Origin: Bdellovibrionota bacterium FG-1
GTDB taxonomy: Bacteria; Bdellovibrionota; UBA1018
Length of the DNA: 64,000 nucleotides
Direction of reading: 5' to 3'
Assembly (NCBI GenBank): GCA_051382295.1
Contig: JBBCAW010000021.1
Span: 83,085-147,084, forward strand
Shown here: positions 1 through 64,000 of the stretch, one piece after another
Layout: each line of letters opens with the position of its first letter
Position numbering within the stretch: position 1 is the first letter of the stretch
Program-made: the position numbers and the translations under genes
Notes under the pieces: model-generated
Database searches by the model: none
What the model saw: the letters and a program-made list of their open reading frames with translations, nothing else
Told to the model about the DNA's origin: nothing

Positions 1-52
1 TGGGCGGGACCTGGCAGGCATTATTTTTCCATTTCCTTAAGAAAGGAATCGC

Positions 53-916
53 ATGAGACCGCTTCCGTGGGATTGTGTTTGGGCCCCGGTGTTTCCTGAT
101 CAAGAGCCAGAAGAGGTCGAACTTTTTGTGCGAAACAGCGTCAGTCTGGCGGGATGGTTGGGTGCGCAGATTTATTGGCTTGTATCAGAGTCTCAGAAGA
201 ATGACTTTCAAAGGTGGGCCGAATTTGCTTCTTCAAAAGTGCGGTGTTCTATCATCCCTCTGTCGGGGCAATTTATGCAAGGGGTTCTCAAACTTGTTTC
301 ACAATCAGCAGACTCAGAAAGAGGGCTCCTGCTTCTGAGCGCTAAAAGTCCGAGTCTGTTTGAGCTATTAGAGCAATGTTCATTGCCGGTATGGATTGTG
401 CCGGCGGGTCTAAGAATGAAGCCTGATCCTATTCATGCCATCTGGGTACCCATGAGTGGGGAAAAGCGGGATAGCGAGGCTCTTGATTTCGGAATCCGCC
501 TGGCGAATCAGCATGGCCTTCCCGTGGATATCCTTCACGTCACGAGTTCCCAACCTAAGAACGAGTGTGATGAGTCCGTTCTAGGCCATATTCGTGACCA
601 ATTTCATCATGAGTACCCCCGCTTAGTGGAGGAGCTGGTGGTCGAAGGAAGTCCCCTGTCTACCCCGCGTGAAAGACAGGTGATTCGAGAATTTTGCCAT
701 TCTTATGGAGACGTTATTGAAGAGATCAAATGGAGGGTGAGGCAAAATAACGAAAGCTTATTGCTTTTTGAGTGGAAGGGAGTTCTAAAAAAGGGTCGGG
801 CTGAAAAAATAAAACTTTTACTGCGCCATGCGAGAGGGCCGGTTTTGCTGATTCGAGAGCGCACCCGAGCGCGGAGTCGGCTGAAAATCGGCCGTCATTT
901 TGGGGCTACGGGCTGA
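53..916 (+). CDS. Universal stress protein-like (tandem USP-type domains)
   Basis: IWVPMSG...SEALDFGIRLA...DILHV and C-terminal LLRHARGPVLLIR match the USP fold pattern; AAGGA upstream of ATG. Confidence 0.65.
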   Translation: MRPLPWDCVWAPVFPDQEPEEVELFVRNSVSLAGWLGAQIYWLVSESQKNDFQRWAEFASSKVRCSIIPLSGQFMQGVLKLVSQSADSERGLLLLSAKSPSLFELLEQCSLPVWIVPAGLRMKPDPIHAIWVPMSGEKRDSEALDFGIRLANQHGLPVDILHVTSSQPKNECDESVLGHIRDQFHHEYPRLVEELVVEGSPLSTPRERQVIREFCHSYGDVIEEIKWRVRQNNESLLLFEWKGVLKKGRAEKIKLLLRHARGPVLLIRERTRARSRLKIGRHFGATG

Positions 917-1843
917 GGGTTGGCCATGTTGAAGTAAAAGCTTCATGACTTCTAGGTCTTGATCAATACGATCTCTGGGGTCAAAGCCTAAGAGACGGGC
1001 GACCAGGTATCCCAGCGCTCCAGCGGGCGGCGCATAAGAAAGCTCGATATGGAGCCGGGTGCCCCCCGTTTCAATTGATTCAAATTGAACGCTTCCTTCG
1101 GTTGCGATCAAAGAACCAGGGATACTTTTCCAGGCGATCCTTTGGTTGGGTATCAGGTCAAAAACACTCGTTTCCCAGTGGACTTGCGCCCCACCGGGCG
1201 CTTTGGCCGCCCACCTTAATACGCCAGAATCATTGATTTGGACGTCTCGAATAAAGGACATAAAGCGCGGATAGTTTTTGAATTGGCTCCAGAAGCTGTA
1301 GGCTTCCTCCACGTTCGTTGAGACTGAAAGAGTTCTTTTCATCTGAATGACTGGAAGAATCAAGCTTCCGATGACCTGAGTGATGTCTCGATTGGTCATT
1401 GCGCGAGAAAGCAGGAGGCCGCCGATCCCTAGGGAAAGCAAACTCCCTAAGCCGGCCTTCTTTTCCTTCGTTCGGAAGCCTTGGATCATAATCATGACCC
1501 CCGACAGCCCTGCTAAAGCACGAAGCCAGGGGGCCCAACGACCGGCAATAAACCCGGGTTGGTAGCCGAAGCGGTTTTCTGGCAGATGTCCTGATGACGG
1601 TTTGTCAGAAGAGGAGTTCATGACTTCCAAATGATGGATGACGGGCGTGACCCCTACAAGCTTCTTAGCTATTTCTAGGATCGAGTGAACCTCATCGTCA
1701 AAAACTGAGCCCGCTAAAAAAACCTGGCCATCGTAAACGCTCGCTTCGATGAGTCCGGGGTGAGTCAAAATCTGATCGAGTTTGGCACGTAATTCCGCAG
1801 TTTTCTGTGAATCAGTGGAAGGAGGAGGAGTGGGCCGTGACAT
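818..1843 (-). CDS. BON domain + SRPBCC (START-like) family protein
   Basis: N-terminal BON-like (IEASVYDGQVFLAGSV...GVTPVIHHLEV), two hydrophobic segments, then YSFWSQFKNYPRFM...IAWKS...LSYAPPAG. Confidence 0.8.
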   Translation of the reverse strand: MSRPTPPPSTDSQKTAELRAKLDQILTHPGLIEASVYDGQVFLAGSVFDDEVHSILEIAKKLVGVTPVIHHLEVMNSSSDKPSSGHLPENRFGYQPGFIAGRWAPWLRALAGLSGVMIMIQGFRTKEKKAGLGSLLSLGIGGLLLSRAMTNRDITQVIGSLILPVIQMKRTLSVSTNVEEAYSFWSQFKNYPRFMSFIRDVQINDSGVLRWAAKAPGGAQVHWETSVFDLIPNQRIAWKSIPGSLIATEGSVQFESIETGGTRLHIELSYAPPAGALGYLVARLLGFDPRDRIDQDLEVMKLLLQHGQPSARSPKMTADFQPTPRSGALSNQQNRPSRMAQ

Positions 1844-1855
1844 GAGTACATGGGA

Positions 1856-1871
1856 AGCAAGGAAGGTGCCT
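1856..1871 (-). promoter_or_regulatory. Putative sigma54 (-24/-12) promoter of the BON-SRPBCC gene
   Basis: Minus strand AGGCACCTTCCTTGCT: GG-N10-GC, close to TGGCAC-N5-TTGCW, 12 nt before ATG. Confidence 0.6.
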
Positions 1872-1893
1872 ATGCGACATCTTTAGCAGTCGA

Positions 1894-2199
1894 CTAAGTG
1901 CCTTTTCGAGGGTTTCGTTTCGCCTTAATTCTGGCTGCGGCTGCAGCCCCTCGCTCTTCGAGCGGGAGGCTGTCATCCTCTGAGCCAATCACTTTTCGTT
2001 TGAGGGCGACATTTTTTGATCGCCCTTCTGCCAATAGATCTTCGATTGCCCGAACCTCGTCCTCAAGTTCCCACTTAGCCAAGGTCATAATGGCCAAATC
2101 TTCATGGGATTCTGGCGCTTTCATGCTTTCGTGGACCTTGATCTTGTGGCGCAAACCCAAGGATCGTTGAAGGAGTTCAAGCTTTCGCAGTTTATCCAT
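1894..2199 (-). CDS. Hypothetical protein (101 aa) directly downstream of acnA
   Basis: ATG at 2199, 1 nt after the acnA stop; charged helical protein. Confidence 0.6.
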   Translation of the reverse strand: MDKLRKLELLQRSLGLRHKIKVHESMKAPESHEDLAIMTLAKWELEDEVRAIEDLLAEGRSKNVALKRKVIGSEDDSLPLEERGAAAAARIKAKRNPRKGT

Positions 2200-2200
2200 T

Positions 2201-4903
2201 TTATTTTCCCAACTGTTGGCGAAGAACGTAAGGGAGAATTCCCCCATGACGGAAATACTCAACTTCGTTCGGGGTGTCGATGCGCGAACGGGTCGTAAAT
2301 TCGTGGGTTTTTCCAGAGCTGTCCGTCGCTTTGACTTTTACATCCGCACCGGGAGTCACCTGGCCCAATCCCAAGATTTCATAAGTTTCTTCGCCGGTCA
2401 GGCCGAGTGTTTTAGCGCTTTCGCCGTCTTTGAATTGAAGAGGAAGAATACCCATTCCGACGAGGTTTGAGCGATGAATTCGTTCAAAACTTTCGGCAAT
2501 GACGGCTCGAATGCCTTGGAGCTTAGGACCTTTTGCCGCCCAATCGCGGGATGATCCTGTACCGTATTCTTTGCCCGCAATGACAATGGTGGGGATTTTA
2601 TCAGCCATATATTGCATGGCTGCATCGAAAATGGACATCTGCTTACCTTCGGGCAAGTGACGAGTCACGCCACCCTCAACCCCCGGAACAAGGAGGTTTT
2701 TGAGGCGCACATTGGCAAAGGTTCCTCGCACCATGACTTCGTGGTTTCCCCGGCGAGCGCCATAGGAGTTAAAGTCTTTGGGGGCAACACCTTTGGCGAC
2801 CAAGTATTGGCCAGCGGGGCTCTCCTTTTTGAACGAACCTGCCGGAGAGATGTGATCGGTCGTTACTGAGTCACCTAATAAAGCCAGGACGCGGGCTGCA
2901 TGAATGTCGGTGACGGGTACCGGAGTGGCGGTGATTCCGTCAAAGAAAGGCGGCTGTTTGATGTAGGTGGATGAAGTGTCCCACTTGTAAAGGTCGCCTG
3001 TAGGAACCTGAATGTCTTGCCATTGCTGCTCACCGCGGAAAACATCGGCGTAGCTCTTGGCAAACTGTTGGGAGGTCACGAACCGACCTACATAGTCAGC
3101 CACTTGCTCGTTAGTTGGCCAAATGTCCTTGAGGTATACGGCTGTTCCATTGACGTCTTTACCGAGCGGCTCATGGGTGAGATCAATTCGCATGGTACCT
3201 GCGATGGCGTAAGCCACGACCAAGGGGGGTGAGGCCAAGTAATTGGAGCGAACGTTCGGATGGATTCGTCCTTCAAAATTCCGGTTACCAGAAAGGACGG
3301 CCGCTACGGCGAGGTCGCCCTTAACCACCGCATCCTGAATGTGATCGGGCAGAGGGCCTGCGTTTCCGATACAAGTGGTGCAGCCGTAGCCCACGACATG
3401 AAACTTGAGGGCTTCCAAAGAGCTTAAAAGGCCGGCCTCTTTGAGGTAGTCTGTCACCACTTTAGATCCCGGAGCCAAGGAACTCTTCACCCAAGGCTTG
3501 ATGTTGAGTCCCTTTGAAACTGCATTTTTGGCTAAAAGTCCTGCAGCAATTAAGACACTCGGGTTGGAGGTATTGGTGCAGCTTGTGATTGCGGTGATGA
3601 CTACGGCACCCTGTTCGAGACAATAGTTTTGCCCCGAAGGAGCTTTGACTTCAACTGAAGTCATCTTTTGTTTTTCAAACTCTGCCCCTTGAAGTTGAGG
3701 ATAATAAGAGGGCAATGCTTTCTCGAAAGATTCGCGGGCTTGAGCGAGAGCGACCCTGTCTTGCGGGCGAGCGGGACCTGCTAAGGCAGGCTCTACCTTC
3801 CCCAAATCCAGTTCAAGGGTGTCCGTGTAGGTAGGGTCGGCTTGTGAGCCATCGTACCAGAGTCCTTGCTCTTTAAAATAGGCTTCGACGACGGCCACGC
3901 GGTCGCCGCGTCCGGTGAGTTTCATATAGTCCATCGTCTTAGTGTCTACCGGGAAAATGCCGCAGGTTGCGCCGTATTCGGGAGCCATATTGGCAATCGT
4001 GGCGCGGTCTGCAAGGGTGAGACTGGCTAGGCCTGGTCCATAAAACTCGACAAACTTGCCGACCACGCCTTTTTTGCGAAGCATTTGAGTGACCATGAGC
4101 ACGAGGTCGGTTGCGGTGGTGCCAGCGGCCGGTTTGCCGATGAGCTTGAATCCGACGACTTGTGGAATGAGCATCGTGCAAGGCTGGCCTAGAAGTGCGG
4201 CTTCGGCTTCGATTCCGCCGACTCCCCAGCCCAGGCATCCCAGGCCGTTGATCATGGTGGTATGAGAGTCCGTGCCCACCATGGTGTCGGGGTAAAGCCA
4301 GTTTTCGCCGCCAATCTGGCGCTCCATCGCAACGTGCGAAAGAAATTCGAGATTCACTTGGTGCACGATGCCGGTGTCCGGAGGAACTACGCGAAAATTT
4401 TTGAAGGCGGTTTGGCCCCAGCGCAAAAATTCGTAACGCTCTTTATTGCGTTCAAATTCAAGGTCGGCGTTGTCCTTCAATGCCGAAGAACTTCCGAAAT
4501 GATCGACCTGGACAGAGTGGTCGATCACAAGATCGGCCGGCTGAAGAGGATTAATCCGGTCGGGGTTGCCGCCCAGACGCTGAACAGCGGCGCGCATAGC
4601 CGCAAGGTCCGCGACACAGGGTACGCCGGTAAAATCTTGCATCAAAACCCGCGCCGGCATGAATTGAATTTCAGTGTCAGGTTCGGCTTTGGCCTTCCAG
4701 TTCGCGAGCGCTTCGATGTCCTTCTTTTTAACGGCGACGTTGTCTTCTTGCCGGAGGAGGTTTTCGAGTAAAATTTTCAGCGAGAAGGGGAGCTTACCGA
4801 GGGGAATCTGTTTTCCAAACTCCTTGAGTGAGTGGAAGCGGTAGGCTTTTCCGGCTACGTTTAAAGTTGAAAGTGTTTTGAAGCTGTTGATATTGTGCGT
4901 CAT
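2201..4903 (-). CDS. acnA: Aconitate hydratase A
   Basis: RVLMQDFTGVP, DLVIDHSVQVD, GTDSHTTM, AITSCTNTSNP, GYGCTTCIGN, SGNRNFEGR, GTGSSRDWAAKG; start moved to ATG 4903 after GGGGAG. Confidence 0.98.
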   Translation of the reverse strand: MTHNINSFKTLSTLNVAGKAYRFHSLKEFGKQIPLGKLPFSLKILLENLLRQEDNVAVKKKDIEALANWKAKAEPDTEIQFMPARVLMQDFTGVPCVADLAAMRAAVQRLGGNPDRINPLQPADLVIDHSVQVDHFGSSSALKDNADLEFERNKERYEFLRWGQTAFKNFRVVPPDTGIVHQVNLEFLSHVAMERQIGGENWLYPDTMVGTDSHTTMINGLGCLGWGVGGIEAEAALLGQPCTMLIPQVVGFKLIGKPAAGTTATDLVLMVTQMLRKKGVVGKFVEFYGPGLASLTLADRATIANMAPEYGATCGIFPVDTKTMDYMKLTGRGDRVAVVEAYFKEQGLWYDGSQADPTYTDTLELDLGKVEPALAGPARPQDRVALAQARESFEKALPSYYPQLQGAEFEKQKMTSVEVKAPSGQNYCLEQGAVVITAITSCTNTSNPSVLIAAGLLAKNAVSKGLNIKPWVKSSLAPGSKVVTDYLKEAGLLSSLEALKFHVVGYGCTTCIGNAGPLPDHIQDAVVKGDLAVAAVLSGNRNFEGRIHPNVRSNYLASPPLVVAYAIAGTMRIDLTHEPLGKDVNGTAVYLKDIWPTNEQVADYVGRFVTSQQFAKSYADVFRGEQQWQDIQVPTGDLYKWDTSSTYIKQPPFFDGITATPVPVTDIHAARVLALLGDSVTTDHISPAGSFKKESPAGQYLVAKGVAPKDFNSYGARRGNHEVMVRGTFANVRLKNLLVPGVEGGVTRHLPEGKQMSIFDAAMQYMADKIPTIVIAGKEYGTGSSRDWAAKGPKLQGIRAVIAESFERIHRSNLVGMGILPLQFKDGESAKTLGLTGEETYEILGLGQVTPGADVKVKATDSSGKTHEFTTRSRIDTPNEVEYFRHGGILPYVLRQQLGK

Positions 4904-4960
4904 ATAGTGAGAGTCTCCCCACTCACTCTTTCGCACAAAAGATGAGCAGACGTCCAGTCA

Positions 4961-5129
4961 GGAATTCCCGGCGAGGATGTCGGGGTCGGCCTTCCCCCTT
5001 TGCAGCACTTCCTGTGCTGCAAGTGCCCTTTTGGGCACTCGGGCTTCTCGAACAATCCTGTTCTCGAAGGGCCTCCGCGCGAAAAGCGCTTCCTGCGCGC
5101 GCGGATCCCCTCATCTCGCCGGGAATTCC
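4961..5129 (-). ncRNA. Structured multi-branch RNA (leader or sRNA) with three AGGA hairpin loops
   Basis: 15-bp perfect closing stem 4961-4975/5115-5129 enclosing four hairpins; three minus-strand loops read AGGAA, AGGAUU, AGGAA. Confidence 0.6.
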
Positions 5130-5253
5130 CTATGTGGGTCCGGAACAAAAAAGCCACAAAGTTAGAAGCCGATGCCGGCGCCGCCGCTGAGCGTAAATTA
5201 GGTATCACGAAGGCGACCGTTGGCGAGCGGCCCGAAGTCCTACCCCGATTCTG

Positions 5254-6279
5254 TTACTTCGATTCTGAGTGTTCTAGCGCTGCAATGTCATGCTGAAATA
5301 CTTTTGTTCGAATGAGTTCTTTGAGTTCATTGAAATTAAAAAGACCCTTGTTACATAGGTACCCGTAACGATCAGCAACATCGACGAAGTGCACGAGTTG
5401 AGCATAGGTTAGGCCCGGCACGTAATTTTTCACCTTATTATAGAGATGGAAAATAGTTTGACCGCCACCATGATGACTTTCATAAATCATACCGGCCATT
5501 TCCTTGGCTTCAGCTAGCTTTATTTCGTAGGTCGCCTTTTCTACCGCCGGCCAAACTCCTAGAGTCAGCAAACCCTTGAAAAAAGTAGCGCTCACACTGC
5601 CCTCGTTGCCGTAGTTTTCAAGCTCGCGGTCGTGGTTCCATCTCCAGTTAATCATGCGCACGCTGAGTGTATAGGAGTCGATACAGCCTGAATAGTCCTG
5701 TGTGTTGGAGGGTTTCTTGACTGAAAGTCTCAGTACAGTTTCAGGCACGAGATAATCGGAAATCTGGTCCGAAATCCCGTAATCCGAAGAGGCACCACGA
5801 TTGTGTTCGACTGCAGCGAGTCCGGCGTATTCGTGATGAATGAGTCGATATTGTTTCGGCGCAGCCGTCGCGGCGAACCGCTCGGTGTTGCAAAGGATGT
5901 GGGGCAGACTATCTTTGACAGAAATGAAGCCTCGGCAGGTTTTGAATTGTCCATTCACACTTACCTTGAGTTCCTCATCTTGGGTGGCGGCTTCTTCTGC
6001 CAGCGTGACTGTCCCAATTACAACAGCATGGCGAGGAAGGACTTTTCCCATTCCGCTGGCATAGCTCTCGTAAGTGACCGAGGGAGGAAGGGCTAGGCCA
6101 CGAGCGCCCCCTTCGCTGATCCATTTCAAGAGATCCGCACGGATCTCATCGATCCTCATTTCGGAGGTAGCATCGCCGCCTCCGCCAGCGCCAACGCCGG
6201 CAAATGCCACGGGCAAGTTCAGCAAAGACGTGGCAAGCACTCCAAACATAAAATAGCGGGACACGGTAAGGAATTTCAT
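5254..6279 (-). CDS. Secreted hypothetical protein
   Basis: Signal peptide ending AFA followed by GVGAGGGGD; HHEY motif; ATG at 6279. Confidence 0.7.
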   Translation of the reverse strand: MKFLTVSRYFMFGVLATSLLNLPVAFAGVGAGGGGDATSEMRIDEIRADLLKWISEGGARGLALPPSVTYESYASGMGKVLPRHAVVIGTVTLAEEAATQDEELKVSVNGQFKTCRGFISVKDSLPHILCNTERFAATAAPKQYRLIHHEYAGLAAVEHNRGASSDYGISDQISDYLVPETVLRLSVKKPSNTQDYSGCIDSYTLSVRMINWRWNHDRELENYGNEGSVSATFFKGLLTLGVWPAVEKATYEIKLAEAKEMAGMIYESHHGGGQTIFHLYNKVKNYVPGLTYAQLVHFVDVADRYGYLCNKGLFNFNELKELIRTKVFQHDIAALEHSESK

Positions 6280-6327
6280 AAAACACTTTCTCTTTCTGGG
6301 CTGCACCAGCGGTCTGCACTCTAGTGG

Positions 6328-6348
6328 AGTTGACTTAATAAGTCAACT
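6328..6348. promoter_or_regulatory. Perfect 10-1-10 palindrome, candidate operator
   Basis: AGTTGACTTA-A-TAAGTCAACT in a divergent intergenic region. Confidence 0.5.
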
Positions 6349-6550
6349 ATTATCGTTCTCAGCATCCCCTTTCCGAATTTCCGAGGATGCCGAGAACGGT
6401 CAGCGATTCTCCCCGGTCGTCAGGTGCAGCCCGAAGGGACTGGGGATTCTTGCTGACGAACGGGTTATATAATGCGGTGCGCCTTACGGATAGATCAATT
6501 TTAGCTAATTTGATCTGCTGAATTTAGTTTTTTGTCTAATAGTACCTTAG

Positions 6551-7090
6551 AAGATCCCCGGACGTAAGTCCGGGGGTGTATAAGGCTCCCAGGTCTTCTT
6601 TTCGTGGTAGAAGCTCGGTTCATGAGACTACGGAGACAAGCCCACTGCGTATACCGCACGATGTATCACATTGTATGGATACCGAGATATCGATACGCAG
6701 TGCTAAACAAGGGTGTAGCAGCGTACTTGTTGATAAAGTTGGATGAAGTTAGAAAATATCATCCTGAAATTGAATATATTGAGCGGAATGTCCAGCCCGA
6801 CCACGTTCATATCGTTGTAAGTTTCCCGCCCAAATATAGCATCTCGCGCGTCGTGCAGCTAATGAAGCAAAACACAGGCCGCGAGCTGCGAGCAAAATTT
6901 GAGTTCATACGCAAACGTTATTACGGGCGAGGGGGGATGTGGTCGGCTGGGTATTTCGCGTCGACCGTGGGCTTGGACGAGGAGATGATAAAGCGGTACG
7001 TGAAGTATCAGCAAAAAGAAGACCTGGGACAAGCGGAGCTTGCATTGCCCCCTGGTTCCCGAGTGCCACGGACGTAAGTCCGTGGATATC
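6551..7090 (+). mobile_element. IS200-type element (tnpA only); ends approximate
   Basis: Near-identical subterminal hairpins CCCCGGAC-GTAA-GTCCGGGG (6556-6575) and CCACGGAC-GTAA-GTCCGTGG (7066-7085) flank tnpA; no tnpB. Confidence 0.85.
6622..7077 (+). CDS. tnpA: IS200/IS605 family Y1 HUH transposase
   Basis: YHIVWIPRYR, PDHVH (HUH), WSAGYFASTVG, YVKYQ. Confidence 0.95.
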   Translation: MRLRRQAHCVYRTMYHIVWIPRYRYAVLNKGVAAYLLIKLDEVRKYHPEIEYIERNVQPDHVHIVVSFPPKYSISRVVQLMKQNTGRELRAKFEFIRKRYYGRGGMWSAGYFASTVGLDEEMIKRYVKYQQKEDLGQAELALPPGSRVPRT

Positions 7091-7124
7091 TAATGAGGTT
7101 ATCCCATTTCTCCGAAATGGGAAT

Positions 7125-7877
7125 ATGACTTACGAAAACATGCGATCCCGTATTCAGGTGGTGACTCTCGATAATTTTTATCATTCCTTATATGAACCCA
7201 ACGCCTGCCAGGTTTTCATCGATATGGTCAAGTTGCGCGCGGCGGGTTTTGGTCCTGAATATCCTAAATCCTTTTTACCGTTGGAACGGGGTGATTTTTT
7301 TGCGCGCCATCATGTGATTTATCTGGTGACCGACGGCCAAAGAGAACCCGTTGCTTGTTATAAGCAAATACCCTTGTCGCTTTGTGATTTTTATAAAAAT
7401 GATTTTCCTCTTTCGGTCATGATGAAAATGATCGGGGCGGTTTCTCATCTTCAGGAGGTAGAGCGGTTGATCAATCAAGCCAAGCAGACCACACGTGAGG
7501 TGATTTACGGGGGAAGCTTAACCCTCTCTAAGAATTTTCGATTGAACCATCCTTCGGAAAAAGAGCTGTTTTTCGACTTAATGGCTGCTCTTTTTTGTCT
7601 CGATTATGCCGAGTTTGGAAAGCCTTCATGTATTATTGGCGCTGCGACTCGCTTTAAGATCGATCGGTTTTTTGAAAAGGTAGGGTATGAAAGAATGAAA
7701 AGTTTCGGTCATTTACTAGACCCGGTGCCTGTTATTTCGGCCGCGAATGAACCTGTGGTATTAATGTCTACTGATTGTGTAAGTGAATATGCCAAAAGCT
7801 GTCTCGTTGATAATCAAGACATTCTTGCTTCGCGCGAATGGATCAGAAACAGGGATGAAGAACTCATGGCTGCGTAA
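7125..7877 (+). CDS. GNAT-fold acyltransferase, LuxI / N-acyl amino acid synthase-like
   Basis: VKLRAAGFGPEY...LPLERGDFFARHHVIY and RFFEKVGYE resemble autoinducer synthase/FeeM-type enzymes; ATG 7125 (the ORF-track 5' extension lies in the IS). Confidence 0.55.
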   Translation: MTYENMRSRIQVVTLDNFYHSLYEPNACQVFIDMVKLRAAGFGPEYPKSFLPLERGDFFARHHVIYLVTDGQREPVACYKQIPLSLCDFYKNDFPLSVMMKMIGAVSHLQEVERLINQAKQTTREVIYGGSLTLSKNFRLNHPSEKELFFDLMAALFCLDYAEFGKPSCIIGAATRFKIDRFFEKVGYERMKSFGHLLDPVPVISAANEPVVLMSTDCVSEYAKSCLVDNQDILASREWIRNRDEELMAA

Positions 7878-7881
7878 GAGG

Positions 7882-8793
7882 CTAGTGTGAAACGACGGAC
7901 AAACGAACCCCAGTGTCCCGAACGCGATGGCTGGAGTAATCAAAGACAAAGCGGCACACGGGATCTCCGCGGTGCACACATCGAGTTTCTTGGATGTTGG
8001 CTAGCGGCATGCCGATAAAGCCCGGAAGTCCCGCGAACAATCCAGAGCGGCCGGTGCAAACATGGGGGTTGCCAACCTCGTGTACTCCAAATGCCTCGGA
8101 AATCTCAGGTTTGGTTTTGCTTTCCAGGATGCATTGTTCATGATCCAATTTCATCAGTTGATAGTCGCAGTTTTGCTCAAAGTCCCGAAGCAAAGTCATA
8201 TAGGCCTGCTCGAGTACGCTTTGGGTGGAGCGGAGCTGTGAAAGTTGTTTCCCCATCGGGGTTTCGCGCAGATTGACCACTTGGTGATGCCCTATGGCTT
8301 GAAGGTCATTCTCGCTGAATCCTAGGTTGTTTCGTAGGTAACTATACAGCTCAGTCATAAACCGAATATTGATCGAATCGGTCATCCTGCCCCGCCAAAA
8401 GCTGCCTTTGATCTGAAAGTGCCGATTAATGGTGTGCGTAATATGGGAACCGCGATACTTTTCGGCAAAGCGCATGACATTGATCGCCGAATGTTTGCGA
8501 CTATTGGCCGCAAAAGTGTATTTCGGGTGAATCGAGCAGTCGGGGTTTTTCTGGGCGAAAGCGAGGGTATCGAAGTCGAAAGTGTTCTCGTCAAAATCTG
8601 AAAGATTCATATCGAGTTGTTCCGACAGGCGGTACAAACTCAAGAGCGTGAGCGTACTTCTTCTGGATAGGATGAATTGGTATTTTTTTTGAGAAATTTT
8701 AAGATATTTGCTGGCCCAGACGTCTTTTGTGACGCCAAGCGCGGCTCTCGCGGTTTCGAGAGTGTTCACCAGTCGCTTGTCGGTCTCAAACAT
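7882..8793 (-). CDS. HTH + V4R domain regulator
   Basis: Degenerate XRE-like N-terminus; C-terminal VC..RSGLFAG...IQETRCVHRGDPVCRF is the V4R signature; ATG overlaps upstream TAA (TAATG). Confidence 0.75.
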   Translation of the reverse strand: MFETDKRLVNTLETARAALGVTKDVWASKYLKISQKKYQFILSRRSTLTLLSLYRLSEQLDMNLSDFDENTFDFDTLAFAQKNPDCSIHPKYTFAANSRKHSAINVMRFAEKYRGSHITHTINRHFQIKGSFWRGRMTDSINIRFMTELYSYLRNNLGFSENDLQAIGHHQVVNLRETPMGKQLSQLRSTQSVLEQAYMTLLRDFEQNCDYQLMKLDHEQCILESKTKPEISEAFGVHEVGNPHVCTGRSGLFAGLPGFIGMPLANIQETRCVHRGDPVCRFVFDYSSHRVRDTGVRLSVVSH

Positions 8794-9683
8794 TAGGCCG
8801 CTATCTTGACCCGATATAAGCATCGAGGAGCCCCTTTATACAGATTTTCGACCAACGTCACCTTGACGGATCGGTGCCCGCTATAGGTGCTAAAGTTTTG
8901 AAAAAATCCTCGGTCATAATGGGCAAAGAAATCGCCCAATAAAGGATTGTTTTGGTAATCGAAGGCCTGCATGTGCGCGGCCGGCTCTACCGCTATTTCG
9001 AGTTGCTCAGCGCTGGGGTTGACGTTGAGTAATGAGTAATGAAAGTTGGTCGAATATTTTGCGGCGTTTTCGACAAAGCCCGTGAGAAGCGCAATTTGAT
9101 TGGACGATATAAATTCATAAAGATGATGGAGGGAGCCGTGCATTTCGGGGTTACCGGCCGTGCGGGTCGCTAGTTCAGCATCTTTGCTGGTCATGCTATT
9201 TTTTCGAACGATGGTTTCACAAAGATCAATCGTGAAATTGAAGTTAATGGTTGCGCTGAGGTTGATAAAAAAATCGGGGTCGAGCTTGATGTCACTGAAA
9301 AATCGAGCGAGCCCTCGTTCTCCCAGTGTTTCTTTCGCGAAGTCGAGAAGTGGCAGGAGTGACCGGACTTTGGAGCCTTTTTCAAAGGCGTAGCGCTGAG
9401 GGAGGCGAATGGCGCTCTCTTTTTGTTCCATTTCAAACAAACCATGGGTCAAGGAGTCAGGAGAAATTCCTGAGGATTGGCAGAAAGTAAACCATTGGGA
9501 CGCTGTCAGGAATTGTTTTCCACTTTCAATGCGCGAAAGCGCACTTTGGTCCAGCCCCAGCGTGGGGGCCACTTCAGTTTGGTTGAATCCCAGGTGCTTT
9601 CGGGTGGCTTGTAAAAGCTTGCCGATGCGCATAACGATCGCCTGATCTGGGTCGACTTTCTTTGAAATCCTATTTTCTATCAT
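8793..9683 (-). CDS. XRE-HTH regulator with V4R-like C-terminus (paralog of the 7882 gene); start uncertain
   Basis: LQATRKHLGFNQTEVAPTLGLDQSALSRIESG; LPQRYAFEKGS aligns with IHPKYTFAANS; ENLYKGAPRCLY degenerate V4R end. Confidence 0.75.
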   Translation of the reverse strand: MIENRISKKVDPDQAIVMRIGKLLQATRKHLGFNQTEVAPTLGLDQSALSRIESGKQFLTASQWFTFCQSSGISPDSLTHGLFEMEQKESAIRLPQRYAFEKGSKVRSLLPLLDFAKETLGERGLARFFSDIKLDPDFFINLSATINFNFTIDLCETIVRKNSMTSKDAELATRTAGNPEMHGSLHHLYEFISSNQIALLTGFVENAAKYSTNFHYSLLNVNPSAEQLEIAVEPAAHMQAFDYQNNPLLGDFFAHYDRGFFQNFSTYSGHRSVKVTLVENLYKGAPRCLYRVKIAA

Positions 9684-9788
9684 CGTCTTAGTTGAATGCC
9701 ATATTTCAAGCAAAATTGCGAGCCAGGAAGAATGCGCGACGCATTAATATTGGAATTCCTATAAATCCCGCCCGAACAGTGCTAGACT

Positions 9789-9943
9789 AGCCCTGGTAGT
9801 GCATCCGTCCGCGTCAGAGTCCTCGAGCATGGTGCTCATGTCCTCTTTAGCGGCTTTTACGCTTAAAGTGGGCTTTACATGAGTACTCAACTTTACGTTG
9901 GCAATCGTTGGTAATGAATGGGTTGCACGGCTGTAATTTTTTT
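9789..9943 (+). ncRNA. Candidate rod-like structured RNA or helicase leader
   Basis: Stems 9799-9806/9920-9928 and 9832-9841/9877-9886, apical hairpin, T7 tract 9937-9943, TGn-TAGACT extended -10 just upstream. Confidence 0.35.
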
Positions 9944-9993
9944 AGGGGCAAGGCTGTTCGACGGTCTTGCCCCTTTTTATTAAGATTGAAGAG

Positions 9994-11214
9994 ATGGAAA
10001 AATCGATAGAACAACAGGACTTAATAGATCAGGAAGCGAATTGGGATTTTTTGGGCCTTTCGCCCCAATCCCTCGAGGTCATTGCCAAAGCAGGCTATAC
10101 AAAGCCAACCGCTGTTCAGGTTCAAGGGATCCCTATTGCGCTAGAGGGCAAGGATCTCATTGCCTCCGCCCAAACCGGTACGGGTAAGACCGCGACTTTT
10201 GTCCTCCCGATGATCGAAGCGTTCGTGGGCCGAAAGGGGACCTTTGGCCTCGTCTTGGCGCCAACACGTGAAATCGCTCAACAAATTGATGCTACGATTA
10301 AGGTGCTCGGTGGCCCGCTGGGAATTGAATCGATCGTCCTCATCGGTGGTGTCAATATGCGCCACGATGCAATAGCGCTTCAATCCTATCCTCAAATCAT
10401 TGTGGCGACCCCAGGGCGCCTTTGTGATCATTTGGATCGGGGAAATATTTGGCTCGATTATATTGAAATTGTCGTTTTGGACGAAGCGGATCGTATGCTG
10501 GATATGGGTTTTTCGGACCAATTAGCCCGCATTACCTCCGATCTTCCCCGGCAACGTCAAACATTATTGTTTTCGGCAACCATTACGCCTACCGTTCGTC
10601 GTTTGGCTGAAAAGATTCTTTATCAGCCTCAAAGTGTGAATATCGGCAAACCTCTGACCGCAGCTATATCGGTGGAGCAACGCGTGCTTTTTGTGGCGGA
10701 AGAATCCAAAAATCGCGAATTGCATCGTATTTTGCGAAAAGAACCCGGGAGCGTGATTGTTTTTACCCGTTCCAAAGACGGAGCCACCCGCGTCTGGCGC
10801 TCTCTTCATAGTGCCGGATTTTACGACGCCACCTATATTCATTCGGATCGTTTGCAGAGTCATCGCGAACAAGCGCTGGCGGAGTTCAAAGAAGGCAAAT
10901 ACCGGATTTTGATTGCCACGGACGTCGCCGCACGAGGACTGCATATCGATGACGTCTCGTTGGTGATTAATTACGATCTTCCGATGGAAGCTGAAGATTA
11001 CGTTCATCGAATTGGCCGGACTGGGCGAGCGGGGGCGACGGGGAGGGCTTTGACCTTTGTGACCCCTCGCGATCGGCGTGGGCTCAATGATATTGAGCGA
11101 TTACTGGGGCGCGAGTTGGCCTCCATCGGCGAAAGCGGTTCGCGTGATGCAACCCCTGAACATGCCCCAGCGACACCTCAAAGGCCGCACCGAAGGCGTC
11201 GAAAACCCGCATGA
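9994..11214 (+). CDS. DEAD-box RNA helicase (RhlE-like)
   Basis: Q motif GYTKPTAVQ, AQTGTGKT, PTRE, TPGRL, DEAD, SAT, HRIGRTGR. Confidence 0.95.
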   Translation: MEKSIEQQDLIDQEANWDFLGLSPQSLEVIAKAGYTKPTAVQVQGIPIALEGKDLIASAQTGTGKTATFVLPMIEAFVGRKGTFGLVLAPTREIAQQIDATIKVLGGPLGIESIVLIGGVNMRHDAIALQSYPQIIVATPGRLCDHLDRGNIWLDYIEIVVLDEADRMLDMGFSDQLARITSDLPRQRQTLLFSATITPTVRRLAEKILYQPQSVNIGKPLTAAISVEQRVLFVAEESKNRELHRILRKEPGSVIVFTRSKDGATRVWRSLHSAGFYDATYIHSDRLQSHREQALAEFKEGKYRILIATDVAARGLHIDDVSLVINYDLPMEAEDYVHRIGRTGRAGATGRALTFVTPRDRRGLNDIERLLGRELASIGESGSRDATPEHAPATPQRPHRRRRKPA

Positions 11215-11236
11215 TTCAAGCGCAAGAGGCGATGGC

Positions 11237-12049
11237 TTAGGCCATTCCTACGATATAGGCCACCCAAGCGTAGGCATTGTCGCCATGATCGGCTTGAAGG
11301 TACTCACCGGTCCCTTGACCTTTGTGTTCGGTTTCCCAAAAGACACAAGTTTTGCGAAATCCCGCTTCTTTCATGGCATCGCGTATTTCTGGAATCGTCC
11401 AAAGTCGCCAATCGTAAGTGAAGGCGTCGTTGATCTGAATGCCATTTTTGAGTTTGAAGTGAATCGAATACTGAGCATCGTGGGTGATGGGGTCAAACGA
11501 TTTTTGGTGCCAAGTGTAGACAAATTTTCCGATTTTTGGAGCTTTGGCCGTTTTTCGTTCCCGCATGGGCGCGATCATTCCGGGGCCGCCCGCAAGATCC
11601 AAAATCGCCATGCCATTTTTTCCCAGGGAGCGCATACAACCACGGAGATAGCGAACGAGGGTTTCGCGTTCTTTAAAGATACAATATGAAAAATTACAGG
11701 CGATCAGCAAGTCTACCTTCGGCTGGGTGATGGACAGGACATTGTCATTGAGCAGCTGTAGCCGTTTCCTCTGTTCAGCACTCAGCGTGCGCCAATGGTG
11801 TTTTTTTCCGTAAGCCAGGGGTTCTGGGTCCAGATCGATGGCGATGGCGGTGTTATTGCGGTTGCGCTTCACCCATTCCGCACTTAAGCGGGCCGTTCCG
11901 CAGAAATCTTCACGCAGGTGACGAGGGTAAGTGCCCCGAAGTTCTTTGTAAACGTGGACAAACCACTCGGCATGGTAATCTGGACTTTGGACGGAATTTT
12001 CATAAAGCGCGAACTTATCGATTTTTGAGATGGCCTTTGAGATAGTCAT
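11237..12049 (-). CDS. Class I SAM-dependent methyltransferase
   Basis: LREDFCGTA, AIDLDPEPL, FTYDWRLWTIPE; ATG 12049. Confidence 0.8.
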   Translation of the reverse strand: MTISKAISKIDKFALYENSVQSPDYHAEWFVHVYKELRGTYPRHLREDFCGTARLSAEWVKRNRNNTAIAIDLDPEPLAYGKKHHWRTLSAEQRKRLQLLNDNVLSITQPKVDLLIACNFSYCIFKERETLVRYLRGCMRSLGKNGMAILDLAGGPGMIAPMRERKTAKAPKIGKFVYTWHQKSFDPITHDAQYSIHFKLKNGIQINDAFTYDWRLWTIPEIRDAMKEAGFRKTCVFWETEHKGQGTGEYLQADHGDNAYAWVAYIVGMA

Positions 12050-12136
12050 GGAGCGTGGTTTTTCGCATAAACGGGCTGATTGGTCTAGAGGCAAGGCGTG
12101 CAATTCAGGTGGATAACTGATAGCGTCGCCCCCCAT

Positions 12137-13957
12137 ATGGCTATTTTGGTCAGTGCTCACAGTCTTCGAAAAGCTTTTGCCGCGCGCCCTTTGTTTGATG
12201 GCCTCACGTTTGCGATTGAAAGTGGCGAACGTATCGGTCTGATTGGGCCCAATGGAGCGGGCAAGTCGACATTGCTCAAGATTTTGGCGGGGAAAATTCA
12301 ACCCGACGAGGGAAAGCTTTCCATTCAACGTGGATTGCGGGTTGGGTTTTTGGAACAGGTGCCCACTTTCAATCCTGGGATCTCGGTTTTTGAGACCGTT
12401 TTAGAGGGCACCCCTGATCCCCATGATTGGGAGTGTATGGCCCTCGCTCATGAGCAGTTATCCAAGCTTTCCTTGGATGGTTCCGAGGGAGTAGGTCCCG
12501 ATAGTCGAGTCGATACGCTGTCAGGCGGTTGGAAAAAGCGGGTAGCCTTGGCCCGCGAGCTGGTGCGCCAGCCTGACTTGTTGCTTTTAGATGAACCGAC
12601 CAATCATTTGGATGTGGAAAGCATTCTTTGGCTCGAGGATTTTTTAGCCCACGCCCCCTTCGCGGCATTAACCATCACGCATGATCGGCTTTTTTTACAG
12701 CGGATTGCCAACCGAATTATTGAGCTGGACCCTAGAAATCCCGGCGGATTGCTGAGTATTCAAGGTGATTATGCCCACTACCTTGAAACTAAAGATTTAC
12801 TGATGGCGGCCCAAGAGCGCCGTGAGATCATCCTCAAAAACACTTTACGGCGCGAAACTGAGTGGTTAAGGCAAGGGGCCAAGGCGCGTACCACCAAGCA
12901 GCAGGCCCGGATTCAACGCGCAGGGGATCTTAAGGACGAAGTCGGTGAGCTGGGCGTTCGAAATCAACAACGAGTGGCCAGAATCGATTTTCAAGGATCG
13001 GATAAAAATCCAAAACGACTGGTTGAAGCTAAGAAAATCTCAAAATCCTACGGTAAACGAGTGATTTTCAAGGATGTAGATCTTCTGTTGAGTCCCGGCA
13101 GTCGGATAGGGCTTTTGGGCCCAAACGGTTGCGGAAAATCGACATTGATTCGTGTTCTTTTGGGCCAGGAGGAGTCGGACAACGGCGTAGTTCTTCGTTC
13201 TGACCATCTTTCGTGTTCCTATTTTGAGCAAAATCGAGAGACCTTGGACCCCGAAAAAACGATTCTAAAAACCATTTGTCCGGAAGGGGAATGGGTGGAC
13301 TACCGGGGCGGCAAAATGCATGTCCGCGGCTATCTGGATCGTTTTTTGTTCACGCAAGGTCAGATGGAAATGGCGGTCGGAAAACTTTCAGGAGGCGAAC
13401 AAAGTCGTCTCTTGTTAGCGCAGCTTATGCTTCGTGAGGCCAATATTTTGGTTTTAGATGAGCCTACCAACGACCTGGATATGGCTACCTTGGCGGTGCT
13501 TGAAGATTGTCTGGGTGAATTTCCCGGTGCAGTCATCTTGGTGACCCATGATCGATATTTCCTGGATCAAGTCGCAACTCGGATTTTGGCCTTCAATCCC
13601 TTCCGGCTTGAGCTAGGACGCTTGACTGCTTTTGAGGGGTTGGGCCAATGGGAGCTTTGGCATGCCGAGCAGCTCCGGGAGTCCAAGGCGGCGCAACAGG
13701 GGGGGGCGGCTTCAAAGAAAAAGAAGCTCAGTAATAAGCTCACCTATAAAGACCAGCGCGAATACGATTCGATTGAGCAGACGATTCAACAAGCCGAAGC
13801 TAACCTTGAAATACTCACCGCCGAGAGTTCGCATTCAGATCATAGCACGAACGCTGTTCGCTTGGCTGAGTTGGCAAAACAGATGAGTGATACCCAGGCC
13901 GAAATTGATCGATTGTATGCTCGTTGGGGAGAGCTTGAAAAAATCGCCAATCGTTAA
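12137..13957 (+). CDS. uup: ABC-F family ATPase, Uup-like
   Basis: Two ABC domains (GPNGAGKST, LSGG, DEPTNHLD; GPNGCGKST, DEPTNDLD), EWLRQGAKARTTK linker, C-terminal coiled coil LYARWGELE. Confidence 0.9.
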   Translation: MAILVSAHSLRKAFAARPLFDGLTFAIESGERIGLIGPNGAGKSTLLKILAGKIQPDEGKLSIQRGLRVGFLEQVPTFNPGISVFETVLEGTPDPHDWECMALAHEQLSKLSLDGSEGVGPDSRVDTLSGGWKKRVALARELVRQPDLLLLDEPTNHLDVESILWLEDFLAHAPFAALTITHDRLFLQRIANRIIELDPRNPGGLLSIQGDYAHYLETKDLLMAAQERREIILKNTLRRETEWLRQGAKARTTKQQARIQRAGDLKDEVGELGVRNQQRVARIDFQGSDKNPKRLVEAKKISKSYGKRVIFKDVDLLLSPGSRIGLLGPNGCGKSTLIRVLLGQEESDNGVVLRSDHLSCSYFEQNRETLDPEKTILKTICPEGEWVDYRGGKMHVRGYLDRFLFTQGQMEMAVGKLSGGEQSRLLLAQLMLREANILVLDEPTNDLDMATLAVLEDCLGEFPGAVILVTHDRYFLDQVATRILAFNPFRLELGRLTAFEGLGQWELWHAEQLRESKAAQQGGAASKKKKLSNKLTYKDQREYDSIEQTIQQAEANLEILTAESSHSDHSTNAVRLAELAKQMSDTQAEIDRLYARWGELEKIANR

Positions 13958-14500
13958 TTAAGGAACGGCCTTGAGAAGTGCCTCACCCACGCGATCTAAA
14001 ATCTCGTTTGCACGTGAAGAATCGGGCGAATCCGTTTTGGCAAAGCCGGCGGGAGTTCCATCCTCTTTGAGTTTTTCGATCTCTTCTTGGGTCTCGACGG
14101 CCACTTCCGTAGCGCCGAGCCCCCTTTTGGTGTCGACCCGATATTTGATCCGTGTCTGAAGGTAAACTTTACGAGGCGAGCTGTTGACGGTGTATTCGTG
14201 ATATTTGTCGCGAGACTGGGCGTAGAACCATTCTGTTTCAAGGCTTCGGTGGGTGAGCTTTTTGAGTTCAAGGGCATCCACCTCTTTAGGGTCGCGTTCC
14301 AGTATTTTGTAATTGCGTAAGGCGTTTTCGATTCCCTTCCAGACGACCGGAAATTCATATTCAAAGGCACGGTGGTTGCTCAGTTTTGCATATTCTTGAG
14401 CCCGAACCGGAGGGCCGCCCGTTGCACAACCGCTCCACAGACTAGCTGACAAAACTGCACCCAAGACCCATTCTAAAATAACTGATTTCCGTGAATTCAC
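13958..14500 (-). CDS. Putative lipoprotein
   Basis: Signal peptide with lipobox-like WSGC. Confidence 0.65.
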   Translation of the reverse strand: MNSRKSVILEWVLGAVLSASLWSGCATGGPPVRAQEYAKLSNHRAFEYEFPVVWKGIENALRNYKILERDPKEVDALELKKLTHRSLETEWFYAQSRDKYHEYTVNSSPRKVYLQTRIKYRVDTKRGLGATEVAVETQEEIEKLKEDGTPAGFAKTDSPDSSRANEILDRVGEALLKAVP

Positions 14501-15213
14501 CCGTGGTCCTCCGGTTTTTCCTCAAGTTCAGGATCGAGCGGTATTGGAGGACGGGTGGATTCAGGTGGGAGTACGACCGCAGGCTTGTTCGGTGCGCTCG
14601 CTTTGGGTTTTGCTTTTGCCCTCAGCTTGGGCTTTGCTTTTGTTTCACTAGGTTGCGCAAAAACTGAACTCTTTTTTAGGGTTTTAAGGTCAATTATGAT
14701 GCGGACGGGATTGGAGAGCTCAAAAACTTCGACAGGGGATTCATCCTTAAGTTCAAAAACAAAGGTCCATGAATCATCCTCGACTCTAGGAAGCAAAGAG
14801 ACCGCTTGAATGGCCGAACTTTTTTTGAAGGCGGCTTTTATTTTCAATGGATCAAATTCCAAACGAGGCTTACCCCAAAGGGTCACGACTAATCGACGTT
14901 CATCGGGGTTGACCGCGACCTGATAATAAGGGGGCCGTGGCACCGCAGCGGGTTCGCCATCTTGGGTGCCTTGAAGATCAATCACGATTCGCTCATAGCC
15001 GCCCTGGCTGCCGGCATTGCGCGCATAACGAATATCTCGCACCGAAACGTGGTTGATGGCGCGGTCGCCTCCCACATAAAGTCCATCACGGACATAGGCG
15101 AGATTTTTTTTCGAATCCGCCACGTGGACCATCTCTGGTTTGAGTTCAGCTTGAGAAACAGAGGCACCCCAAAGGCAAGGTATCGCAAAGAAGAGAGTAA
15201 GCAAGGATCTCAT
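14497..15213 (-). CDS. Secreted AMIN-like domain protein
   Basis: YERIVIDL and VFELSNPVRIIIDL are AMIN-like; ATGA overlap with the upstream gene. Confidence 0.6.
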   Translation of the reverse strand: MRSLLTLFFAIPCLWGASVSQAELKPEMVHVADSKKNLAYVRDGLYVGGDRAINHVSVRDIRYARNAGSQGGYERIVIDLQGTQDGEPAAVPRPPYYQVAVNPDERRLVVTLWGKPRLEFDPLKIKAAFKKSSAIQAVSLLPRVEDDSWTFVFELKDESPVEVFELSNPVRIIIDLKTLKKSSVFAQPSETKAKPKLRAKAKPKASAPNKPAVVLPPESTRPPIPLDPELEEKPEDHG

Positions 15214-17036
15214 GGATCTAAAGCTACCCTTGAGATCCCTGGCGCGCAAGCAGAACCACGGGCCATCGCCTTAGCCAGTCGGGCGATTAAACCCATCAAC
15301 ATCCAGGGGGCAAGCCATCCGACCATGGTTCCTGGCGGCATTCCTGATCCCCCCCCTTTGCCTGGGATTGAGCTCGAAAGGGTGCCGCAAAAGCCCGCAC
15401 CGTTGGTGCTATTGGTTGAGGTGGCCTGGCGAGGAGGATCCCCCCCGGGGCTAGAATAACTCGCAAAAGCTTCGTCCATACGGCACCGAGCATTGAGTGA
15501 TAAATCGGTAGCAAGAGGGGGCGGGGATTCATTCACTGACCCGGTCATGACGACAAAGGGTACCGTATCCAACGCGACCGGGCCCGCCGGATAGCGAGTG
15601 GAATCTAAGGTCGATGCGGTGACTTTCAGAAAATAATCGCCCGCTTCTAAAGAGTCGGCCGTGAGGGCTCCGTCAAAATTAGTAAAACCTGAATCGCCCG
15701 AATACACACTCGCGACCGATTTAGCCGAGGCAATGGTTTTGCCGTTGATATCGAGCAATTCCAATTGAGGATGAATCGGCGAATAAAGGCTATAGCTCAA
15801 AGCGTGAATCTCAAGATGGCCTGAAACATTTTGGAGGCGATAATAGCTGGGATTAGAGCCTTTCAAGCGGTCGGCCAAGCCAAAACCTCGGCTATTGCGA
15901 GCGGAATCAAAGATCGCTGGGGCCAGGGTTGCCATCGATGCGTGATTGATGCTGTCTGTGCCCGCCGCTGCCGTAATGGCCGCGCCGCCGCTAGCAGAGC
16001 AATGAGCCACGAACCGGGGGACGTTGGCAGTACTGCCTCCTCTGACCTCGATACTGCTGAGCTGAAGGCTTGCCGGGTCGGTCAAAAAGGTTCTTCCAAA
16101 ATCGAGCGATCCGGAACAAACGGCCGCGGTCATCGCTGAGTAATAGCTGGGCAGCGCAGATGACCCGGCAAAATAGGGTTCTACCATCAAAAAATAATCC
16201 CCCGGCTCGAGGGCATTGATTTGAAAGTGTCCACTCGAATCCGTGAGTCCGGTCGCCAAGACGGTGCCGCGTTGGCGCGAGATTGCAAGCACATGCGCGC
16301 CGAGTACCGCTTTTCCGGCATCGCTGACCACTTGGCCGGAAATGGCACCCCGAGCCCCCGCGTGAGTATCTGGATAAAGCGCGTGAATCGCGATTTGTTC
16401 GTCGCAGGAGAGGTGCGCTTGTTCGGGCGATTCCATGTATAGCATCGTCGATTGCAAGCCACCGCTATGCGAAAGGCCATAGGCATGGCCAAATTCATGG
16501 CTGAGGACGTTTTCGATGAAGACGTTATTTTTTCCGGCTGAAAAGCTACTCGTGGAAGTTCCAAACCCCGAGGTGTCTTTAGGGTTTGTGGTGAATTTAA
16601 AATCCACGTCATTGAGGACCACATCGGTCTCCATGATTTCGCCGGTGTCGGTGTTATACCAGACCTGGGTCAGTCCCAACACATTGGGTGATAAATGAGA
16701 GCCCCCCTTGGCGTGCGAGGCGAAATAAACACTGGAGAGTCCGTTGTAATTGCTATCGGGTTCATAGGCGTTTGCATCGGTCCCTTGCCAGTAGTCAAAG
16801 CCAACTTGGTTGTCCGAGGCTTTTTGCCAACGTTGCAAGCTTTTGACGACGGCGGCATAAAACCCCCCGGCGTCGATGCCACTCGCATTGATCGGATTTC
16901 CCGCTAGATTCAGCTTGGGGGTGCCTTTCCAGCGGACGGGGATGCCCTTTGCGCTGATCGTCGGGGTATAGGCTTGAGCCGAGAAAGAACCCAGGCTCAT
17001 CATGATTAAAAACCCATTGGTCGCCAAACGTCCCAT
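15210..17036 (-). CDS. Matrixin-family (metzincin) metalloprotease with carboxypeptidase-regulatory-like domain and C-terminal anchor
   Basis: HEFGHAYGLSH plus STM Met-turn; GAISGQV...GHFQINALEPGDY; C-terminal GFCG-Gly-rich-TM-basic tail. Confidence 0.85.
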   Translation of the reverse strand: MGRLATNGFLIMMSLGSFSAQAYTPTISAKGIPVRWKGTPKLNLAGNPINASGIDAGGFYAAVVKSLQRWQKASDNQVGFDYWQGTDANAYEPDSNYNGLSSVYFASHAKGGSHLSPNVLGLTQVWYNTDTGEIMETDVVLNDVDFKFTTNPKDTSGFGTSTSSFSAGKNNVFIENVLSHEFGHAYGLSHSGGLQSTMLYMESPEQAHLSCDEQIAIHALYPDTHAGARGAISGQVVSDAGKAVLGAHVLAISRQRGTVLATGLTDSSGHFQINALEPGDYFLMVEPYFAGSSALPSYYSAMTAAVCSGSLDFGRTFLTDPASLQLSSIEVRGGSTANVPRFVAHCSASGGAAITAAAGTDSINHASMATLAPAIFDSARNSRGFGLADRLKGSNPSYYRLQNVSGHLEIHALSYSLYSPIHPQLELLDINGKTIASAKSVASVYSGDSGFTNFDGALTADSLEAGDYFLKVTASTLDSTRYPAGPVALDTVPFVVMTGSVNESPPPLATDLSLNARCRMDEAFASYSSPGGDPPRQATSTNSTNGAGFCGTLSSSIPGKGGGSGMPPGTMVGWLAPWMLMGLIARLAKAMARGSACAPGISRVALDP

Positions 17037-17088
17037 CCGTGAGACTCCTCGCGAGACTACTCGCTACGAGGATCCGGCAGCGCGGCAG

Positions 17089-17898
17089 CTATTTGCGCCT
17101 TCGGGCAAGCAGGACCATTATGAGCCCTGCGAGTGCAATTCCTCCGCCCCATCCAAGGACAGAGGAGAGCACTGAATCCTCATCGTGAGAGTGTTGCAAT
17201 TGAGGTGCCGGGGTGGGTTTGCTTTGAACGACCGGGGGGGGCGGTGTGTTGGCGATTCTTGAATTCAACGGAACTGCATGATTTGAAGGTCGAATTTTAG
17301 GTTCGCTCGGGGTGGTACTGGAGCTGGAGATCAGTTGACGAAGGGCTTCTAATGTCCACTTCTTGGCGTTTTTGGGATCATCTTGACCCTCCTCACCGTC
17401 ACTAATCCGTGGGGCCGTCAATGAGTTGATGCCCGCGCCGACCAAATACTCAGTCCCGTTTTTGTCTTTTTTGAGATTGTATTTGCCCATCATCATGCCC
17501 CAAATGTCATGCGAGCCTTCGGTGTTTTTTTCGCTCAAAAACACGACGACGTCTTCGCCTGGGACAAAATGTGCGGAGCCAGCGACCTGCATTCCGACGC
17601 CGTCTTTTTCGCCCCCCATTTCGCGCATGCGAAGCACCTGGTTCGGAGTGATCCCCGCACCCTTGAGGACCTCCTGAGGTTGAAATTCCCAGAAAGTGTA
17701 GATGCGTTTATTGCCGTCATCACCTCGTCCCCAGTCCGTAAAGGTGGTGGTCACCTTGCCTCGGACGATCACCGGAGCGTCCTGAACCGTCTCGCCAAAG
17801 GGCCGTTCGTAGAAGCTGGTAGCCCAAGCGTTCGGAAGGGTCTCAGTTCCCCAAAGGCCCAGTAAAACCAATGGAATCCAAAATAAAATGGCGCGCAT
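17089..17898 (-). CDS. Exported protein with C-terminal TM anchor
   Basis: Signal peptide, APVIVRGKV...EVLKG...PGEDVVVFL domain, Pro-rich linker, TM + RRRK. Confidence 0.7.
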   Translation of the reverse strand: MRAILFWIPLVLLGLWGTETLPNAWATSFYERPFGETVQDAPVIVRGKVTTTFTDWGRGDDGNKRIYTFWEFQPQEVLKGAGITPNQVLRMREMGGEKDGVGMQVAGSAHFVPGEDVVVFLSEKNTEGSHDIWGMMMGKYNLKKDKNGTEYLVGAGINSLTAPRISDGEEGQDDPKNAKKWTLEALRQLISSSSTTPSEPKIRPSNHAVPLNSRIANTPPPPVVQSKPTPAPQLQHSHDEDSVLSSVLGWGGGIALAGLIMVLLARRRK

Positions 17899-17972
17899 GA
17901 GACGATGGTAGCATGAATACTCTGCTAAAACGCTTGCAGTCTATTTGGCTTGATGCTATCTCGGCTGGCAAT

Positions 17973-18048
17973 GGATCGATAGCTCAGTTGGTAGAGCAGA
18001 TGACTCTTAATCATCGGGTCGTGGGTTCGATCCCCTCTCGATCCACCA
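17973..18048 (+). tRNA. tRNA-Lys(CTT)
   Basis: 76-nt cloverleaf, GGATCGA/TCGATCC acceptor, anticodon loop CTCTTAA, TTCGA T-loop, encoded CCA. Confidence 0.97.
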
Positions 18049-18054
18049 TTTTTA

Positions 18055-18089
18055 AAAGCCTGAATTCATTATGAATTTGGGCTTTTTTT
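18055..18089 (+). terminator. Intrinsic terminator after tRNA-Lys
   Basis: AAAGCCTGAATTCA-tta-TGAATTTGGGCTTTTTTT. Confidence 0.75.
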
Positions 18090-18121
18090 GTTTATGGGGG
18101 TTGGGGTGAAACTCAGTTCTT

Positions 18122-18859
18122 ATGAAAACACCGCTTGTTGAAATCGGCGACCGTCTCACGGCAAATCTCAAGTCCATGCGCTTTAAAAGACCGGTCACTC
18201 ACGTCTACAACCCGCTGGAATACGCCCGTTTACCTTGGGAACGCTACGTGGAATTATACGGTCAGCAACCCCGCCGCGTGGTTTTTTTAGGGATGAACCC
18301 CGGACCGTACGGAATGGCTCAGACCGGTATACCCTTTGGCGAAATCGCGGCAGTAAGAGATTGGATGGGCATACGAGAGAAAGTCGGAAAGCCTTGCGAC
18401 GAACACTCAAAGCGTCCGATTTTGGGTTTTGATTGTCCGCGATCCGAGGTGAGTGGTCAACGCTTGTGGGGATGGGCGCGCAGTCGGTACGGAACCCCCG
18501 AGCGGTTTTTTCGACACTTTTTTGTGCTCAATTATTGCCCCCTTGTGTTCATGGAAGAAAGTGGACGTAACTTGACACCGGATCACTTACCTCCGCGCGA
18601 ACGCGCGACGTTGTTTGGAGTCTGTGACCAGGCACTGCGAGAAATGGTGACGGTTCTCCGTCCCGAGTGGGTGATCGGCGTGGGGGCGTTTGCAGAAAAT
18701 CGCGCACGCGAAGCGCTCGATGGATTTTCGGGAGTCCCGGGTGTTTCGGTCAAGGTGGGGCGAATCCTTCACCCGAGCCCAGCCAGTCCGAAGGCCAATC
18801 GTGGGTGGGCTGCCGCGATTGAGAAAGAACTCACCGCGCTCGGTATCTCGCTGGCCTAG
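18122..18859 (+). CDS. SMUG1-type (family 3) uracil-DNA glycosylase
   Basis: VYNPLEYA, GMNPGPYGMAQTGIPFG, EVSGQRLW, NYCPL, HPSP. Confidence 0.92.
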   Translation: MKTPLVEIGDRLTANLKSMRFKRPVTHVYNPLEYARLPWERYVELYGQQPRRVVFLGMNPGPYGMAQTGIPFGEIAAVRDWMGIREKVGKPCDEHSKRPILGFDCPRSEVSGQRLWGWARSRYGTPERFFRHFFVLNYCPLVFMEESGRNLTPDHLPPRERATLFGVCDQALREMVTVLRPEWVIGVGAFAENRAREALDGFSGVPGVSVKVGRILHPSPASPKANRGWAAAIEKELTALGISLA

Positions 18860-18869
18860 ACGGCATTGC

Positions 18870-19121
18870 TTACCACTTCTGCCCAGGCGCTTCTTGCCCG
18901 AGTTGGAGCTTTCGATTGATGATGCGGGCGTAAAAATAAGCTCGATCACGGCCGAGCAAGAGTCGTTCGACATCTTCGGCGGGTGAACCTTCCCAATGAA
19001 GAGAGTCATCCTCATTGGTGACCTGCAACATGCGGGGCCCATTCTGTTCCAGCAAATTGATCTGAACTTTCACAATTTCTGCTTTTGATTTCATGGTCTG
19101 ACCAATCGACTGAGCATTCAT
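18870..19121 (-). CDS. Small hypothetical protein (83 aa)
   Basis: ATG 19121 preceded by AGGGGA. Confidence 0.5.
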   Translation of the reverse strand: MNAQSIGQTMKSKAEIVKVQINLLEQNGPRMLQVTNEDDSLHWEGSPAEDVERLLLGRDRAYFYARIINRKLQLGQEAPGQKW

Positions 19122-19231
19122 CTCAATCTGTTCCCCTAGATCATCTGTAGTCGGGGTTGTCGCGCAGTACAAGGGGATAAGTGTGACGCAAGGAGCTAGG
19201 CTTGGTTTCTCTGGACAGCAGTATAGAAGAA

Positions 19232-19867
19232 ATGTTTCCATCAAAAATCATGAAATCGCCGTTAGCTATCACCCTTGCGCAGATCTCTCAGGACTCAGAG
19301 TTTGTTCATTTACGGAAATTTGCCCACGTCCGGATTGATCTCAAATATGCTTCGATCGACAATTTCATGGGCAAAAATGTTTATGGAGATTTCAACGAGC
19401 CGTTTCTACATTATCGGGCGGCGCAAAAGTTTGAGCAAGCGGCACAGAGGATAGGAAGCCTCTATCCTGGCTGGGCTCTATTGGTGTTTGATGCGCTTCG
19501 TCCTCGCTCCGTTCAGCGTCTGCTTTGGGCCCATGTCAAGGACACGCCCAACGAGGACTATGTTGCCAACCCTGACAGAGGGTCGATGCATAATTATGGG
19601 TGTGCGGTGGATCTCACGGTAGCAGACCAAAACGGCGTGCCGTTGGATATGGGCACTCCCTTTGACACTTTTCATCCGCTCTCGCAACCCAAGTTAGAGG
19701 CCGATCACTTGCGATCCAAGCAACTCAAAAAGGAACAGGTTGAAAACCGATTGATTCTACGAAAAATTATGACTGACGCGGGATTTATTCAACTTCCGCA
19801 TGAATGGTGGCATTTTGATGCCTTTCCCTCGGCCGAAGTCCGAGCACAGTTTAGAATCATTGAATAA
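19232..19867 (+). CDS. D-Ala-D-Ala dipeptidase (M15D, VanX/DdpX family)
   Basis: DLKYASIDNFMG, FDALRP, SMHNYGCAVD, DMGTPFD, EWWHF. Confidence 0.92.
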   Translation: MFPSKIMKSPLAITLAQISQDSEFVHLRKFAHVRIDLKYASIDNFMGKNVYGDFNEPFLHYRAAQKFEQAAQRIGSLYPGWALLVFDALRPRSVQRLLWAHVKDTPNEDYVANPDRGSMHNYGCAVDLTVADQNGVPLDMGTPFDTFHPLSQPKLEADHLRSKQLKKEQVENRLILRKIMTDAGFIQLPHEWWHFDAFPSAEVRAQFRIIE

Positions 19868-19883
19868 AATATCCAACGCGGGC

Positions 19884-20681
19884 CTAAAACTGTCTTCGAT
19901 CCCGCTTCGAAAGAATTTTTCCATTCGAGGCGTCCACAATCACCTGACGGCCTTGGACATAGAATTCGTAGGCGCGATGGCCTTGAGGAGCGGCATCCGA
20001 TTTACGAGGGTCGACCCAGATCACCTCGCGACCCCCTTTTATTGTGCTCGCTGAAGGGGTGTCCTCTACCGCTGTTTGAGCGCGGGACCGGGCATTTTCG
20101 AGATCCAACGTGCGGGAATTGATTACGATGACATCGCCTGTATAGCTGGACCAAAGTCCAAGGAGCTCGCCCTGGGGTCCGAGATCGACTGTGATGGTAG
20201 CAGGAGGCTCAAGGGGAATACCGTCATAACCTTCTCGAAAGGCCACCTGCGTGGTTGCAGGACTGTTTTTGGCCAACGGAGCAAGCAGCGGTAAATCCGC
20301 TTGAATTCCTAAGAGTCCGCGCGCGCCATCAATCACTTCGTTCGCTCGCATGATCGATTTTTTGGGGTCTTTGGGGTCAAAATCCGGCGCGCCTCGCAAA
20401 CCATTGCCGAAAGATCCCTTCAAAGATTCCAGATGTCCTTTTGAATTAAACTGGGGGTTCAAATCCGGACCGAATTTTTTTTGAAACATTTTCCACAGAT
20501 TTGCTGGTTTAGAAATAGAGGATGGGCTTGGTGTGGGGGATGTAGCTGCTTGCATCGGCGACGGGGAAGGGGTCAAACTAGAGGATGTGACGGATGGGCG
20601 TAAAGGCTCGTGGCCCCGCTCGTGGAAAAGCCACGCGGCAAGCAGAGCGAGAGCGATACATCCTGCTAAGAGCTTTTTCAT
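19884..20681 (-). CDS. Stand-alone FTP + PepSY propeptide-like protein
   Basis: QVAFREGYDGIPL (FTP-like) and AYEF...IVDASNGKIL (PepSY); N-terminal anchor; no HExxH. Confidence 0.65.
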   Translation of the reverse strand: MKKLLAGCIALALLAAWLFHERGHEPLRPSVTSSSLTPSPSPMQAATSPTPSPSSISKPANLWKMFQKKFGPDLNPQFNSKGHLESLKGSFGNGLRGAPDFDPKDPKKSIMRANEVIDGARGLLGIQADLPLLAPLAKNSPATTQVAFREGYDGIPLEPPATITVDLGPQGELLGLWSSYTGDVIVINSRTLDLENARSRAQTAVEDTPSASTIKGGREVIWVDPRKSDAAPQGHRAYEFYVQGRQVIVDASNGKILSKRDRRQF

Positions 20682-20695
20682 TCGAGTTGATCTTT

Positions 20696-22615
20696 TTAGT
20701 TAATCGTTGCCGGAAAAATCAAAGTAACAGCTGCACCATTTGAGGGTTTTGCCACCACTTGAAAGCGAACGGTTTTTCCGTGCGCCGCCTTTGCACTGAC
20801 GCGCACCCAAAGTGCGGTCGTAAAGTCGTGGTCAAAAAATGGATTTGTTTTGAAATAGTTGCTGGCAGTGGCCACCGAGTAGGTTGAATTCGCAGAAGAA
20901 AGCGAAGTGACGATATTTGTCCCGTTAATTTTTCCATAAATCATCTGGGTTTTTGTTTCGTCGCCAAAACCTTCGCTGTTGCTCATGTTGACTTGAGTGT
21001 CAAATGTGATTTCTGGATCCAAGGTGGTAACGGTGAGTTGGACGCCCCCCGCAGTTTGCGCGGCCGTGTTTTGAATATCAAACCAGACTGCGACTAGTTC
21101 ACCCGGATCGAGCTGGCCGTTCAGGCCTTCGGTAATTCCCTGTGGAATGAGATCATTCACATTTGAACTGCCGGTAATTTGCGTTAGCCAGGTTTTGAGC
21201 AGCGTAGGATTGTCTTGCACTCGAAGGCCGGGAGTGACCCCTTGAATGCCCGAACCCACCGCGGCCCAAGTCGCATCTAAGTCGGTGCCGCCATAGATGC
21301 CCCGATTAGTGAGGGCCGTCGTGATCGAGGTTTGGTCTGCGGCGGAAAGATTGACCAGGGGCGCGGCTGCAATGATTTGCGAGGCCATTTCTCTAAAGGT
21401 AATTGGAGAAAGTAAAGTGGCAGTTTTTTTAGGTAAATGGGTGACGGCCTCCATCACAAGTTGCGTCGTCTTCAGTTCCGCTTTGGCTTGATCGTTCGAG
21501 TAATTGGTCTTCAGCGCTTCGTAGACATCCCAGAGCGCGCCTTCCATGAGTACGCCTGCATTATGGATTTCTTCTTGCGATTTGTAAGTCGAAAACGCAT
21601 TGGCTACGTATCCAGGGCCTTGGTAATTGTTGGCATAGGGCCAGCCAAGGCCGTCCGGATAGACATAGCTGACGGTATTGTTGGCACCAGAAAAACCGGG
21701 GTAACCCGTGCATTGTGGGTAGGCTGCATCGTAAGCGGGGCATTTATCCGCGCCCCGAGTTCCCACATGATGAGGAATAAAAGTGCCCAAGGCCCAACGG
21801 CTAAAGAGGCGCGGATTGAGACCAGGCATGGATGCTAAAAAAGGATCCAAAAGAGGTTCTTCAAACATGAGTGCCATAAAATCAGAGATGGCTTCATTGA
21901 GGGCGCCTGCTTCATCGTAATAGTATTTGTTCAAATCTTCGGTTGCCGAATAAGAATCCGTGGTCGTTGCATGTTGAAGTTCATGAATGGTCACGACTCC
22001 GTCATCGGAGTAAGAAGCGCCCTCGGTGGCGACCGAATCCCCCAGGCAAACTTCCTCGATCGTTTCATGGTTGCTGTTTTGCCCCCGCACGAAAAACGCA
22101 TTATCCTGCTTTTGGCAATGCGCCAGGATGATCACGGGGGTTTGGGACAGTAAATAGCCGGTGGTGTCTAGGCGTGATCTATATTGATCGCCCCAATAGT
22201 AGGCCATAGCCTCCTGAAAACGAAAATCTGAATGTGGGTAGCTGAACTGATTGGCCTTGTCATAGGCTCCGTACCAAGCGTTACAGGTGGTCCCGTTGCG
22301 AACATCGACATATGCCCCTTTGAGCACGCCATAGCCCAAAAGGTTTTGAAGCGTTACGGTATCCGTATAATTATCCAGTAAAAGCGAAGTAGGAGCGAGC
22401 TTGAGATCGCCGGACTTAAGGATAGGGTCGGGTGAAAATACTTTTGCGGTCCCAGTGCCGCCCGAAACATTGGGGCTGAGTTCGCTGGACGCACAAGGAT
22501 TAGGCGTAGGGGCGGGGGTAGGGGCCGTTGACTGAGCGCAACCGCCCAGTTGAAGTGCAACTGTGCTGATGGCCAGAAGGCCGAAGATAGATTGATTTAG
22601 TCTATGGTTACTCAA
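20696..22615 (-). CDS. Thermolysin/fungalysin-like (M4/M36) zinc metalloprotease, lipoprotein
   Basis: Lipobox LGGC, DNAFF, HELQH, GALNEAISDF, EIHNAG. Confidence 0.8.
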   Translation of the reverse strand: MSNHRLNQSIFGLLAISTVALQLGGCAQSTAPTPAPTPNPCASSELSPNVSGGTGTAKVFSPDPILKSGDLKLAPTSLLLDNYTDTVTLQNLLGYGVLKGAYVDVRNGTTCNAWYGAYDKANQFSYPHSDFRFQEAMAYYWGDQYRSRLDTTGYLLSQTPVIILAHCQKQDNAFFVRGQNSNHETIEEVCLGDSVATEGASYSDDGVVTIHELQHATTTDSYSATEDLNKYYYDEAGALNEAISDFMALMFEEPLLDPFLASMPGLNPRLFSRWALGTFIPHHVGTRGADKCPAYDAAYPQCTGYPGFSGANNTVSYVYPDGLGWPYANNYQGPGYVANAFSTYKSQEEIHNAGVLMEGALWDVYEALKTNYSNDQAKAELKTTQLVMEAVTHLPKKTATLLSPITFREMASQIIAAAPLVNLSAADQTSITTALTNRGIYGGTDLDATWAAVGSGIQGVTPGLRVQDNPTLLKTWLTQITGSSNVNDLIPQGITEGLNGQLDPGELVAVWFDIQNTAAQTAGGVQLTVTTLDPEITFDTQVNMSNSEGFGDETKTQMIYGKINGTNIVTSLSSANSTYSVATASNYFKTNPFFDHDFTTALWVRVSAKAAHGKTVRFQVVAKPSNGAAVTLIFPATIN

Positions 22616-22727
22616 ACGGCATCCCCCTAGGTCTTTATTCTAAACGAAGCCCATCTTTTTCACTAACAGAACATATAACGCAACGCGTTAATCTTATATC
22701 GACAACGGCTTTATGATGCAAGAGATA

Positions 22728-23981
22728 TTAGTCTGTAAACTCGACTCGAATGACGTCCTGACGTAAGGCTTCAATGAGGGCTTCGCTATGTTTTGGGCCT
22801 CGGGTTTCTAGAGTGAGCGCTACTTCGGTCTGATCGATGCGGGTTGAAGGTTGGCTGCGATCATGAATTGCTTGAATAATATTGGCACCTTGGCTGGAAA
22901 TTAAAGCAGTCAACCGAGCTAAAGAGCCGGGTCGATCCGACATCCAGATATTTACGCGCACCAGCCGGCCTGCGCGAATCAGCCCTCGGTCGATAATTCG
23001 TGACAAAAGATTGACGTCAATATTGCCGCCGCTCACGATGATGACCACCTTTTTGCCCCGAATCTTTCTTCGCATTTGTTCGAGCACTGCTAACGGCAAG
23101 GCCCCTGAGCCTTCTGCTAGGGTCTTCGCTTTTTCGAGCAGCATTAAGATGGCTGCGGCGATTGCTTCATCGTCCGCTTCCAGAATTTCATCGAGCCGGG
23201 GTGCCAAAAGCCTGCGCATTGTTTCGGTGGCACGGCCGACCGCGATTCCGTCAGCAAAAGTATCGACTTTGTGAAGGGTGACGGACTTGCCCGTGTGGAG
23301 TGCCCGAATCATGGCGGGTGCGCCGGAGGCCTGACATCCGATGAGTCGAGTCTGCGGGCGGAGAGCTCTAAATACCGTTGATACACCTGTCATTAACCCG
23401 CCTCCGCCGATCGCGGAAACAACGAAATCAGGGTCTGGAAGCTGTTCTAAGATTTCTAGTCCAACCGTGCCCGCTCCCGCCATGATGTGTTCGTCTTCAA
23501 AGGCATGGATAAAAACGCGGCCGGATTTTTTAGCGATGCTTTGGGCAAAGTCAAATGCCTCTTGGAAGTTTTGACCCTCCATCATAATTTCGGCCCCCAG
23601 GCTTCGGGTATTTTGTTCTTTGACGAGCGGCGCGCCCTTCGGCATGACGATGAGGGCGCTGGTTCCTAGTCTGCGAGAGCCCCAGGCGACCCCTTGCGCA
23701 TGATTTCCAGCGCTTGCGGCAATCACGCCGCGGCGGCGTTCAGCGGCACTCAGTTGTGAGATCTTGTAAGTGGCGCCCCGAATTTTGAACGAACCAATGG
23801 GCTGCATATTTTCGAGTTTAAGATAGAGTTCGCAGCCTAATTGCTCAGATAGCCAGGAGTTGAATAACAGGGGTGTGGGCTTAATGTATTTGGATAGTTC
23901 GGTGCGTGCAGCCTGAATGGCTGCTAACGAAACGTTCATTGTGGACCTAGACCGGGCGTCTTGCTTGGATTTCTTTGCCAT
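22728..23981 (-). CDS. ilvA: Threonine ammonia-lyase with ACT domain; start may be 23939
   Basis: KLENMQPIGSFKIRGA, ASAGNHAQG, IGGGGL, SGGNID, DRPGSL ACT domain. Confidence 0.93.
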   Translation of the reverse strand: MAKKSKQDARSRSTMNVSLAAIQAARTELSKYIKPTPLLFNSWLSEQLGCELYLKLENMQPIGSFKIRGATYKISQLSAAERRRGVIAASAGNHAQGVAWGSRRLGTSALIVMPKGAPLVKEQNTRSLGAEIMMEGQNFQEAFDFAQSIAKKSGRVFIHAFEDEHIMAGAGTVGLEILEQLPDPDFVVSAIGGGGLMTGVSTVFRALRPQTRLIGCQASGAPAMIRALHTGKSVTLHKVDTFADGIAVGRATETMRRLLAPRLDEILEADDEAIAAAILMLLEKAKTLAEGSGALPLAVLEQMRRKIRGKKVVIIVSGGNIDVNLLSRIIDRGLIRAGRLVRVNIWMSDRPGSLARLTALISSQGANIIQAIHDRSQPSTRIDQTEVALTLETRGPKHSEALIEALRQDVIRVEFTD

Positions 23982-24089
23982 GATTGAGAAATTAGGCCGG
24001 CATAAGGCCTTATAAATCAATGGAAAACTAAAAATTTGACGCTTAAGGTCAAATAAGATAGGAATTGCGATCTGAAACGGAGGCTGTGG

Positions 24090-25325
24090 ATGTCGCTTCG
24101 CAACTTGTCTATTTCAAAAAACAGCATCTTCGCAGTGATCACGAGTGGTGCTGCATTTTTTGGAATGATTTTAATGTCTTTGCCGGTCTTGGTTTCGAAC
24201 GTTCAGGCTGCCCCTTTGAACGTTTCGGCGTTGGAGTCGCCGATCGGAAGATTTTTATTGGGTGAGACGAATGAAGGCTTTCAGATTCTGAGTCGGATTT
24301 TGGGCCATGCGCCCGGGAGTTCATCTTCAGTTGACGAAGCGTTGGCCTTGATGAATGACGGACAACTCAGAGATGTTCAAAAGACTTTGGAAGAACGAAT
24401 CGGACGAGTTCGTGAAAAATTCCAAGAAGCGCGGCAACAACGGAATGGGGGTAAAGAAGTTCCAGAAACCCAGGAAATGGGTCCTGAAGAGCGGCTCATT
24501 TTGCGAGAGGTCGCCGGGCGGGAACTTAAAATTCAACAAATCTGGGAAGCCGAACTTGGCCGTGGCGAGTTTGCCACTCAATCGGAGGCGGGGGGGCTGA
24601 CGAGTAGTCGGCAACGTTTCTTGTCCGCGACCTCAGAAGACCACGCCTTAGGTGTTCCAGAAGAAGTTGCCGAAAATGCTTCGGTTGATTTGCAGGAAGC
24701 TGGAAGTAATCGCCTCAAAAAGTGGGCGCAGGATCTGACCAATTGGAGCGATGAAAGCCGTACCTGCATGAGCAATCGCAATAAAGGTGAGGCGTTCAAG
24801 GCCTGGGTTCGTAATTTTGGCGAACAGGTTTTGATTTCGACTTCGGTCACGACTGTGGGATCACTCGCACGGTTTGGTTTTGCTAAACTCGATTTACGGG
24901 CTTTTTCACTGGATATTATGATGGGGTTCATTTCGACAGGCGTCAGCATGGGGTTGATGAATGACCATGATAGCATGCTGGTTCGGTGGATCAAGGTTCT
25001 GGGTTGGGGTGTCGGGCGATCCAATGTGGATGCGTGGGTCTACGAAATCACGCCTTGGACGGACACGCATGGCTTCCCGATGGCGGAGGCAGTGCGCGAG
25101 CGCAAAGAATTCAATATCGCTTGGAATGTAAAAACCTCATGGGTGAGTCCTACGATGTTTCGAGTTTTGAATGGGATCGAGTGTGTCGCGAGTGCTCGAG
25201 GCGTCTCTAATTTGGCGGCGATTCGTAAATTGAACTTTGCCGTGAAGACCAGCGTGTCGACCGTCAATTCGTATCTTTATTACGGAGCTCGCACGAGTTC
25301 TGTCATAAGTTCTCGTACCCGTTAA
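24090..25325 (+). CDS. Exported/membrane hypothetical protein
   Basis: 411-aa ORF with N-terminal signal and hydrophobic C-terminal helices. Confidence 0.6.
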   Translation: MSLRNLSISKNSIFAVITSGAAFFGMILMSLPVLVSNVQAAPLNVSALESPIGRFLLGETNEGFQILSRILGHAPGSSSSVDEALALMNDGQLRDVQKTLEERIGRVREKFQEARQQRNGGKEVPETQEMGPEERLILREVAGRELKIQQIWEAELGRGEFATQSEAGGLTSSRQRFLSATSEDHALGVPEEVAENASVDLQEAGSNRLKKWAQDLTNWSDESRTCMSNRNKGEAFKAWVRNFGEQVLISTSVTTVGSLARFGFAKLDLRAFSLDIMMGFISTGVSMGLMNDHDSMLVRWIKVLGWGVGRSNVDAWVYEITPWTDTHGFPMAEAVRERKEFNIAWNVKTSWVSPTMFRVLNGIECVASARGVSNLAAIRKLNFAVKTSVSTVNSYLYYGARTSSVISSRTR

Positions 25326-26281
25326 GCGACCTTGCGTTTCTCGAGTTCGTGTTTCGATAAATCGGGGCGAAGTACCCAGACCGGACAATGCGCACCTCGA
25401 AGGACGTGACGTGTGACGCTCCCTAAAAGGCGCGCAGACCAGCCGGTATTTTGCGCACCCATGCAGATCCAATCCATTTTACGCGTTTTTGAGGTATTTA
25501 AGATCGTCTCGGCGAGAGACGTTTGTCCGATTTCGACTACGGCCTCGCACGCTACTCCTTGATGAGTTGCCCACCTTGCCCAGGCCTCGCCATGACGTTG
25601 GGCGCGAAAAAGGGCTTGATCGAGAAATTCTTGCACCGGAATCCAGATAAATAGGGGTTCAACGGGCTTGGGAATAACGTGAAAAATCGTCATTTTCACC
25701 CCAAAATCCCGAGCGGCGTAAACGGCCTTTCTGAAAATCAGATCGGAACGATCTCCAAAGTCAGTTGGAAATAGGAGGCGGTTCAGTTCAAAGCGCTTGT
25801 GCATTTTTGGACCGACCACCATCACGGGAACGTGCGACCTAAATAGTAGGGTTTCAGCAAAGCTTCCTAGAAGGAGTCGGTCGATTCCGGTTCTCCCATG
25901 AGAGCTGACTAAGATGAGATCAGCATTTGCTTCTGATGCAAAACGAATGATCGCGTCAGTGGATCGTGCGATGGAAGGGGTGGTTTGATGAAGAATAACC
26001 GGTCGGGCAATATTGCAAAGGCCGGTCTGTTGAATGAAAGAATCAAGAGCCCTCCTGGCACCGGACTCATAGTGGCCTAGTCCCGTGTTGGGTCCAGGCG
26101 CTTCGGCGGCGGTTAAAATGAGCTCTGAAGGGCCTAGCACATGCACGGGCTGGACAAGAGTGTTTCTCTTAGCCTGAAAACACCGAACGACATCAACCGC
26201 GGAACTCACCAGTCCGTCACCTAGATGCTTACTCTCGAAAGGATCGATCGCCCAAATCAATTTCTTTGGTAAGGGAGCCAT
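25322..26281 (-). CDS. Universal stress protein (tandem domains)
   Basis: SSHGRTGIDRLLLGSFAE, PTDF, LLGSVTRHVLRGAHCPVWV. Confidence 0.9.
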   Translation of the reverse strand: MAPLPKKLIWAIDPFESKHLGDGLVSSAVDVVRCFQAKRNTLVQPVHVLGPSELILTAAEAPGPNTGLGHYESGARRALDSFIQQTGLCNIARPVILHQTTPSIARSTDAIIRFASEANADLILVSSHGRTGIDRLLLGSFAETLLFRSHVPVMVVGPKMHKRFELNRLLFPTDFGDRSDLIFRKAVYAARDFGVKMTIFHVIPKPVEPLFIWIPVQEFLDQALFRAQRHGEAWARWATHQGVACEAVVEIGQTSLAETILNTSKTRKMDWICMGAQNTGWSARLLGSVTRHVLRGAHCPVWVLRPDLSKHELEKRKVA

Positions 26282-26295
26282 ATCGCTAAAAATGA

Positions 26296-26311
26296 AGCAG
26301 AGGGTGTGCCA
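26296..26311 (-). promoter_or_regulatory. Putative sigma54 promoter of the USP gene
   Basis: Minus strand TGGCACACCCTCTGCT, GG-N10-GC, 14 nt before ATG. Confidence 0.6.
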
Positions 26312-26378
26312 AGAAAGCGGGGGACTCCATTAAAAATCCATAAACAATTCCTAAAATAATCCGAAAAGGACATATAAT

Positions 26379-27614
26379 ATGAACACGAAATTGCTGTTTA
26401 CGGCAAAAGATGCCGTCAAGCTTTCACCTAAAGACTGGCTGATATTTAATAGTCTTATCGCTTTCTACAGGGTGACGGGCCTTTGGCGCTTTCCCATCCC
26501 AGCGAGCGGGGATATCGAAACCATGACCCGCAGGGACGCGCTCTATTGGTTATACAAAGCCAGGTATCCCATCACAAGAGCAACTCAGGATTCAGGTCTT
26601 GAGTCTTTTTTCGAGAAACAAGCTTCTTTTCGTTGGGCGCTGCCCGATGGCTTCACCCCGTTGGAGGACTTGCGGTTATCTTCTGTCGGCGACCTCATGG
26701 ATCACCCGTATTTGCCCAACTCCGCCGATTGTCTCTACGGCGGAGTCGAAGACACGGTATTTGACGCCGATGTCTCGATGGCGAACCTAGAATGCGTCGT
26801 GTTTCCGGAAGCCACTGGAGCCTTTGAAATCACTACGAAGGCGGCTCCGCCCCTCTATTATAAGCTCGAAAACTTCAATGCTGCCAAGGGCACCCAGGGG
26901 CGCCAATATTCCTTCATGGCTACGGCAGGCAACCACAGTATGGATTGCGGAGAAGCAGGCGTAGCCTCCACGGTCCGCGCGCTGAGAGCCGCTGGCATCG
27001 CCTTCCATGGCATGAACGAGACGGTGGAAGACGCCGATTCCGCGACGATCATCGAGAAAAAGGGATTGCGGATCGGGTTGCTCTCGCACACGTACGGATT
27101 GAATGCGAAAAAACCGCCCAAGGAAAAGCCTTGGATTGTGAATCGCGCGAATCTCAACGGAAAGCCCGAAAAAATCGATTTTACCCGAATCGAAAGACAA
27201 ATCCAATACTGTCGGGAAAATCAGGTTGATCTGATCGTCGCGCAGCTGCACTGGGGCTTGGAGCATGAATCCTATCCTCGGCCAGAGCAGTTGGAGGTCG
27301 CCCATGTTCTGGCGGAGAAGGGGGTCGATATCTTGATCGGTCATCACCCCCACGTGATCCAGCCCATGGAATGTTATCGCACTCGGCGGGACCCTGATCG
27401 TGTAGTGCCGATTTATTACTCGCTCGGAAACTTAATAACTCCGTTTTCGCATCCCGCCTTTCGCCGTAGCGATGTGGCACGAATCACGGTGGCCAAAGGC
27501 ACAAATCGGGATGGGGTAACGCGTACTTACGTCCGATCGGCAGAGAGGGTCGAAGTTTTCCAGGAAATCGACGAAAAGAACGGAAAAATCAGGTTGGTTG
27601 CACATGGCGAATGA
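26379..27614 (+). CDS. CapA-family metallophosphoesterase
   Basis: VGDLM, ANLEC, AGNHSMDCG, LHWGLE, GHHPHV, YSLGN. Confidence 0.88.
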   Translation: MNTKLLFTAKDAVKLSPKDWLIFNSLIAFYRVTGLWRFPIPASGDIETMTRRDALYWLYKARYPITRATQDSGLESFFEKQASFRWALPDGFTPLEDLRLSSVGDLMDHPYLPNSADCLYGGVEDTVFDADVSMANLECVVFPEATGAFEITTKAAPPLYYKLENFNAAKGTQGRQYSFMATAGNHSMDCGEAGVASTVRALRAAGIAFHGMNETVEDADSATIIEKKGLRIGLLSHTYGLNAKKPPKEKPWIVNRANLNGKPEKIDFTRIERQIQYCRENQVDLIVAQLHWGLEHESYPRPEQLEVAHVLAEKGVDILIGHHPHVIQPMECYRTRRDPDRVVPIYYSLGNLITPFSHPAFRRSDVARITVAKGTNRDGVTRTYVRSAERVEVFQEIDEKNGKIRLVAHGE

Positions 27615-28473
27615 AAAGACCCGGTATATTCTTGATTCGCACGGTGAGACTGAGCGTCTCGAGCGGCAGTCGCAGATGAAAGCTTACGACTTCGAGTTGG
27701 AGCTGCAATTCCTCAAGGTCCTTGAAGGGCAAAAGATCCTGGATGCTGGCTGCGGAAGCGGCATCGTTTCGGATTATTTGTCTAGGCGGGCACCTGAGGT
27801 AGAGATCGTCGGCTTGGATTTCTCGAAGGAGAGGATCGAAGCCGCCAAGGCAAAATACGGCTTGGCCAAGAATATCAGCTTCGTTCAGCAGAGCCTGCTG
27901 GAAACGGATCTGATGCAGGATCGTTTTGACACGATCTTATGTCGGTATGTATTGCGGCATTTCAGCGCTTCCGACTGCAAGAGTGTCATTCAGAATTTAT
28001 TTGGCCTGTTGAAGCCAGGCGGTACGCTTTACTGCATTGATGTGGAAGGCGTCATGGGCGAGATCTATCCGGCCTCGCGCTTTTTGAAAACAGCGCTTCG
28101 CAAGCTGCGCGAAGCCAAGTCCGTGGACTTTCAAGTGGCGCGTAAGATGCCCACCCTCTTGCTGGAGCAGGGCTTTCAGGACGTGGATTGGCATGTGCTG
28201 GTTTCAGAATTCAAAGAGGATGAGCTTTCGCAAGAGATTAGCAATCTCGAAAAGACGGCCCAGAGCGCGAAATCGTTCGCCGAGCAGGTGCTCGGAGGAT
28301 CGGATCGCGTCGAGCGTTTCGAGAAACAGTATTTTTCCGCGCTTCGCGAGCGCGAAGGGCTGATTCTCTTTTATAACCGCGTGATCGCCATAGGGACCAA
28401 GCCAAAGCCGAAGCTTCAGCTGGTTACTTCAAACAGCCGAGGGCAATATTCTGAAAAGAAGGCTCGATGCTGA
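27604..28473 (+). CDS. Class I SAM-dependent methyltransferase
   Basis: ETERLERQ, ILDAGCGSG, GLDFS, LKPGG. Confidence 0.88.
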   Translation: MANEKTRYILDSHGETERLERQSQMKAYDFELELQFLKVLEGQKILDAGCGSGIVSDYLSRRAPEVEIVGLDFSKERIEAAKAKYGLAKNISFVQQSLLETDLMQDRFDTILCRYVLRHFSASDCKSVIQNLFGLLKPGGTLYCIDVEGVMGEIYPASRFLKTALRKLREAKSVDFQVARKMPTLLLEQGFQDVDWHVLVSEFKEDELSQEISNLEKTAQSAKSFAEQVLGGSDRVERFEKQYFSALREREGLILFYNRVIAIGTKPKPKLQLVTSNSRGQYSEKKARC

Positions 28474-29515
28474 GGGCCCCTTGGGGACCCGTCACATAGA
28501 TTGCAGTATCGGACATCGCGATGATCGCTTGATTCCGTTTTTTCGACAAAGCGATCACTGAATTAAAGCCACCCGTGGCGCCATTGTGCCAGACAACATC
28601 GCTCTCCAGATCGATCAACCAGTTCATTCCTATCGATAGTTCGGGGCTCACTGAGAAAAGGGGTTTTTGCGAGAGTTTCACAGTTTCTGCGAGCGGGGTC
28701 GACTCAGGGATGAGATTTGCGCGCGCATACTTAACCATATCATCGATGGTTGAGCGAATTCCGCCCGCCGGGCTTAGGGCGGTAGCGTAAAGATCCCAGC
28801 GAGGAACCGCCGCTGCCGGATTATTGTCGATGATGATAGATCCTTGCGAAAACCGACCAAGCTCATTTTCAGGTACTTGAAAATAGCTTCCCGTCATCGC
28901 AAGAGGGGCAAAGATAGTTCGCTTCACCAAGTCTTCATACGAGGACCCGGTATTTTCACTCAATATCAAGCCTAAGAGCGATGCGCCTAGATTCGAATAG
29001 CTCCAAGATTCGCCCGGTTTGGATACCAGGGGTGTTTTTGAATAGAGGGTCTTAAAGACAGGAATCGTAAGCCCTTCAAACGGAAACAAGGGATTGGTTA
29101 CTCGAAAGTCGGGAAACAGTCCGCCCGTAATGCCAGAGGTATGAGTCGTGAGATGTTGGTACGTGATCAACGCTCCCGGCTTTTGGTAGGCATCGGGGAT
29201 CGAATCGGATAACCGAAGCGAGCCTGCAAGGATGGACTGGGCCAATAAATTTGCCGTAAACGTCTTGGTGATTGAGCCGATCTCAAAAAGTTGATTTTTT
29301 GTTGCCGCGCCGAACGTCATGATCCTCGTATCGGTGCCATCGAGGACCGCAACCGCGATGCCGTTCCGATTAGTCATGCCCCGATAACCACTTTCAATAC
29401 AGTTTTGAACTGAAGAGAGGTCTCCGGCGCCTGCGATATTCGTTAATAAAAGGAAGAAGAGAAGCCATATAAAGCGGGAGTACTTTGAAAACATAGAGCG
29501 CTCTATTACACGCAT
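28424..29515 (-). CDS. Serine hydrolase, class C beta-lactamase-like
   Basis: FEIGSITK (SxxK), YSN, HNGATGG. Confidence 0.9.
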   Translation of the reverse strand: MRVIERSMFSKYSRFIWLLFFLLLTNIAGAGDLSSVQNCIESGYRGMTNRNGIAVAVLDGTDTRIMTFGAATKNQLFEIGSITKTFTANLLAQSILAGSLRLSDSIPDAYQKPGALITYQHLTTHTSGITGGLFPDFRVTNPLFPFEGLTIPVFKTLYSKTPLVSKPGESWSYSNLGASLLGLILSENTGSSYEDLVKRTIFAPLAMTGSYFQVPENELGRFSQGSIIIDNNPAAAVPRWDLYATALSPAGGIRSTIDDMVKYARANLIPESTPLAETVKLSQKPLFSVSPELSIGMNWLIDLESDVVWHNGATGGFNSVIALSKKRNQAIIAMSDTAIYVTGPQGALSIEPSFQNIALGCLK

Positions 29516-29577
29516 TATTAAGGTGCGTCAAATCAGAAAATGCAGAAATCACAACTTATTTACTGCAGAAAAAAAGT

Positions 29578-29632
29578 TGGTGCTCGCGGAGAGACTCGAA
29601 CTCACACGCCTTACGGCACTGGTTCCTAAGAC
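29578..29632 (-). repeat. Displaced 3' half of tRNA-Leu (att direct repeat)
   Basis: Matches 37166-37220; 27-bp identical core 29606-29632 = 37194-37220; similarity ends just past the anticodon loop. Confidence 0.9.
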
Positions 29633-29865
29633 TCGCTTAGCGTGATCACCAATGTTAAATATAGATACGATAAATAGTGGAAACTAATGACTAAAAAGAA
29701 TCAGCTCCTCTTTGTTTTTGCTCCATTTGCTCAAATTCTTCGACGTCGCTAAGTCTTTGAAATCACTTACACCATACGTTGAACCTACCAACAGTTTGGT
29801 ACGGATTAGGTACGGTCGCGGCGCATTAAAAATGAATGATGAATCATAAAAAAATAATCGAGAAT

Positions 29866-30222
29866 TCAGCCAGTCTTTAAGCGATCAAAAACACCAGCGT
29901 CCGCCATTTTCTTAACCTCCTGAACGCTCACCAACTGTCCGGTGACATAGAGATGGATCACGTGATTGATCAGGGTCTGGTAGGGCATACCGGCTTTCTC
30001 AGCGAGCTCCCGCACGGCCTCCATATCGCCTTCGTTCATACGGATATTGGCCCGTGCGCTCTTTAACTCCCGTAAAGTTTCAGTTGCCATCGCTTTGACC
30101 TGAGCCTGCTCCTCGGTCGTGGGCTTCTTCATTTTTTTGTAGTCGATGGCATTTTCAATACTTTGCTCGTAGGCGTCGAGTTTCACTTTTTCTGGATTGT
30201 ACTTCTTCTTCTTCTTTTCCAT
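29866..30222 (-). CDS. BrnA/CopG-like antitoxin
   Basis: ARANIRMNEGDMEAVRELAEKAGMPYQTLI, ribbon-helix-helix type, downstream of the toxin. Confidence 0.8.
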   Translation of the reverse strand: MEKKKKKYNPEKVKLDAYEQSIENAIDYKKMKKPTTEEQAQVKAMATETLRELKSARANIRMNEGDMEAVRELAEKAGMPYQTLINHVIHLYVTGQLVSVQEVKKMADAGVFDRLKTG

Positions 30223-30225
30223 AAA

Positions 30226-30471
30226 TCACCTCTTGTACTTTCGAGCCGGATAAACAGTGATGAGCCAATGGACAGTGCCGCGAACTTCGTAGGGGATCAC
30301 ATGAGGATAGCCTCCGATCTCCACCACATAAATTCGCTGGCCTGCATGGACTGGGTTCACATCGTTGAGAAGTAATGGGTGGGTGGCGAGCACCTGCACA
30401 GCCTCCTCAAAAGAAGGACGCCCTTCACTCTTCAGTTCTTCATTTTTCTTTTCATCCCAAGCGAAAGCCAT
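30226..30471 (-). CDS. BrnT-like toxin
   Basis: FAWDEKKN...SFEEA...LITVYPARK. Confidence 0.8.
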   Translation of the reverse strand: MAFAWDEKKNEELKSEGRPSFEEAVQVLATHPLLLNDVNPVHAGQRIYVVEIGGYPHVIPYEVRGTVHWLITVYPARKYKR

Positions 30472-30473
30472 TT

Positions 30474-30488
30474 GTGTACAATGTACAC
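30474..30488. promoter_or_regulatory. TA autoregulatory palindrome
   Basis: GTGTACA-A-TGTACAC 2 nt before the toxin ATG. Confidence 0.6.
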
Positions 30489-30595
30489 CAAGTTGACGTG
30501 CTTGTAAATGATCGGATAACTCGGCTCAACTATAGAGGAACTTCGCATGCGACGGCTCATGCCAATCATCCCGATGCTGAGTCAACTTTGAGAAT

Positions 30596-33208
30596 TCAGG
30601 TATACCGCTGGCTCTGGTTCAGGAGTGTCGCCGATGCTTGGGCCAAATATGAGGACTCAGCTTGGAGCAGCTTAAAACGCTGACTGAGCTCTCCGCTGCG
30701 CTTTAGCCCCACGATTTGATCGGGGGAGCAAACTGCGCTTCGTTGAACTTCATCATAAGCCTTCATCAGACGATCATCCAAGTCCGCAACGCGGGCAAGG
30801 TCACCAGCCGTCATCTCGGCTCTCATCTGAAGGCGATGATTGCGCTGGCTAGTGAGTGTTTTGCCGACTCCATCCAGGAGTGGCAGGTAGTCCGAAAGGG
30901 AATCTGGATCCGTCGGGTCATCGAGATTGACGTTGTCGAGCATCCTCAGAATGTTGCTGGCCTGTTGGACCGGCTTGAGTAGGTCATGGCAGTAGTTGCG
31001 CACTTTTGCGTAGTCGGTTTTCATCGCAACGGGGGCCTCGTCCGCTACGCTCGTGGCCGGTGTTACCTTCATTTCATCAAAGGGAGGATCCTTATCCCGT
31101 ATTCCCGTAAGCCACGTGTAGCGCTCTGGGTTGGCCGGTGCGAGCCCTGTGGCTAGGTAGATCTCCTTGAAGCCCATGGCTGAAATATCACGTGATGCTT
31201 CCTCGCCTTGAACGGGCTTACCGGTTGAGTCGTTGCCGAGGTAGGAGTCGATGTAGACGGGGGTTGACCGGCTCAGCAACTCAGCGGCCCTGAGAAACTC
31301 ATCCACAGACTTGAATGCTAGAAGCGAAAGACCTTTGCGCTTGGCGGCGGCCTTCCATGTGAGGTGTATCAAATCATCATCGTCGATGAGGATGGCATCG
31401 GGGGTTGTCGTTTCCGGTGCTGGGGCGGGAGCGGCCGCCGTGACTGCGATGGGCACAATAGCCGCGTTACCCTTCGGGATGAGCGGTACTCGGAGCTTGT
31501 TACAGCGCTCTCGTATCGTGGGTTCTTCGTATCGACTGGTCACCAAAATACTCTGGCTAGCAATTCCGAGCTTCTCAATTAGGTCTAAACCTGTTTCGTC
31601 AAATCCAAGTAGCTCATAGTCACAAAGATACTGAACCAACTTAAGGCCCTTCTGCATCGACTCCGCATGCCACCTGCAAATGTCGGAGGGGGTCGAGAGG
31701 TGAATAAGTGTAATGCCTTGTTCGAGCAACTTCTCGGAGTCTGCCCTTCCCTGCCAAATCCGGTGAATACTGTCGTCGTCGTCGAGAACCACGACGGTTG
31801 AGTTGGGCTGTAGCTTGAGCTCTGCAACGAACCACTCGGGGGGGCTGGTCCGTGGAAGGGTGATGGTCACTGTCGTGCCCTCGCCCACTTGAGAGGTCAT
31901 CACTAGGCTGCCACCCCAGGCTTCGCATTGGGTGCGCGCGTGATACAGTCCAAGCCCGTTTCCGTCAGTTTTGCCGTGGGTTTCACCCTGACGCCCAAGC
32001 TTCGCCAAAATTTCAGGCGGGATTCCTTTGCCGGTATCCCTCACCTTGATCACGACTTCGGCATCTCCCCCGTTCAGGGTTACAAAGACCTGGCCAGAGT
32101 CAGGGAGTGCTTCTACGGCATTATTGATGAGGTTGGACACCATTCGCTTGAACTCACCGGTCTGAATGGAAGCAAATCGGCCATAACTGCGCCGCGTGTC
32201 TTCAAACTCGATATTGACTCCGAGCTTGGGCCGAAATTGCATGCGCTTCTCACTCACAATGCCGTCCAGGATTGCGGAGAGCAGTTGAATGGTTCTTGGT
32301 TCAGCCGTAGTGGTAGTATTGCCGCTCGCAGATTCTTGGTTAACTTTGATTGCGCGATTCCTTTCGAGCAATGTATTTGCAATGTCCCGGATACGGCCAA
32401 CGGCGCTGCGGACGATCAGGCGGGTTTCTTCAGGAAGCTTTGAGAATTCTTTTTCTGCCATGGTGAGGGCGGAGAGCGGGGATCGGATGTCGTGGGCGAC
32501 TTGGGAGGCGAGCTGCGCGATGGCCTCATGAGCGACTTTTTCATTTTTAGTTGTTTGCAGATCAGCGATTGACTTTAAAAGCGCTTCGGCAATGGGGCGG
32601 ATCTCCACGGGCAAAGTCATCAGACTTTGAACACTGCCCTCCTGAACGGTCGTCAACACAGCATCAGCTAAGGATCGGCGCACGGATTGTTCCCGGTTGA
32701 TCAGACTTTTCATCGCAAGCCAAAGAACTCCACCTGTAAAAGTAAACGAGGTAAGAATAAGGAGGCTGAGCAAAATGGCGGGCTCTAAAGATACACTGGT
32801 TACAACGGTGGCCGCGATCTCTGAACCATTAGAAACCGGTACTTGCACTCGAATCGACGTTAGTCTGGATAGCCAAGAAGCCACCTTTGTCAGCCCTTCA
32901 CAAGTTTGATCCCTTTCCGACTGCCAGCAGATTTGGGTGTTAAAAAATCCTTGGCTCAAATCACGAGCGAGGCCTTCAAGAAACTGTCGATGCTGGCCTG
33001 AGACAATGGACTCTTGGTGCGACTCAACAATTGCTTCAAATGAGGCACGGCGACTCTCTACTAGCTTCATAACCCCAAATAGGGACACAAGCGCCCACAT
33101 TAAAGTCATGGCGGTCACCACCAAATAAAGAGAACGCAGACCGAAGGCTCGAAACTCACTCAAAATATGAGAGTCGTTGGGTGATGAGGGTAGGTCTTTG
33201 GCTTCCAT
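30596..33208 (-). CDS. Hybrid sensor histidine kinase with two receiver-like domains
   Basis: Two TM helices with short periplasmic loop, AHDIRSPL, NLINNA, DTGKG, GNGLGL, VLDDD and LIDDD receivers. Confidence 0.9.
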   Translation of the reverse strand: MEAKDLPSSPNDSHILSEFRAFGLRSLYLVVTAMTLMWALVSLFGVMKLVESRRASFEAIVESHQESIVSGQHRQFLEGLARDLSQGFFNTQICWQSERDQTCEGLTKVASWLSRLTSIRVQVPVSNGSEIAATVVTSVSLEPAILLSLLILTSFTFTGGVLWLAMKSLINREQSVRRSLADAVLTTVQEGSVQSLMTLPVEIRPIAEALLKSIADLQTTKNEKVAHEAIAQLASQVAHDIRSPLSALTMAEKEFSKLPEETRLIVRSAVGRIRDIANTLLERNRAIKVNQESASGNTTTTAEPRTIQLLSAILDGIVSEKRMQFRPKLGVNIEFEDTRRSYGRFASIQTGEFKRMVSNLINNAVEALPDSGQVFVTLNGGDAEVVIKVRDTGKGIPPEILAKLGRQGETHGKTDGNGLGLYHARTQCEAWGGSLVMTSQVGEGTTVTITLPRTSPPEWFVAELKLQPNSTVVVLDDDDSIHRIWQGRADSEKLLEQGITLIHLSTPSDICRWHAESMQKGLKLVQYLCDYELLGFDETGLDLIEKLGIASQSILVTSRYEEPTIRERCNKLRVPLIPKGNAAIVPIAVTAAAPAPAPETTTPDAILIDDDDLIHLTWKAAAKRKGLSLLAFKSVDEFLRAAELLSRSTPVYIDSYLGNDSTGKPVQGEEASRDISAMGFKEIYLATGLAPANPERYTWLTGIRDKDPPFDEMKVTPATSVADEAPVAMKTDYAKVRNYCHDLLKPVQQASNILRMLDNVNLDDPTDPDSLSDYLPLLDGVGKTLTSQRNHRLQMRAEMTAGDLARVADLDDRLMKAYDEVQRSAVCSPDQIVGLKRSGELSQRFKLLQAESSYLAQASATLLNQSQRYT

Positions 33209-33293
33209 AAAATGATTAATGCCACTCTTGACGCATTGTGTCAACAGTGGTATGAAGACGCGGTTCGTTCTAAACTAAAAAGAGGGTATTTTT

Positions 33294-33464
33294 ATGATGA
33301 AAATTCGATTGCTTCTCAGTTTGGTCCTCTCTGCTTTTGCTTTGATGATGGTTCAAGGGCTCGCAAAAAGCACAACCATGATCGCTAAGATTTCAGGAAA
33401 GAATGCAGTTATGCTTGCCGGAGAAGGGCATGGCGGCGATACGGGCGGCTGGGGTAAAGGTTGA
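33294..33464 (+). CDS. 56-aa secreted peptide (candidate RiPP/pheromone precursor), absent from the ORF track
   Basis: AGAGGG RBS; MMKIRLLLSLVLSAFALMMVQGLAKSTTMIAKISGKNAVMLAGEGHGGDTGGWGKG*. Confidence 0.7.
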   Translation: MMKIRLLLSLVLSAFALMMVQGLAKSTTMIAKISGKNAVMLAGEGHGGDTGGWGKG

Positions 33465-33492
33465 TCGAATTTTGGGCACTATTGATAGGAAA

Positions 33493-35043
33493 GTGTATCT
33501 TGGCCGTATTCAATTTTGGGCATGTCTCATCGCCATGTCTCTAGGGGTAGGAGCGCCAGTGATTAGTCAATCAACTGATTTAACAGTTTCTCCTGGGAAA
33601 ATTAAAACCCTCACTGGATCGTTAAATGGCGCACCTTTCATTTTGGATCCGGCCAAGATTTTGGATAGTTCCCAGTGGCATACACTGATTAACTTGGGCG
33701 TCACATTGGTTCGTCACGATGCAAGTGGAAGACTTGTTGGAGAGGCGGCCAAATCTTGGACTGTCTCTTCAGACTTCAAAACCTTTACCTTTGAATTGAG
33801 GCGGGACATCAAAGACTCCCAAGGGGCCGTTCTTGACTCATCTGACTGGAAGGCTTCATTTACCCACTTATTACGATCGGGCGGAAGCACTCACAGTTTT
33901 GTCTCTGAGTTTTTGAATGAGGCTGGCATCGAGACTCCCTCGTCCTATAAATTACAACTCCAACTCAAAAAACCTTATCAAACTTTTTTGCAACGCCTCA
34001 CTACACCCGAGTTTATTCTCGTGCCTAAACGTTCAATCACTCCTGCCAACGTTGTGGAGCTATCCGTTTCCAGCGGCGATTACTTCGTAGAGCGGTTAAC
34101 CGATTCTCCCCGCAAATGCGTACTTCGAGCTAACCGATTTAACCACCATTATTGCGCAGAGCAAGCCGAGCAGGTTGTCCTCGAGCCCATCGCGACATCG
34201 AATAAAGAGGCGTTTGATAAACTTGCTAGTGACACGTGGCAGTTTTATATTGGAACAGTTCTTCCGACGGACCCTACTTTTCAAGAGTTTAAGAAACAAT
34301 TGGATACGGGCAAGCTCCATGCGATTCCCGTCGCGCCAAGTTCAATCGCCGTGTTGATTCTTCAGGATTCAAAACGCCTCATCACCAATAGCCAACGTTT
34401 AGCCCTGGCCAAACTTCTGGGGGAAAGGGCGGCAAAAGATTTTTCGTCGCTTTCCGCAAAATTCGCGCATCAATTGTATCCCCATGGATTTGTGGGAGCA
34501 CTCAGTCCACAGCGTGAACAAGAGATTTTTGAGCAAATTCAAAAAGACCCTACGTCGAGTAAAGAGCACCTTCCTAAAAAACTCATCGGTTATGAGGCTG
34601 CCGTTAGCTCCATCACGGGGGTGGCCCATTGGGTAAAGGAGACGTTAAAAAATGCCGGAGTTGAAGTTGAAACTCATCCGGCAACGGCTAAAGAGTATAT
34701 CGGTCATCAAAAAGAAATCGACCATGACTATCTGGCCTTCACCACTGGCCTCAACTCAAAGGATCCTGCAGGAAGCCTTCTCTATCTGATCAGTCCCAAA
34801 GACGGGATCGTTCCGGACCCGACGGGGGAACTCAATCGCCTGCTATCCGAAGCGGTGCAAGCAGACCCAGCAAAACGCACCGAACTCCTTCATAAAATAT
34901 CTGAGGAATTGGTCTTAAGTGGACGAATTATTCCGATCATGCATTACGGCACCCAAATTTTATCCTCGTCATCCGTGGACGCGCGGCCTCCCACTGACTT
35001 TGACGACGAGTTGAGGTTGGCAGACATTCGATGGAAGAAATAA
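33493..35043 (+). CDS. Family 5 (OppA/DppA-like) extracellular solute-binding protein, orphan; start uncertain
   Basis: AKSWTVSSDFKTFTFELR signature, SGDYFV; no permease or ATPase genes nearby. Confidence 0.8.
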   Translation: MYLGRIQFWACLIAMSLGVGAPVISQSTDLTVSPGKIKTLTGSLNGAPFILDPAKILDSSQWHTLINLGVTLVRHDASGRLVGEAAKSWTVSSDFKTFTFELRRDIKDSQGAVLDSSDWKASFTHLLRSGGSTHSFVSEFLNEAGIETPSSYKLQLQLKKPYQTFLQRLTTPEFILVPKRSITPANVVELSVSSGDYFVERLTDSPRKCVLRANRFNHHYCAEQAEQVVLEPIATSNKEAFDKLASDTWQFYIGTVLPTDPTFQEFKKQLDTGKLHAIPVAPSSIAVLILQDSKRLITNSQRLALAKLLGERAAKDFSSLSAKFAHQLYPHGFVGALSPQREQEIFEQIQKDPTSSKEHLPKKLIGYEAAVSSITGVAHWVKETLKNAGVEVETHPATAKEYIGHQKEIDHDYLAFTTGLNSKDPAGSLLYLISPKDGIVPDPTGELNRLLSEAVQADPAKRTELLHKISEELVLSGRIIPIMHYGTQILSSSSVDARPPTDFDDELRLADIRWKK

Positions 35044-35894
35044 AGTCGCTCGACGTTCCTCGCCTTCTTGGGCGCTCTCAGCAAAGGCTTCAGGTACCCC
35101 TACTTCCGCTTTGGACCCTTGCCATGGCGAAGGTGCGAGAACACACAAACACGTCAACGGGGACCGGGTTTGATCGCGAACCGAAGGTCGCCGCCGCAAA
35201 AGCATACTCAGAGGCCTTGGAGCGCTATGTTTATGAGTTGTGGCAAACGACCGGCGTGTCCCCATTCTCAGGCATGGATATACCCTGCCCTGATTCTACT
35301 ACTGGAATGGCGGCTCATTTGATTCCGGAGTTGTCCGCAAAATGCTCTTATTGGGAATGGAAAGAGCGGGCGCTCCTTTTGAAGGCCAGTTGTGGCCTTT
35401 ACAAAATGAATTTAGTACAGCCCCCAAAGTTAGGAAAAATTTTCAACTTACTTTGTAAAGGATTGATTGAGTCAATCGAATGCATGGTGGGAACCGATAC
35501 GGAGCCGCTTGCTTTTGTGGCGATTACTCTCGCGGCAGGAGGCGTAATTTTTGGATCGGCCGTAAGATCGAGTGCAAATGATGCCGTATTTTCGGCGCTG
35601 GTTGAGTGTCTCAGAAAGACCGCTTTTGTTAAATATTGGCGTTCCGAGAGTTTCGCGTTAGAGGGGCCCCCACGTTTTGTCCAAACCGTGCGCCATTGGC
35701 TTTCTGGGCAAGGAGTGGCCTCGGCTTTTGGATTTCAAGAAAAGGCTCTAGGCGGTCACAATGATGGAATTCCAATTCAATTTCGGCAGGAGTGCTCGTC
35801 CATCATTCGAGTCGGAATTCACACCGTGAGTTTTTATTCTGATCCGGCCGACGAACTGCCCAAACTAGGGGATCTCTCGGTTCCGTTGCTTTAA
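35031..35894 (+). CDS. Compact YcaO-like protein
   Basis: GTG...AAAKAYSEALER, STTGMAAH, EWKER, ALVE correspond to YcaO ATP-binding motifs; Pro-containing C-terminus. Confidence 0.65.
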   Translation: MEEIKSLDVPRLLGRSQQRLQVPLLPLWTLAMAKVREHTNTSTGTGFDREPKVAAAKAYSEALERYVYELWQTTGVSPFSGMDIPCPDSTTGMAAHLIPELSAKCSYWEWKERALLLKASCGLYKMNLVQPPKLGKIFNLLCKGLIESIECMVGTDTEPLAFVAITLAAGGVIFGSAVRSSANDAVFSALVECLRKTAFVKYWRSESFALEGPPRFVQTVRHWLSGQGVASAFGFQEKALGGHNDGIPIQFRQECSSIIRVGIHTVSFYSDPADELPKLGDLSVPLL

Positions 35895-36004
35895 TTGAGT
35901 GGGGTAAAGTGGTCACTTAAGCCCACGCTCAACCCCAGGCAAAATTCTCCACTCTCCAGGCATAAGCTCCTTGAGCGCGAATCACCGCACTCAGAAAGGA
36001 ACTT

Positions 36005-36175
36005 ATGCCGACTATTATTTCAGTGGCCTTTGCTAAAGGTGGGGTGTCCAAAACCACTTTGGCTTGGGCGTTATCTTCAATTCTTGGTCGTGAGCACCCA
36101 GTGCTTGCGGTTGATATGGACTCGCAGGGAAGCCTGACTGCAAAATCTTTTCCGTCCTCAGTACCCATACGTTAG
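36005..36175 (+). pseudogene. parA: Truncated parA (56 codons)
   Basis: MPTIISVAFAKGGVSKTTLAWAL...VLAVDMDSQGSLT then stop; aligns with the N-terminus of the 62834-63571 ParA. Confidence 0.8.
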
Positions 36176-36276
36176 GTGTACCGACTTGAAAAACTTGCAT
36201 GATGCCTTCAGGTATAATGTAAGCATCACATAATTTAGTTATATAAAAATTTAGGGATTAATCGAGAAAGGCCCAC

Positions 36277-36561
36277 ATGAGAGTCGGTGTATTAGTTATA
36301 CTTTTCGTGACGTTTACCATTTTGCAGAACTACGCTCCTGCCGATCAATTCGATGATTTGGAAACAAAACAGAAGATAGCTGAAAAAGGCGACCCTTTCG
36401 CTAATCGATTCGCAAAATGCATAGCCCGCACTCAGGATGGCACGGAATTATCTACAAACTGGGAGTTTTCCGGAGGAATTCACAGTTATTTACAAAAGAG
36501 ACTCGGGATGGTCTTCTCTGGAGATTACAAGGTGATTATCTTCGACCACATCATGAAGTAA
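36277..36561 (+). CDS. Small exported hypothetical protein
   Basis: GAAAGG RBS, hydrophobic N-terminus; 3' end overlaps the convergent HD fragment. Confidence 0.4.
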   Translation: MRVGVLVILFVTFTILQNYAPADQFDDLETKQKIAEKGDPFANRFAKCIARTQDGTELSTNWEFSGGIHSYLQKRLGMVFSGDYKVIIFDHIMK

Positions 36562-36870
36562 CGCGCCGATCACTGCATCCGGTGGCCCTCCTAATTCAAA
36601 AACAATCGCCGCCACAGCCATGGGATGCGATAGGTAAGGGACGCTTGTGCCAGTTCGAACTTGGCCGCTATGCTTCTTGGCAGCGTAGGCTAGCGCCTTC
36701 CCGATCATCTCAGGGAATTCCTTTGGCCATGTAGGGGGGGTAGGAAGGGTAGCCGAATCCTCGGAACGACCGTGCTCGCTCCAAAAGTCAAAGGCCGCCT
36801 CATCTTTGGGGGCTATTCGCTGACATAGAATAGGCTTTTTGTTTTTCGGAGTGGGTTTTGATTTCGACAC
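36490..36870 (-). pseudogene. Truncated HD-domain (RelA/SpoT hydrolase, Mesh1-like) gene
   Basis: ALAYAAKKHSGQVR...PYLSHP...ALLHDVVED; similarity stops right after the HD motif. Confidence 0.7.
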
Positions 36871-37165
36871 GGGATATTTCCATTTCTGAGGAGAAATAGG
36901 TTCCCACCTCTAGGATTACAGAAACCGGCGGCTGAACTCAAGTTCATCTCAGCCGTTAGCCACCTCGGCAATCGTTGCGCATTGCGACGATTTTCCGTAC
37001 CTATTACGTACCTAGAGCAACGTATTTTGAACGTATGTCCGACGTAGGTCGAACGTAGCTCCAACTTCAAAAAGTGAAACTCATGGAAATTACCCATGAG
37101 ATTTATTCTCAATGAAATAAAGGGCTTGGTCTTTCAAGTTGTTGGGATTGTACTACTTTAAAAGT

Positions 37166-37250
37166 TGGTGCTCGCGACAAGACTCGAACTTGTACGCCTT
37201 ACGGCACTGGTTCCTAAGACCAGCGTGTCTACCAATTCCACCACGCGAGC
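37166..37250 (-). tRNA. tRNA-Leu(TAG)
   Basis: 85 nt, GCTCGCG/CGCGAGC acceptor, anticodon arm CTGGT-CTTAGGA-ACCAG, long variable arm, CCA. Confidence 0.97.
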
Positions 37251-37320
37251 ACTGTTTGCTTTACTAAACCATTTCGGTGATTTGCGCAACATTTGCCTTT
37301 TCTAATGCCTCCTTTTTTGG

Positions 37321-38637
37321 TCATTTTTTGACCACTGTAGCTGTACTGTAGCTGAGAGTCCGGCCTAAGCTCGGGTCATTACTGGGATGCTGGCACATTT
37401 TTTCCTTCAAGCGCTCAACATCCACGGACCCTCCGTAGTGTTGCCGATTGACCGCAGGATCATGCCCCAGTACCTGACTCGCCTCTTCCACAGAGAAACC
37501 ACTCCTCTGTTTTGCGTGGGCGCTGAACGACCGCCGCAGATCATAAGGGATGAAACGCAGCCGATCAGCCATGACCCCTTCTCTGTCCGCAGTCCACATC
37601 CCTGCAGCCTTGAGAAGTCCCCTCCAGCACTCCCTGATGGAAGTGACCCGTTGCCATGGCACCCCAGTCAACCCGCCCTTTTTCCGGTCTTTGGTCACGA
37701 AGACAAAGTTAGCGGGATGTGGAGTCGGATCGCCCTTAACAAAACCAACGGACACAACCCGTGGCAGACTATTTAAAATCAGCAGAGCTGTGTCATTGAG
37801 ATATACTTCGCGGTCCTTGCCCCACTTCGGCTTCCAGCCAAGTCCGTGCTTGGTGGGACACCTTGGCTTTGACCTGAGTCGAACCCAACGATCAACCACG
37901 TCAGTCCACTCCAGGTGAATCAGCTCCCCAGGCCGCATGCCGGTCGCATACATCAAGAGCACGAATGCCTTGACGTTGAATCCGCTTTTGGCTGTATACG
38001 CGGTGGAAACCAGTTTCTGAATCTCCTCCGATGAAAACACCACGGCCCGCGCCTTTTCCTGCGGCTTCACCTTGATGGGCTCGATCTCATCTGCTGGATT
38101 GGAAACCAGCTCCTTTCGCTTCTTGAACCAGCGAAACACCTTCTTCACCAACTTGAGGTAGTTTTGGGCGGTAACGGCTGAGATCTCCCTCTTAGCAATC
38201 CTTTCTTGAAGGTGATCCCTGAACGCCAAAACATGGGCCTCCTTGAGTCGCCTAAAGTTGGACTCACCCGCCAACTTTGAAAGCTTCCGGAAACAAGTGC
38301 GAATCATGGCATCCTCTCCATTCTTCGTGTTGCCGGTTTTCTCAAAGCCGGTCTTTTCCAGATACCTATCCACCGCTAAATCAATGGTGAGGTGCCCACC
38401 GGGCCCTGCCCGGCGCTGCATCTTCTCCATCTCAGTGTCCGTAAAAAAACCCCGGATCAGGTCAGCCTCTTTGAGCTTGGCATTTCGCAGTGCCTCCTTC
38501 TCTGACTTAGCCACCGAAGCCTGAATGAGACTACCGTCCGGTAAAGGGTATTTCCAATACCAGCGATCGCAGTCCTTTCTATAATAGACATGAACCTCCG
38601 GAATATATTCCATCGGCACGTCAATTTTATTGAGCAT
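37321..38637 (-). CDS. Tyrosine integrase
   Basis: ATGMRPGE, YDLRR, LGH, HY; N-terminal arm-binding-like and SAM-like domains. Confidence 0.92.
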   Translation of the reverse strand: MLNKIDVPMEYIPEVHVYYRKDCDRWYWKYPLPDGSLIQASVAKSEKEALRNAKLKEADLIRGFFTDTEMEKMQRRAGPGGHLTIDLAVDRYLEKTGFEKTGNTKNGEDAMIRTCFRKLSKLAGESNFRRLKEAHVLAFRDHLQERIAKREISAVTAQNYLKLVKKVFRWFKKRKELVSNPADEIEPIKVKPQEKARAVVFSSEEIQKLVSTAYTAKSGFNVKAFVLLMYATGMRPGELIHLEWTDVVDRWVRLRSKPRCPTKHGLGWKPKWGKDREVYLNDTALLILNSLPRVVSVGFVKGDPTPHPANFVFVTKDRKKGGLTGVPWQRVTSIRECWRGLLKAAGMWTADREGVMADRLRFIPYDLRRSFSAHAKQRSGFSVEEASQVLGHDPAVNRQHYGGSVDVERLKEKMCQHPSNDPSLGRTLSYSTATVVKK

Positions 38638-38649
38638 GATTGATCTCCT

Positions 38650-38976
38650 TTACGAGAGATCTCGGAAGCCTTCGACCCGAGCATTGTCGAGGAAGGTATC
38701 GAGATCCTTCTTGAGAAAAATCAGCCCCTCTTTGCTGAACTTGAGGAACGTCAACTTGCGGGAACGGGTTGCATGGTAATGGATGCTCTCGCGTGAGCAT
38801 CTGCAGTACGCCGCAGCCTCATTCTCGTTGAAGACGTGGTGCCTCAAGACCAGCTGTAAAACCATGAATTTGTCAAAGAGCGATAGGAGCTTGGAAAGCG
38901 GACCTTCTTCGGGCTCCTGCATCACGGTGATACCTTGGAATACGGGGTCAATTCGAGTCAAGTCATCATTGCTCAT
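38650..38976 (-). CDS. Excisionase-like HTH protein
   Basis: FNENEAAAYCRCSRESIHY...FLKKDLDTFL, directly upstream of int. Confidence 0.7.
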   Translation of the reverse strand: MSNDDLTRIDPVFQGITVMQEPEEGPLSKLLSLFDKFMVLQLVLRHHVFNENEAAAYCRCSRESIHYHATRSRKLTFLKFSKEGLIFLKKDLDTFLDNARVEGFRDLS

Positions 38977-39046
38977 TTAAGTTTCTCTCCGACTTAGGCG
39001 GCACCCCCCGAGAGTCACGAAGACTCCCGGGGGGCTGCCTTGGTAT

Positions 39047-39421
39047 TCACCCAGTTGACTGGAGGTCGTCGATCATTGCGCGGACTTTGACCATGATGCG
39101 GGCCTCGAGCTCATTCGTCGTTTTCATAAGCGTCGAGGCCTCCGCTTGCGTGATCTCGTCCTCTCGCTCCAAGACGGATTTGTAGTAGGCCTCCTGATCC
39201 ACTTTGAGCTGGCTTACAAGGGCTTCAATAGCGGTACGGAGGCCTGAATCACCGTCTAAAGCCTCACACAGCAATGAAATAATCACGCCCGTAGCTTCGC
39301 TGTAACCATCACGCCAAATCTCCACTTCTTCGCTCCGATTGTTTGTTTGCTGATTATTAGCCGCGTGCCATTCTTCGCAGTTTTGCTTCTCCACTTCAGA
39401 GTCGATTTTCAGTTCCTTCAT
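39047..39421 (-). CDS. Hypothetical protein (124 aa)
   Basis: ATG 39421 with AAGGA RBS just after the upstream stop. Confidence 0.6.
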   Translation of the reverse strand: MKELKIDSEVEKQNCEEWHAANNQQTNNRSEEVEIWRDGYSEATGVIISLLCEALDGDSGLRTAIEALVSQLKVDQEAYYKSVLEREDEITQAEASTLMKTTNELEARIMVKVRAMIDDLQSTG

Positions 39422-39422
39422 T

Positions 39423-40241
39423 TTAAATAATTCCTTTTTTTTCAACGTTTTTGGGAAACTCAAGCCAAGTGCGACCATCGAGCGTTCGACCGCCCTTCGC
39501 TCCTTTTGGATTGGCCTTATTTTTAATAGTTGGGTCGAGCGGGTCTGGGTTGTTGCTTTTTTTTCCCCATTGTTTAAATAAAAACGGAACCCCAGCCAAA
39601 ACGCACTGATAGCGGATATTTTTGACCCAGGCTGGATCCATTGGCCGTGCCTTTGGACCTGATTCACCGCCGACGATCACCCAGTTGATGCCGTTCAGAT
39701 TAAGGTCGGGCAGTGGTCCGAGCAGTGGTTCCAGCGACAGGAACTTGACCTGGGCGCCAGTCAAACGGAGGTGATCGATCCGACTGGTGTAATCGTTGTT
39801 TTCAACGGAGACGCCCATCCAGAGGTTTTTGGGCCAGGGGAGCATAGGACTGAGTGCGGTCAGGCGTTCTTGGCGCTTCGTGAGAACCTGGTAGGTGTGC
39901 CGTGGCGTCTCGATCACTGTCTTGAATACCCCTTGAATGAACTCCAACGGTACATCCTTGTGAAAAAGGTCCGACATCGAATTCACGAAGATGCGTCGTG
40001 GCTTCCGCCAGTGCTTTGGTCTTTCAAGTAGGTCGCGATGGAGAGTCAGCTTGAATCCGTTACTGTAACGACAGCTATCGATGTGCATTCTCCCCTTTTC
40101 GCAACTGCCAATCTCCATCCGCTTATTGTGGATCGCCTGCTTTTCCGCATAACAGTTTTTGCAACCATCGCTGACTTTGTCGCAACCGGTATGGGGATTC
40201 CAACTTAGGTCGGTCCATTCGATTGAAGTTCTTCCAGACAT
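39423..40241 (-). CDS. DUF5131 / phage Gp37-Gp68 family radical-SAM-like protein
   Basis: IEWTD.SWNP.TGC.KVS.GC.NCYA, FVNSMSDLFH, SLEPLLGP, WVIVGGESG, FKQWG. Confidence 0.92.
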   Translation of the reverse strand: MSGRTSIEWTDLSWNPHTGCDKVSDGCKNCYAEKQAIHNKRMEIGSCEKGRMHIDSCRYSNGFKLTLHRDLLERPKHWRKPRRIFVNSMSDLFHKDVPLEFIQGVFKTVIETPRHTYQVLTKRQERLTALSPMLPWPKNLWMGVSVENNDYTSRIDHLRLTGAQVKFLSLEPLLGPLPDLNLNGINWVIVGGESGPKARPMDPAWVKNIRYQCVLAGVPFLFKQWGKKSNNPDPLDPTIKNKANPKGAKGGRTLDGRTWLEFPKNVEKKGII

Positions 40242-40390
40242 TAATATTCCTCCTCATCACCCGAGAGCGGCCCGGGTGGCATTAGGTCAAGCCCCGTTCG
40301 CCGGGGCGTACAATTTATGATCAGATCAGGGCTTTTTGAATTCGATGCACCTCCTTAAAATTGATGGTCGGAAAAAGTTGCCGCTTTTGC

Positions 40391-42526
40391 TTATTCATCG
40401 TTGTCCTCTTCCATGATGTTCGGCGCGGTGTCAGCGCTACAGATGTTAAACGCCGAATCTTTCAGAAGGCGCTCAAGACTGTCGGCCTTGCCGTCCTTGT
40501 TCCAGCACCACGGGTGACTCCGGTTCACGTCTACTTTTGCATTTAATACAGGGTAAAACTCTCGAAGAGCTTGTTCGAGGAGTTGTTTAGCGCGATCGCT
40601 TATTTGAATAATTAGGTCTTCCGGACATTCGATGAGAACAGCGTCGTGAAGCTGAAAAATGAGCTTAACGTCAGTCTCACGAAACTCCTGATCAAGGAGG
40701 ATGAGCGCCCGCTTGAATACTGAGGCCGCCGATCCTTGGATAGGCGTGTTACGTAAGAAGTTTCGAACCCAAGGGGAAATACCCGCGTTTTTAGGAATAT
40801 ACCGACGCAACCCGGTTACCGTGGTTGCAAATCCGCGATTGAGACCAACGCACTCCTCCTCGTCAAGCCTCGCCTTGATAACGGGGAACATGTCCATGAA
40901 TCGTTCACGCTGCTTTCGCGCCTCAGATTCAGAGATTCCAAACTTCAGTGAAATGGATCTCGGCTGCATATTATAAATCACCGCGAGTACGAAAATCTTC
41001 ATATTGTCGCGGAGGTCTTTTCTCTGGTTCTTGAATTCTGTTGGATCAAGATTGATTTCTTCCGCAGTCAGTTGTTCCTTGTAGAATTTCTGGGCTATAA
41101 CGGCATAAACGTCGCCTTGATTGTAAGCGCTGATTAGGACCGGGTCATTGAACTCAGCAGCCACGACCCCAATCTCCATCTGGGAATAGTCGAGTTCAAA
41201 AATCGCCATTTCGGGGGGGGCCGTTACCACCGGACGAAGGTTTCTGTCGATCCCACCCAGATTTGGGTTTTTGCAGGAGTTTCTGCTCGTGGCTGTTGCG
41301 AGTTGAAGATGAGCTGGGTGGTGTCGTCCGTCTTTCCCCCGGAGTGCCCCGTAGATCCACTCACTAGTGAGGATACGCGACATTGCTCGGTACCTAAGCA
41401 AAACGCCCACCGCAGGATGCAGGCTGCTGTGCCCATAAAGTATTTTATCGGTCAACACGATTCGTCCAGCGCGGGTTTTCTCTTTGAAATGATGAATCAG
41501 ATTTAGATTTTGAAGTGCTCGGGCAATGTGATCGGGGTTGTCTGGAGAATCCAATCCGTGAGTTTTCAAATTGATGGCGTAGTGATCGCTGGCCCGAGTG
41601 CAGGCTTTGGTTAGCTTCTCAAGGCTATCTTTGGTGATGTGTACGCCGGTCCATTCCATTCGTGCGTTAGCGGGAATGAAGGGAAACTCGATCTTATGGA
41701 GGTGGCTAGAGATTCCTGATTTTTCGATATCAGGTTGTTGGGCATGATAAAGTCGAAGCGTCCATTCCGATGGGGCAGCACTGGAGTCAATGAGACCTTT
41801 TGGCATGGGTACCCCAGGGGGGAGCGGCGATTGAGCTTCAGGTTGTACGCCGCCGTAGGGGAACCCCAACTTGTAATGGGCACATTGTCCTGCCAGCGAG
41901 AGAGCATGGTCCCGCTTTTCAGCCATGAGTCGCTTAGCTGCGATATGCTCAGGGCTGTCGTCCGCTGGACCTGACACGCGGGCATGGAAGAGCCCCAAGG
42001 TCTGTGCAGCGGCCGCAATATGGGTGTCGTAGAATGAGTGGAGGACGGGGTCGATGCCACAACTCCAGAGGGCAAACAGAGCCTTCTTGAAGTCGTGGAA
42101 CACGAACTTAACCCGGAGGTTCAGAAGTGCCTTGGTGGCTTCGATTCCGGCGGGATTCCGTAGGTCGATCACATGGCGATGGAGAATGCCGGGTCCATCG
42201 GGATTGAGGGGGTCATCGACCCAAACGCAGAGGGAGACAAACAGAGGGCGGATGCCGCGAATGTCTCGCCAGAGGGGGCCATTCTTGAGTCTGAAGGCAG
42301 CTCTTTCATGTTGCACCTCAACATGGACCCCAATTGCTCGAACAGGAAGTCCGCTGAGTTTGCGGATCAGAGCCTCGGCCGCCTCTTCGCCACCGGCGAC
42401 CTGGATTTCGCCTGGTTGAGGGAGAGGGATCCCGACAGCGATGTCGAGCTGGTTTTTGGGATCTGAGTCGTAGTGGTCCAGTTCCTGAAGGCGTTGTGGC
42501 CAACGGCCGAGGAGGTTGATGGTCAT
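40391..42526 (-). CDS. Family A DNA polymerase with degenerate 3'-5' exonuclease domain
   Basis: TATSRNSCKNPNL, motif A DYSQME, motif B RDNMKIFVLAVIY, NTPIQGSAA, motif C LHDAV. Confidence 0.9.
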   Translation of the reverse strand: MTINLLGRWPQRLQELDHYDSDPKNQLDIAVGIPLPQPGEIQVAGGEEAAEALIRKLSGLPVRAIGVHVEVQHERAAFRLKNGPLWRDIRGIRPLFVSLCVWVDDPLNPDGPGILHRHVIDLRNPAGIEATKALLNLRVKFVFHDFKKALFALWSCGIDPVLHSFYDTHIAAAAQTLGLFHARVSGPADDSPEHIAAKRLMAEKRDHALSLAGQCAHYKLGFPYGGVQPEAQSPLPPGVPMPKGLIDSSAAPSEWTLRLYHAQQPDIEKSGISSHLHKIEFPFIPANARMEWTGVHITKDSLEKLTKACTRASDHYAINLKTHGLDSPDNPDHIARALQNLNLIHHFKEKTRAGRIVLTDKILYGHSSLHPAVGVLLRYRAMSRILTSEWIYGALRGKDGRHHPAHLQLATATSRNSCKNPNLGGIDRNLRPVVTAPPEMAIFELDYSQMEIGVVAAEFNDPVLISAYNQGDVYAVIAQKFYKEQLTAEEINLDPTEFKNQRKDLRDNMKIFVLAVIYNMQPRSISLKFGISESEARKQRERFMDMFPVIKARLDEEECVGLNRGFATTVTGLRRYIPKNAGISPWVRNFLRNTPIQGSAASVFKRALILLDQEFRETDVKLIFQLHDAVLIECPEDLIIQISDRAKQLLEQALREFYPVLNAKVDVNRSHPWCWNKDGKADSLERLLKDSAFNICSADTAPNIMEEDNDE

Positions 42527-44466
42527 TGGTTGACCTCCTCCATGGTGGTTGCGGTCTCGACTGTCCCAATTTCCCTTAAAGAATAATTAGTATTAAAGGG
42601 ATTTTGGGACACCTGACTGTTTTGCTTCAGCCATCTTGCTGCGGTCGAGGAGGAAATATTCAGCTTCCTGGCCGCCTTCCTCATGGAAAAGCCGCCAAAC
42701 ATCAGCGCTCGAAGTTCTTCGATCTGCTTAAGTCTCTGAGTAATACGTGGCCTCAGCAGCCCAAACTCCTGATAGGCGCGTTCAATGGTCGGAAGTTCGA
42801 TAACCGGGCCCACTTCCAGGGTGAAGTCAGCCATTTGGAAAAAGATAATTTCGCGGGCATGAGTATAAAAACGACACCGTCCAACGGCTTGGAGAATTGC
42901 GTCAATCTCGAGAACACGATGATGAATACTTACGTCTTTGGCGAGATCGCTATACCGATGTTTGTGATCAATGGTCGGTATGCGATTTTGACGACTATCG
43001 TAGTGAAAATCGACCGCGATCTGATCGCACTCAGCAATGTTACCTTGGGTGGATTCACGCAAGGCAGATGCTGGAAGATTAAAAGAGTTCAGGCAATAAC
43101 AGGCATCGTAGTCGGTAAAAATATTAATACCAATTACGGCGTAGTGGATGATCGGAACAATGTTGGAGTTGGGTTTCCTTAGGTCGTCAGTGACCTCAGT
43201 TGGAAAACTAACATCAAATCCAAGCTGTTTAAGTGTTTTTCTGAGATAATTAGCGCATGCCACCTTAAACTTCTTTTGGGAGACAAGGAGTGTGCTCTTG
43301 CCTGATTTGATGTTGAAGGCAATCTTGGCAGCGATGAAGTCAAGAATTCGATGCATGTTGCTCCGGAAATACTTTGCTGCACCCGAGCGGAATTTTAGAT
43401 TAAATATTCGCGTGTCAGTGTGTCTAAACTGAAGTGATTCGAATGGAGATTCAAGGTCAGGCAACTGAAGCTGCTTCTTTACGAAGTCCTTCGGCAGGTT
43501 GGCGGCGAGCACCAGGATGTCGAACCGATCAAAGTTTTGGCGTACTACAAAGTTGATATTCCCGTACTTGTCCTTCCAGCGATCTTGCTGTTTGCTTTGT
43601 TGGAAGAGGGATACGAGATGAGCAATATTCTCAAAGTTATGACCGAATTCATCAACCCCATGCCGTTGAATTTCTAGACCAACCTGATTCAGACCTGATG
43701 GAAAAATCCAGCCAGTCATTCGAAGTGATCGGGTGTCGGCACGGAGCAACGTACTAAGGTTTTGCACCCACACGGCCTTATCGGCATCAAAAGTCGGATA
43801 TTCTTCCTCCGGCTGTGGAAGCGTCCTTAATGCGTTAATAAAGATTTCAATAGTATTGGCAGAAATAGTGATCGGCTTTAATGTTTTCGTTACGCCACCT
43901 TCATCGAGTATCAAAAGTACCTTTTTTGGCTTCAAAATATCAATGATCTGGCTAAGTATCGTCGGAGCATTGTTCAGTCGCTGATCGGTACAAAGGATGA
44001 ATTGACGATCCTTGATCTTTTCTTCAAGAGGGGGCCACCAGGTGCATTCCGAGTCTTTCTTTGGACACTTCGAACACAAAGTTTCCCTCGCGAGCGACGA
44101 GCAACCACGAGTTTCTAAAAACTCCCATTGCTCGTTGAGAGGACCGCAAAGTCTCGTCGGCCGAGCGCGCAATACAAAATATTCGATTGGAAGAGCGGCG
44201 GCCTGAAGACTGTGCAGGCGTTCAGTGATGATCGACCACGCACAGGCAACGTAGATGACAAGGTCGTAAATCCGGTAAGTCTCGGGATCCAAGATCACCT
44301 TGTCTGCAACTGCCGACTTTCCCACACCAATGGGTAAACGAAGAAGAAGCCGGATGAACCGTTGCAATTGCTGCAGGATCCAGGCGGCGGTGAGGGTGGC
44401 CCGAAACTTTTTCAGGCCACCTTGATCGACAATATTATTGGATTTGTTGTCGCTCACCGTCATCAC
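42523..44466 (-). CDS. SF2 helicase-like protein with Cys cluster and C-terminal HTH
   Basis: LPIGVGKS (Walker A), LILDEG (Walker B), QAVGRCR (motif VI), C...C...CSKC...C cluster, SMRKAARKLNISSSTAARW. Confidence 0.7.
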   Translation of the reverse strand: MMTVSDNKSNNIVDQGGLKKFRATLTAAWILQQLQRFIRLLLRLPIGVGKSAVADKVILDPETYRIYDLVIYVACAWSIITERLHSLQAAALPIEYFVLRARPTRLCGPLNEQWEFLETRGCSSLARETLCSKCPKKDSECTWWPPLEEKIKDRQFILCTDQRLNNAPTILSQIIDILKPKKVLLILDEGGVTKTLKPITISANTIEIFINALRTLPQPEEEYPTFDADKAVWVQNLSTLLRADTRSLRMTGWIFPSGLNQVGLEIQRHGVDEFGHNFENIAHLVSLFQQSKQQDRWKDKYGNINFVVRQNFDRFDILVLAANLPKDFVKKQLQLPDLESPFESLQFRHTDTRIFNLKFRSGAAKYFRSNMHRILDFIAAKIAFNIKSGKSTLLVSQKKFKVACANYLRKTLKQLGFDVSFPTEVTDDLRKPNSNIVPIIHYAVIGINIFTDYDACYCLNSFNLPASALRESTQGNIAECDQIAVDFHYDSRQNRIPTIDHKHRYSDLAKDVSIHHRVLEIDAILQAVGRCRFYTHAREIIFFQMADFTLEVGPVIELPTIERAYQEFGLLRPRITQRLKQIEELRALMFGGFSMRKAARKLNISSSTAARWLKQNSQVSQNPFNTNYSLREIGTVETATTMEEVNQ

Positions 44467-45054
44467 CTATCCAAGATCCAAGCCACGGAGTTCAAGCTGC
44501 GCCTTGATCGATTCCAATGAGGAAAGCTCAATTGCGGTGTACCGAGGGTAGATCGATTTCAGAGTCTCTTCGAGGTTTTCATTCTGCTCTAAGAACGCCG
44601 CGACTTGCTGGAGTCCAACGCTGGCTGTCTTGACGTTGGAAATCAGCTTCGTGGTAAAGTCATAGTTGTCACCACGGGAAATCTCGATGAGCTTCTGGTC
44701 AATTTTCGGATCATCGAGATAAGCGAGAAGCTGAGGTAAAAGCTTCCGGGGCGCCATCTCCTTGGAAATGCGCAGGATGGCAATACCGTTCTGGCTCAGA
44801 CTATAGACGGGGAGGAGGACACTAGTGGACGCCTTCTTTCCGGCGATGCAGAAGGGGCAAGTTTTTGGATCGCCCAGGCAATGGAAGTGACCGCGTAAAT
44901 TTGGGTCATCCGAAAAATGGAGCAAAGCCTCCACGCCGTCGTCGGTAAAGGCTTTGACGAGTTCGGCGTTATTATTTTTGAACCAGAGTTCCTGAATACC
45001 TCCTTCCTTTTGATCGGGGATTGATGATTGAATAAAACTTCTGATACGAGCCAT
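44467..45054 (-). CDS. Putative ssDNA-binding protein (gp32-like Zn motif)
   Basis: HFHCLGDPKTCPFC, first gene of the replication operon, GAAAGGAG RBS. Confidence 0.5.
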   Translation of the reverse strand: MARIRSFIQSSIPDQKEGGIQELWFKNNNAELVKAFTDDGVEALLHFSDDPNLRGHFHCLGDPKTCPFCIAGKKASTSVLLPVYSLSQNGIAILRISKEMAPRKLLPQLLAYLDDPKIDQKLIEISRGDNYDFTTKLISNVKTASVGLQQVAAFLEQNENLEETLKSIYPRYTAIELSSLESIKAQLELRGLDLG

Positions 45055-45385
45055 AATATGGCTCCTTTCTTGATTATGCCCACCTCTAATTGACGTGGGC
45101 TGGGTTAATTTTGAATGAATAATTGATATTTAAATATTCAAAACAAAGGTGTCCACTGCCCCGCGAGTCATTCAAAAAAATTGATCGAAGAGTCATCGAA
45201 AACTGGCCGGAGAATATACCTCTCCCCGGCCAGTTTTAGTGGCATAAGAACGTATTCAAAATTTCGGTATGATATTGTGCGAATTGTCGAGGTGGGATAT
45301 GGTGAAGCCGGTCAGGTCTTCATGACAGATCATCAGAGTGCCCTGGGTGGCTGCCTGGGGCACTCTTTCACCTTGGTGCGCTACT

Positions 45386-46276
45386 TTATTTGGCCCCCTT
45401 TCTTTGAAAGGCAAGGAGTGCTTGCAGAACCTGATGCAGTGGTTCCACAAAGTCTCGATTCCCTTTGCATGCCGCGATGATTTCGGCGAGTCGTCCGTTG
45501 TCTGTACCGTCATTAATAGTTTGTAACTCTTTCGAATCCTCCTCTGGAAAAAGGCTTGCAGTGAGCTGAAAAGCAATGAACTCAGCCTTACTTGAAATAG
45601 AGTACTGGATGGCGCGATCACTGGGGGTGATTTTAAAATTTACTCGCGCGTCTCGTGCGTTCAAAAGTTTTAAAAAAAGATCAACCGAAGTTTTGTCGTT
45701 GAGAAACTCAAGTGAGATTTGATCATAAGGCACATCTACGAAGGTAATTCGGTCCTTAGGTGCTGTCGGCAGATTCACTCCTGGCAACATGCGTTCAAAA
45801 AATTCTCGTCGAGCACTTACTAGGTCGCCACCCTCCGTTGTGGGACGCCAAGCTAAAAGGTATGCCGCAGCCTTAAGAAAACGGTCGTGCCACATGGTGC
45901 CATAAGAGCTTAAGAAAACATCAAACGATAACGGATGACCACCCTCATCCAGCCTGGTATTTGCCGCTAGATGCCGAAGGACACCATGAAATGGAGCATC
46001 ATGTTGATCTGCTTTGATCTGGCGTTCTTGGGTAGCTAACGCGAGAAGGGCGTTAATTTCTTGATCGGAGCACTGAGAAAGTTCCTGCAATACGGGATAG
46101 AATTTTGGGAAACGGTGGGGCTGTAATGGTGCGCGCGCGCCGGAAAGCTGCAGTGCAAGAGTTGGTTGAGAAATCCCAAGCTTGGCCGCTATCACTGCCT
46201 GAGTAGCTGGAGTTTTTTTGATGATCCGGCGCAGAGCTTTGGCATAACTCAGGCTGGAGCGTTCCGGGGAGTTCAT
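45386..46276 (-). CDS. XRE-family HTH protein
   Basis: TQAVIAAKLGISQPTLALQLSG. Confidence 0.7.
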   Translation of the reverse strand: MNSPERSSLSYAKALRRIIKKTPATQAVIAAKLGISQPTLALQLSGARAPLQPHRFPKFYPVLQELSQCSDQEINALLALATQERQIKADQHDAPFHGVLRHLAANTRLDEGGHPLSFDVFLSSYGTMWHDRFLKAAAYLLAWRPTTEGGDLVSARREFFERMLPGVNLPTAPKDRITFVDVPYDQISLEFLNDKTSVDLFLKLLNARDARVNFKITPSDRAIQYSISSKAEFIAFQLTASLFPEEDSKELQTINDGTDNGRLAEIIAACKGNRDFVEPLHQVLQALLAFQRKGAK

Positions 46277-46319
46277 GGATCGAACCTAATGCGATCCTTA
46301 TTAGATTACAAGAAATAAT

Positions 46320-46336
46320 TTGTAATAAAATTACAA
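46320..46336. promoter_or_regulatory. Operator-like palindrome TTGTAAT-N3-ATTACAA
   Basis: Perfect here; a one-mismatch copy lies at 47519-47535; both precede XRE genes. Confidence 0.55.
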
Positions 46337-46499
46337 GATGTAACATGATAATACTAAAGATCTTTTTGGGTGGTTCGAATCCTACTCAGGTGGGTGCTCC
46401 GTGGCCTGAGCCCATCGCCACCAATAACTAGGAACTCAATGTCCCACCCAAAGCAGGAGAGGACCGGCGCATGCCGATATTAAGATGGCAATGAACGGC

Positions 46500-47144
46500 T
46501 TAATAATCTGGCTGACGGGGTGCTTCAACGATCCATGACAACCCACTGTGCGATATACGTTTGAATGCCGCCCCAGCCGTAATACCAAAGGCCTTTCCGA
46601 TTTCTTGATACAGAGATTTGGTTGCATCGTCATCAAGCCGATCACCTTCTCGACATGTGGCGTGAATGTATTCGATGATTCGTTGTTTTAGGGCTTCCCT
46701 AGGGGCCAAAATCGCACCTGCGGTATAAAAGGCCTGCTGCTCCGCATACGTCGAATCCGGCTGTTCAAGGGTTCTTAATATCCCATAGTACTCGTCGGTT
46801 TTTTTTGCCCGCAGTAGCAAGTCGCGAACATAATCTATGTATTCTCGGTGCAGCAAAATATGACCAAGCTCATGAGCCAAAGACATGCGCGCGCGCTCAT
46901 AATTGTTGTCATAAACGTGCTGTTGAATGCGGATCAGTTTTTTTGTTTCGATTAGACACGTATCAACTTGGCATGTCTCTACCCAGCCATTTCCAGGCTG
47001 AATAAAGTAACCCAAATCTGCCAAATGATTTTCCACATCAAACGGAAATTTCCCTCCAAACCTTGAATGCTTATGGAGGTTTTCAGCAATTTTTTCCTGA
47101 GACTCTTTGGCGAGAGCCTTAATTTTTGGAACTGTGCTCATCAC
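46500..47144 (-). CDS. ImmA/IrrE family metallopeptidase
   Basis: RARMSLAHELGH, EQQAFYTAGAILAP. Confidence 0.88.
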   Translation of the reverse strand: MMSTVPKIKALAKESQEKIAENLHKHSRFGGKFPFDVENHLADLGYFIQPGNGWVETCQVDTCLIETKKLIRIQQHVYDNNYERARMSLAHELGHILLHREYIDYVRDLLLRAKKTDEYYGILRTLEQPDSTYAEQQAFYTAGAILAPREALKQRIIEYIHATCREGDRLDDDATKSLYQEIGKAFGITAGAAFKRISHSGLSWIVEAPRQPDY

Positions 47145-47502
47145 GAACCGTCCGTTTTAGCCAATCAATTAGGTGCTCAATTTCTTTGTCGGTTGGTTCT
47201 TCTCCGTCTGCTCTCCGAAACATTACCGGGAGGTGCTCCAGCAGATCCTTATCCGACAAGTCCTTTGGCAAAATCCTAGTTGATTTTGCTAATGCCTTAA
47301 TTTGAGCAAGGACGGCTAAGTCGAGTTTTAAAAATGTTTTAAGCTGTTCGAAGAAACCCTCTTCCTTTGGGGGTAGAGCCAAATCACGCTCGACACGACT
47401 CCAATTCCCCGAGTCCAGTCCCATCTTCACGGAGAAGTCACGGAGAGTGATTCCCGCGTTAACCCGTAACTCTCTAATTTTATTACCAAATGTGTCTGAC
47501 AT
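47119..47502 (-). CDS. XRE-family repressor (ImmR-like)
   Basis: FGNKIRELRVNAGITLRDFS...WSRVER; overlaps the peptidase start. Confidence 0.85.
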   Translation of the reverse strand: MSDTFGNKIRELRVNAGITLRDFSVKMGLDSGNWSRVERDLALPPKEEGFFEQLKTFLKLDLAVLAQIKALAKSTRILPKDLSDKDLLEHLPVMFRRADGEEPTDKEIEHLIDWLKRTVRDEHSSKN

Positions 47503-47856
47503 ATGATTACCCGTCTTGTTGTAATGAAAATACAACAGTATACTTAAATAGTCAAGAACAAAGGGTTCATTACCCACTGTACGCTTATGCAGGTTCTATG
47601 CTGTAGCCCAGATACAACACTATCGGCGGTTGAATCAACCCTCAATAGGAAAAACATGCCCCCCCTCGAAACTACTAAGAATTTTCGTGAACTTGATAGG
47701 TGGGGTTTTTGTCCCACCAGTACGTGAATTCCAATAACCCGTTGCTCCCCAAATAGATTCCGACACAAACGACCTTGATGCCTGGTTCCTAAAAAGAGTG
47801 TTTCCTCTCACATCTTTCGCCCCCCAGATTTTTGGTTGCCGGTCCTTAGTTCACGT

Positions 47857-48570
47857 TCAATTTTGAACCACTGTCTCATCCGGTGAGATTGAAGCATGCT
47901 TCGAGGTCTGGTGCGCCAGATTTACCATGCCGCCGTCTGTGTTTTTGCTGGAGAGCAGAGCCTGGAGTTGCTTTACGGCATCGACGATCGCATCCCGTCG
48001 AGCGAAGTGCATGTCTCCCTTTTTAAGACCAGCGGCAAAAGTCTCAATTTTCGTAACGAAGGTAACAAGTCGATCAACCGATTTATTTCCTTTGCGAACC
48101 GTTCGCACAAGGGCTTCCAACTCTTTTCTGGCGCATTTCAGGACATTGATATTCCGCCCAACCAAGGTGCCATCGTCTTTGAGCTTCGTTTTGTCTTTTG
48201 CACCGGGAATACGGCTGATAAAAACGATACGTTGGAAATCCTGAATACTTCTAAACACGTCTCGTTTTTGAAGAAAGGTTTCTGCTTTGATCAGACGGGA
48301 GATCCAACTCGCCGTGATTTCCGTGACACCAGTGATTTGTTGGCCCACTTTACCGGCGCTCCACTTGAGATTTTTTGAAAGCTGCCAGCATACCTTGGCC
48401 AGTTCCGCGTTATTCTTTGTGCGGGTGTCTACGGCTTTCTCCAACTTAGAGGCAATTCCCTTGAACTCTTCGTTCTGAGAAGAAACTGAGCATGCCTTGG
48501 CCAATCTCGAGGTGAATGTTTCCACCTTTGCGTTAGAAACCCTATTTGTTTTCGCTGCCTTCTTACCCAT
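47857..48570 (-). CDS. Basic hypothetical protein
   Basis: 237 aa, AGGAG RBS. Confidence 0.65.
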   Translation of the reverse strand: MGKKAAKTNRVSNAKVETFTSRLAKACSVSSQNEEFKGIASKLEKAVDTRTKNNAELAKVCWQLSKNLKWSAGKVGQQITGVTEITASWISRLIKAETFLQKRDVFRSIQDFQRIVFISRIPGAKDKTKLKDDGTLVGRNINVLKCARKELEALVRTVRKGNKSVDRLVTFVTKIETFAAGLKKGDMHFARRDAIVDAVKQLQALLSSKNTDGGMVNLAHQTSKHASISPDETVVQN

Positions 48571-48697
48571 AAAATCTCCTTCAATTGCATAAAAATAAAA
48601 CGAGCGAACTCAGTCGCATGGTGTCAACTCATAGTCAATTCAAAATGAAACAGGCCGGGAGCTAAAAAAAACCCCGGTCCATGGGGTTTCCGGCGAC

Positions 48698-48931
48698 TCA
48701 GGCTGAGCCGACTTTTCTAAGAGGGGTGACCGCAGCATCCTCCTGCTGTCTTGGCTTTGCCTGCGTCGACGTGGATGATCCATTCAAAAGCTTGTGGCCG
48801 GCCGCGCCGGTAATTCCAAGAATTAAGCCTGTTAAGGCTAATTCCATGAATCGCCCCCCGGCTGAGATGGCGGTATCTTGCCATGTGGACTTTTTTGCTC
48901 GAACCTTCGCGGTTTCAGTGGTTTCAGACAT
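48698..48931 (-). CDS. Small membrane protein
   Basis: GGAG RBS, single hydrophobic segment. Confidence 0.55.
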   Translation of the reverse strand: MSETTETAKVRAKKSTWQDTAISAGGRFMELALTGLILGITGAAGHKLLNGSSTSTQAKPRQQEDAAVTPLRKVGSA

Positions 48932-49004
48932 TTTTGTTCTCCAGTTTATACATGCGACCCTCATCGGTGTCGCGGGTTGATCACCGCCGATTGGCGATGA
49001 AAGT

Positions 49005-49127
49005 TTAGTTCCAAGTGACGGGTTGTGGACGAATGAAGGCTACAATCGCGGCTCCAAGAAGAAGTGCGATGAGCACTTCTTTCTGCCGAGTGGTGAGCAA
49101 AGGCTTTTCTACGATCTCGTTTCTCAT
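49005..49127 (-). CDS. 40-aa membrane peptide, absent from the ORF track
   Basis: AGGAG RBS; MRNEIVEKPLLTTRQKEVLIALLLGAAIVAFIRPQPVTWN*. Confidence 0.55.
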   Translation of the reverse strand: MRNEIVEKPLLTTRQKEVLIALLLGAAIVAFIRPQPVTWN

Positions 49128-49245
49128 TTTATCTCCTGACATCAAATGACCTCGTGAGAGGCCGGTTAATCACGGCCCAGTGGCCGTAAAGCTTTACATC
49201 CACGCAAGCTAGCTCAATTTTTATCGAACTGTTTACGCGAGTTAT

Positions 49246-50145
49246 TCACATACTCAGTTTTTCCACGCCGGCCTCCAGGTCCGCTAGCCGTTTGCGAACA
49301 TAGTGCCGTGAGGTCGTTTCAAGCGATGAGTGCCCCAATAAGTTTTGGAGCGCGACAAGATCGCCTGGATTTTCTTCCAAGAAATTCATCGCGAAGTGGT
49401 GCCGTAGTAGGTGGTCGTGGGTCTTCACCCCCACCAGCGCTCCAAGTTTTCGGACGAGCTTGTAAATCCCATCGGTCGTCAGCGGCCCCCGTTCACCGTT
49501 AAAAACCAGCCCTTGACCGAACTCATCACCGAGATGGGCTCGAAGTTGGATTCTTGCCTGACGAGCCAAAGGCACCGTTCGCGAGGATGATCCCTTCACG
49601 TGCTCACCACGAATCTCAAGGATGCCGCGATTCACACTGAGCGAGATATCTTCATGCCTAAGGCCTGCTACTTCTGAAACCCGTAATCCGGAGAGCATCA
49701 GGTAGACAATCGCTTTATCCCGTGGTGAAGCGGTCAGTTCCACGTTCCTCATAAAACGTCGAAACTCCTCTTGTGGCAGGGTCTTGGCACCCAATCTGGT
49801 CATTGGGAGCTCCGGCACCGCTTGAATCGATTCCGATCGCTCCCTAGTGACCACGCCGCTTTGGACTGCCCAAGCGACGTAGGCTTTGAGGAAAACTAAC
49901 CGGTGATTGATCGTGGTCGTGGCTTTCCCAGCTTTGAGCTGTTCACTCTTCCAGTCCCGAATATCAAGGCCGGCGACCCGGGTAAGGTCGAACGGTTCGC
50001 CGGTACGAGAGGATATGATGGCGCTAATTGACCGATGGGCCGAGGCGTAAGAATCGATCGTCTGATCCTTCCTGCCACGAGCTTTTAGAAAACCCAGATA
50101 TTCCTGAATTCGGCGCAGTTCTGCCTCCGTCGTATTGCTGTGCAT
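49246..50145 (-). CDS. XerC/D-like tyrosine recombinase (probable resolvase)
   Basis: GLRVSE, VKG, HLLRH, LGHSSL, HY; no arm-binding domain. Confidence 0.9.
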   Translation of the reverse strand: MHSNTTEAELRRIQEYLGFLKARGRKDQTIDSYASAHRSISAIISSRTGEPFDLTRVAGLDIRDWKSEQLKAGKATTTINHRLVFLKAYVAWAVQSGVVTRERSESIQAVPELPMTRLGAKTLPQEEFRRFMRNVELTASPRDKAIVYLMLSGLRVSEVAGLRHEDISLSVNRGILEIRGEHVKGSSSRTVPLARQARIQLRAHLGDEFGQGLVFNGERGPLTTDGIYKLVRKLGALVGVKTHDHLLRHHFAMNFLEENPGDLVALQNLLGHSSLETTSRHYVRKRLADLEAGVEKLSM

Positions 50146-50233
50146 GATTATCCTCCGAGTTAATGTGGAGTTGGTGATTGTAATTGGGCGAGTAAGTGTG
50201 GAAGTGGTGGGCCGGCTGGCCGGGTAATAACTA

Positions 50234-50614
50234 TTATCCGCCCAATCCCCTAACGCGGCTCCAAGGCGTGTCGGCTCGAATCACTCGGAGCCCAGGCTGT
50301 GAGCGTGCCGCATGGTCGACCACTTCCGAGTTATGATCCCGGATGATCAGCCGCTCCTCGCTCATCAAGCCCGTCATCCCCGGCAGATGAGATCGGTAGG
50401 CCCAATAGATTTCTTCAACGGCCTCTGTGTCGATTCTCAGTTCCCCATTCTGAAACGCACTCAGGAAAGCCCTGGGCCCTCGCAAGAGTAAGTACACGAA
50501 TCGGTATGCCTCGCCCAACTCCGGCGACTCTGGCATTTCAAGTAGTTCGTCTCGAAGAATCGGAAACAGCGTTTCAGCTCTTCGTCGAATCAGGTCTCTT
50601 GTCGATGGATCCAT
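50234..50614 (-). CDS. Hypothetical protein
   Basis: AAGGAG RBS, 126 aa. Confidence 0.6.
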   Translation of the reverse strand: MDPSTRDLIRRRAETLFPILRDELLEMPESPELGEAYRFVYLLLRGPRAFLSAFQNGELRIDTEAVEEIYWAYRSHLPGMTGLMSEERLIIRDHNSEVVDHAARSQPGLRVIRADTPWSRVRGLGG

Positions 50615-50628
50615 AGGTTTTCTCCTTT

Positions 50629-50865
50629 TTATGTTTCAAAATACGAGGCTGAACCCCTCGTGTTGTTTGTTCTGGTTGGCTGTGCCGGTGGCACGTTCAT
50701 GGGCCCGTTATTTGGGCAGTTTACGAGTGCCTCGGGGAGTGCACCCGCCATCTTCAGAATTGACCCCACGCTGATCAAAAGGGAAGAGCACGCAGCGGCC
50801 ACATAGCCGACGAGTATTAATCGGTCGGCCACGCTCATAGCTTCGAATTGTTCGTTGCGTGTCAT
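50629..50865 (-). CDS. Small membrane protein
   Basis: ATGA overlap with the DUF2958 gene; one TM. Confidence 0.5.
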   Translation of the reverse strand: MTRNEQFEAMSVADRLILVGYVAAACSSLLISVGSILKMAGALPEALVNCPNNGPMNVPPAQPTRTNNTRGSASYFET

Positions 50866-51173
50866 CCCTGTGACCGCCTTCCGCAGAGACGTTGCACTTC
50901 GCTGAGGCGCATGGGCTTCCAATGAAGGTCGCGTTCGATCCCGAGGCCGTGGACTTTAACGGACTCGAGCTCGGTGAGGCTGAAATAACCCAGCTCCCAC
51001 TCATGACCATCGACCGCTCCAAAAAATAAGCGCTCATCGGGGTCGTACTCAGTCGGATACCAAGTCCAACTTGAGAACGGGTGAAAGAATTTTGTTAGAA
51101 CAAAAGGGTCGTGGCCGTCAGTTTCTCTAGGTTTTTGAAATGCGCGTGCAAGCGCATTGGTCATCAACTTCAT
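50862..51173 (-). CDS. DUF2958 family protein
   Basis: KFFHP...WTWYPTEYD...FFG...ELGYFSLTEL...IERDLHW. Confidence 0.85.
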   Translation of the reverse strand: MKLMTNALARAFQKPRETDGHDPFVLTKFFHPFSSWTWYPTEYDPDERLFFGAVDGHEWELGYFSLTELESVKVHGLGIERDLHWKPMRLSEVQRLCGRRSQG

Positions 51174-51323
51174 TTTGCATCTCCTGGTTGTGGGTTGAGT
51201 GAAAAAATAAAGGGACGACGGCGCTGGTTGATTCCAACGTGGTCGTCCCTCTGGTGGGTGGTTTGCTATAAAAAGACGGAATACTTCGAGTGAGTTGACT
51301 TGAAATTGAGAGGCGGTCTTCGG

Positions 51324-52052
51324 TTACCCGAGAATCAGTTGGACCAATTTGTCTCGAACGTCTCGGCCTTTCACCAATAATTTGTCAGGCAAGGACCCGA
51401 TGTCGACCCTGGCGTTATTCTGGATCAGGTACTTCACGAACTCGGGGGAGTCTGTTGCGAGCATCAGAGGCGTTTTCCCAAGGCCATCCGAATCATTTAC
51501 CGGCGCGCCGGCTTCGATGAGTACCTCTGCTACCTCCCAGTGATTCTCGCGCAAAGCCCAGTGCAGGGCTTGGTGCCCAAACGCTGACCGCGCTCCCAGG
51601 TTGACCCCATAGCCCACGAGCATTGACGCCAACTCAAACCGGTCCTGAGCACTTCCCCTATCCATTTGGCCAAGTGAAAGCCTGCCCGGCGCGCAGAAGG
51701 TCAGGTCACGAAGGATGGCCTTTTTTTCCTCCTCTTCGCGAAAGTACGCAACCAAGCGAGGGCTTACCTCCATAATCGCAAGTTCGATTGGTAGTGCTCG
51801 ATCACCGTAGCGCCCACAGATTGGCTGGCTAATGTCGAAACCGTCATTAACCAAAATCTTGGCCGCTCCCAATTGATTACCACCGAGAACCGCATTTCCT
51901 AACTCCTGGTTGGTGCTTTGGGTGGCTTGCTTGGCTTGTCCCAGATTCAGGCCCAACCTTCCGAGTCCGACCGCGCCACCGAGCAACGCCCCACCCTTCG
52001 CGATGGAGCCAATGAAGGCGCGGCGGTTTTGATATTTCTTGTCCATCGTCAT
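51324..52052 (-). CDS. Ankyrin-repeat protein with Tat-like signal
   Basis: NRRAFIG; GHQALHWA...LIEAGAPVN, GKTPLMLA. Confidence 0.75.
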   Translation of the reverse strand: MTMDKKYQNRRAFIGSIAKGGALLGGAVGLGRLGLNLGQAKQATQSTNQELGNAVLGGNQLGAAKILVNDGFDISQPICGRYGDRALPIELAIMEVSPRLVAYFREEEEKKAILRDLTFCAPGRLSLGQMDRGSAQDRFELASMLVGYGVNLGARSAFGHQALHWALRENHWEVAEVLIEAGAPVNDSDGLGKTPLMLATDSPEFVKYLIQNNARVDIGSLPDKLLVKGRDVRDKLVQLILG

Positions 52053-52062
52053 TCTCCTTTGG

Positions 52063-52284
52063 TTATTTATAACTACGATTCACGGCGACCACTGTAACCG
52101 GCATATCGCAGGTATTTCTGTACAAATAAGGTCCATTTAGCTTTTCAGTCAGGCCCATAAAACAGCCAGTTGACTGGTCAAAAATCTCTGCGAAAGTCAC
52201 GACCAATCCTGGAATTCTTGCGATCTTTTGAATCGTCGCGCATCCGGATCCCGCAAAAATCAGGATGATGGTTAGGTATTTCAT
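52063..52284 (-). CDS. Small lipoprotein
   Basis: AAGGAGG RBS, GSGC lipobox-like. Confidence 0.55.
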   Translation of the reverse strand: MKYLTIILIFAGSGCATIQKIARIPGLVVTFAEIFDQSTGCFMGLTEKLNGPYLYRNTCDMPVTVVAVNRSYK

Positions 52285-52722
52285 GAGACCTCCTTTTAGT
52301 TTTTAAACATAGGGACAAAGCGGGTGAAAGCTGCTGATACAGCGAGTCCAGGCACCCAAAGTAACCCGGTCGACGATAGCCACCCCCGTCCGAAGGTGAG
52401 GTACGTTCCACTGACAACGAGCGCGAACGCTGAAATATAGAGTAGGCAAAAATCCGAGTGGGCCTTGGTATAAAGCGACAATCAAATTTGGATGATCGTC
52501 AGGCTACGCGAAGGTCGGTTGGGTAGATGTAGTACGCCACGGGGTGCCTTACGTCTGTCGTGTTGGCCACCGGTATCGGGAGGGGGTGCCCTCATTAATT
52601 TACTCATACCAGGAAAAGCTCGAATCTTGCCCATTGCGTTATATTGACGCGAGATGTGATTGCCGTGAGTTACGAATGTAACTTATGCGGACAGAGCTCA
52701 GACCTTTATGGTCCCAGAAGGG

Positions 52723-53496
52723 TTACAGATTTTTGAGAAATTGGAGCTTGAGTTGGAGAAAAACCTGCCCCATACGACTGATCCGTGAGTCGCTTGAACC
52801 GAGATCAAGGATCCCGCCTCCTTCTGCCTGGGGAATATAAAACTGATAGTTTACCCCCGCAGAAAGGGAGAGGTTAGCGAAGAGCGGAAAATCAAGGGTC
52901 AGACCGGGCACAACGCCTGGTCGAAGAAAGTTGGTCACGCCCATTTCAGTGGAATACATATTGAGGTAGGTAAGAATCACGTCCACATTAAAGGTGAGGC
53001 GAGCCAACCAAACCTGGATCGAGAAGCCCAGGGGTATTGGCTTCCATGTCGCGCCAAAAGCATGCGTTCGATCGCCGGGTGCAATAATAAGTGTGTCAGG
53101 AATCCAGATAAAAGGGTGCACTCGCCACGCGTCCACGGATTGAGCGAGGTGGCCGTATTTTTCCGGGACCTTTTCGATATTATCTGCGATCATCTTCCGA
53201 TCGACCACCGCCTCCAGGCTTAGCTTCAGGCCAAAGTAGGAATACCCATACTGCCCAAAGCTTCCGTTTATGCTTTGAAGGGATGGTCCCACTCCGATTT
53301 CAACCGGGATTGGTGTGTCAGCCTTTGCGCTTAGAGTGCCGAGGAGGGCTATGGATGTAAGTGCGCCATGAATGAAACGAAATAAATATTTGGGTCCCCT
53401 ATAATTTCCGAACTCAGATTGGCGCGACCAAAAAGATGATGGGGTAGGAATGCCCTTTTTCTTAGATTTTTGATTTGTACTCTGGTGCTCTTTCAC
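52723..53496 (-). CDS. Putative outer-membrane beta-barrel protein
   Basis: Signal-like segment, amphipathic beta strands. Confidence 0.5.
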   Translation of the reverse strand: MKEHQSTNQKSKKKGIPTPSSFWSRQSEFGNYRGPKYLFRFIHGALTSIALLGTLSAKADTPIPVEIGVGPSLQSINGSFGQYGYSYFGLKLSLEAVVDRKMIADNIEKVPEKYGHLAQSVDAWRVHPFIWIPDTLIIAPGDRTHAFGATWKPIPLGFSIQVWLARLTFNVDVILTYLNMYSTEMGVTNFLRPGVVPGLTLDFPLFANLSLSAGVNYQFYIPQAEGGGILDLGSSDSRISRMGQVFLQLKLQFLKNL

Positions 53497-53520
53497 GCTG
53501 TGGCCGCTCGAGTGAAAACA

Positions 53521-54186
53521 TTAAAAGAGCCCAAATGAAACCCCACCCAAAACATTAAAACTTGGAAGGAACTCTGAATTTGTACCAGCATCTGCAGAAC
53601 TCTCGACAAATATTGAGAGGTGGTCCCAAAACCCCTGGAACCCGACCCCAATTCCTCCAACCACGGAACCGATATCAGGAGGCCCTGCAGTGATGCAGTT
53701 TGCATTAAAATTTTTCTCGCAGGTCGGACTTATGTTTGCGTACCCAGCCGAAGCCTTGCCATAGACTCCGAAATGTTCGGTCCCCCATAGGTATCTGCGA
53801 AAAAGGAGGGCTGCTGCCCAACCCATATAAACAGCACCCCTCTTACAATCTGACGAACTGGATGAGCCGGTAGGACAGGATATATTTGTGTCTGGGATGT
53901 GCTCTGACCCGATATAGCCCAGACCCTGAATGCCAACATACGAAACTTCACCAAAACGAATTCTGAAACTGCCACCGAGAGCCCCGGGAGAATAGGTGCG
54001 CGAAAATTCACCACCAAAAAATAAATCAAATGCGAGCTTCGGTAATTCTAAAATTGGGCTAATCCCCGCCGTCGCGGGATTCGCGGCCTTTTTTTCATCA
54101 GATAGAGAAGAGGAAGTTAACCCGATATTCAGGAGGAACATCCCTATAATGGTAAGGGCGATGCTATTGAGGGGTGGATGGCTCAT
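53521..54186 (-). CDS. Putative outer-membrane beta-barrel protein
   Basis: Signal peptide, Gly/aromatic strands, C-terminal GGVSFGLF. Confidence 0.6.
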   Translation of the reverse strand: MSHPPLNSIALTIIGMFLLNIGLTSSSLSDEKKAANPATAGISPILELPKLAFDLFFGGEFSRTYSPGALGGSFRIRFGEVSYVGIQGLGYIGSEHIPDTNISCPTGSSSSSDCKRGAVYMGWAAALLFRRYLWGTEHFGVYGKASAGYANISPTCEKNFNANCITAGPPDIGSVVGGIGVGFQGFWDHLSIFVESSADAGTNSEFLPSFNVLGGVSFGLF

Positions 54187-55202
54187 AAGTTGTCTACCAG
54201 TTTATTGATGAAATCCTTTTTAATGGCGGCAGCAATAGCGTTCTTGGCAGCTTCAATCGCACTTTCGTCATCCTGGCCCGAACCGGTGTCTTCCATTATA
54301 AATGCGGTCACGGTGTCATTGCCATCGAGGATGGTTACGTTCACTAGCCCTGTGGCTTTTACAATGCCTGCCGAAGCAAGTAAGCGGTCCTTGCGTACTC
54401 GAACCTCCATTATTACTTTTAGTGAGAGGCCGGCCTTTGGATCAACTCGGAGACCTGATTGATTCACTTCGGCAATTATATGGTTAGTTACCTTAGGATC
54501 TCCCGTCGTTTGAACTGAAATGAGGACTTTATGAAGTTCTTGATTGAGAGCCTGAAGTACTCGGCTAATGGTCATTCCCCGTAATTCGTTGACGGACTTC
54601 GTGCCGTCAGGTCTCACGCTATCGTAGAGATCCGCTAAACCTTCGGTTCTCTGAAGTTCAATCGCCGCTTTTTTGAAAAATTGTATTCGTTTCAGCGATT
54701 TTTCTGATTGCAGCGCGGCATCATAATGGGCACTAGCTAGCTTGCCGGAATTGACTAGCGTCGGCGTAGTCCTTTCAGCAAACTTTAGCCGATCAAGAAC
54801 TACCAAAGCGTGTGCTACTAACGTCTCATTGTCAAAATCCGCCTGTTTTACGTCAATACCGTCCACATTGTTGACTGAAGCCTCAACGGAATCAGAACGG
54901 GAATAGGTTTTGATAATTCTCTCAAACGCTTTTTTTCCACCCTCGAATTCCTGAGTTGCAGTTTTCTCCGAGTGAGACCTCGTTTTTATGTTGGCGCGAA
55001 TTGCTTTGGCCAGCTCAGCGCGGGCCTGATCGGTGGCATTTTGAATGGCTCGCGTCTCATTGGTATCTTGCACGGCTCCTAAACCCATAAAAAAACTCCC
55101 GGGCGGGTATTTTTCGCGGATTTCAGAGGCGTTCGGTCCGGCGGCGAATGCATGGAGCTGAATTATAGTTACAGCGAAAAACAGAAGAATGAATTGTGCC
55201 AC
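54183..55202 (-). CDS. LPP20-like exported protein
   Basis: FFMGLG...ATDQARAELAKAI...HALVVLD. Confidence 0.65.
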   Translation of the reverse strand: MAQFILLFFAVTIIQLHAFAAGPNASEIREKYPPGSFFMGLGAVQDTNETRAIQNATDQARAELAKAIRANIKTRSHSEKTATQEFEGGKKAFERIIKTYSRSDSVEASVNNVDGIDVKQADFDNETLVAHALVVLDRLKFAERTTPTLVNSGKLASAHYDAALQSEKSLKRIQFFKKAAIELQRTEGLADLYDSVRPDGTKSVNELRGMTISRVLQALNQELHKVLISVQTTGDPKVTNHIIAEVNQSGLRVDPKAGLSLKVIMEVRVRKDRLLASAGIVKATGLVNVTILDGNDTVTAFIMEDTGSGQDDESAIEAAKNAIAAAIKKDFINKLVDNL

Positions 55203-55206
55203 AGCA

Positions 55207-55863
55207 CTATTCTCCCGTCTTCTCAGTCAGAGCCGTCTTCACGACCGTCGTTACAACATCTGTCACCTTGGCTACCATTTTTTGATTTATGGATCCGCCC
55301 CCTTGGGTGTTGCTTTGCGTTAGCGCTGCGTTGGCGGCTTGCTGGAATTCAGAAATCATTGCGCGTTGTGCTTGATCTTTGTTTATCCGCGCCAGTGCCC
55401 AGGTCGTTCCAGTTTCTTTGTCCCTCCATGATGCCATTACGGTACTGCCCTTTAGCGCCACCTTGACAATGTTTTTGTCCGAATTCTTGAATGTTTTTTT
55501 AATTGTCTCGGTTAGCAGCGCCTTCTTTTGTTCTGGGACACCTTCCGAGGCAACGGTGGTGACGGCATCCTGAGTTTTTTCAGAGACTCTTTCAATCTCA
55601 GACTGAAGTACGGCTCCGACCTGGCTCCTTGCTTCGTCCTGGGCCTCGGAAAGTGCGGTATCTAGGTCGGCCAGCGTCGACTTTCCGCGCCCATAAAAAC
55701 TATCATGACCGAAAAGGCGTTCGCCCCCCGGCTGAGGGGCCGCCACCCATTCTGGCTCACTTTTATTTCCAGTAAGAGTGGATGAGGCACAGGCCATAAG
55801 CGCAAGACAGAGGGAAGTTAGGACGACGTGTGAAAAACGCATTTTTGGGCTCCTTATTTTCAT
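55207..55863 (-). CDS. LPP20 family lipoprotein
   Basis: LMAC lipobox, PEWV, AQDEARSQV, TWALARI. Confidence 0.75.
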   Translation of the reverse strand: MKIRSPKMRFSHVVLTSLCLALMACASSTLTGNKSEPEWVAAPQPGGERLFGHDSFYGRGKSTLADLDTALSEAQDEARSQVGAVLQSEIERVSEKTQDAVTTVASEGVPEQKKALLTETIKKTFKNSDKNIVKVALKGSTVMASWRDKETGTTWALARINKDQAQRAMISEFQQAANAALTQSNTQGGGSINQKMVAKVTDVVTTVVKTALTEKTGE

Positions 55864-56876
55864 TTTAGTGATGGAATTGATTCGAGGGTTGAAATGACAT
55901 CTTTAATGGCGAGCTTCACTGACGCAAGCTGAGGATCAGTTTCTTTATTGACGGTCTTCAGTGATTCTCCGGATTGTAGATCCACCAATGATATATTGAG
56001 GATGCATTGATTTGCCTCACATACCATTTCTGTCATCAAGAGCATCGAAGCCCCACTGAGCTTGCCGACCTTTATTACCGTTTCTTGATTGAAAGCCTGA
56101 GAGACTCCGGTGGATTGTTCTTTGAGAACCGCATCGAGTTCAAAATTGCGAGAAACAGCAGAGAATTTAGGTGAATTACCAACGGAATCAGCGAGAAAAC
56201 CAGGAAGAGTCATTTGAACTGAATTGGGTACATTAACTAATTTCGCGGGTGCAATTGCCACTCGAGTCTTTATGGATGCCGGCGAACGTTCCAAAATCTT
56301 CACAAGTGTCGGTTGTTCAGCTAGTTCCGGAAACGGACTCTTTTTTGCCATTGAAGTCAGATTATCAATTAGCGGCTCCCTGACTCTAACCTTGCCGACT
56401 TCACCACCATAGTGGGAGGAGTCTTTTTCCTGCTCTTCTTTGACGAGTTCTGAGTCACCGGTCTGAACATTCAAGTACATCGATTTAAAATAGCTATTTC
56501 CTGAGACACCAGTAGAACCCAAATCGAAATTTGCGGTGTTACGATGAATGGTGAGATGGAGCGACAAAGAAACAAGCACGATATCGTCGTATCCGTTGGC
56601 CATTCCATAGTCTCTCGCAACGTCATTGTTCCAGACGAGTTCAGTCACCACTTTTTGAGTGAAACGCAGCCCCAGGTACTTGCCTTTTTGGTCGCCAAGT
56701 TTCCGCTCGATGGTATTCAGGATCGGAGAAATCTCATCTGGACGAAGTTCCCCATCAGCAAAACCAACGATCAAAACTTTCCGAGTCTCTTTTTTGATCG
56801 GCACGGAGGCACAACCGACATTTAAAGTTATGATTACCGCCAACTCCATGAGGACTATTAACCATCGCTGAACCAT
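55860..56876 (-). CDS. CsgG/HfaB/FlgO-like lipoprotein
   Basis: NVGC lipobox; VSR..LDAVLKEQ...KVGKLSGA...ISLVDLQSGE. Confidence 0.7.
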   Translation of the reverse strand: MVQRWLIVLMELAVIITLNVGCASVPIKKETRKVLIVGFADGELRPDEISPILNTIERKLGDQKGKYLGLRFTQKVVTELVWNNDVARDYGMANGYDDIVLVSLSLHLTIHRNTANFDLGSTGVSGNSYFKSMYLNVQTGDSELVKEEQEKDSSHYGGEVGKVRVREPLIDNLTSMAKKSPFPELAEQPTLVKILERSPASIKTRVAIAPAKLVNVPNSVQMTLPGFLADSVGNSPKFSAVSRNFELDAVLKEQSTGVSQAFNQETVIKVGKLSGASMLLMTEMVCEANQCILNISLVDLQSGESLKTVNKETDPQLASVKLAIKDVISTLESIPSLK

Positions 56877-57028
56877 AGCGCAAACCCTTCCGTGTTTAGA
56901 CGACTGCTTTGATTTTCGGTATTCAGCCGTAAACCTTTAGTTGATTAACAATGTGGCGAGATTGGTTTTAGGTCTGATCAAAATACAAAACAGTGAATCA
57001 ACAGAAAGAAACCAAGTCGAATAGTGTT

Positions 57029-57352
57029 TCATTTGTTCTCCGTATTTTTGTTAAAAATCACTCGTTCTAAGCGTATTCGGTAGAGTCCGTCCAAAAGTTT
57101 CTCAAGAGGGAGGGCCTCTAAGGTCACCTCCCTCTCGACAGGGCGCTGATCAAAAAGTAATTCCTCAAGTGTGACACCGAGAGCGTTGGCCACTTTGAAA
57201 ACCGCCTCGGGATCCCGTGGTTTAGACTTTGGGAGTAACCAAGTCGAAAGAGTGCTGAGCGGAATACCCGAGTTCTTACTTAATTGGCTTTGTGTGAAAC
57301 CGCGCTCCCTCAATAGCCGAGGAAGCACGATGCTAATTTTGCATTGTGACAT
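57029..57352 (-). CDS. XRE-family transcriptional regulator
   Basis: TQSQLSKNSGIPLSTLSTW...VANALGVTLEELL. Confidence 0.88.
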   Translation of the reverse strand: MSQCKISIVLPRLLRERGFTQSQLSKNSGIPLSTLSTWLLPKSKPRDPEAVFKVANALGVTLEELLFDQRPVEREVTLEALPLEKLLDGLYRIRLERVIFNKNTENK

Positions 57353-57406
57353 GGTGGTCCTCCTATTGTCGGTCCAGGTGTTAATATTTTTCAGTTGATT
57401 CTATTT

Positions 57407-57427
57407 TACCGAAGCTGAGCTTCGGTA
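57407..57427. promoter_or_regulatory. Perfect 10-1-10 palindrome upstream of the XRE gene
   Basis: TACCGAAGCT-G-AGCTTCGGTA. Confidence 0.5.
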
Positions 57428-58374
57428 TGCCGAAGTCGGGATGGGGTTTTCAGTCAGGACTGGTGCCGGTTTCGGATTTAGTTCGAAATAAGATTGCATC
57501 GGCCCATCGAAGTGTGTGCCGCGAGTCCGTCGAAATGCGTCGGAATGTGCTCAATTTAAAAGCGCCTCCTCCCGATATCCCATTGGTACAAAGATGCTGA
57601 GTTCGTCGCTTTACAGTCGGCCACATCTGAAGGGCTCTCCGGGAGAATTGAATATATGAATCGAAGAGAAACACTGTGTTTTGGCGTAGTGTCGCTGTTG
57701 CTCTTAAATTTGAGAGCATATGCCGGTCCGGTTACGGTGGAGAAGGCTACTGTTTTCTTGGAAAAGCGAAAACCATGTCTCCTTGCCGTGGGCGATGTGG
57801 CGAAAACAACCGACGGGCTTGCAACTGGGTGTTCTTCAGATTGCCTCCTGGGAGCTATCGTGTGGTGCATTCAGGATGTCACCCTTGGAAAGGGCACGGT
57901 TAACGAGACAAGTGGTTGTTCGTTGGCATCGTACGATCTTGAAACGAATTCGTATGGTCGCGTGGTCGGCCAGTATTTGGTTGCATCCGGCCATAGTTGT
58001 GCTGATGGTGGCTTTGAAAGCCTTCTGAAAATTGGTTTTAGTGGGGGGACGGTGGAGAACTTCCTGACCATTCGGCATGCACCCCTTCACTTCGTACTTT
58101 TTCCTTCTACAGATTCAAAGATTGTTGATTGGTGGAAGAAGCAGGATGACAAAGTCAAATTGGGAATGGAGGAAGGCTCGAAAAGGGCCAAGGCTGCATC
58201 TATGCGTTCCGCAAAAAAAGCAAATGATCAGAAGTTATTAACAAAACGAAATGAAAAATTGGTTCAGGCCGAAAGAGATGCTAACCGAAGATCATGCCCG
58301 ACAGGTATGACTTTTTTTTCTGGCGGCGGATACGGCCCCGAAGGGGAGGTGGGCGCTACAATCGAATATTGCGG

Positions 58375-58495
58375 AAAATCTGGGAAAGATAGCCGGCCAT
58401 TTTATGATGGAAAATATACAATATGGTCGCAGGAATTTGTAAAACTTAGAGAAGGATTTTATACTCAAAATCTGGAGGTCGGTACCTGGAGAAAC
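58375..58495 (+). repeat. 121-bp target-site duplication, copy 1
   Basis: Identical to 60628-60748. Confidence 0.92.
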
Positions 58496-60627
58496 CCTAG
58501 GTTTCTCACTTCGGTGCGTCAAGTTGGCGTAATTATTAATTTCACAAAAAAATATATAGGCCGGAAATCAATCCTGGATGATCGCGCAGGCGGCGCGACG
58601 GATTAATTTAGAATGGCCATTGTCTGCTGGGAAAATACAGAATCTTTGAGTCCGAGCACCTCCAGGGCTTTGATGAGTTTCGGCTGAGTTTGAATCAGCT
58701 TGTTGAGCGTCCGCTTCGGTGTTTTCAAGATGGCGACTGAGGCGGATTTTTCGAGCAGAGAATAAAATTCGTGAAGCGACATGCCAATGGCTGCGAGTTT
58801 GCGGGTAAGAAAAATATTCATGAATTGAGCGACCACAGAGATCCCGATGAGGGCGCGCACATGTTCCGGCAGACGCACGAACAGCGGGCGAACGTTGACG
58901 ATATTTTTCAAATCCCTGAAATTTTGTTCAATCACATATTTGTCTTTATAGTGCCGAGTTACGTCATAGGCGCTTACGATAAAGGAACCGACGGCGGTTT
59001 TTTCGACATGGTCCGTAATGTAAACAAAGATTCCGTCAAGCAATCCCGCTTTATGCCACTCATCCACGTTGATTGCGGGCTGAATGGCGCATGATTGGAC
59101 GGTCGACGCGCCCGATTTCACACTACTTGGGATGATCGTGTAGGTGATCAGGTTTTGCATCTGATAATCTTCGAGGATGTTGTCGATTCGCTTTGCAACA
59201 ACATCGAGATCGCGGTCCCTTTTTGCGGCGCCAAGTTCTGCATTTAGGTCGCTAATTTTTAGAAACGCCGCGATTTGGTCTTGTTCCCTGTTTGCGCGAG
59301 CGGCTTGAAATATTTCGGTACTAAACCCGGCAATGTGGCGATATGCGCCCTGCACCCCTAGTTCTTTATAATACCGATCCCCATCCGCCGTACAGAACCC
59401 ATCGTTCGGAGCGATTTGTCGTCTGGTTTCGCGCTTTTCTGGAGCCGTGAGTTCAGAGAGCCCCTTTGCAGGCTCAATGATCTTGTCTCTTGTAATCTGA
59501 AATTTTTCGACATCAAAAACTTTAGCGATCTGATCCTTGTCGATGCCAGAAATAAAACGGGATAAAAAGCCCTTAATTGTCCTGAAGTTTTTCGCACTCG
59601 CAAAACCGCGATCAAAACAATAGGTGATGTTCGTGATCTTATGGTCTTTGCAAATCCTCTCGGCAAGATCCTCGAACTTTGAGACTTCCTTTTCGCTGCC
59701 GTCACAGACATCCCAAGCGCACGGGTAGCCGGCGCCATCGGTCAGCAACATTATAAGAATCTGGTGCGTCTTAAATCCCGTAGTCTTGTCTTTGCCGGGC
59801 TTGCCGAGTTCGCAATGAGTGCCTTCAAAATAGGTTGTTGTGCCATCGACAAAAAATATTTCGAATTCACTATCATTCTGATTCCGCGCAATTTCGAAAA
59901 GCCGGTTTTCAATTTGATTTTTTCTGTCGGCAATCTCAGAAAGTTCATTGAATATTTTCATGCGGTTGTACTTTTCTGGAACAACCCCCATGAGTTCGGG
60001 AAGAAAAGTACCCTGCCACCACTCTACCGTGCCCGTATTGCTTGATGGTTTGAGAAGTTTTGATAGCGTGAGGATTTCCGCCACCTGCGAAGTCGCCACG
60101 TCTTTGCGGGGGTGCGAGGACGGAGGTAGAAAAGCCCCGGATAAGCCGAGCTGCATCCAGAGATGATGCAAAACGGAGACATCCAGGAAATCCTTCCGGT
60201 CTTCAAAAGTCATGTCATCGATATCGATCACCGAAGCTTTGCCTTCGTTGATGTTTCTTAGTGCATAGCGATAGGACTCAACCTGTGGCTCGGTCAGCTC
60301 GCCGAGATATTTAATAACCTTCTTTTGGTTTTTGCCCTCGACCTTACTGGCCTCGGCCAGGGCGAAATAATTGTACCGTTTACCGTTCTTGGTGAACCCG
60401 CAGTCTTTAAGGTGGATCTTTTTTGCACAGTCTTTCATGTAAGGCCGTCCTTACAAACACAAATACACTATATTATACTTAAAACAAGCCATTTATTAAC
60501 CAATTAAAACAAAAGTTAGGCCGTCCTTGAAAAATAGAAAAAACATGCGAAACCAAAAACATAAACGAACTCAAGTGCTTGCTAGAATTTCAGGGAAGTA
60601 CGACTGGGTGCATTTAAGAAATGTAAG
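58496..60627 (-). mobile_element. IS1634-family insertion sequence (2132 bp)
   Basis: Imperfect terminal IRs CCTAGGTTTCT / CTTACATTTCT (8/11), transposase, long direct repeats. Confidence 0.88.
58603..60438 (-). CDS. IS1634-family DDE transposase
   Basis: FVDGTTTYFEG, GKDK, FDRGF, DGIFVYIT, YVIEQNFRDLK, VRPLFVR..EHVRA. Confidence 0.9.
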   Translation of the reverse strand: MKDCAKKIHLKDCGFTKNGKRYNYFALAEASKVEGKNQKKVIKYLGELTEPQVESYRYALRNINEGKASVIDIDDMTFEDRKDFLDVSVLHHLWMQLGLSGAFLPPSSHPRKDVATSQVAEILTLSKLLKPSSNTGTVEWWQGTFLPELMGVVPEKYNRMKIFNELSEIADRKNQIENRLFEIARNQNDSEFEIFFVDGTTTYFEGTHCELGKPGKDKTTGFKTHQILIMLLTDGAGYPCAWDVCDGSEKEVSKFEDLAERICKDHKITNITYCFDRGFASAKNFRTIKGFLSRFISGIDKDQIAKVFDVEKFQITRDKIIEPAKGLSELTAPEKRETRRQIAPNDGFCTADGDRYYKELGVQGAYRHIAGFSTEIFQAARANREQDQIAAFLKISDLNAELGAAKRDRDLDVVAKRIDNILEDYQMQNLITYTIIPSSVKSGASTVQSCAIQPAINVDEWHKAGLLDGIFVYITDHVEKTAVGSFIVSAYDVTRHYKDKYVIEQNFRDLKNIVNVRPLFVRLPEHVRALIGISVVAQFMNIFLTRKLAAIGMSLHEFYSLLEKSASVAILKTPKRTLNKLIQTQPKLIKALEVLGLKDSVFSQQTMAILN

Positions 60628-60748
60628 AAAATCTGGGAAAGATAGCCGGCCATTTTATGATGGAAAATATACAATATGGTCGCAGGAATTTGTAAAACTT
60701 AGAGAAGGATTTTATACTCAAAATCTGGAGGTCGGTACCTGGAGAAAC
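60628..60748 (+). repeat. 121-bp target-site duplication, copy 2
   Basis: Identical to 58375-58495. Confidence 0.92.
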
Positions 60749-61352
60749 TGGGATAGTAAGGGTCGGCCTAAATGGCTGATTAGGTTTGATCCTGCAGGTT
60801 GGGAAGTTACTGCAGCGGAGAAGCAATCAGACAATTCAACTTGGGTGAGTGCATATGAGCCTAAGGGGGAATGTGAGCAGGGGCAATTTCTTCGGTCATT
60901 GACAGTTCTCGATTCAAGCAAGAAGGTGGTTAAATTTACGGAGATGATGCAATGCAATGTTAATTGTTCAATGAAAAATGACCCTAGGCACGACCAGAGG
61001 GACCAAATGCTTCAATGTCCAAGTGAGGTGATCGAGTTCTACCCCAATGGAAAAAAGAAGAGCACCATCGAATATGAAGTGGCAGCGAATGTACTCATGT
61101 GGAGGCGTCCTTATGGAAAAATTGTTAGAAAGGTGGATTTCGACGAAAACGAAAAGCAAGTTTCTGTACAGCAAGCGGATAGTTCTGGTGCACTTCCGGA
61201 ATGAACCCGGAGCAACATCGTCACCTCGTGACCCTACGTTCAGGTACCCATCTCGCTCGGACCGCTTCAAGATTTTTTTGAGCATCGAAGGCGCCGGTCT
61301 GGATCCAATTAAGCGAAATTCGCTGAATCCCCCGACTCGCTCAATTATAAAC

Positions 61353-61919
61353 TTACGCTATCTTTGCACGCGGTGTTTTTGGTTTATCCAATTCCCACCG
61401 CCCCCTCGAATATGAGTGAATCAGGAGTGGCGAGCCGCTGTCGCCTTGAATCCGTCCTTTAAAGCTAAACCCCAGGCGATCAGCCACGCCTTTACTGCGG
61501 GAGTGATCGGGATCACAGCCAATCACGAAATTATTGGTAAGCGATCGGGAAAAAGCGCGGTCCATGATGTTTTTCACCGCCCATGAAACGAGGCCATGCC
61601 CTTCAAAGCCCCGATCAATCCAGTAAGCGATGTTCGTTGTACCCGGGATATTCGGGAAAGGAGCGAGGGTGGCTACGCCGACAATCTTTGGTCCGAGAAA
61701 GATTCCAACAGCAATTTCGTCACCCGCGTTCACACTTTGGATGTGCGCTTTCGCGTCCTCGACCGTCCTGACGTGGTCATAGGTTTCTCCAAACTCGCCA
61801 AGGCGATCGCGGTTTTGGTCAAGGGCGGCCAGCAGCACGCCTGCATCATTAGTTTCCATGGTGCGAAGAGAAAAGGTTGGGGTTTTGATGACTGAAGTTA
61901 GGCCGGAAGCGAAGCTCAT
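61353..61919 (-). CDS. GNAT acetyltransferase, RimJ/RimL family
   Basis: IAYWIDRGFEGHGL, HSRSKGVADRLGF. Confidence 0.88.
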   Translation of the reverse strand: MSFASGLTSVIKTPTFSLRTMETNDAGVLLAALDQNRDRLGEFGETYDHVRTVEDAKAHIQSVNAGDEIAVGIFLGPKIVGVATLAPFPNIPGTTNIAYWIDRGFEGHGLVSWAVKNIMDRAFSRSLTNNFVIGCDPDHSRSKGVADRLGFSFKGRIQGDSGSPLLIHSYSRGRWELDKPKTPRAKIA

Positions 61920-62018
61920 GGCTTTATTTTACCACGTCCGGAGGGAGGAATCCGGGGCTCCACCATATTTTTCAGGCGGAGACCCCGATAGGTGAGCCTC
62001 CGCCATGAATGCTCGCGG

Positions 62019-62837
62019 TTATGATGACCGGAGCTTCTGAAGGATCGTCTCAAGCGTTGAGATCATCTTCGCCTTTGAATCCTTTGGAGTGCGCGAGGCA
62101 TCCCAATTAAGGCGCAGGGTAAAGCTCTTGCCATCCGGTCGTTCCTTAAAGTAGATGGCACCCTCCGCACCAAATCGGCCGCCGGCTATGGGGCCGGATC
62201 GGGCTCGACCCGCTAGTCCCTCACTATCAGTCACCTCGCCGCTGTTTACCTTATTGAGGGCTTTTTTTGGCTCAGGTTGGTACGCGAGTTCGAAGAGCAT
62301 GGCCCGGGAAAGTTTCCGCGCGGAAACTTCATTGGTCTTAATGAACTCGGCAGCTTTGATGCATTTTGACACGTAAGACTTCGCCTTTCCGAGCGCCTGC
62401 GCCAGTTCAACCTGATTGCCTTTGAAGACGTGAACGAGCTTCGCCACCCCCAGAATTTCGTCCATAGGTGCAAGCGATTCGCGTTGTACGTTCTCAATCA
62501 TGGCTAAGACCGCCGCTCCGTCTTCGTCGACCTCGATGATCCGGCACGGGATCGACGTGAGGCCCGCCTGCTTGGCCGCAGCAAGTCTTCGGTGACCTGC
62601 GATGAGGGTGAGTTGCCCGGCTTGGGTCTTTGTGACCAACACGGATTGTAGGACCCCCCACCGCTCGATGGAATCGATGAGCTCCGAGATGTCACCCGGA
62701 TCTTGCCGAGGGTTTGGGCCGGTACGGATCAGAGCGCAGGGTAAACAGAGGGCTTGGGTGTCTTTTGATGGTTCGTTATCCAAAAGATGTTGGGAGGCCA
62801 CGGGTTGATTTCGCGGCTGAAAGCGTTTGGTGGTCAT
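62019..62837 (-). CDS. parB: ParB family partition protein
   Basis: PNPR, SIERWGVLQ, IAGHRRL, IENVQRESL, HTH; ATGA overlap with parA. Confidence 0.92.
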   Translation of the reverse strand: MTTKRFQPRNQPVASQHLLDNEPSKDTQALCLPCALIRTGPNPRQDPGDISELIDSIERWGVLQSVLVTKTQAGQLTLIAGHRRLAAAKQAGLTSIPCRIIEVDEDGAAVLAMIENVQRESLAPMDEILGVAKLVHVFKGNQVELAQALGKAKSYVSKCIKAAEFIKTNEVSARKLSRAMLFELAYQPEPKKALNKVNSGEVTDSEGLAGRARSGPIAGGRFGAEGAIYFKERPDGKSFTLRLNWDASRTPKDSKAKMISTLETILQKLRSS

Positions 62838-63571
62838 GAGCGGATCCTTTCTAATAGGGTTTGAGCGACGAGGTCGAAGTCTTGATGTCGGCAAGGTTTT
62901 TGAGCGGCCATGTCTTCGGGTATTGCGATTCGGCGACGGCTGGGCGGGGCCAAGACGCGATCGCCGTACTGAGCATTCAATGCGGCCAAGACTTCGCGGT
63001 CTAAGAGATTGCGCTGATCAAATAGGCTCGGGATAATAAGCCAGCGCAGGCGTGGATTCAGGCGCTTCTGAATGAGGGTGATGGTTTGTGCGAACCCAGC
63101 GAGTGCGTCAAACGCTGGTGGGGAGCACATAACGGGACTAACGACCACGTCGGCAGCGACGAGAGCCATCGTGACCAAAAGGCCCTGGCCGGCCGGGCAA
63201 TCGATCAAGACGAGGTCGTGATTAACCGGCTCGAGCGCTTCTGAAAGCGCGTATTGGCGGTCAAGGTCATTGGCCAACGCCACTTCGATCCCGGTTAGCA
63301 TCGGGCTCGCCGGGATGATCGAGAGGTGTTTTCCGTAAACCGGCAAGGCCGGTACCAATGCCTCTGCGGTCGTAATCCGACGGGTGAGAACGTCAAAGGC
63401 GTTGGCTTCGTCGGCGGTGTTGATGATGGCTTGGGTGAGGGTGGCCTGGGGGTCTTGATCCCAGAGGAGGACGCGAGAGTCTTTGGCGAGGTGGCTGCCG
63501 AGGCCCCAAGTCAGGGTTGATTTGGCAGAGCCGCCTTTTCCCGCAGCAATGGCTATGATGGTTGGTTGCAT
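62834..63571 (-). CDS. parA: ParA family ATPase
   Basis: KGGSAKST, DQDPQ, IDCP. Confidence 0.92.
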   Translation of the reverse strand: MQPTIIAIAAGKGGSAKSTLTWGLGSHLAKDSRVLLWDQDPQATLTQAIINTADEANAFDVLTRRITTAEALVPALPVYGKHLSIIPASPMLTGIEVALANDLDRQYALSEALEPVNHDLVLIDCPAGQGLLVTMALVAADVVVSPVMCSPPAFDALAGFAQTITLIQKRLNPRLRWLIIPSLFDQRNLLDREVLAALNAQYGDRVLAPPSRRRIAIPEDMAAQKPCRHQDFDLVAQTLLERIRS

Positions 63572-63702
63572 GGGTCCTTTCGGAGCGCGGTTATTCGCGC
63601 TCTAAAAGGCTTATGACCGAAAGGCCGGGAATTTTGCCTGGGCCAGGGGAGTTGGTGTCACGGTGTTTTTATTGAGTGTGAGAAAACCCTAATTTATTCG
63701 GG

Positions 63703-63858
63703 TCAAATTTCAAAGGTCACAACGACGGGGTTGTGATCGCTTAAATCCAGCATGTCTGCATGTTCCAGAACTTCATGCTTTATGACTTTCTTCGCTAATG
63801 ATTCGCTGGCGAAAATATAGTCGTTCACCCAGGGGTGGTTATTCTCCATACGCCAGGT
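63703..63858 (-). pseudogene. C-terminal remnant of an endonuclease/exonuclease/phosphatase (EEP) gene
   Basis: TW...NDYIFAS...LSDHNPVVVTF*; in-frame stop immediately upstream. Confidence 0.6.
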
Positions 63859-63905
63859 TCACATTGTCGCCATTAGGGTCCGCCATGAGTGGCGATGCAC
63901 CCCTT

Positions 63906-64000
63906 TCAGATCCTGAGTTCAAAAATCTTCGCTACCCGGTGCAGCGCCGGATCGTCGGGAGTGATCATCATAGTGGCCTCGACCTCAATAATAAAATCAG
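63906..64000 (-). CDS. 3' end of an ORF running off the window
   Basis: Open frame DFIIEVEATMMITPDDPALHRVAKIFELRI*. Confidence 0.3.
   Translation of the reverse strand, partial: DFIIEVEATMMITPDDPALHRVAKIFELRI

Follow-up and report, generated by a model that had tools for sequence, protein, structure and literature searches.

The folded unit upstream of acnA in the window (the whole 64,000-nucleotide stretch of Bdellovibrionota bacterium FG-1 DNA analysed here) is a copy of a dispersed repeat, family A, which works like the TwoAYGGAY RNA motif but fails formal membership by its loop consensus and its model score. The explanation that we favour, with better than even confidence, is that a non-autonomous, dispersed element of TwoAYGGAY-like type has undergone an expansion specific to this lineage, taken together with the steps of spread, copying and CsrA binding proposed below. 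What the initial annotation had described as a single acnA-linked RNA belongs to a repeat family that has 37 dispersed loci and the TwoAYGGAY architecture, in substance a known kind of repeat. Its CsrA-like loops, the selection acting on the GGA strand and the presence of CsrA and FliW were borne out, whereas the single sponge or leader tied to acnA was not.

Structure and setting of the copy upstream of acnA

The features of this copy are collected in Table 1, together with examples of other repeats in the same genome. The outer arms pair perfectly over 15 bp, as read from the sequence, and this closing stem and the four hairpins named in the initial annotation are all present on the minus (acnA-sense) strand. 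The core has 134 nt, as against 61-64 nt in short copies, and GGA occurs in three loops and one junction, as against two sites in short copies. The minus strand folds to -101.8 kcal/mol (z -8.9) and the plus strand to -100.3 kcal/mol (z -9.5), none of 200 shuffles folding as well in either case; since both strands fold similarly well, the strand cannot be chosen by folding energy alone.

Table 1. Features of the copy upstream of acnA (window coordinates) and positions of other repeats in the same genome (G000, contig:position)
Feature	Position	Strand	Remarks
Whole folded unit, a long-form family A TwoAYGGAY-like repeat copy	4961..5129	-	97 bits to the covariance model from 33 short copies
Basal (outer) stem, 5' arm	5115..5129	-	sequence differs among copies; both arms change together
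Basal stem, 3' arm	4961..4975	-	ends 58 nt before the acnA ATG (4903)
Conserved core	4979..5112	-	GGGG/CCCC helix (5107-5110 with 4982-4985) closes the hairpins
Hairpin 1	5075..5104	-	bulged stem, AGGAN loop; GCGC-AGGAA-GCGC at 5086-5098
Hairpin 2 frame	4988..5073	-	GGCC 5070-5073 with GGCC 4988-4991
72-nt exchangeable module in the hairpin 2 loop	4998..5069	-	three hairpins: two AGGA loops, one AAAA loop
AGGAA hairpin	5000-5022	-	9 bp
AAAA hairpin	5023-5038	-	GUGCCC-AAAA-GGGCAC
AGGAUU hairpin	5050-5063	-	GAAC-AGGAUU-GUUC, within a longer stem, 5044-5069
Fourth GGA	4992-4997	-	junction
CCCAC motif 5' of the stem	5134..5138	-	conserved: diversity 0.11 vs 0.55 just upstream; GTGGG on the other strand
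acnA, aconitate hydratase	2201..4903	-	neighbour, outside the element; AcnA above NCBIfam cut-off
Back-to-back doublets of family A	G000 C22:62933-63288, C3:107111-107452, C5:113572-113933		spacer ~130 bp, probably structured
Family B copies, among others	G000 C5:6098-6213, C38:58920-59048, C39:27315-27431, C41:1314-1431		
Further repeat families, examples	G000 C3:125036-125100, C21:41283, C21:28476		one copy abuts a family A copy

An Rfam search, proposed in the initial annotation, placed no family over the element at gathering score, two tRNAs being the sole matches in the window. The models of CsrB and CsrC and those of RsmX, RsmY and RsmZ likewise gave no match to the element at that score; the rsmX score, 17.6 bits (E 0.73), falls short of its cut-off of 56. 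A promoter-like site, with 9 of 12 positions matching, is found near this copy at 5291-5262, and no terminator-like site is found at it. A small hairpin at window positions 4906-4927 (-), with 6-bp arms, encloses the purine-rich ribosome-binding region before the acnA ATG and could limit acnA translation independently of the repeat.

The initial suggestion of a leader or sponge dedicated to acnA, through which Csr would be coupled to TCA flux, appears very improbable. The element does lie on the sense strand 58 nt from the ATG, in the long form with three to four GGA, and the lack of a promoter-like site between it and acnA means that co-transcription in the acnA leader may be possible. One further family A copy precedes the isocitrate dehydrogenase gene, and the gene ahead of another is presumably that of malate dehydrogenase, judging from the N-terminus. 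However, the element is upstream of acnA in none of 20 relatives (21 carry acnA; the upstream region is available for 20), and most other neighbours of family A copies are unrelated genes. Of the other two full long copies, one adjoins a response regulator and the other follows a convergent gene without a name. The proposed link between Csr and TCA flux at acnA is not supported, the family having 37 dispersed loci, 20 of them antisense to the next gene on the 3' side. On the favoured reading, the copy at acnA is a long form inserted there incidentally; it may act locally on that gene in this single lineage.

Across the family, the 3' end of the GGA strand lies a median of 8 nt from a gene and the 5' end a median of 285 nt. 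The next gene on the 3' side is convergent in 20 of the 37 loci, with its stop codon no more than 20 nt away in 16 of these, and in sense in the other 17, with its start 42-68 nt away in 11. A sigma-70-like site (at least 9 of 12 positions) follows the stem in 4/17 sense copies, 0/20 convergent copies and 3.7% of 1423 control windows. These positions and promoter-like sites indicate that several copies stand upstream of the neighbour's promoter and that many are antisense 3' UTR hairpins.

Family A, TwoAYGGAY and CsrA

The sequence of the acnA element has 40 matches in its own genome according to blastn. The locus count rests on a fuzzy search with a 22-nt core; its 40 matches, less two without structure and one contig-overlap repeat, leave 37 distinct loci, none inside a gene called by a simple gene caller. 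Three loci are long (134-nt core, including the acnA copy), 33 are short and one is truncated. A covariance model built from the 33 short copies found 45 matches in the genome at E up to 1, the additions being four sister-form copies with an AUGGAU first loop and some fragments. The short unit comprises two hairpins with A(N)GGA(N) loops; a GGGG/CCCC helix carries them and is itself enclosed by an outer stem of 17-22 bp; hairpin 2, which in the long form is expanded by the 72-nt module, is here a 4-bp covarying stem with its loop.

The 72-nt module has seven matches in the genome, spread across families A and B, and sits in two copies of family B, which is unrelated to family A in sequence but follows the same plan. 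The three long copies do not cluster in the tree, one being sister to a short copy (99/95, with rough bootstrap values); this scatter and the sharing of the module with family B suggest that the module moves or is lost repeatedly. Family B itself, a repeat with two GGA hairpins and an outer stem that covaries, numbers about 9-11 copies; an upstream hairpin is conserved in five copies and the 72-nt module is present in two. Three more intergenic repeat families, with 12-32 copies each, have short palindromes and lack a fixed GGA loop. Family A also occurs as divergent doublets at three loci, with a conserved spacer of about 130 bp; these doublets could represent the element at full length. In 5/34 copies there are short tandem repeats on the 5' side, and in none on the 3' side, compared with 7/600 random intergenic windows (Fisher p 0.0002).

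GGA is present in 32 of 33 hairpin-1 loops and 32 of 33 hairpin-2 loops, and loop diversity is 0.03-0.06 at GGA versus 0.58-0.65 at the following base. The outer arms differ between copies (diversity 0.43). In the MAFFT alignment, 94.5% of cells are paired, as against 40-53% when slid, and double changes are seen at all 15 outer-stem pairs; one hairpin-2 pair is GC in 17 copies and UA in 15, although such counts overstate the number of independent events because the copies are kin. The mismatches in 36 outer stems, read on the GGA strand, comprise 23 G-U and 3 A-C, or 15 and 3 as distinct events (p 0.008). The stems therefore covary, a point that the initial annotation had left to be checked, and it is on the GGA strand that pairing is selected, as RNA or as single-stranded DNA; since the latter also forms G-T wobble pairs, the strand bias is no proof of RNA. 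When paired GGA hairpins were sought de novo under strict criteria, too strict for counting copies, nine were recovered, all of them known family A copies, and none for five control loops.

The TwoAYGGAY RNA motif (Rfam RF01731) was listed by Weinberg in 2010 (PMC2864571) and has been proposed to bind CsrA on account of its match to the CsrA site (PMC4333381). It is multicopy, with doublets, 5' repeats, a spread of copy numbers and variants with extra hairpins, and the link between its mobility and regulation was left unresolved (10.64898/2026.09.22.753630). Family A has the same two sequential GGA-loop hairpins on a common basal stem, the long and poorly conserved outer stem, intergenic copies by the tens, doublets in divergent orientation, short 5' repeats, variants in which additional GGA hairpins take the place of one hairpin, and a proposed CsrA binding and mobile-like spread. 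It differs in its loops, which are mostly AGGAN or ANGGAN (exact AYGGAY is found in 1/33 first loops and 1/33 second loops), and in its 5' repeat unit, which varies from copy to copy. The hosts differ as well: the available portions of the TwoAYGGAY literature name human-gut sequences, Gammaproteobacteria/Pseudomonadota and Clostridia/Bacillota, while family A belongs to another phylum, and 'Bdellovibrio' does not occur in the main text of 10.64898/2026.09.22.753630. No family A copy in the own genome matches RF01731 at E up to 10. The four sub-threshold matches of that model in the genome (24-27 bits, gathering threshold 43) are all family B copies, and two relatives of the same order pass the threshold of 43 with 49.1 and 43.5 bits.

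A GGA triplet within A(N)GGA(N), displayed in a hairpin loop, is an established CsrA site, and the GGA loops that were initially read as CsrA sites fit this pattern, with binding as a prediction. Both csrA and fliW, which the initial annotation suggested looking for, are present in the genome, where csrA adjoins fliW and flagellar genes and encodes an intact-looking protein close to solved CsrA proteins. GGA-containing hairpin loops are also named with CsrA in work on B. bacteriovorus, whose CsrA is active and represses a target with a GGA hairpin, its own regulation being little understood (PMC13443453). A GGA flanked by freely varying bases turns up again in families and genomes unrelated in sequence, as would be expected for CsrA. 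Of 122 predicted loops in 52 related loci, 88 hold GGA, 9 ACGA and 25 another sequence, and the module of family B reads ACGA where that of family A has AGGA; such loops fit CsrA poorly. As csrA occurs in 108/116 genomes of the order, its co-occurrence with the element is uninformative. The family A repeat probably binds CsrA where transcribed, the chances being about even.

Similar to CsrB, RsmX, RsmY and RsmZ, family A places GGA in hairpin loops and has CsrA in its host; unlike them, it has a small number of GGA sites, enclosed by a long stem, some 40 copies scattered over the genome, no terminator-like site and a host with FliW-type control. It is a distinctly improbable reading that the copies are independently transcribed, domesticated CsrA sponge sRNA genes, multicopy analogues of RsmX/RsmZ that are no longer mobile. 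The strongly conserved core with its compensatory changes, the 5' spacing (median 285 nt compared with 8 nt on the 3' side), which leaves room for a promoter, and the placing of TwoAYGGAY and rsmX in one Rfam clan, CL00106, would suit such genes, as would the repression of a GGA-hairpin target by B. bacteriovorus CsrA (PMC13443453). Against this stand the mere two GGA loops of most copies, the absence of a conserved promoter in the 5' flanks, the very uneven copy number among kin (any match in at least 20/116 genomes), the swapping of modules and the scars of tandem repeats.

Basal arms in relatives and the question of mobility

An exact 20-22-nt core pattern had one match in GTDB genome contigs, a genuine degenerate copy with the same sequence as a locus of a genome from the same family of organisms (G084), and none in viral contigs, plasmids or phages. 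Its eight matches in metagenomes lack the structure and are read as chance; a blastn search over 40 relatives gave one weak match, which lies inside a coding region and was rejected. The covariance model of family A has matches in at least 20/116 genomes of the order, its own included, and RF01731 in at least 15/116, two of these above cut-off, and in at least 4/151 genomes of a phylum-wide sample, all in this order; these figures are lower bounds, since scoring was confined to the 17-31 best candidates of each genome.

The arms were analysed in 72 related loci from 31 genomes, with two repeat entries of loci already in the set, one apparent duplicate and the loci of the own genome left out. 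They reach at least 40 bp in 47/72 loci (median 51, maximum 174); 31 of the 72 loci came via RF01731, a source favouring long stems. The arms of family A are short and mostly of two consensus types, with about one evident flank-extended stem by eye (C78:35045). The 3' neighbour of the related loci is convergent in 45/63 cases, with its end no more than 30 nt from the arm end or inside the arm in 34, and in 20 loci a convergent gene or tRNA has its end within the 3' arm by 5 nt or more. On the 5' side, where the neighbour is in sense in 39/66, the comparable figures are 18 and 6, the latter being gene ends inside the 5' arm. Seven loci face the 3' end of a tRNA or tmRNA; in four of them that end lies within the 3' arm and a mere fragment of it in the 5' arm. 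At locus L076 (G022), the 3' arm holds the last 15 codons of a sigma-54 activator, codons that fall within its Fis-type HTH_8 domain (292-331 of 333), and these are copied into the 5' arm. A gene end lies in the 5' arm alone at L133, and Pfam searches with 11 more gene ends were uninformative as to direction, the domains stopping short of the arms.

The inner 20 bp of the related arms have 12 G-U and 4 A-C mismatches; farther out the figures are 46 and 50, a lack of strand bias that is expected for copied, unselected DNA. The long basal arms most likely arose when template switching copied one arm into the other, for the most part starting from the side of the gene and within bounds set by selection; the direction of copying is proven in about six loci only. 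Template switching during replication at quasi-palindromes yields reverse-complement copies, perfected or extended stems and multi-base compensatory changes (PMC8794818). Compared with these cases, a single class of element is affected here across an order, the arms extend to 170 bp and it is mostly the side next to a convergent gene that is copied. The accounts of TwoAYGGAY, in their available portions, make no mention of basal stems copied from local gene or tRNA ends. The literature covered, apart from figures S25-S29 of 10.64898/2026.09.22.753630, which may bear on both points, holds no report of these elements from Bdellovibrionota and none of flank-copied stems.

Two groups of loci have further peculiarities. 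At L076 (G022), a short ORF at 1183-1407 (-) now has a chimeric C-terminus, with 15 codons acquired from the convergent activator via arm copying. In genome G047, loci L129, L132, L133 and L134 have arms of 100-174 bp with a conserved asymmetric internal loop between two stems, the sequence of which differs from copy to copy while the pairing is kept.

The own genome contains two IS200-type and seven RAYT-like Y1 genes and two reverse transcriptase genes, and no family A element is found near any of these nine Y1 and two reverse transcriptase loci. The RAYT-like genes (L029-L035; G000 C33, C1, C41, C61, C98, C130) score 19-20 bits with NF047646, the cut-off of which is 80; they have a conserved upstream motif and no evident flanking REP. 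A 345-aa reverse transcriptase (L126; G000 C141:167-847) scores below every NCBIfam cut-off. The IS200 Y1 gene tnpA at window positions 6604-7077 (+), 1.5 kb off, was rejected as mobiliser, its ends carrying hairpins of their own and no element motif, and so was a group II intron domain VI or retron, to which the GAGGGG...CCCCGAC ends had pointed, there being no linked domain V or reverse transcriptase. Replication-strand bias is absent among 36 copies (17 leading, 19 lagging). When all 208 neighbouring ORFs of the related loci were searched with the Y1 and reverse transcriptase proteins of the own genome, one of 71 loci proved to be near a RAYT-like gene, at a distance of about 650 nt; no recurrent mobile neighbours were seen in a scan of 75 of the 208 ORFs plus some others. 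At L121 (G005, 240-1631), an element with an outer stem equal to that of the family A consensus is located 185 nt past a TnpB gene, itself preceded by the end of a group II intron.

A REP consists of a GTAG or GTGG foot followed by a short palindrome, and we take the CCCAC/GTGGG motif of family A to resemble such a foot. The GTGGG is conserved on the strand opposite to the GGA loops but lies 3' of the big stem, and few copies have a palindrome after it. The element could be a REP/REPIN-like single-stranded DNA hairpin, with its loops and foot as sites of a RAYT-like HUH enzyme and its likeness to CsrA sites incidental, a reading that we hold to be quite unlikely. It draws on the seven RAYT-like genes with their weak NF047646 scores, on the conservation of the motif, on the 16/37 copies directly behind stop codons, on good folding as DNA (z -11), on the ACGA loop variants and on the related locus near a RAYT-like gene. 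However, none of the nine Y1 loci is flanked and only that one locus of 71 is near such a gene, and the recurrence of GGA with free neighbours in families and genomes unrelated in sequence is what CsrA sites would be expected to show.

The Pseudomonas repeat R200 may be the TwoAYGGAY element of that genus, judging in part from copy numbers of 47 and 48. Intergenic repeats show a tail-to-tail bias, and R200 of Pseudomonas fluorescens is 320 bp long with 47 copies in SBW25 (PMC2718517). As with REPs, REPINs, BIMEs and MITEs, the elements described here are intergenic palindromes enriched in tail-to-tail positions behind stop codons, with mosaic modules and lineage-specific copy number; in contrast to those, no flanked RAYT or cognate IS was found for them, and the terminal arms of family A are not conserved between copies. 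Family A thereby fails the definition of a MITE by conserved terminal inverted repeats and target duplication. No target duplication was seen by eye at the acnA copy or the family A doublets, and 8-bp duplications are present at merely 3/72 related loci, two in G088 and one in G022, another departure from MITEs. The two in G088 (L103 and L119) have a GGA core inside identical 70-bp arms with differing 8-bp target duplications, and thus form a classical MITE, which suggests that arm copying can create MITEs.

Proposed mechanism and meaning

In the favoured explanation, a TwoAYGGAY-like non-autonomous element, copies would spread by a mobile-element-like process with an enzyme acting in trans. 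The basal stem would be kept paired by template switching during replication, with copying from arm to arm, and in relatives would be extended into flanking DNA until selection stopped the extension near stop codons. Transcription of the GGA strand, whether by read-through or from the 5' region of the element, would yield loops that may bind CsrA dimers, and the copies might then jointly form a diffuse sink for CsrA or bring CsrA to the transcript. If it is the opposite strand that is transcribed, immediately behind a convergent gene, this stem would serve as a 3' UTR hairpin.

A wider and rather unlikely proposal is that TwoAYGGAY-like elements form a distinct mobile class of CsrA-binding RNA, landing head-on at the 3' ends of genes and tRNAs. 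They would build the basal stem themselves as the target is copied directionally by fold-back, which would give every copy an antisense arm specific to its locus. Together these RNAs would be the missing CsrA antagonists of a phylum assumed to depend on FliW, and mobility or maintenance might itself involve the binding of CsrA.

The findings extend TwoAYGGAY-like elements to Bdellovibrionota, with families missed by Rfam, and remove the case for a conserved Csr-TCA link at acnA. Copying of local DNA offers a testable origin for the long, unconserved basal stem; where a stem is copied in this way, its covariation need not mean selection. The approximately 40 natural variants in one genome constitute a ready set for the questions of CsrA binding and spread left open in the available portions of 10.64898/2026.09.22.753630.

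Follow-up and report, generated by a model that had tools for sequence, protein, structure and literature searches.

Three coupled genes in the 64,000-nt stretch of DNA analysed here (the window), encoding a gp32-like SSB, an XPD/DinG-like helicase (Hel) and a family A DNA polymerase (PolA), probably constitute the replication module of an island of about 28.1 kb integrated in a tRNA-Leu gene. This reading rests on the three proteins themselves, since a gp32-like SSB, an XPD/DinG helicase and a PolA with an intact polymerase site would make up a minimal replisome. It also rests on the coupling of the three genes, on the att borders that enclose ParAB, on the recurrence of the trio close to recombinases, on its position in the slot of piPolB and on its absence from the plasmid and phage records searched. 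PolA-SSB-helicase modules of Bacillota provide a precedent (PMC10061031).

Borders and gene content of the island

Both ends of the island were located. The integration target is an intact tRNA-Leu gene (anticodon TAG, 37166..37250, minus strand), predicted by ARAGORN; the plus strand begins here with TGGTGC, hence the 3′ CCA end of the tRNA lies at 37166 and its 5′ end at 37250. The first border, attL (37212..37290), is a 79-nt direct repeat consisting of the 5′ half of the tRNA-Leu, from the anticodon loop, and 40 nt upstream. We found the second copy, attR, on a separate contig (C12:400-478), which is linked to the contig of the window via a 1.2-kb bridging contig (C97), with exact 127-nt overlaps at the joins between the C21 end, C97 and the C12 start. 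The two copies are identical at 77 of the 79 nt, and the similarity ends at either flank of the repeat. From 63572 the island runs on to the contig end at 64000 and then continues through C97 and C12:1-399 to attR. The stretch beyond the window is 1.3 kb and its sole content is a RES/Xre toxin-antitoxin pair on C97, made of an Xre-like antitoxin of 149 aa and a RES toxin of 226 aa (RES match 1.7e-7).

At one end of the island, next to attL, there are a tyrosine integrase, Int (438 aa, 37321..38637, minus strand; Pfam Phage_integrase 1.1e-12, PHROG 1 integrase 1e-38), and a small HTH protein of 108 aa (38650..38976, minus strand). We call the latter Xis-like, a weak assignment because its HTH_17 match (E 0.0011) is under the curated cut-off and the basis is the position beside Int. 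They are followed by an accessory DUF5131 protein (272 aa, 39423..40241, minus strand; Pfam 4.8e-93, PADLOC PDC-M41B/M30B), for which blastp gave no homologue across 17 related loci, so that it is not conserved with the trio. ParB (62019-62894, Pfam ParB_N 3.5e-16) and ParA (62834-63571, Pfam AAA_31 1.4e-30), both on the minus strand, are inside the borders, the right end of the island being situated past them. An earlier note on this DNA, made from the sequence, had described a partitioned integrative element with the trio followed by DUF5131, Xis and Int; the two att copies, the position of ParAB and the gene order, all on the minus strand, bear this out.

The trio is flanked on the same strand by Xis/Int and by a regulatory pair. 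Immediately upstream of it there is an intergenic region (45055..45385), a candidate operator or origin judging from its sequence, which holds a hairpin with 15-nt arms (45199-45237) and four copies of ATTCAAAA within 153 nt; a search for an iteron-type origin found none. The next gene encodes a probable regulator of 296 aa with an N-terminal HTH (45386..46276, minus strand; PHROG repressor 1e-4, weak HTH_ParB match 0.01), which lies near HTH_3 clusters in the Atlas (0.90). It is followed by an ImmA/IrrE-type M78 metallopeptidase (46500-47144, minus strand; Pfam Peptidase_M78 6e-7) and an overlapping Xre-type HTH gene (47119-47577, minus strand; HTH_31 5e-6), a capP/capH-like pair according to PADLOC and likely an induction switch.

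The rest of the island comprises a second tyrosine recombinase, XerC/D-like (299 aa, 49246..50145, minus strand; Pfam Phage_integrase 2.4e-25 and SAM_1), and a region of cargo and unknowns (50234..61919) with an ankyrin protein, an Xre HTH, a GNAT, an IS with a DDE transposase (58603-60438) and five unannotated ORFs (52723-56876, with weak LPP20/LpoB-like matches). We scanned the island ORFs of 100 aa or more with Pfam, PHROGs and PADLOC; about a dozen island ORFs stay unannotated. As the earlier note had reported, the scan of this set turned up no gene for a primase, capsid, terminase, relaxase or T4SS, nor was there any match to a coupling protein, a mobilisation gene or a B-family polymerase such as piPolB. 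Portal and tail genes were likewise without a PHROG or Pfam structural match in the island, where unannotated ORFs remain, and no Rep gene was recognised across its whole length. The rest of the element was thus inspected, as that note had suggested, and the full 28.1 kb is without a recognisable primase or virion gene.

The proteins of the trio

The three genes are tightly coupled: the start of Hel abuts the stop of the SSB gene with a 0-nt gap, and PolA overlaps Hel by 4 nt.

The SSB (p195, 195 aa, 44467..45054, minus strand) was identified as a gp32-like OB-fold protein through fold comparison, not through sequence, and the SSB label given by the earlier note is upheld on this basis. Its AF2 model has a pLDDT of 85.5, and the top six Foldseek matches are all the gp32 core of T4 or RB69; with VIA we obtained a Z of 8.6 for 2a1k (rmsd 4.2, 155 residues) and of 8.5 for 1gpc (151 residues), against 5.8 or less for other OB folds. 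The motif H46-x12-C59-x6-C66-x2-C69 is conserved in 15 sequences; the zinc ligands of gp32 are H-x12-C-x9-C-x2-C. No Pfam or PHROG match was found for p195, and a profile search of PDB sequences gave no gp32. The predicted complex of PolA and SSB was weakly supported, with a median score of 0.34 (0.34, 0.00 and 0.41 in the single runs) with a contact agreement between runs of 0%; the best of 3 controls scored 0.00 and the partner pLDDT was at least 71.

Hel (647 aa, 42523..44466, minus strand) contains the SF2 motifs GxGK(S/T), DE and Q..GR.R that belong to the two RecA-like motor domains of XPD/DinG-like helicases, in which G44, G46 and K47 (Walker A), D185 and E186 (Walker B) and R527/R529 (motif VI) are invariant in 48 sequences. 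Also invariant in these sequences are C104, C128, C131 and C138, which correspond to the DinG/XPD-like Cys cluster of the earlier note; from the sequence, this four-Cys insert, located after Walker A and before Walker B, appears to be an FeS-type cluster. With the AF2 model (pLDDT 91.4), nearly all of the 35 highest-ranking Foldseek matches were XPD, DinG and CasDinG structures (lowest E 7e-12), and a 5′-3′ unwinding is inferred by analogy with this family. The terminal HTH that had been noted coincides with a sub-threshold HTH_23 match (6.1e-5, residues 573-615), the only Pfam match of Hel; above threshold there was no sequence-level match in Pfam, PHROG or PDB sequences. We know of no XPD/DinG helicase with a replicative role. 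The characterised ones have roles in repair and in CRISPR type IV (PMC11981726).

PolA (711 aa, 40391..42526, minus strand) combines a polymerase domain with an N-terminal exo-like domain whose active site is degenerate, and is without a 5′ nuclease domain. It matches Pfam DNA_pol_A over residues 331-667 with an E of 2.7e-44 (152 bits, curated cut-off 34.3) and the Klenow fragment with an E of 2.7e-29. We aligned it to Klenow and to a family of 13 members. The catalytic Asp residues, D446 in motif A and D628 in motif C, are retained; D446, Q449 and E451 of motif A are invariant in the 13-member alignment, and motif B contains R506, K510, L514 and Y518, with L514 at the position of Klenow F762. 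D446, D628, K510 and Y518 are invariant or almost so in the family. After Y518 the window copy has N and its relatives have G. The ExoI, ExoII and ExoIII residues are lost in the window copy, in which an active 3′-5′ proofreading site (ExoI D-x-E, ExoIII Y-x3-D) is absent: ExoI reads HVE instead of D-T/F-E and ExoIII reads SSAAPS instead of Y(A/S/C)A(E/A)DA in the relatives (L009, L018, L014, L007 and L020). The retained catalytic Asp, the missing 5′ nuclease, the loss of exonuclease residues, the Leu and the YN had been pointed out in the earlier note. It had missed that motif C is H627-D628-A629 in 13/13 members, hence HDA and not HDE; in Klenow mutants the change from HDE to HDA reportedly lowers the activity. 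The exonuclease loss is common to the entire Vibrio clade.

In the phylogeny that the earlier note had proposed as a check, PolA falls in a distinct clade, apart from the sampled phage PolAs and from cellular Pol I. Since the island also lacks recognisable primase and virion genes, neither of the checkable findings that the note had set against its own reading, i.e. such genes outside the window or a grouping with ordinary prophage polA, was obtained.

Recurrence of the trio

At E 1e-30 or better, the Hel family has 258 representatives among 1.84 billion proteins, and no match to Hel was present in 72,556 plasmid records, in 50,697 phage records or in a pattern scan of IMG/VR. The trio recurs at 15-17 loci in five phyla, usually with an adjoining recombinase, the hosts belonging to Pseudomonadota, Thermodesulfobacteriota, Planctomycetota, Verrucomicrobiota and Magnetococcales. 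Precisely, Hel is present at 17/17 relative loci, with the SSB upstream at 16/17 and PolA directly downstream at 15/17; the remaining two (L008 and L013) have Hel and SSB without PolA. A tyrosine or serine recombinase is within about 8 kb of the trio at 10 of the 17 loci. At the other loci, conservation with the trio does not extend to ParAB or to the Xre/M78 pair. No B-family polymerase was found among the 253 neighbour ORFs of the 17 loci, and piPolB was seen only in an adjacent tandem element of one genome (G033).

Eight loci from Vibrio, Aliivibrio and Shewanella were compared, and all eight contain the trio. The genes for Int, DUF2787, WYL and orphans are each found in three to six of them, and the RM, ABC-3C, DarT and OLD-like cargo varies. 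The core of gammaproteobacterial pipolins is made of an SXT-type Int, DUF2787, WYL and orphans (PMC11551731); in Vibrionaceae, then, the trio occupies the slot of piPolB in the pipolin backbone. One V. splendidus genome carries a true piPolB element and a trio island in tandem, whose backbones pair in six proteins at 31-85% identity, with piPolB as the polymerase module of one and SSB-Hel-PolA as that of the other.

Discussion

If the trio is the replication module of the island, a DNA-damage-type signal would act via the Xre/M78 pair, which is ImmR/ImmA-like, and the response would de-repress the minus-strand gene string from 47.6 kb to 37.3 kb. Xis and Int would recombine the two 79-nt repeats, with the excision of the island as a circle. 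The C-terminal HTH would bring the XPD/DinG-like helicase, whose family translocates 5′ to 3′, to the DNA for unwinding, the SSB would coat the single strands, the exonuclease-dead PolA would copy the SSB-coated strands, and ParAB would segregate the island circles. Under this same premise, the primer would likely be supplied by a primase of the host, by a transcript or by a nick; that PolA and SSB prime de novo, by analogy with CcPol-MP of SCC, is possible but rather doubtful. The compound proposal that PolA and SSB prime de novo and the FeS/HTH helicase is an origin-binding replicative helicase seems to us unlikely.

Some observations speak against a replication role, namely the HDA of motif C, the two of 17 loci missing PolA, the unconserved ParAB and Xre/M78 genes and the lack of an iteron-type origin. 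To these can be added the wealth of defence genes on the trio islands, which leaves room for a defence role of the trio, and the fact that we know of no replicative helicase of the XPD/DinG type.

The trio could instead be a defence or genome-conflict cassette, in which Hel senses or unwinds foreign or damaged DNA and PolA and SSB act there. We consider this quite unlikely. The islands with the trio are in fact defence islands (RM, GmrSD, OLD/AAA_15, ABC-3C and DarT genes), DinG-type helicases serve type IV CRISPR (PMC11981726), Rice mentions a function of this kind as possible for PolA-SSB modules (PMC10061031) and the pipolin authors see pipolins as defence platforms (PMC11551731). In Vibrionaceae, however, the trio is a conserved backbone next to Int and the defence cargo is what varies; moreover, the trio replaces piPolB, which is the hallmark polymerase and not a cargo slot. 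PolA scores 1e-37 on the RTasPolA model of PADLOC, but this match reflects a generic PolA similarity, and Hel and p195 are without a PADLOC match.

Still less probable is a module for establishment, which would convert incoming single-stranded island DNA, entered by conjugative mobilisation or natural transformation, to duplex for the integrase, or repair the gaps of excision and integration. The content of SSB and polymerase would fit this function, and Vibrionaceae are naturally competent. Such a role has been proposed for the PolA-SSB-helicase modules of SCC (PMC10061031). Nevertheless, ParAB inside the island argue for a maintained episome, the island ORFs scanned gave no relaxase or mobilisation gene, and second-strand synthesis needs no helicase with a dsDNA-type HTH.

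Finally, a decaying, non-working module, suggested by the exonuclease residues gone from the window copy, its private G to N change after Y518 and the odd residues of motifs B and C, is very improbable, given that the three ORFs are intact and coupled, that neither the catalytic residues of the polymerase nor the motifs of the helicase vary between phyla, that the exonuclease loss is shared by the whole Vibrio clade, and that L514 and HDA are family-wide and thus not due to decay of this copy.

Islands with their own DNA polymerase are few (pipolins, casposons, SCC) and are central to the question by what means islands that are neither conjugative nor viral persist and disseminate defence genes. 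The trio defines a further group of them in at least five phyla, and its XPD/DinG-type helicase with an FeS-type Cys cluster and its gp32-type SSB are parts not known from such a role. The Vibrio genome with a pipolin and a trio island in tandem amounts to a natural swap experiment and, as several carriers of the trio are cultured Vibrionaceae, replication, priming and the role of the helicase are directly testable. If PolA and SSB were self-priming and Hel the origin-binding replicative helicase, this would be the third independently evolved self-priming island replisome, after piPolB and CcPol-MP; the trio and piPolB would be exchangeable within one and the same backbone, and Hel would be the first XPD/DinG-type helicase in replication.

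Comparison with known systems

SCCmec is said to have a CcPol-MP-Cch2 operon (Bebel 2020, reportedly). In SCC and other Bacillota MGEs, PolA-SSB-helicase operons close to recombinases have been proposed to act as primase/replication modules (PMC10061031). With these modules in print, and with the Vibrionaceae trio in a pipolin backbone, the suggestion of the earlier note that this is a new class of element is not supported, since comparable polymerase-bearing islands are already published. As in SCC and Bacillota islands, an A-family polymerase with catalytic Asp, a small OB-fold ssDNA binder and a helicase are in a single operon, located by a site-specific recombinase in an integrative island with conflict genes and without a canonical primase. 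The likeness is judged at the operon level, the order being SSB-helicase-Pol in the trio and Pol-SSB-helicase in SCC. The trio SSB is a 195-aa gp32-type OB fold with a putative zinc site, and SCC has the small MP in this place. For the helicase, the trio uses an SF2 enzyme of the XPD/DinG type that combines an HTH with an FeS-type cluster, unlike the MCM-like or SaPI Rep-related ones of SCC (PMC10061031). The recombinases of the trio are mostly of the tyrosine type, and its hosts are Gram-negative phyla, whereas the examples found by Rice are in Bacillota only (PMC10061031).

Like pipolins, the island is tRNA-integrated, with direct repeats, its own DNA polymerase and defence cargo, and without recognisable transfer or virion genes (PMC11551731), and the Vibrionaceae/Shewanella trio islands have the pipolin core in identical order. 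The hallmark piPolB is absent, with the SSB-helicase-PolA trio instead, and the window's island has a different integrase and lacks the WYL, DUF2787 and orphan genes of that core. Islands called 'piPolB-less, pipolin-like islands' are noted in the pipolin paper, whose searched text names no family A polymerase (PMC11551731). The trio PolA is a candidate polymerase for such islands.

TV-Pols are also A-superfamily polymerases on mobile elements, helicase-linked and with a proposed priming activity, but they are minimal and highly divergent, with D5-like AAA+ helicases (PMC2579912); here, a full Klenow-type PolA (Pfam E 3e-44) is linked to an SF2 helicase. With T4-type replisomes and XPD/DinG repair helicases the folds agree (gp32 core Z 8.6; XPD/DinG E 7e-12). 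Neither part belongs to these families at the sequence level, and the trio is set in an integrative island rather than in a phage or at a chromosomal repair locus; compared with the XPD/DinG helicases, the C-terminal HTH of Hel is an added part.

Organisation of the trio operon

Six ORFs follow one another on the minus strand of the window, from 45054 down to 37321. Precisely, the candidate SSB gene p195 (44467-45054), without a match in Pfam, has its stop adjoining the start of the helicase gene Hel (42523-44466), which in turn overlaps the family A polymerase gene PolA (40391-42526) by 4 nt. This trio is followed by a DUF5131 gene (39423-40241; Pfam E 4.8e-93), a Xis-like gene for a 108-aa HTH protein (38650-38976) and the integrase gene Int (37321-38637; Pfam Phage_integrase 1.1e-12, PHROGs integrase 1e-38). 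The 'Xis' assignment is putative, its basis being HTH_17 at an E of 0.0011, which is below threshold. As regards domain matches, PolA was hit by Pfam DNA_pol_A (E 2.7e-44) and by PHROGs DNA polymerase (6e-55), and the sole Pfam match of Hel was a sub-threshold, C-terminal HTH_23 (6.1e-5).

Upstream of p195 an origin search detected no iterons; it found a hairpin with 15-nt arms and four copies of ATTCAAAA. These are four of the 19 sites in the window (whole-window chance expectation 6.25) and lie within 153 nt (45109-45261) by the hairpin. A promoter scan stayed at chance level, with 11 found and 10.8 expected.

Polymerase

The Klenow fragment matched PolA residues 250-661 (phmmer, E 2.7e-29). 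Its N-terminal half has a domain of the 3'-5' exonuclease type, and a 5' nuclease domain is absent. We rejected membership of the TV-Pol group, PolA being a full-length Klenow-type enzyme.

We aligned the 13 polymerases that adjoin Hel relatives. Invariant residues were D446, Q449 and E451 in motif A, the last at the Klenow E710 position, the ribose steric gate, as well as R506, K510 and L514 (Klenow F762 position) in motif B, in which Y518 is nearly invariant and is followed by N in the window PolA and by G in the relatives. Motif C reads H627-D628-A629 in 13/13. The Leu at the F762 position and the HDA are hence family traits and not peculiar to the window copy. ExoI (D-T/F-E) and ExoIII (Y(A/S/C)A(E/A)DA) are kept in five relatives (L009, L018, L014, L007 and L020), the window PolA has HVE and SSAAPS at these positions, and the Vibrio clade is likewise degenerate. 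The earlier note had described kept catalytic Asp residues, a missing 5' nuclease, lost exonuclease acidic residues, Leu for F762 and YN for YG, and the Klenow and family alignments confirm these details. Rice (PMC10061031) names a 'last thumb helix one turn shorter' as a feature; for PolA, a gap of just 2 residues against Klenow showed in one pairwise alignment.

Relatives of PolA in a word search numbered 26 (identity 32-46%, E no worse than 1e-91), beyond which scores fall to cellular Pol I at 25-29% identity (E about 1e-29). In the phage collection 1,610 of 50,697 records matched, every one at <30% identity and none spanning 80% of PolA. In a FastTree phylogeny of 69 rows, with SH-like support only and with long branches flagged, the 13 trio PolAs and the 26 word-search proteins formed a single branch (support 95), separate from 16 Pol I sequences and from the six phage PolAs sampled, so that the grouping with ordinary phage polA considered in the earlier note did not appear in this sample.

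Two further polymerases were observed in this part of the tree. One, of 1,068 aa (P0179), belongs to the trio clade and is fused to a PF02086 domain (D12-class adenine methyltransferase). The other is a second integrase-adjacent polymerase of the genome that holds the window (contig C46, 6437-10880; L033), in the order Int (444 aa), 139-aa ORF, 578-aa PolA-like protein (DNA_pol_A 1.4e-17) and a coupled 195-aa ORF unlike p195 (hhalign probability 0.1). No helicase lies between the last two genes, the contig ending 0.6 kb further, and the PolA-like protein is a long-branch sister to the trio clade (FastTree).

Helicase and SSB candidate

Among 5.8 billion proteins searched by words, Hel had three relatives, and an exhaustive profile search gave 542 representatives at E <=0.001, 258 of which at E <=1e-30. 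Across an alignment of 48 sequences, Walker A (G44, G46, K47), Walker B (D185, E186), R527 and R529 of motif VI and four Cys (C104, C128, C131, C138) are invariant, and Q523 of motif VI nearly so; the HTH occupies the C-terminal residues 570-615. An AF2 model (pLDDT 91.4) was used with Foldseek, and nearly all of the top 35 matches were XPD, DinG or CasDinG (best E 7e-12). PDB sequences searched with phmmer gave no match to Hel at E up to 1. With an XPD/DinG fold in the model and no match among PDB sequences, Hel stands for a branch of this group that is divergent and has no name. Searching the plasmid and phage collections by tblastn we found nothing, and of 23 pattern matches in IMG/VR none was confirmed.

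Following the HTH, Hel ends in a disordered tail (window 42523-42620) with a QNPFN..Y-like motif that is also present in several relatives; a form like SQNPFN..Y / N..YKRKSGT recurs in one subclade (P0022, P0024, P0027, P0029, P0038). The tail could serve as a peptide that docks a partner.

At the sequence level p195 had no match in Pfam, PHROGs, a word search (itself only) or a PDB profile search (one chance match, E 1.3). Its homologues share H46-x12-C59-x6-C66-x2-C69, and the gp32 zinc site is H-x12-C-x9-C-x2-C. With the AF2 model (pLDDT 85.5), the six best Foldseek matches were T4/RB69 gp32 (probability 0.93-0.98); VIA-align gave Z 8.6 / 8.5 over 155 / 151 residues, the next being HIN and RPA OB folds at Z <=5.8. 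We read p195 as a predicted gp32-type zinc OB-fold ssDNA-binding protein.

Borders and contents of the island

The target is a tRNA-Leu(TAG) gene (37166-37250, minus strand), next to which Int lies on the 5' side. When 37140-37340 was compared with the entire assembly by short-word BLAST, we found 37212-37290 repeated on a further contig (C12:400-478) with 77/79 nt identical, the similarity ending at both edges. Starting at the anticodon loop, the repeat comprises the rest of the tRNA towards its 5' end and a further 40 nt upstream. Among tRNA-integrating elements it is unusual for the element to bring in the 5' half of the target together with the region upstream. The window ends with its contig, whose last 127 nt are identical to one end of a 1,169-nt contig (C97), and the other end of C97 is the first 127 nt of C12. 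By these overlaps the island, some 28.1 kb long, extends from 37212 past the window end and across C97 to C12:478. In an empty-site search that covered 30 other genomes from the same family and order, one matched the left flank, over just 204 nt and with 66% identity.

C97 codes for an Xre-like protein of 149 aa and for a protein with a RES domain (1.7e-7), and ordinary host genes lie beyond attR. Therefore neither primase nor virion genes are found in the stretch of the island beyond the window, where the earlier note had allowed for them. Within the window the island also carries ParB and ParA, a 296-aa HTH protein (p296; HTH_3-type neighbours at 0.90 and nothing else in an Atlas look-up), a second, XerC-like recombinase, an ankyrin protein, an IS, a GNAT gene and an ImmA/ImmR-like pair, namely an M78 peptidase overlapping an Xre HTH (46500-47577). 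This pair heads the string of putative replication and excision genes and matched the PADLOC capP/capH models (1.2e-8 and 5.8e-4); CapP and CapH regulate CBASS operons in response to DNA damage.

At 52723-56876, five unannotated ORFs in a row on the minus strand (257, 221, 339, 218 and 338 aa) have no more than faint LPP20/LpoB-like matches; as cargo of the island, they may form a cluster of lipoprotein genes. The IS, with a 611-aa DDE_Tnp_1 transposase (58603-60438), stands between perfect 122-nt direct repeats (58374-58495 and 60627-60748), far longer than a usual target-site duplication, and the unannotated ORFs on either side (57656-58606 and 60527-61204) may be related.

On the other side of the tRNA gene, 7.5 kb downstream, a 61-nt copy (90% identical) of its 3' half occurs at 29572-29632. 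In the interval 29633-37165 there are genes for a histidine kinase and an SBP_bac_5 protein, a truncated HD-domain ORF and a 56-aa ParA N-terminal fragment (36005-36175; 50% identity with the island ParA over 44 aa). The interval resembles what is left of another insertion, older than the island. The 3'-half and 5'-half repeats overlap in the anticodon loop (37212-37220). We rejected a single 36-kb element because an intact tRNA lies between the 29572-29632 and C12:400-478 copies, which fits two separate insertions, one per side of the gene.

Recurrence of the trio

Scanning a single genome of each species by pattern, we obtained 17 Hel loci and one fragment, in Vibrio, Aliivibrio, Shewanella, Desulfobacterales/Thermodesulfobacteriota, Planctomycetaceae/Gemmataceae, Verrucomicrobiota and Magnetococcales. 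A p195 homologue is upstream of Hel in 16/17 and PolA directly after it in 15/17, with PolA truncated by a transposase in L006 and both genes split in L021. Across the 17 loci the trio is not accompanied by a conserved DUF5131 gene, and for the window island's Int and Xis there are no close counterparts, two weak Int matches apart.

Among the 253 neighbouring ORFs, the sole primase-like match was a DnaG zinc-ribbon ORF in L006, past two transposases, and none was a virion gene. Ten of the 17 loci have a recombinase of the tyrosine or serine type no more than about 8 kb away (L016 by separate analysis). The cargo includes RM, GmrSD, OLD/AAA_15, ABC-3C, DarT and similar genes. Two loci, L008 and L013, have SSB and Hel without PolA, so the helicase-SSB pair can work with other partners; in L013 an integrase directly follows Hel, and phage-type AAA_24, Gp157 and DUF932 genes are upstream.

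Pipolin backbone and proposed role

We compared the backbones of eight Vibrio/Aliivibrio/Shewanella loci. The trio is common to all eight and the cargo differs, and the families F11, F7, F4, F10, WYL, DUF2787, two orphans and Int each occur in three to six loci, with their order kept. The gammaproteobacterial pipolin core, in a passage of PMC11551731, consists of piPolB, IntSXT, IntP2, DUF2787, a WYL protein and orphans, and 'piPolB-less, pipolin-like islands' are noted in the same source.

In one Vibrio splendidus genome (G033, contig C8; L038 and L039, with L016) a pipolin and a trio island stand in tandem. The first has a true piPolB (PF03175, 1.3e-10), whereas the directly adjoining island has SSB-Hel-PolA. 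Six backbone pairs link them: Int (38%), orphans (31% and 39%), DUF2787 (85%), WYL (32%) and a 135-aa protein (84%). The identity of about 85% of DUF2787 and the 135-aa protein points to a recent exchange between the two backbones. The displacement of piPolB by the trio on the same backbone is the strongest argument for the trio as the island's own DNA-synthesis module. A role of the trio in defence is possible, as is one in establishing incoming DNA. Neither Hel nor p195 was matched by PADLOC.

For the trio as DNA-synthesis module, the layout on one strand, from the regulator pair through SSB-helicase-polymerase to Xis-Int, suggests induced excision; the excised circle would be replicated by the trio and the replicated circles segregated by ParAB.

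Comparison with known systems

According to PMC10061031, CcPol-MP, the A-family polymerase of SCC islands, primes only with its OB-fold partner. It is a precedent for the start of chains by PolA and an OB-fold partner; here, a PolA-p195 complex was predicted weakly (median 0.34; runs 0.34/0.00/0.41, sharing no contacts; best of three controls 0.00). The 'new class' of element proposed in the earlier note did not hold, since integrative islands that carry a polymerase are already known, as are operons of PolA, SSB and helicase next to recombinase genes. In the texts reached by a full-text literature search, we found no description of a module of gp32-like SSB, XPD/DinG-like helicase and PolA on integrative islands. 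The kind being known and the module undescribed, we therefore file this combination as a new variation on polymerase-bearing islands.
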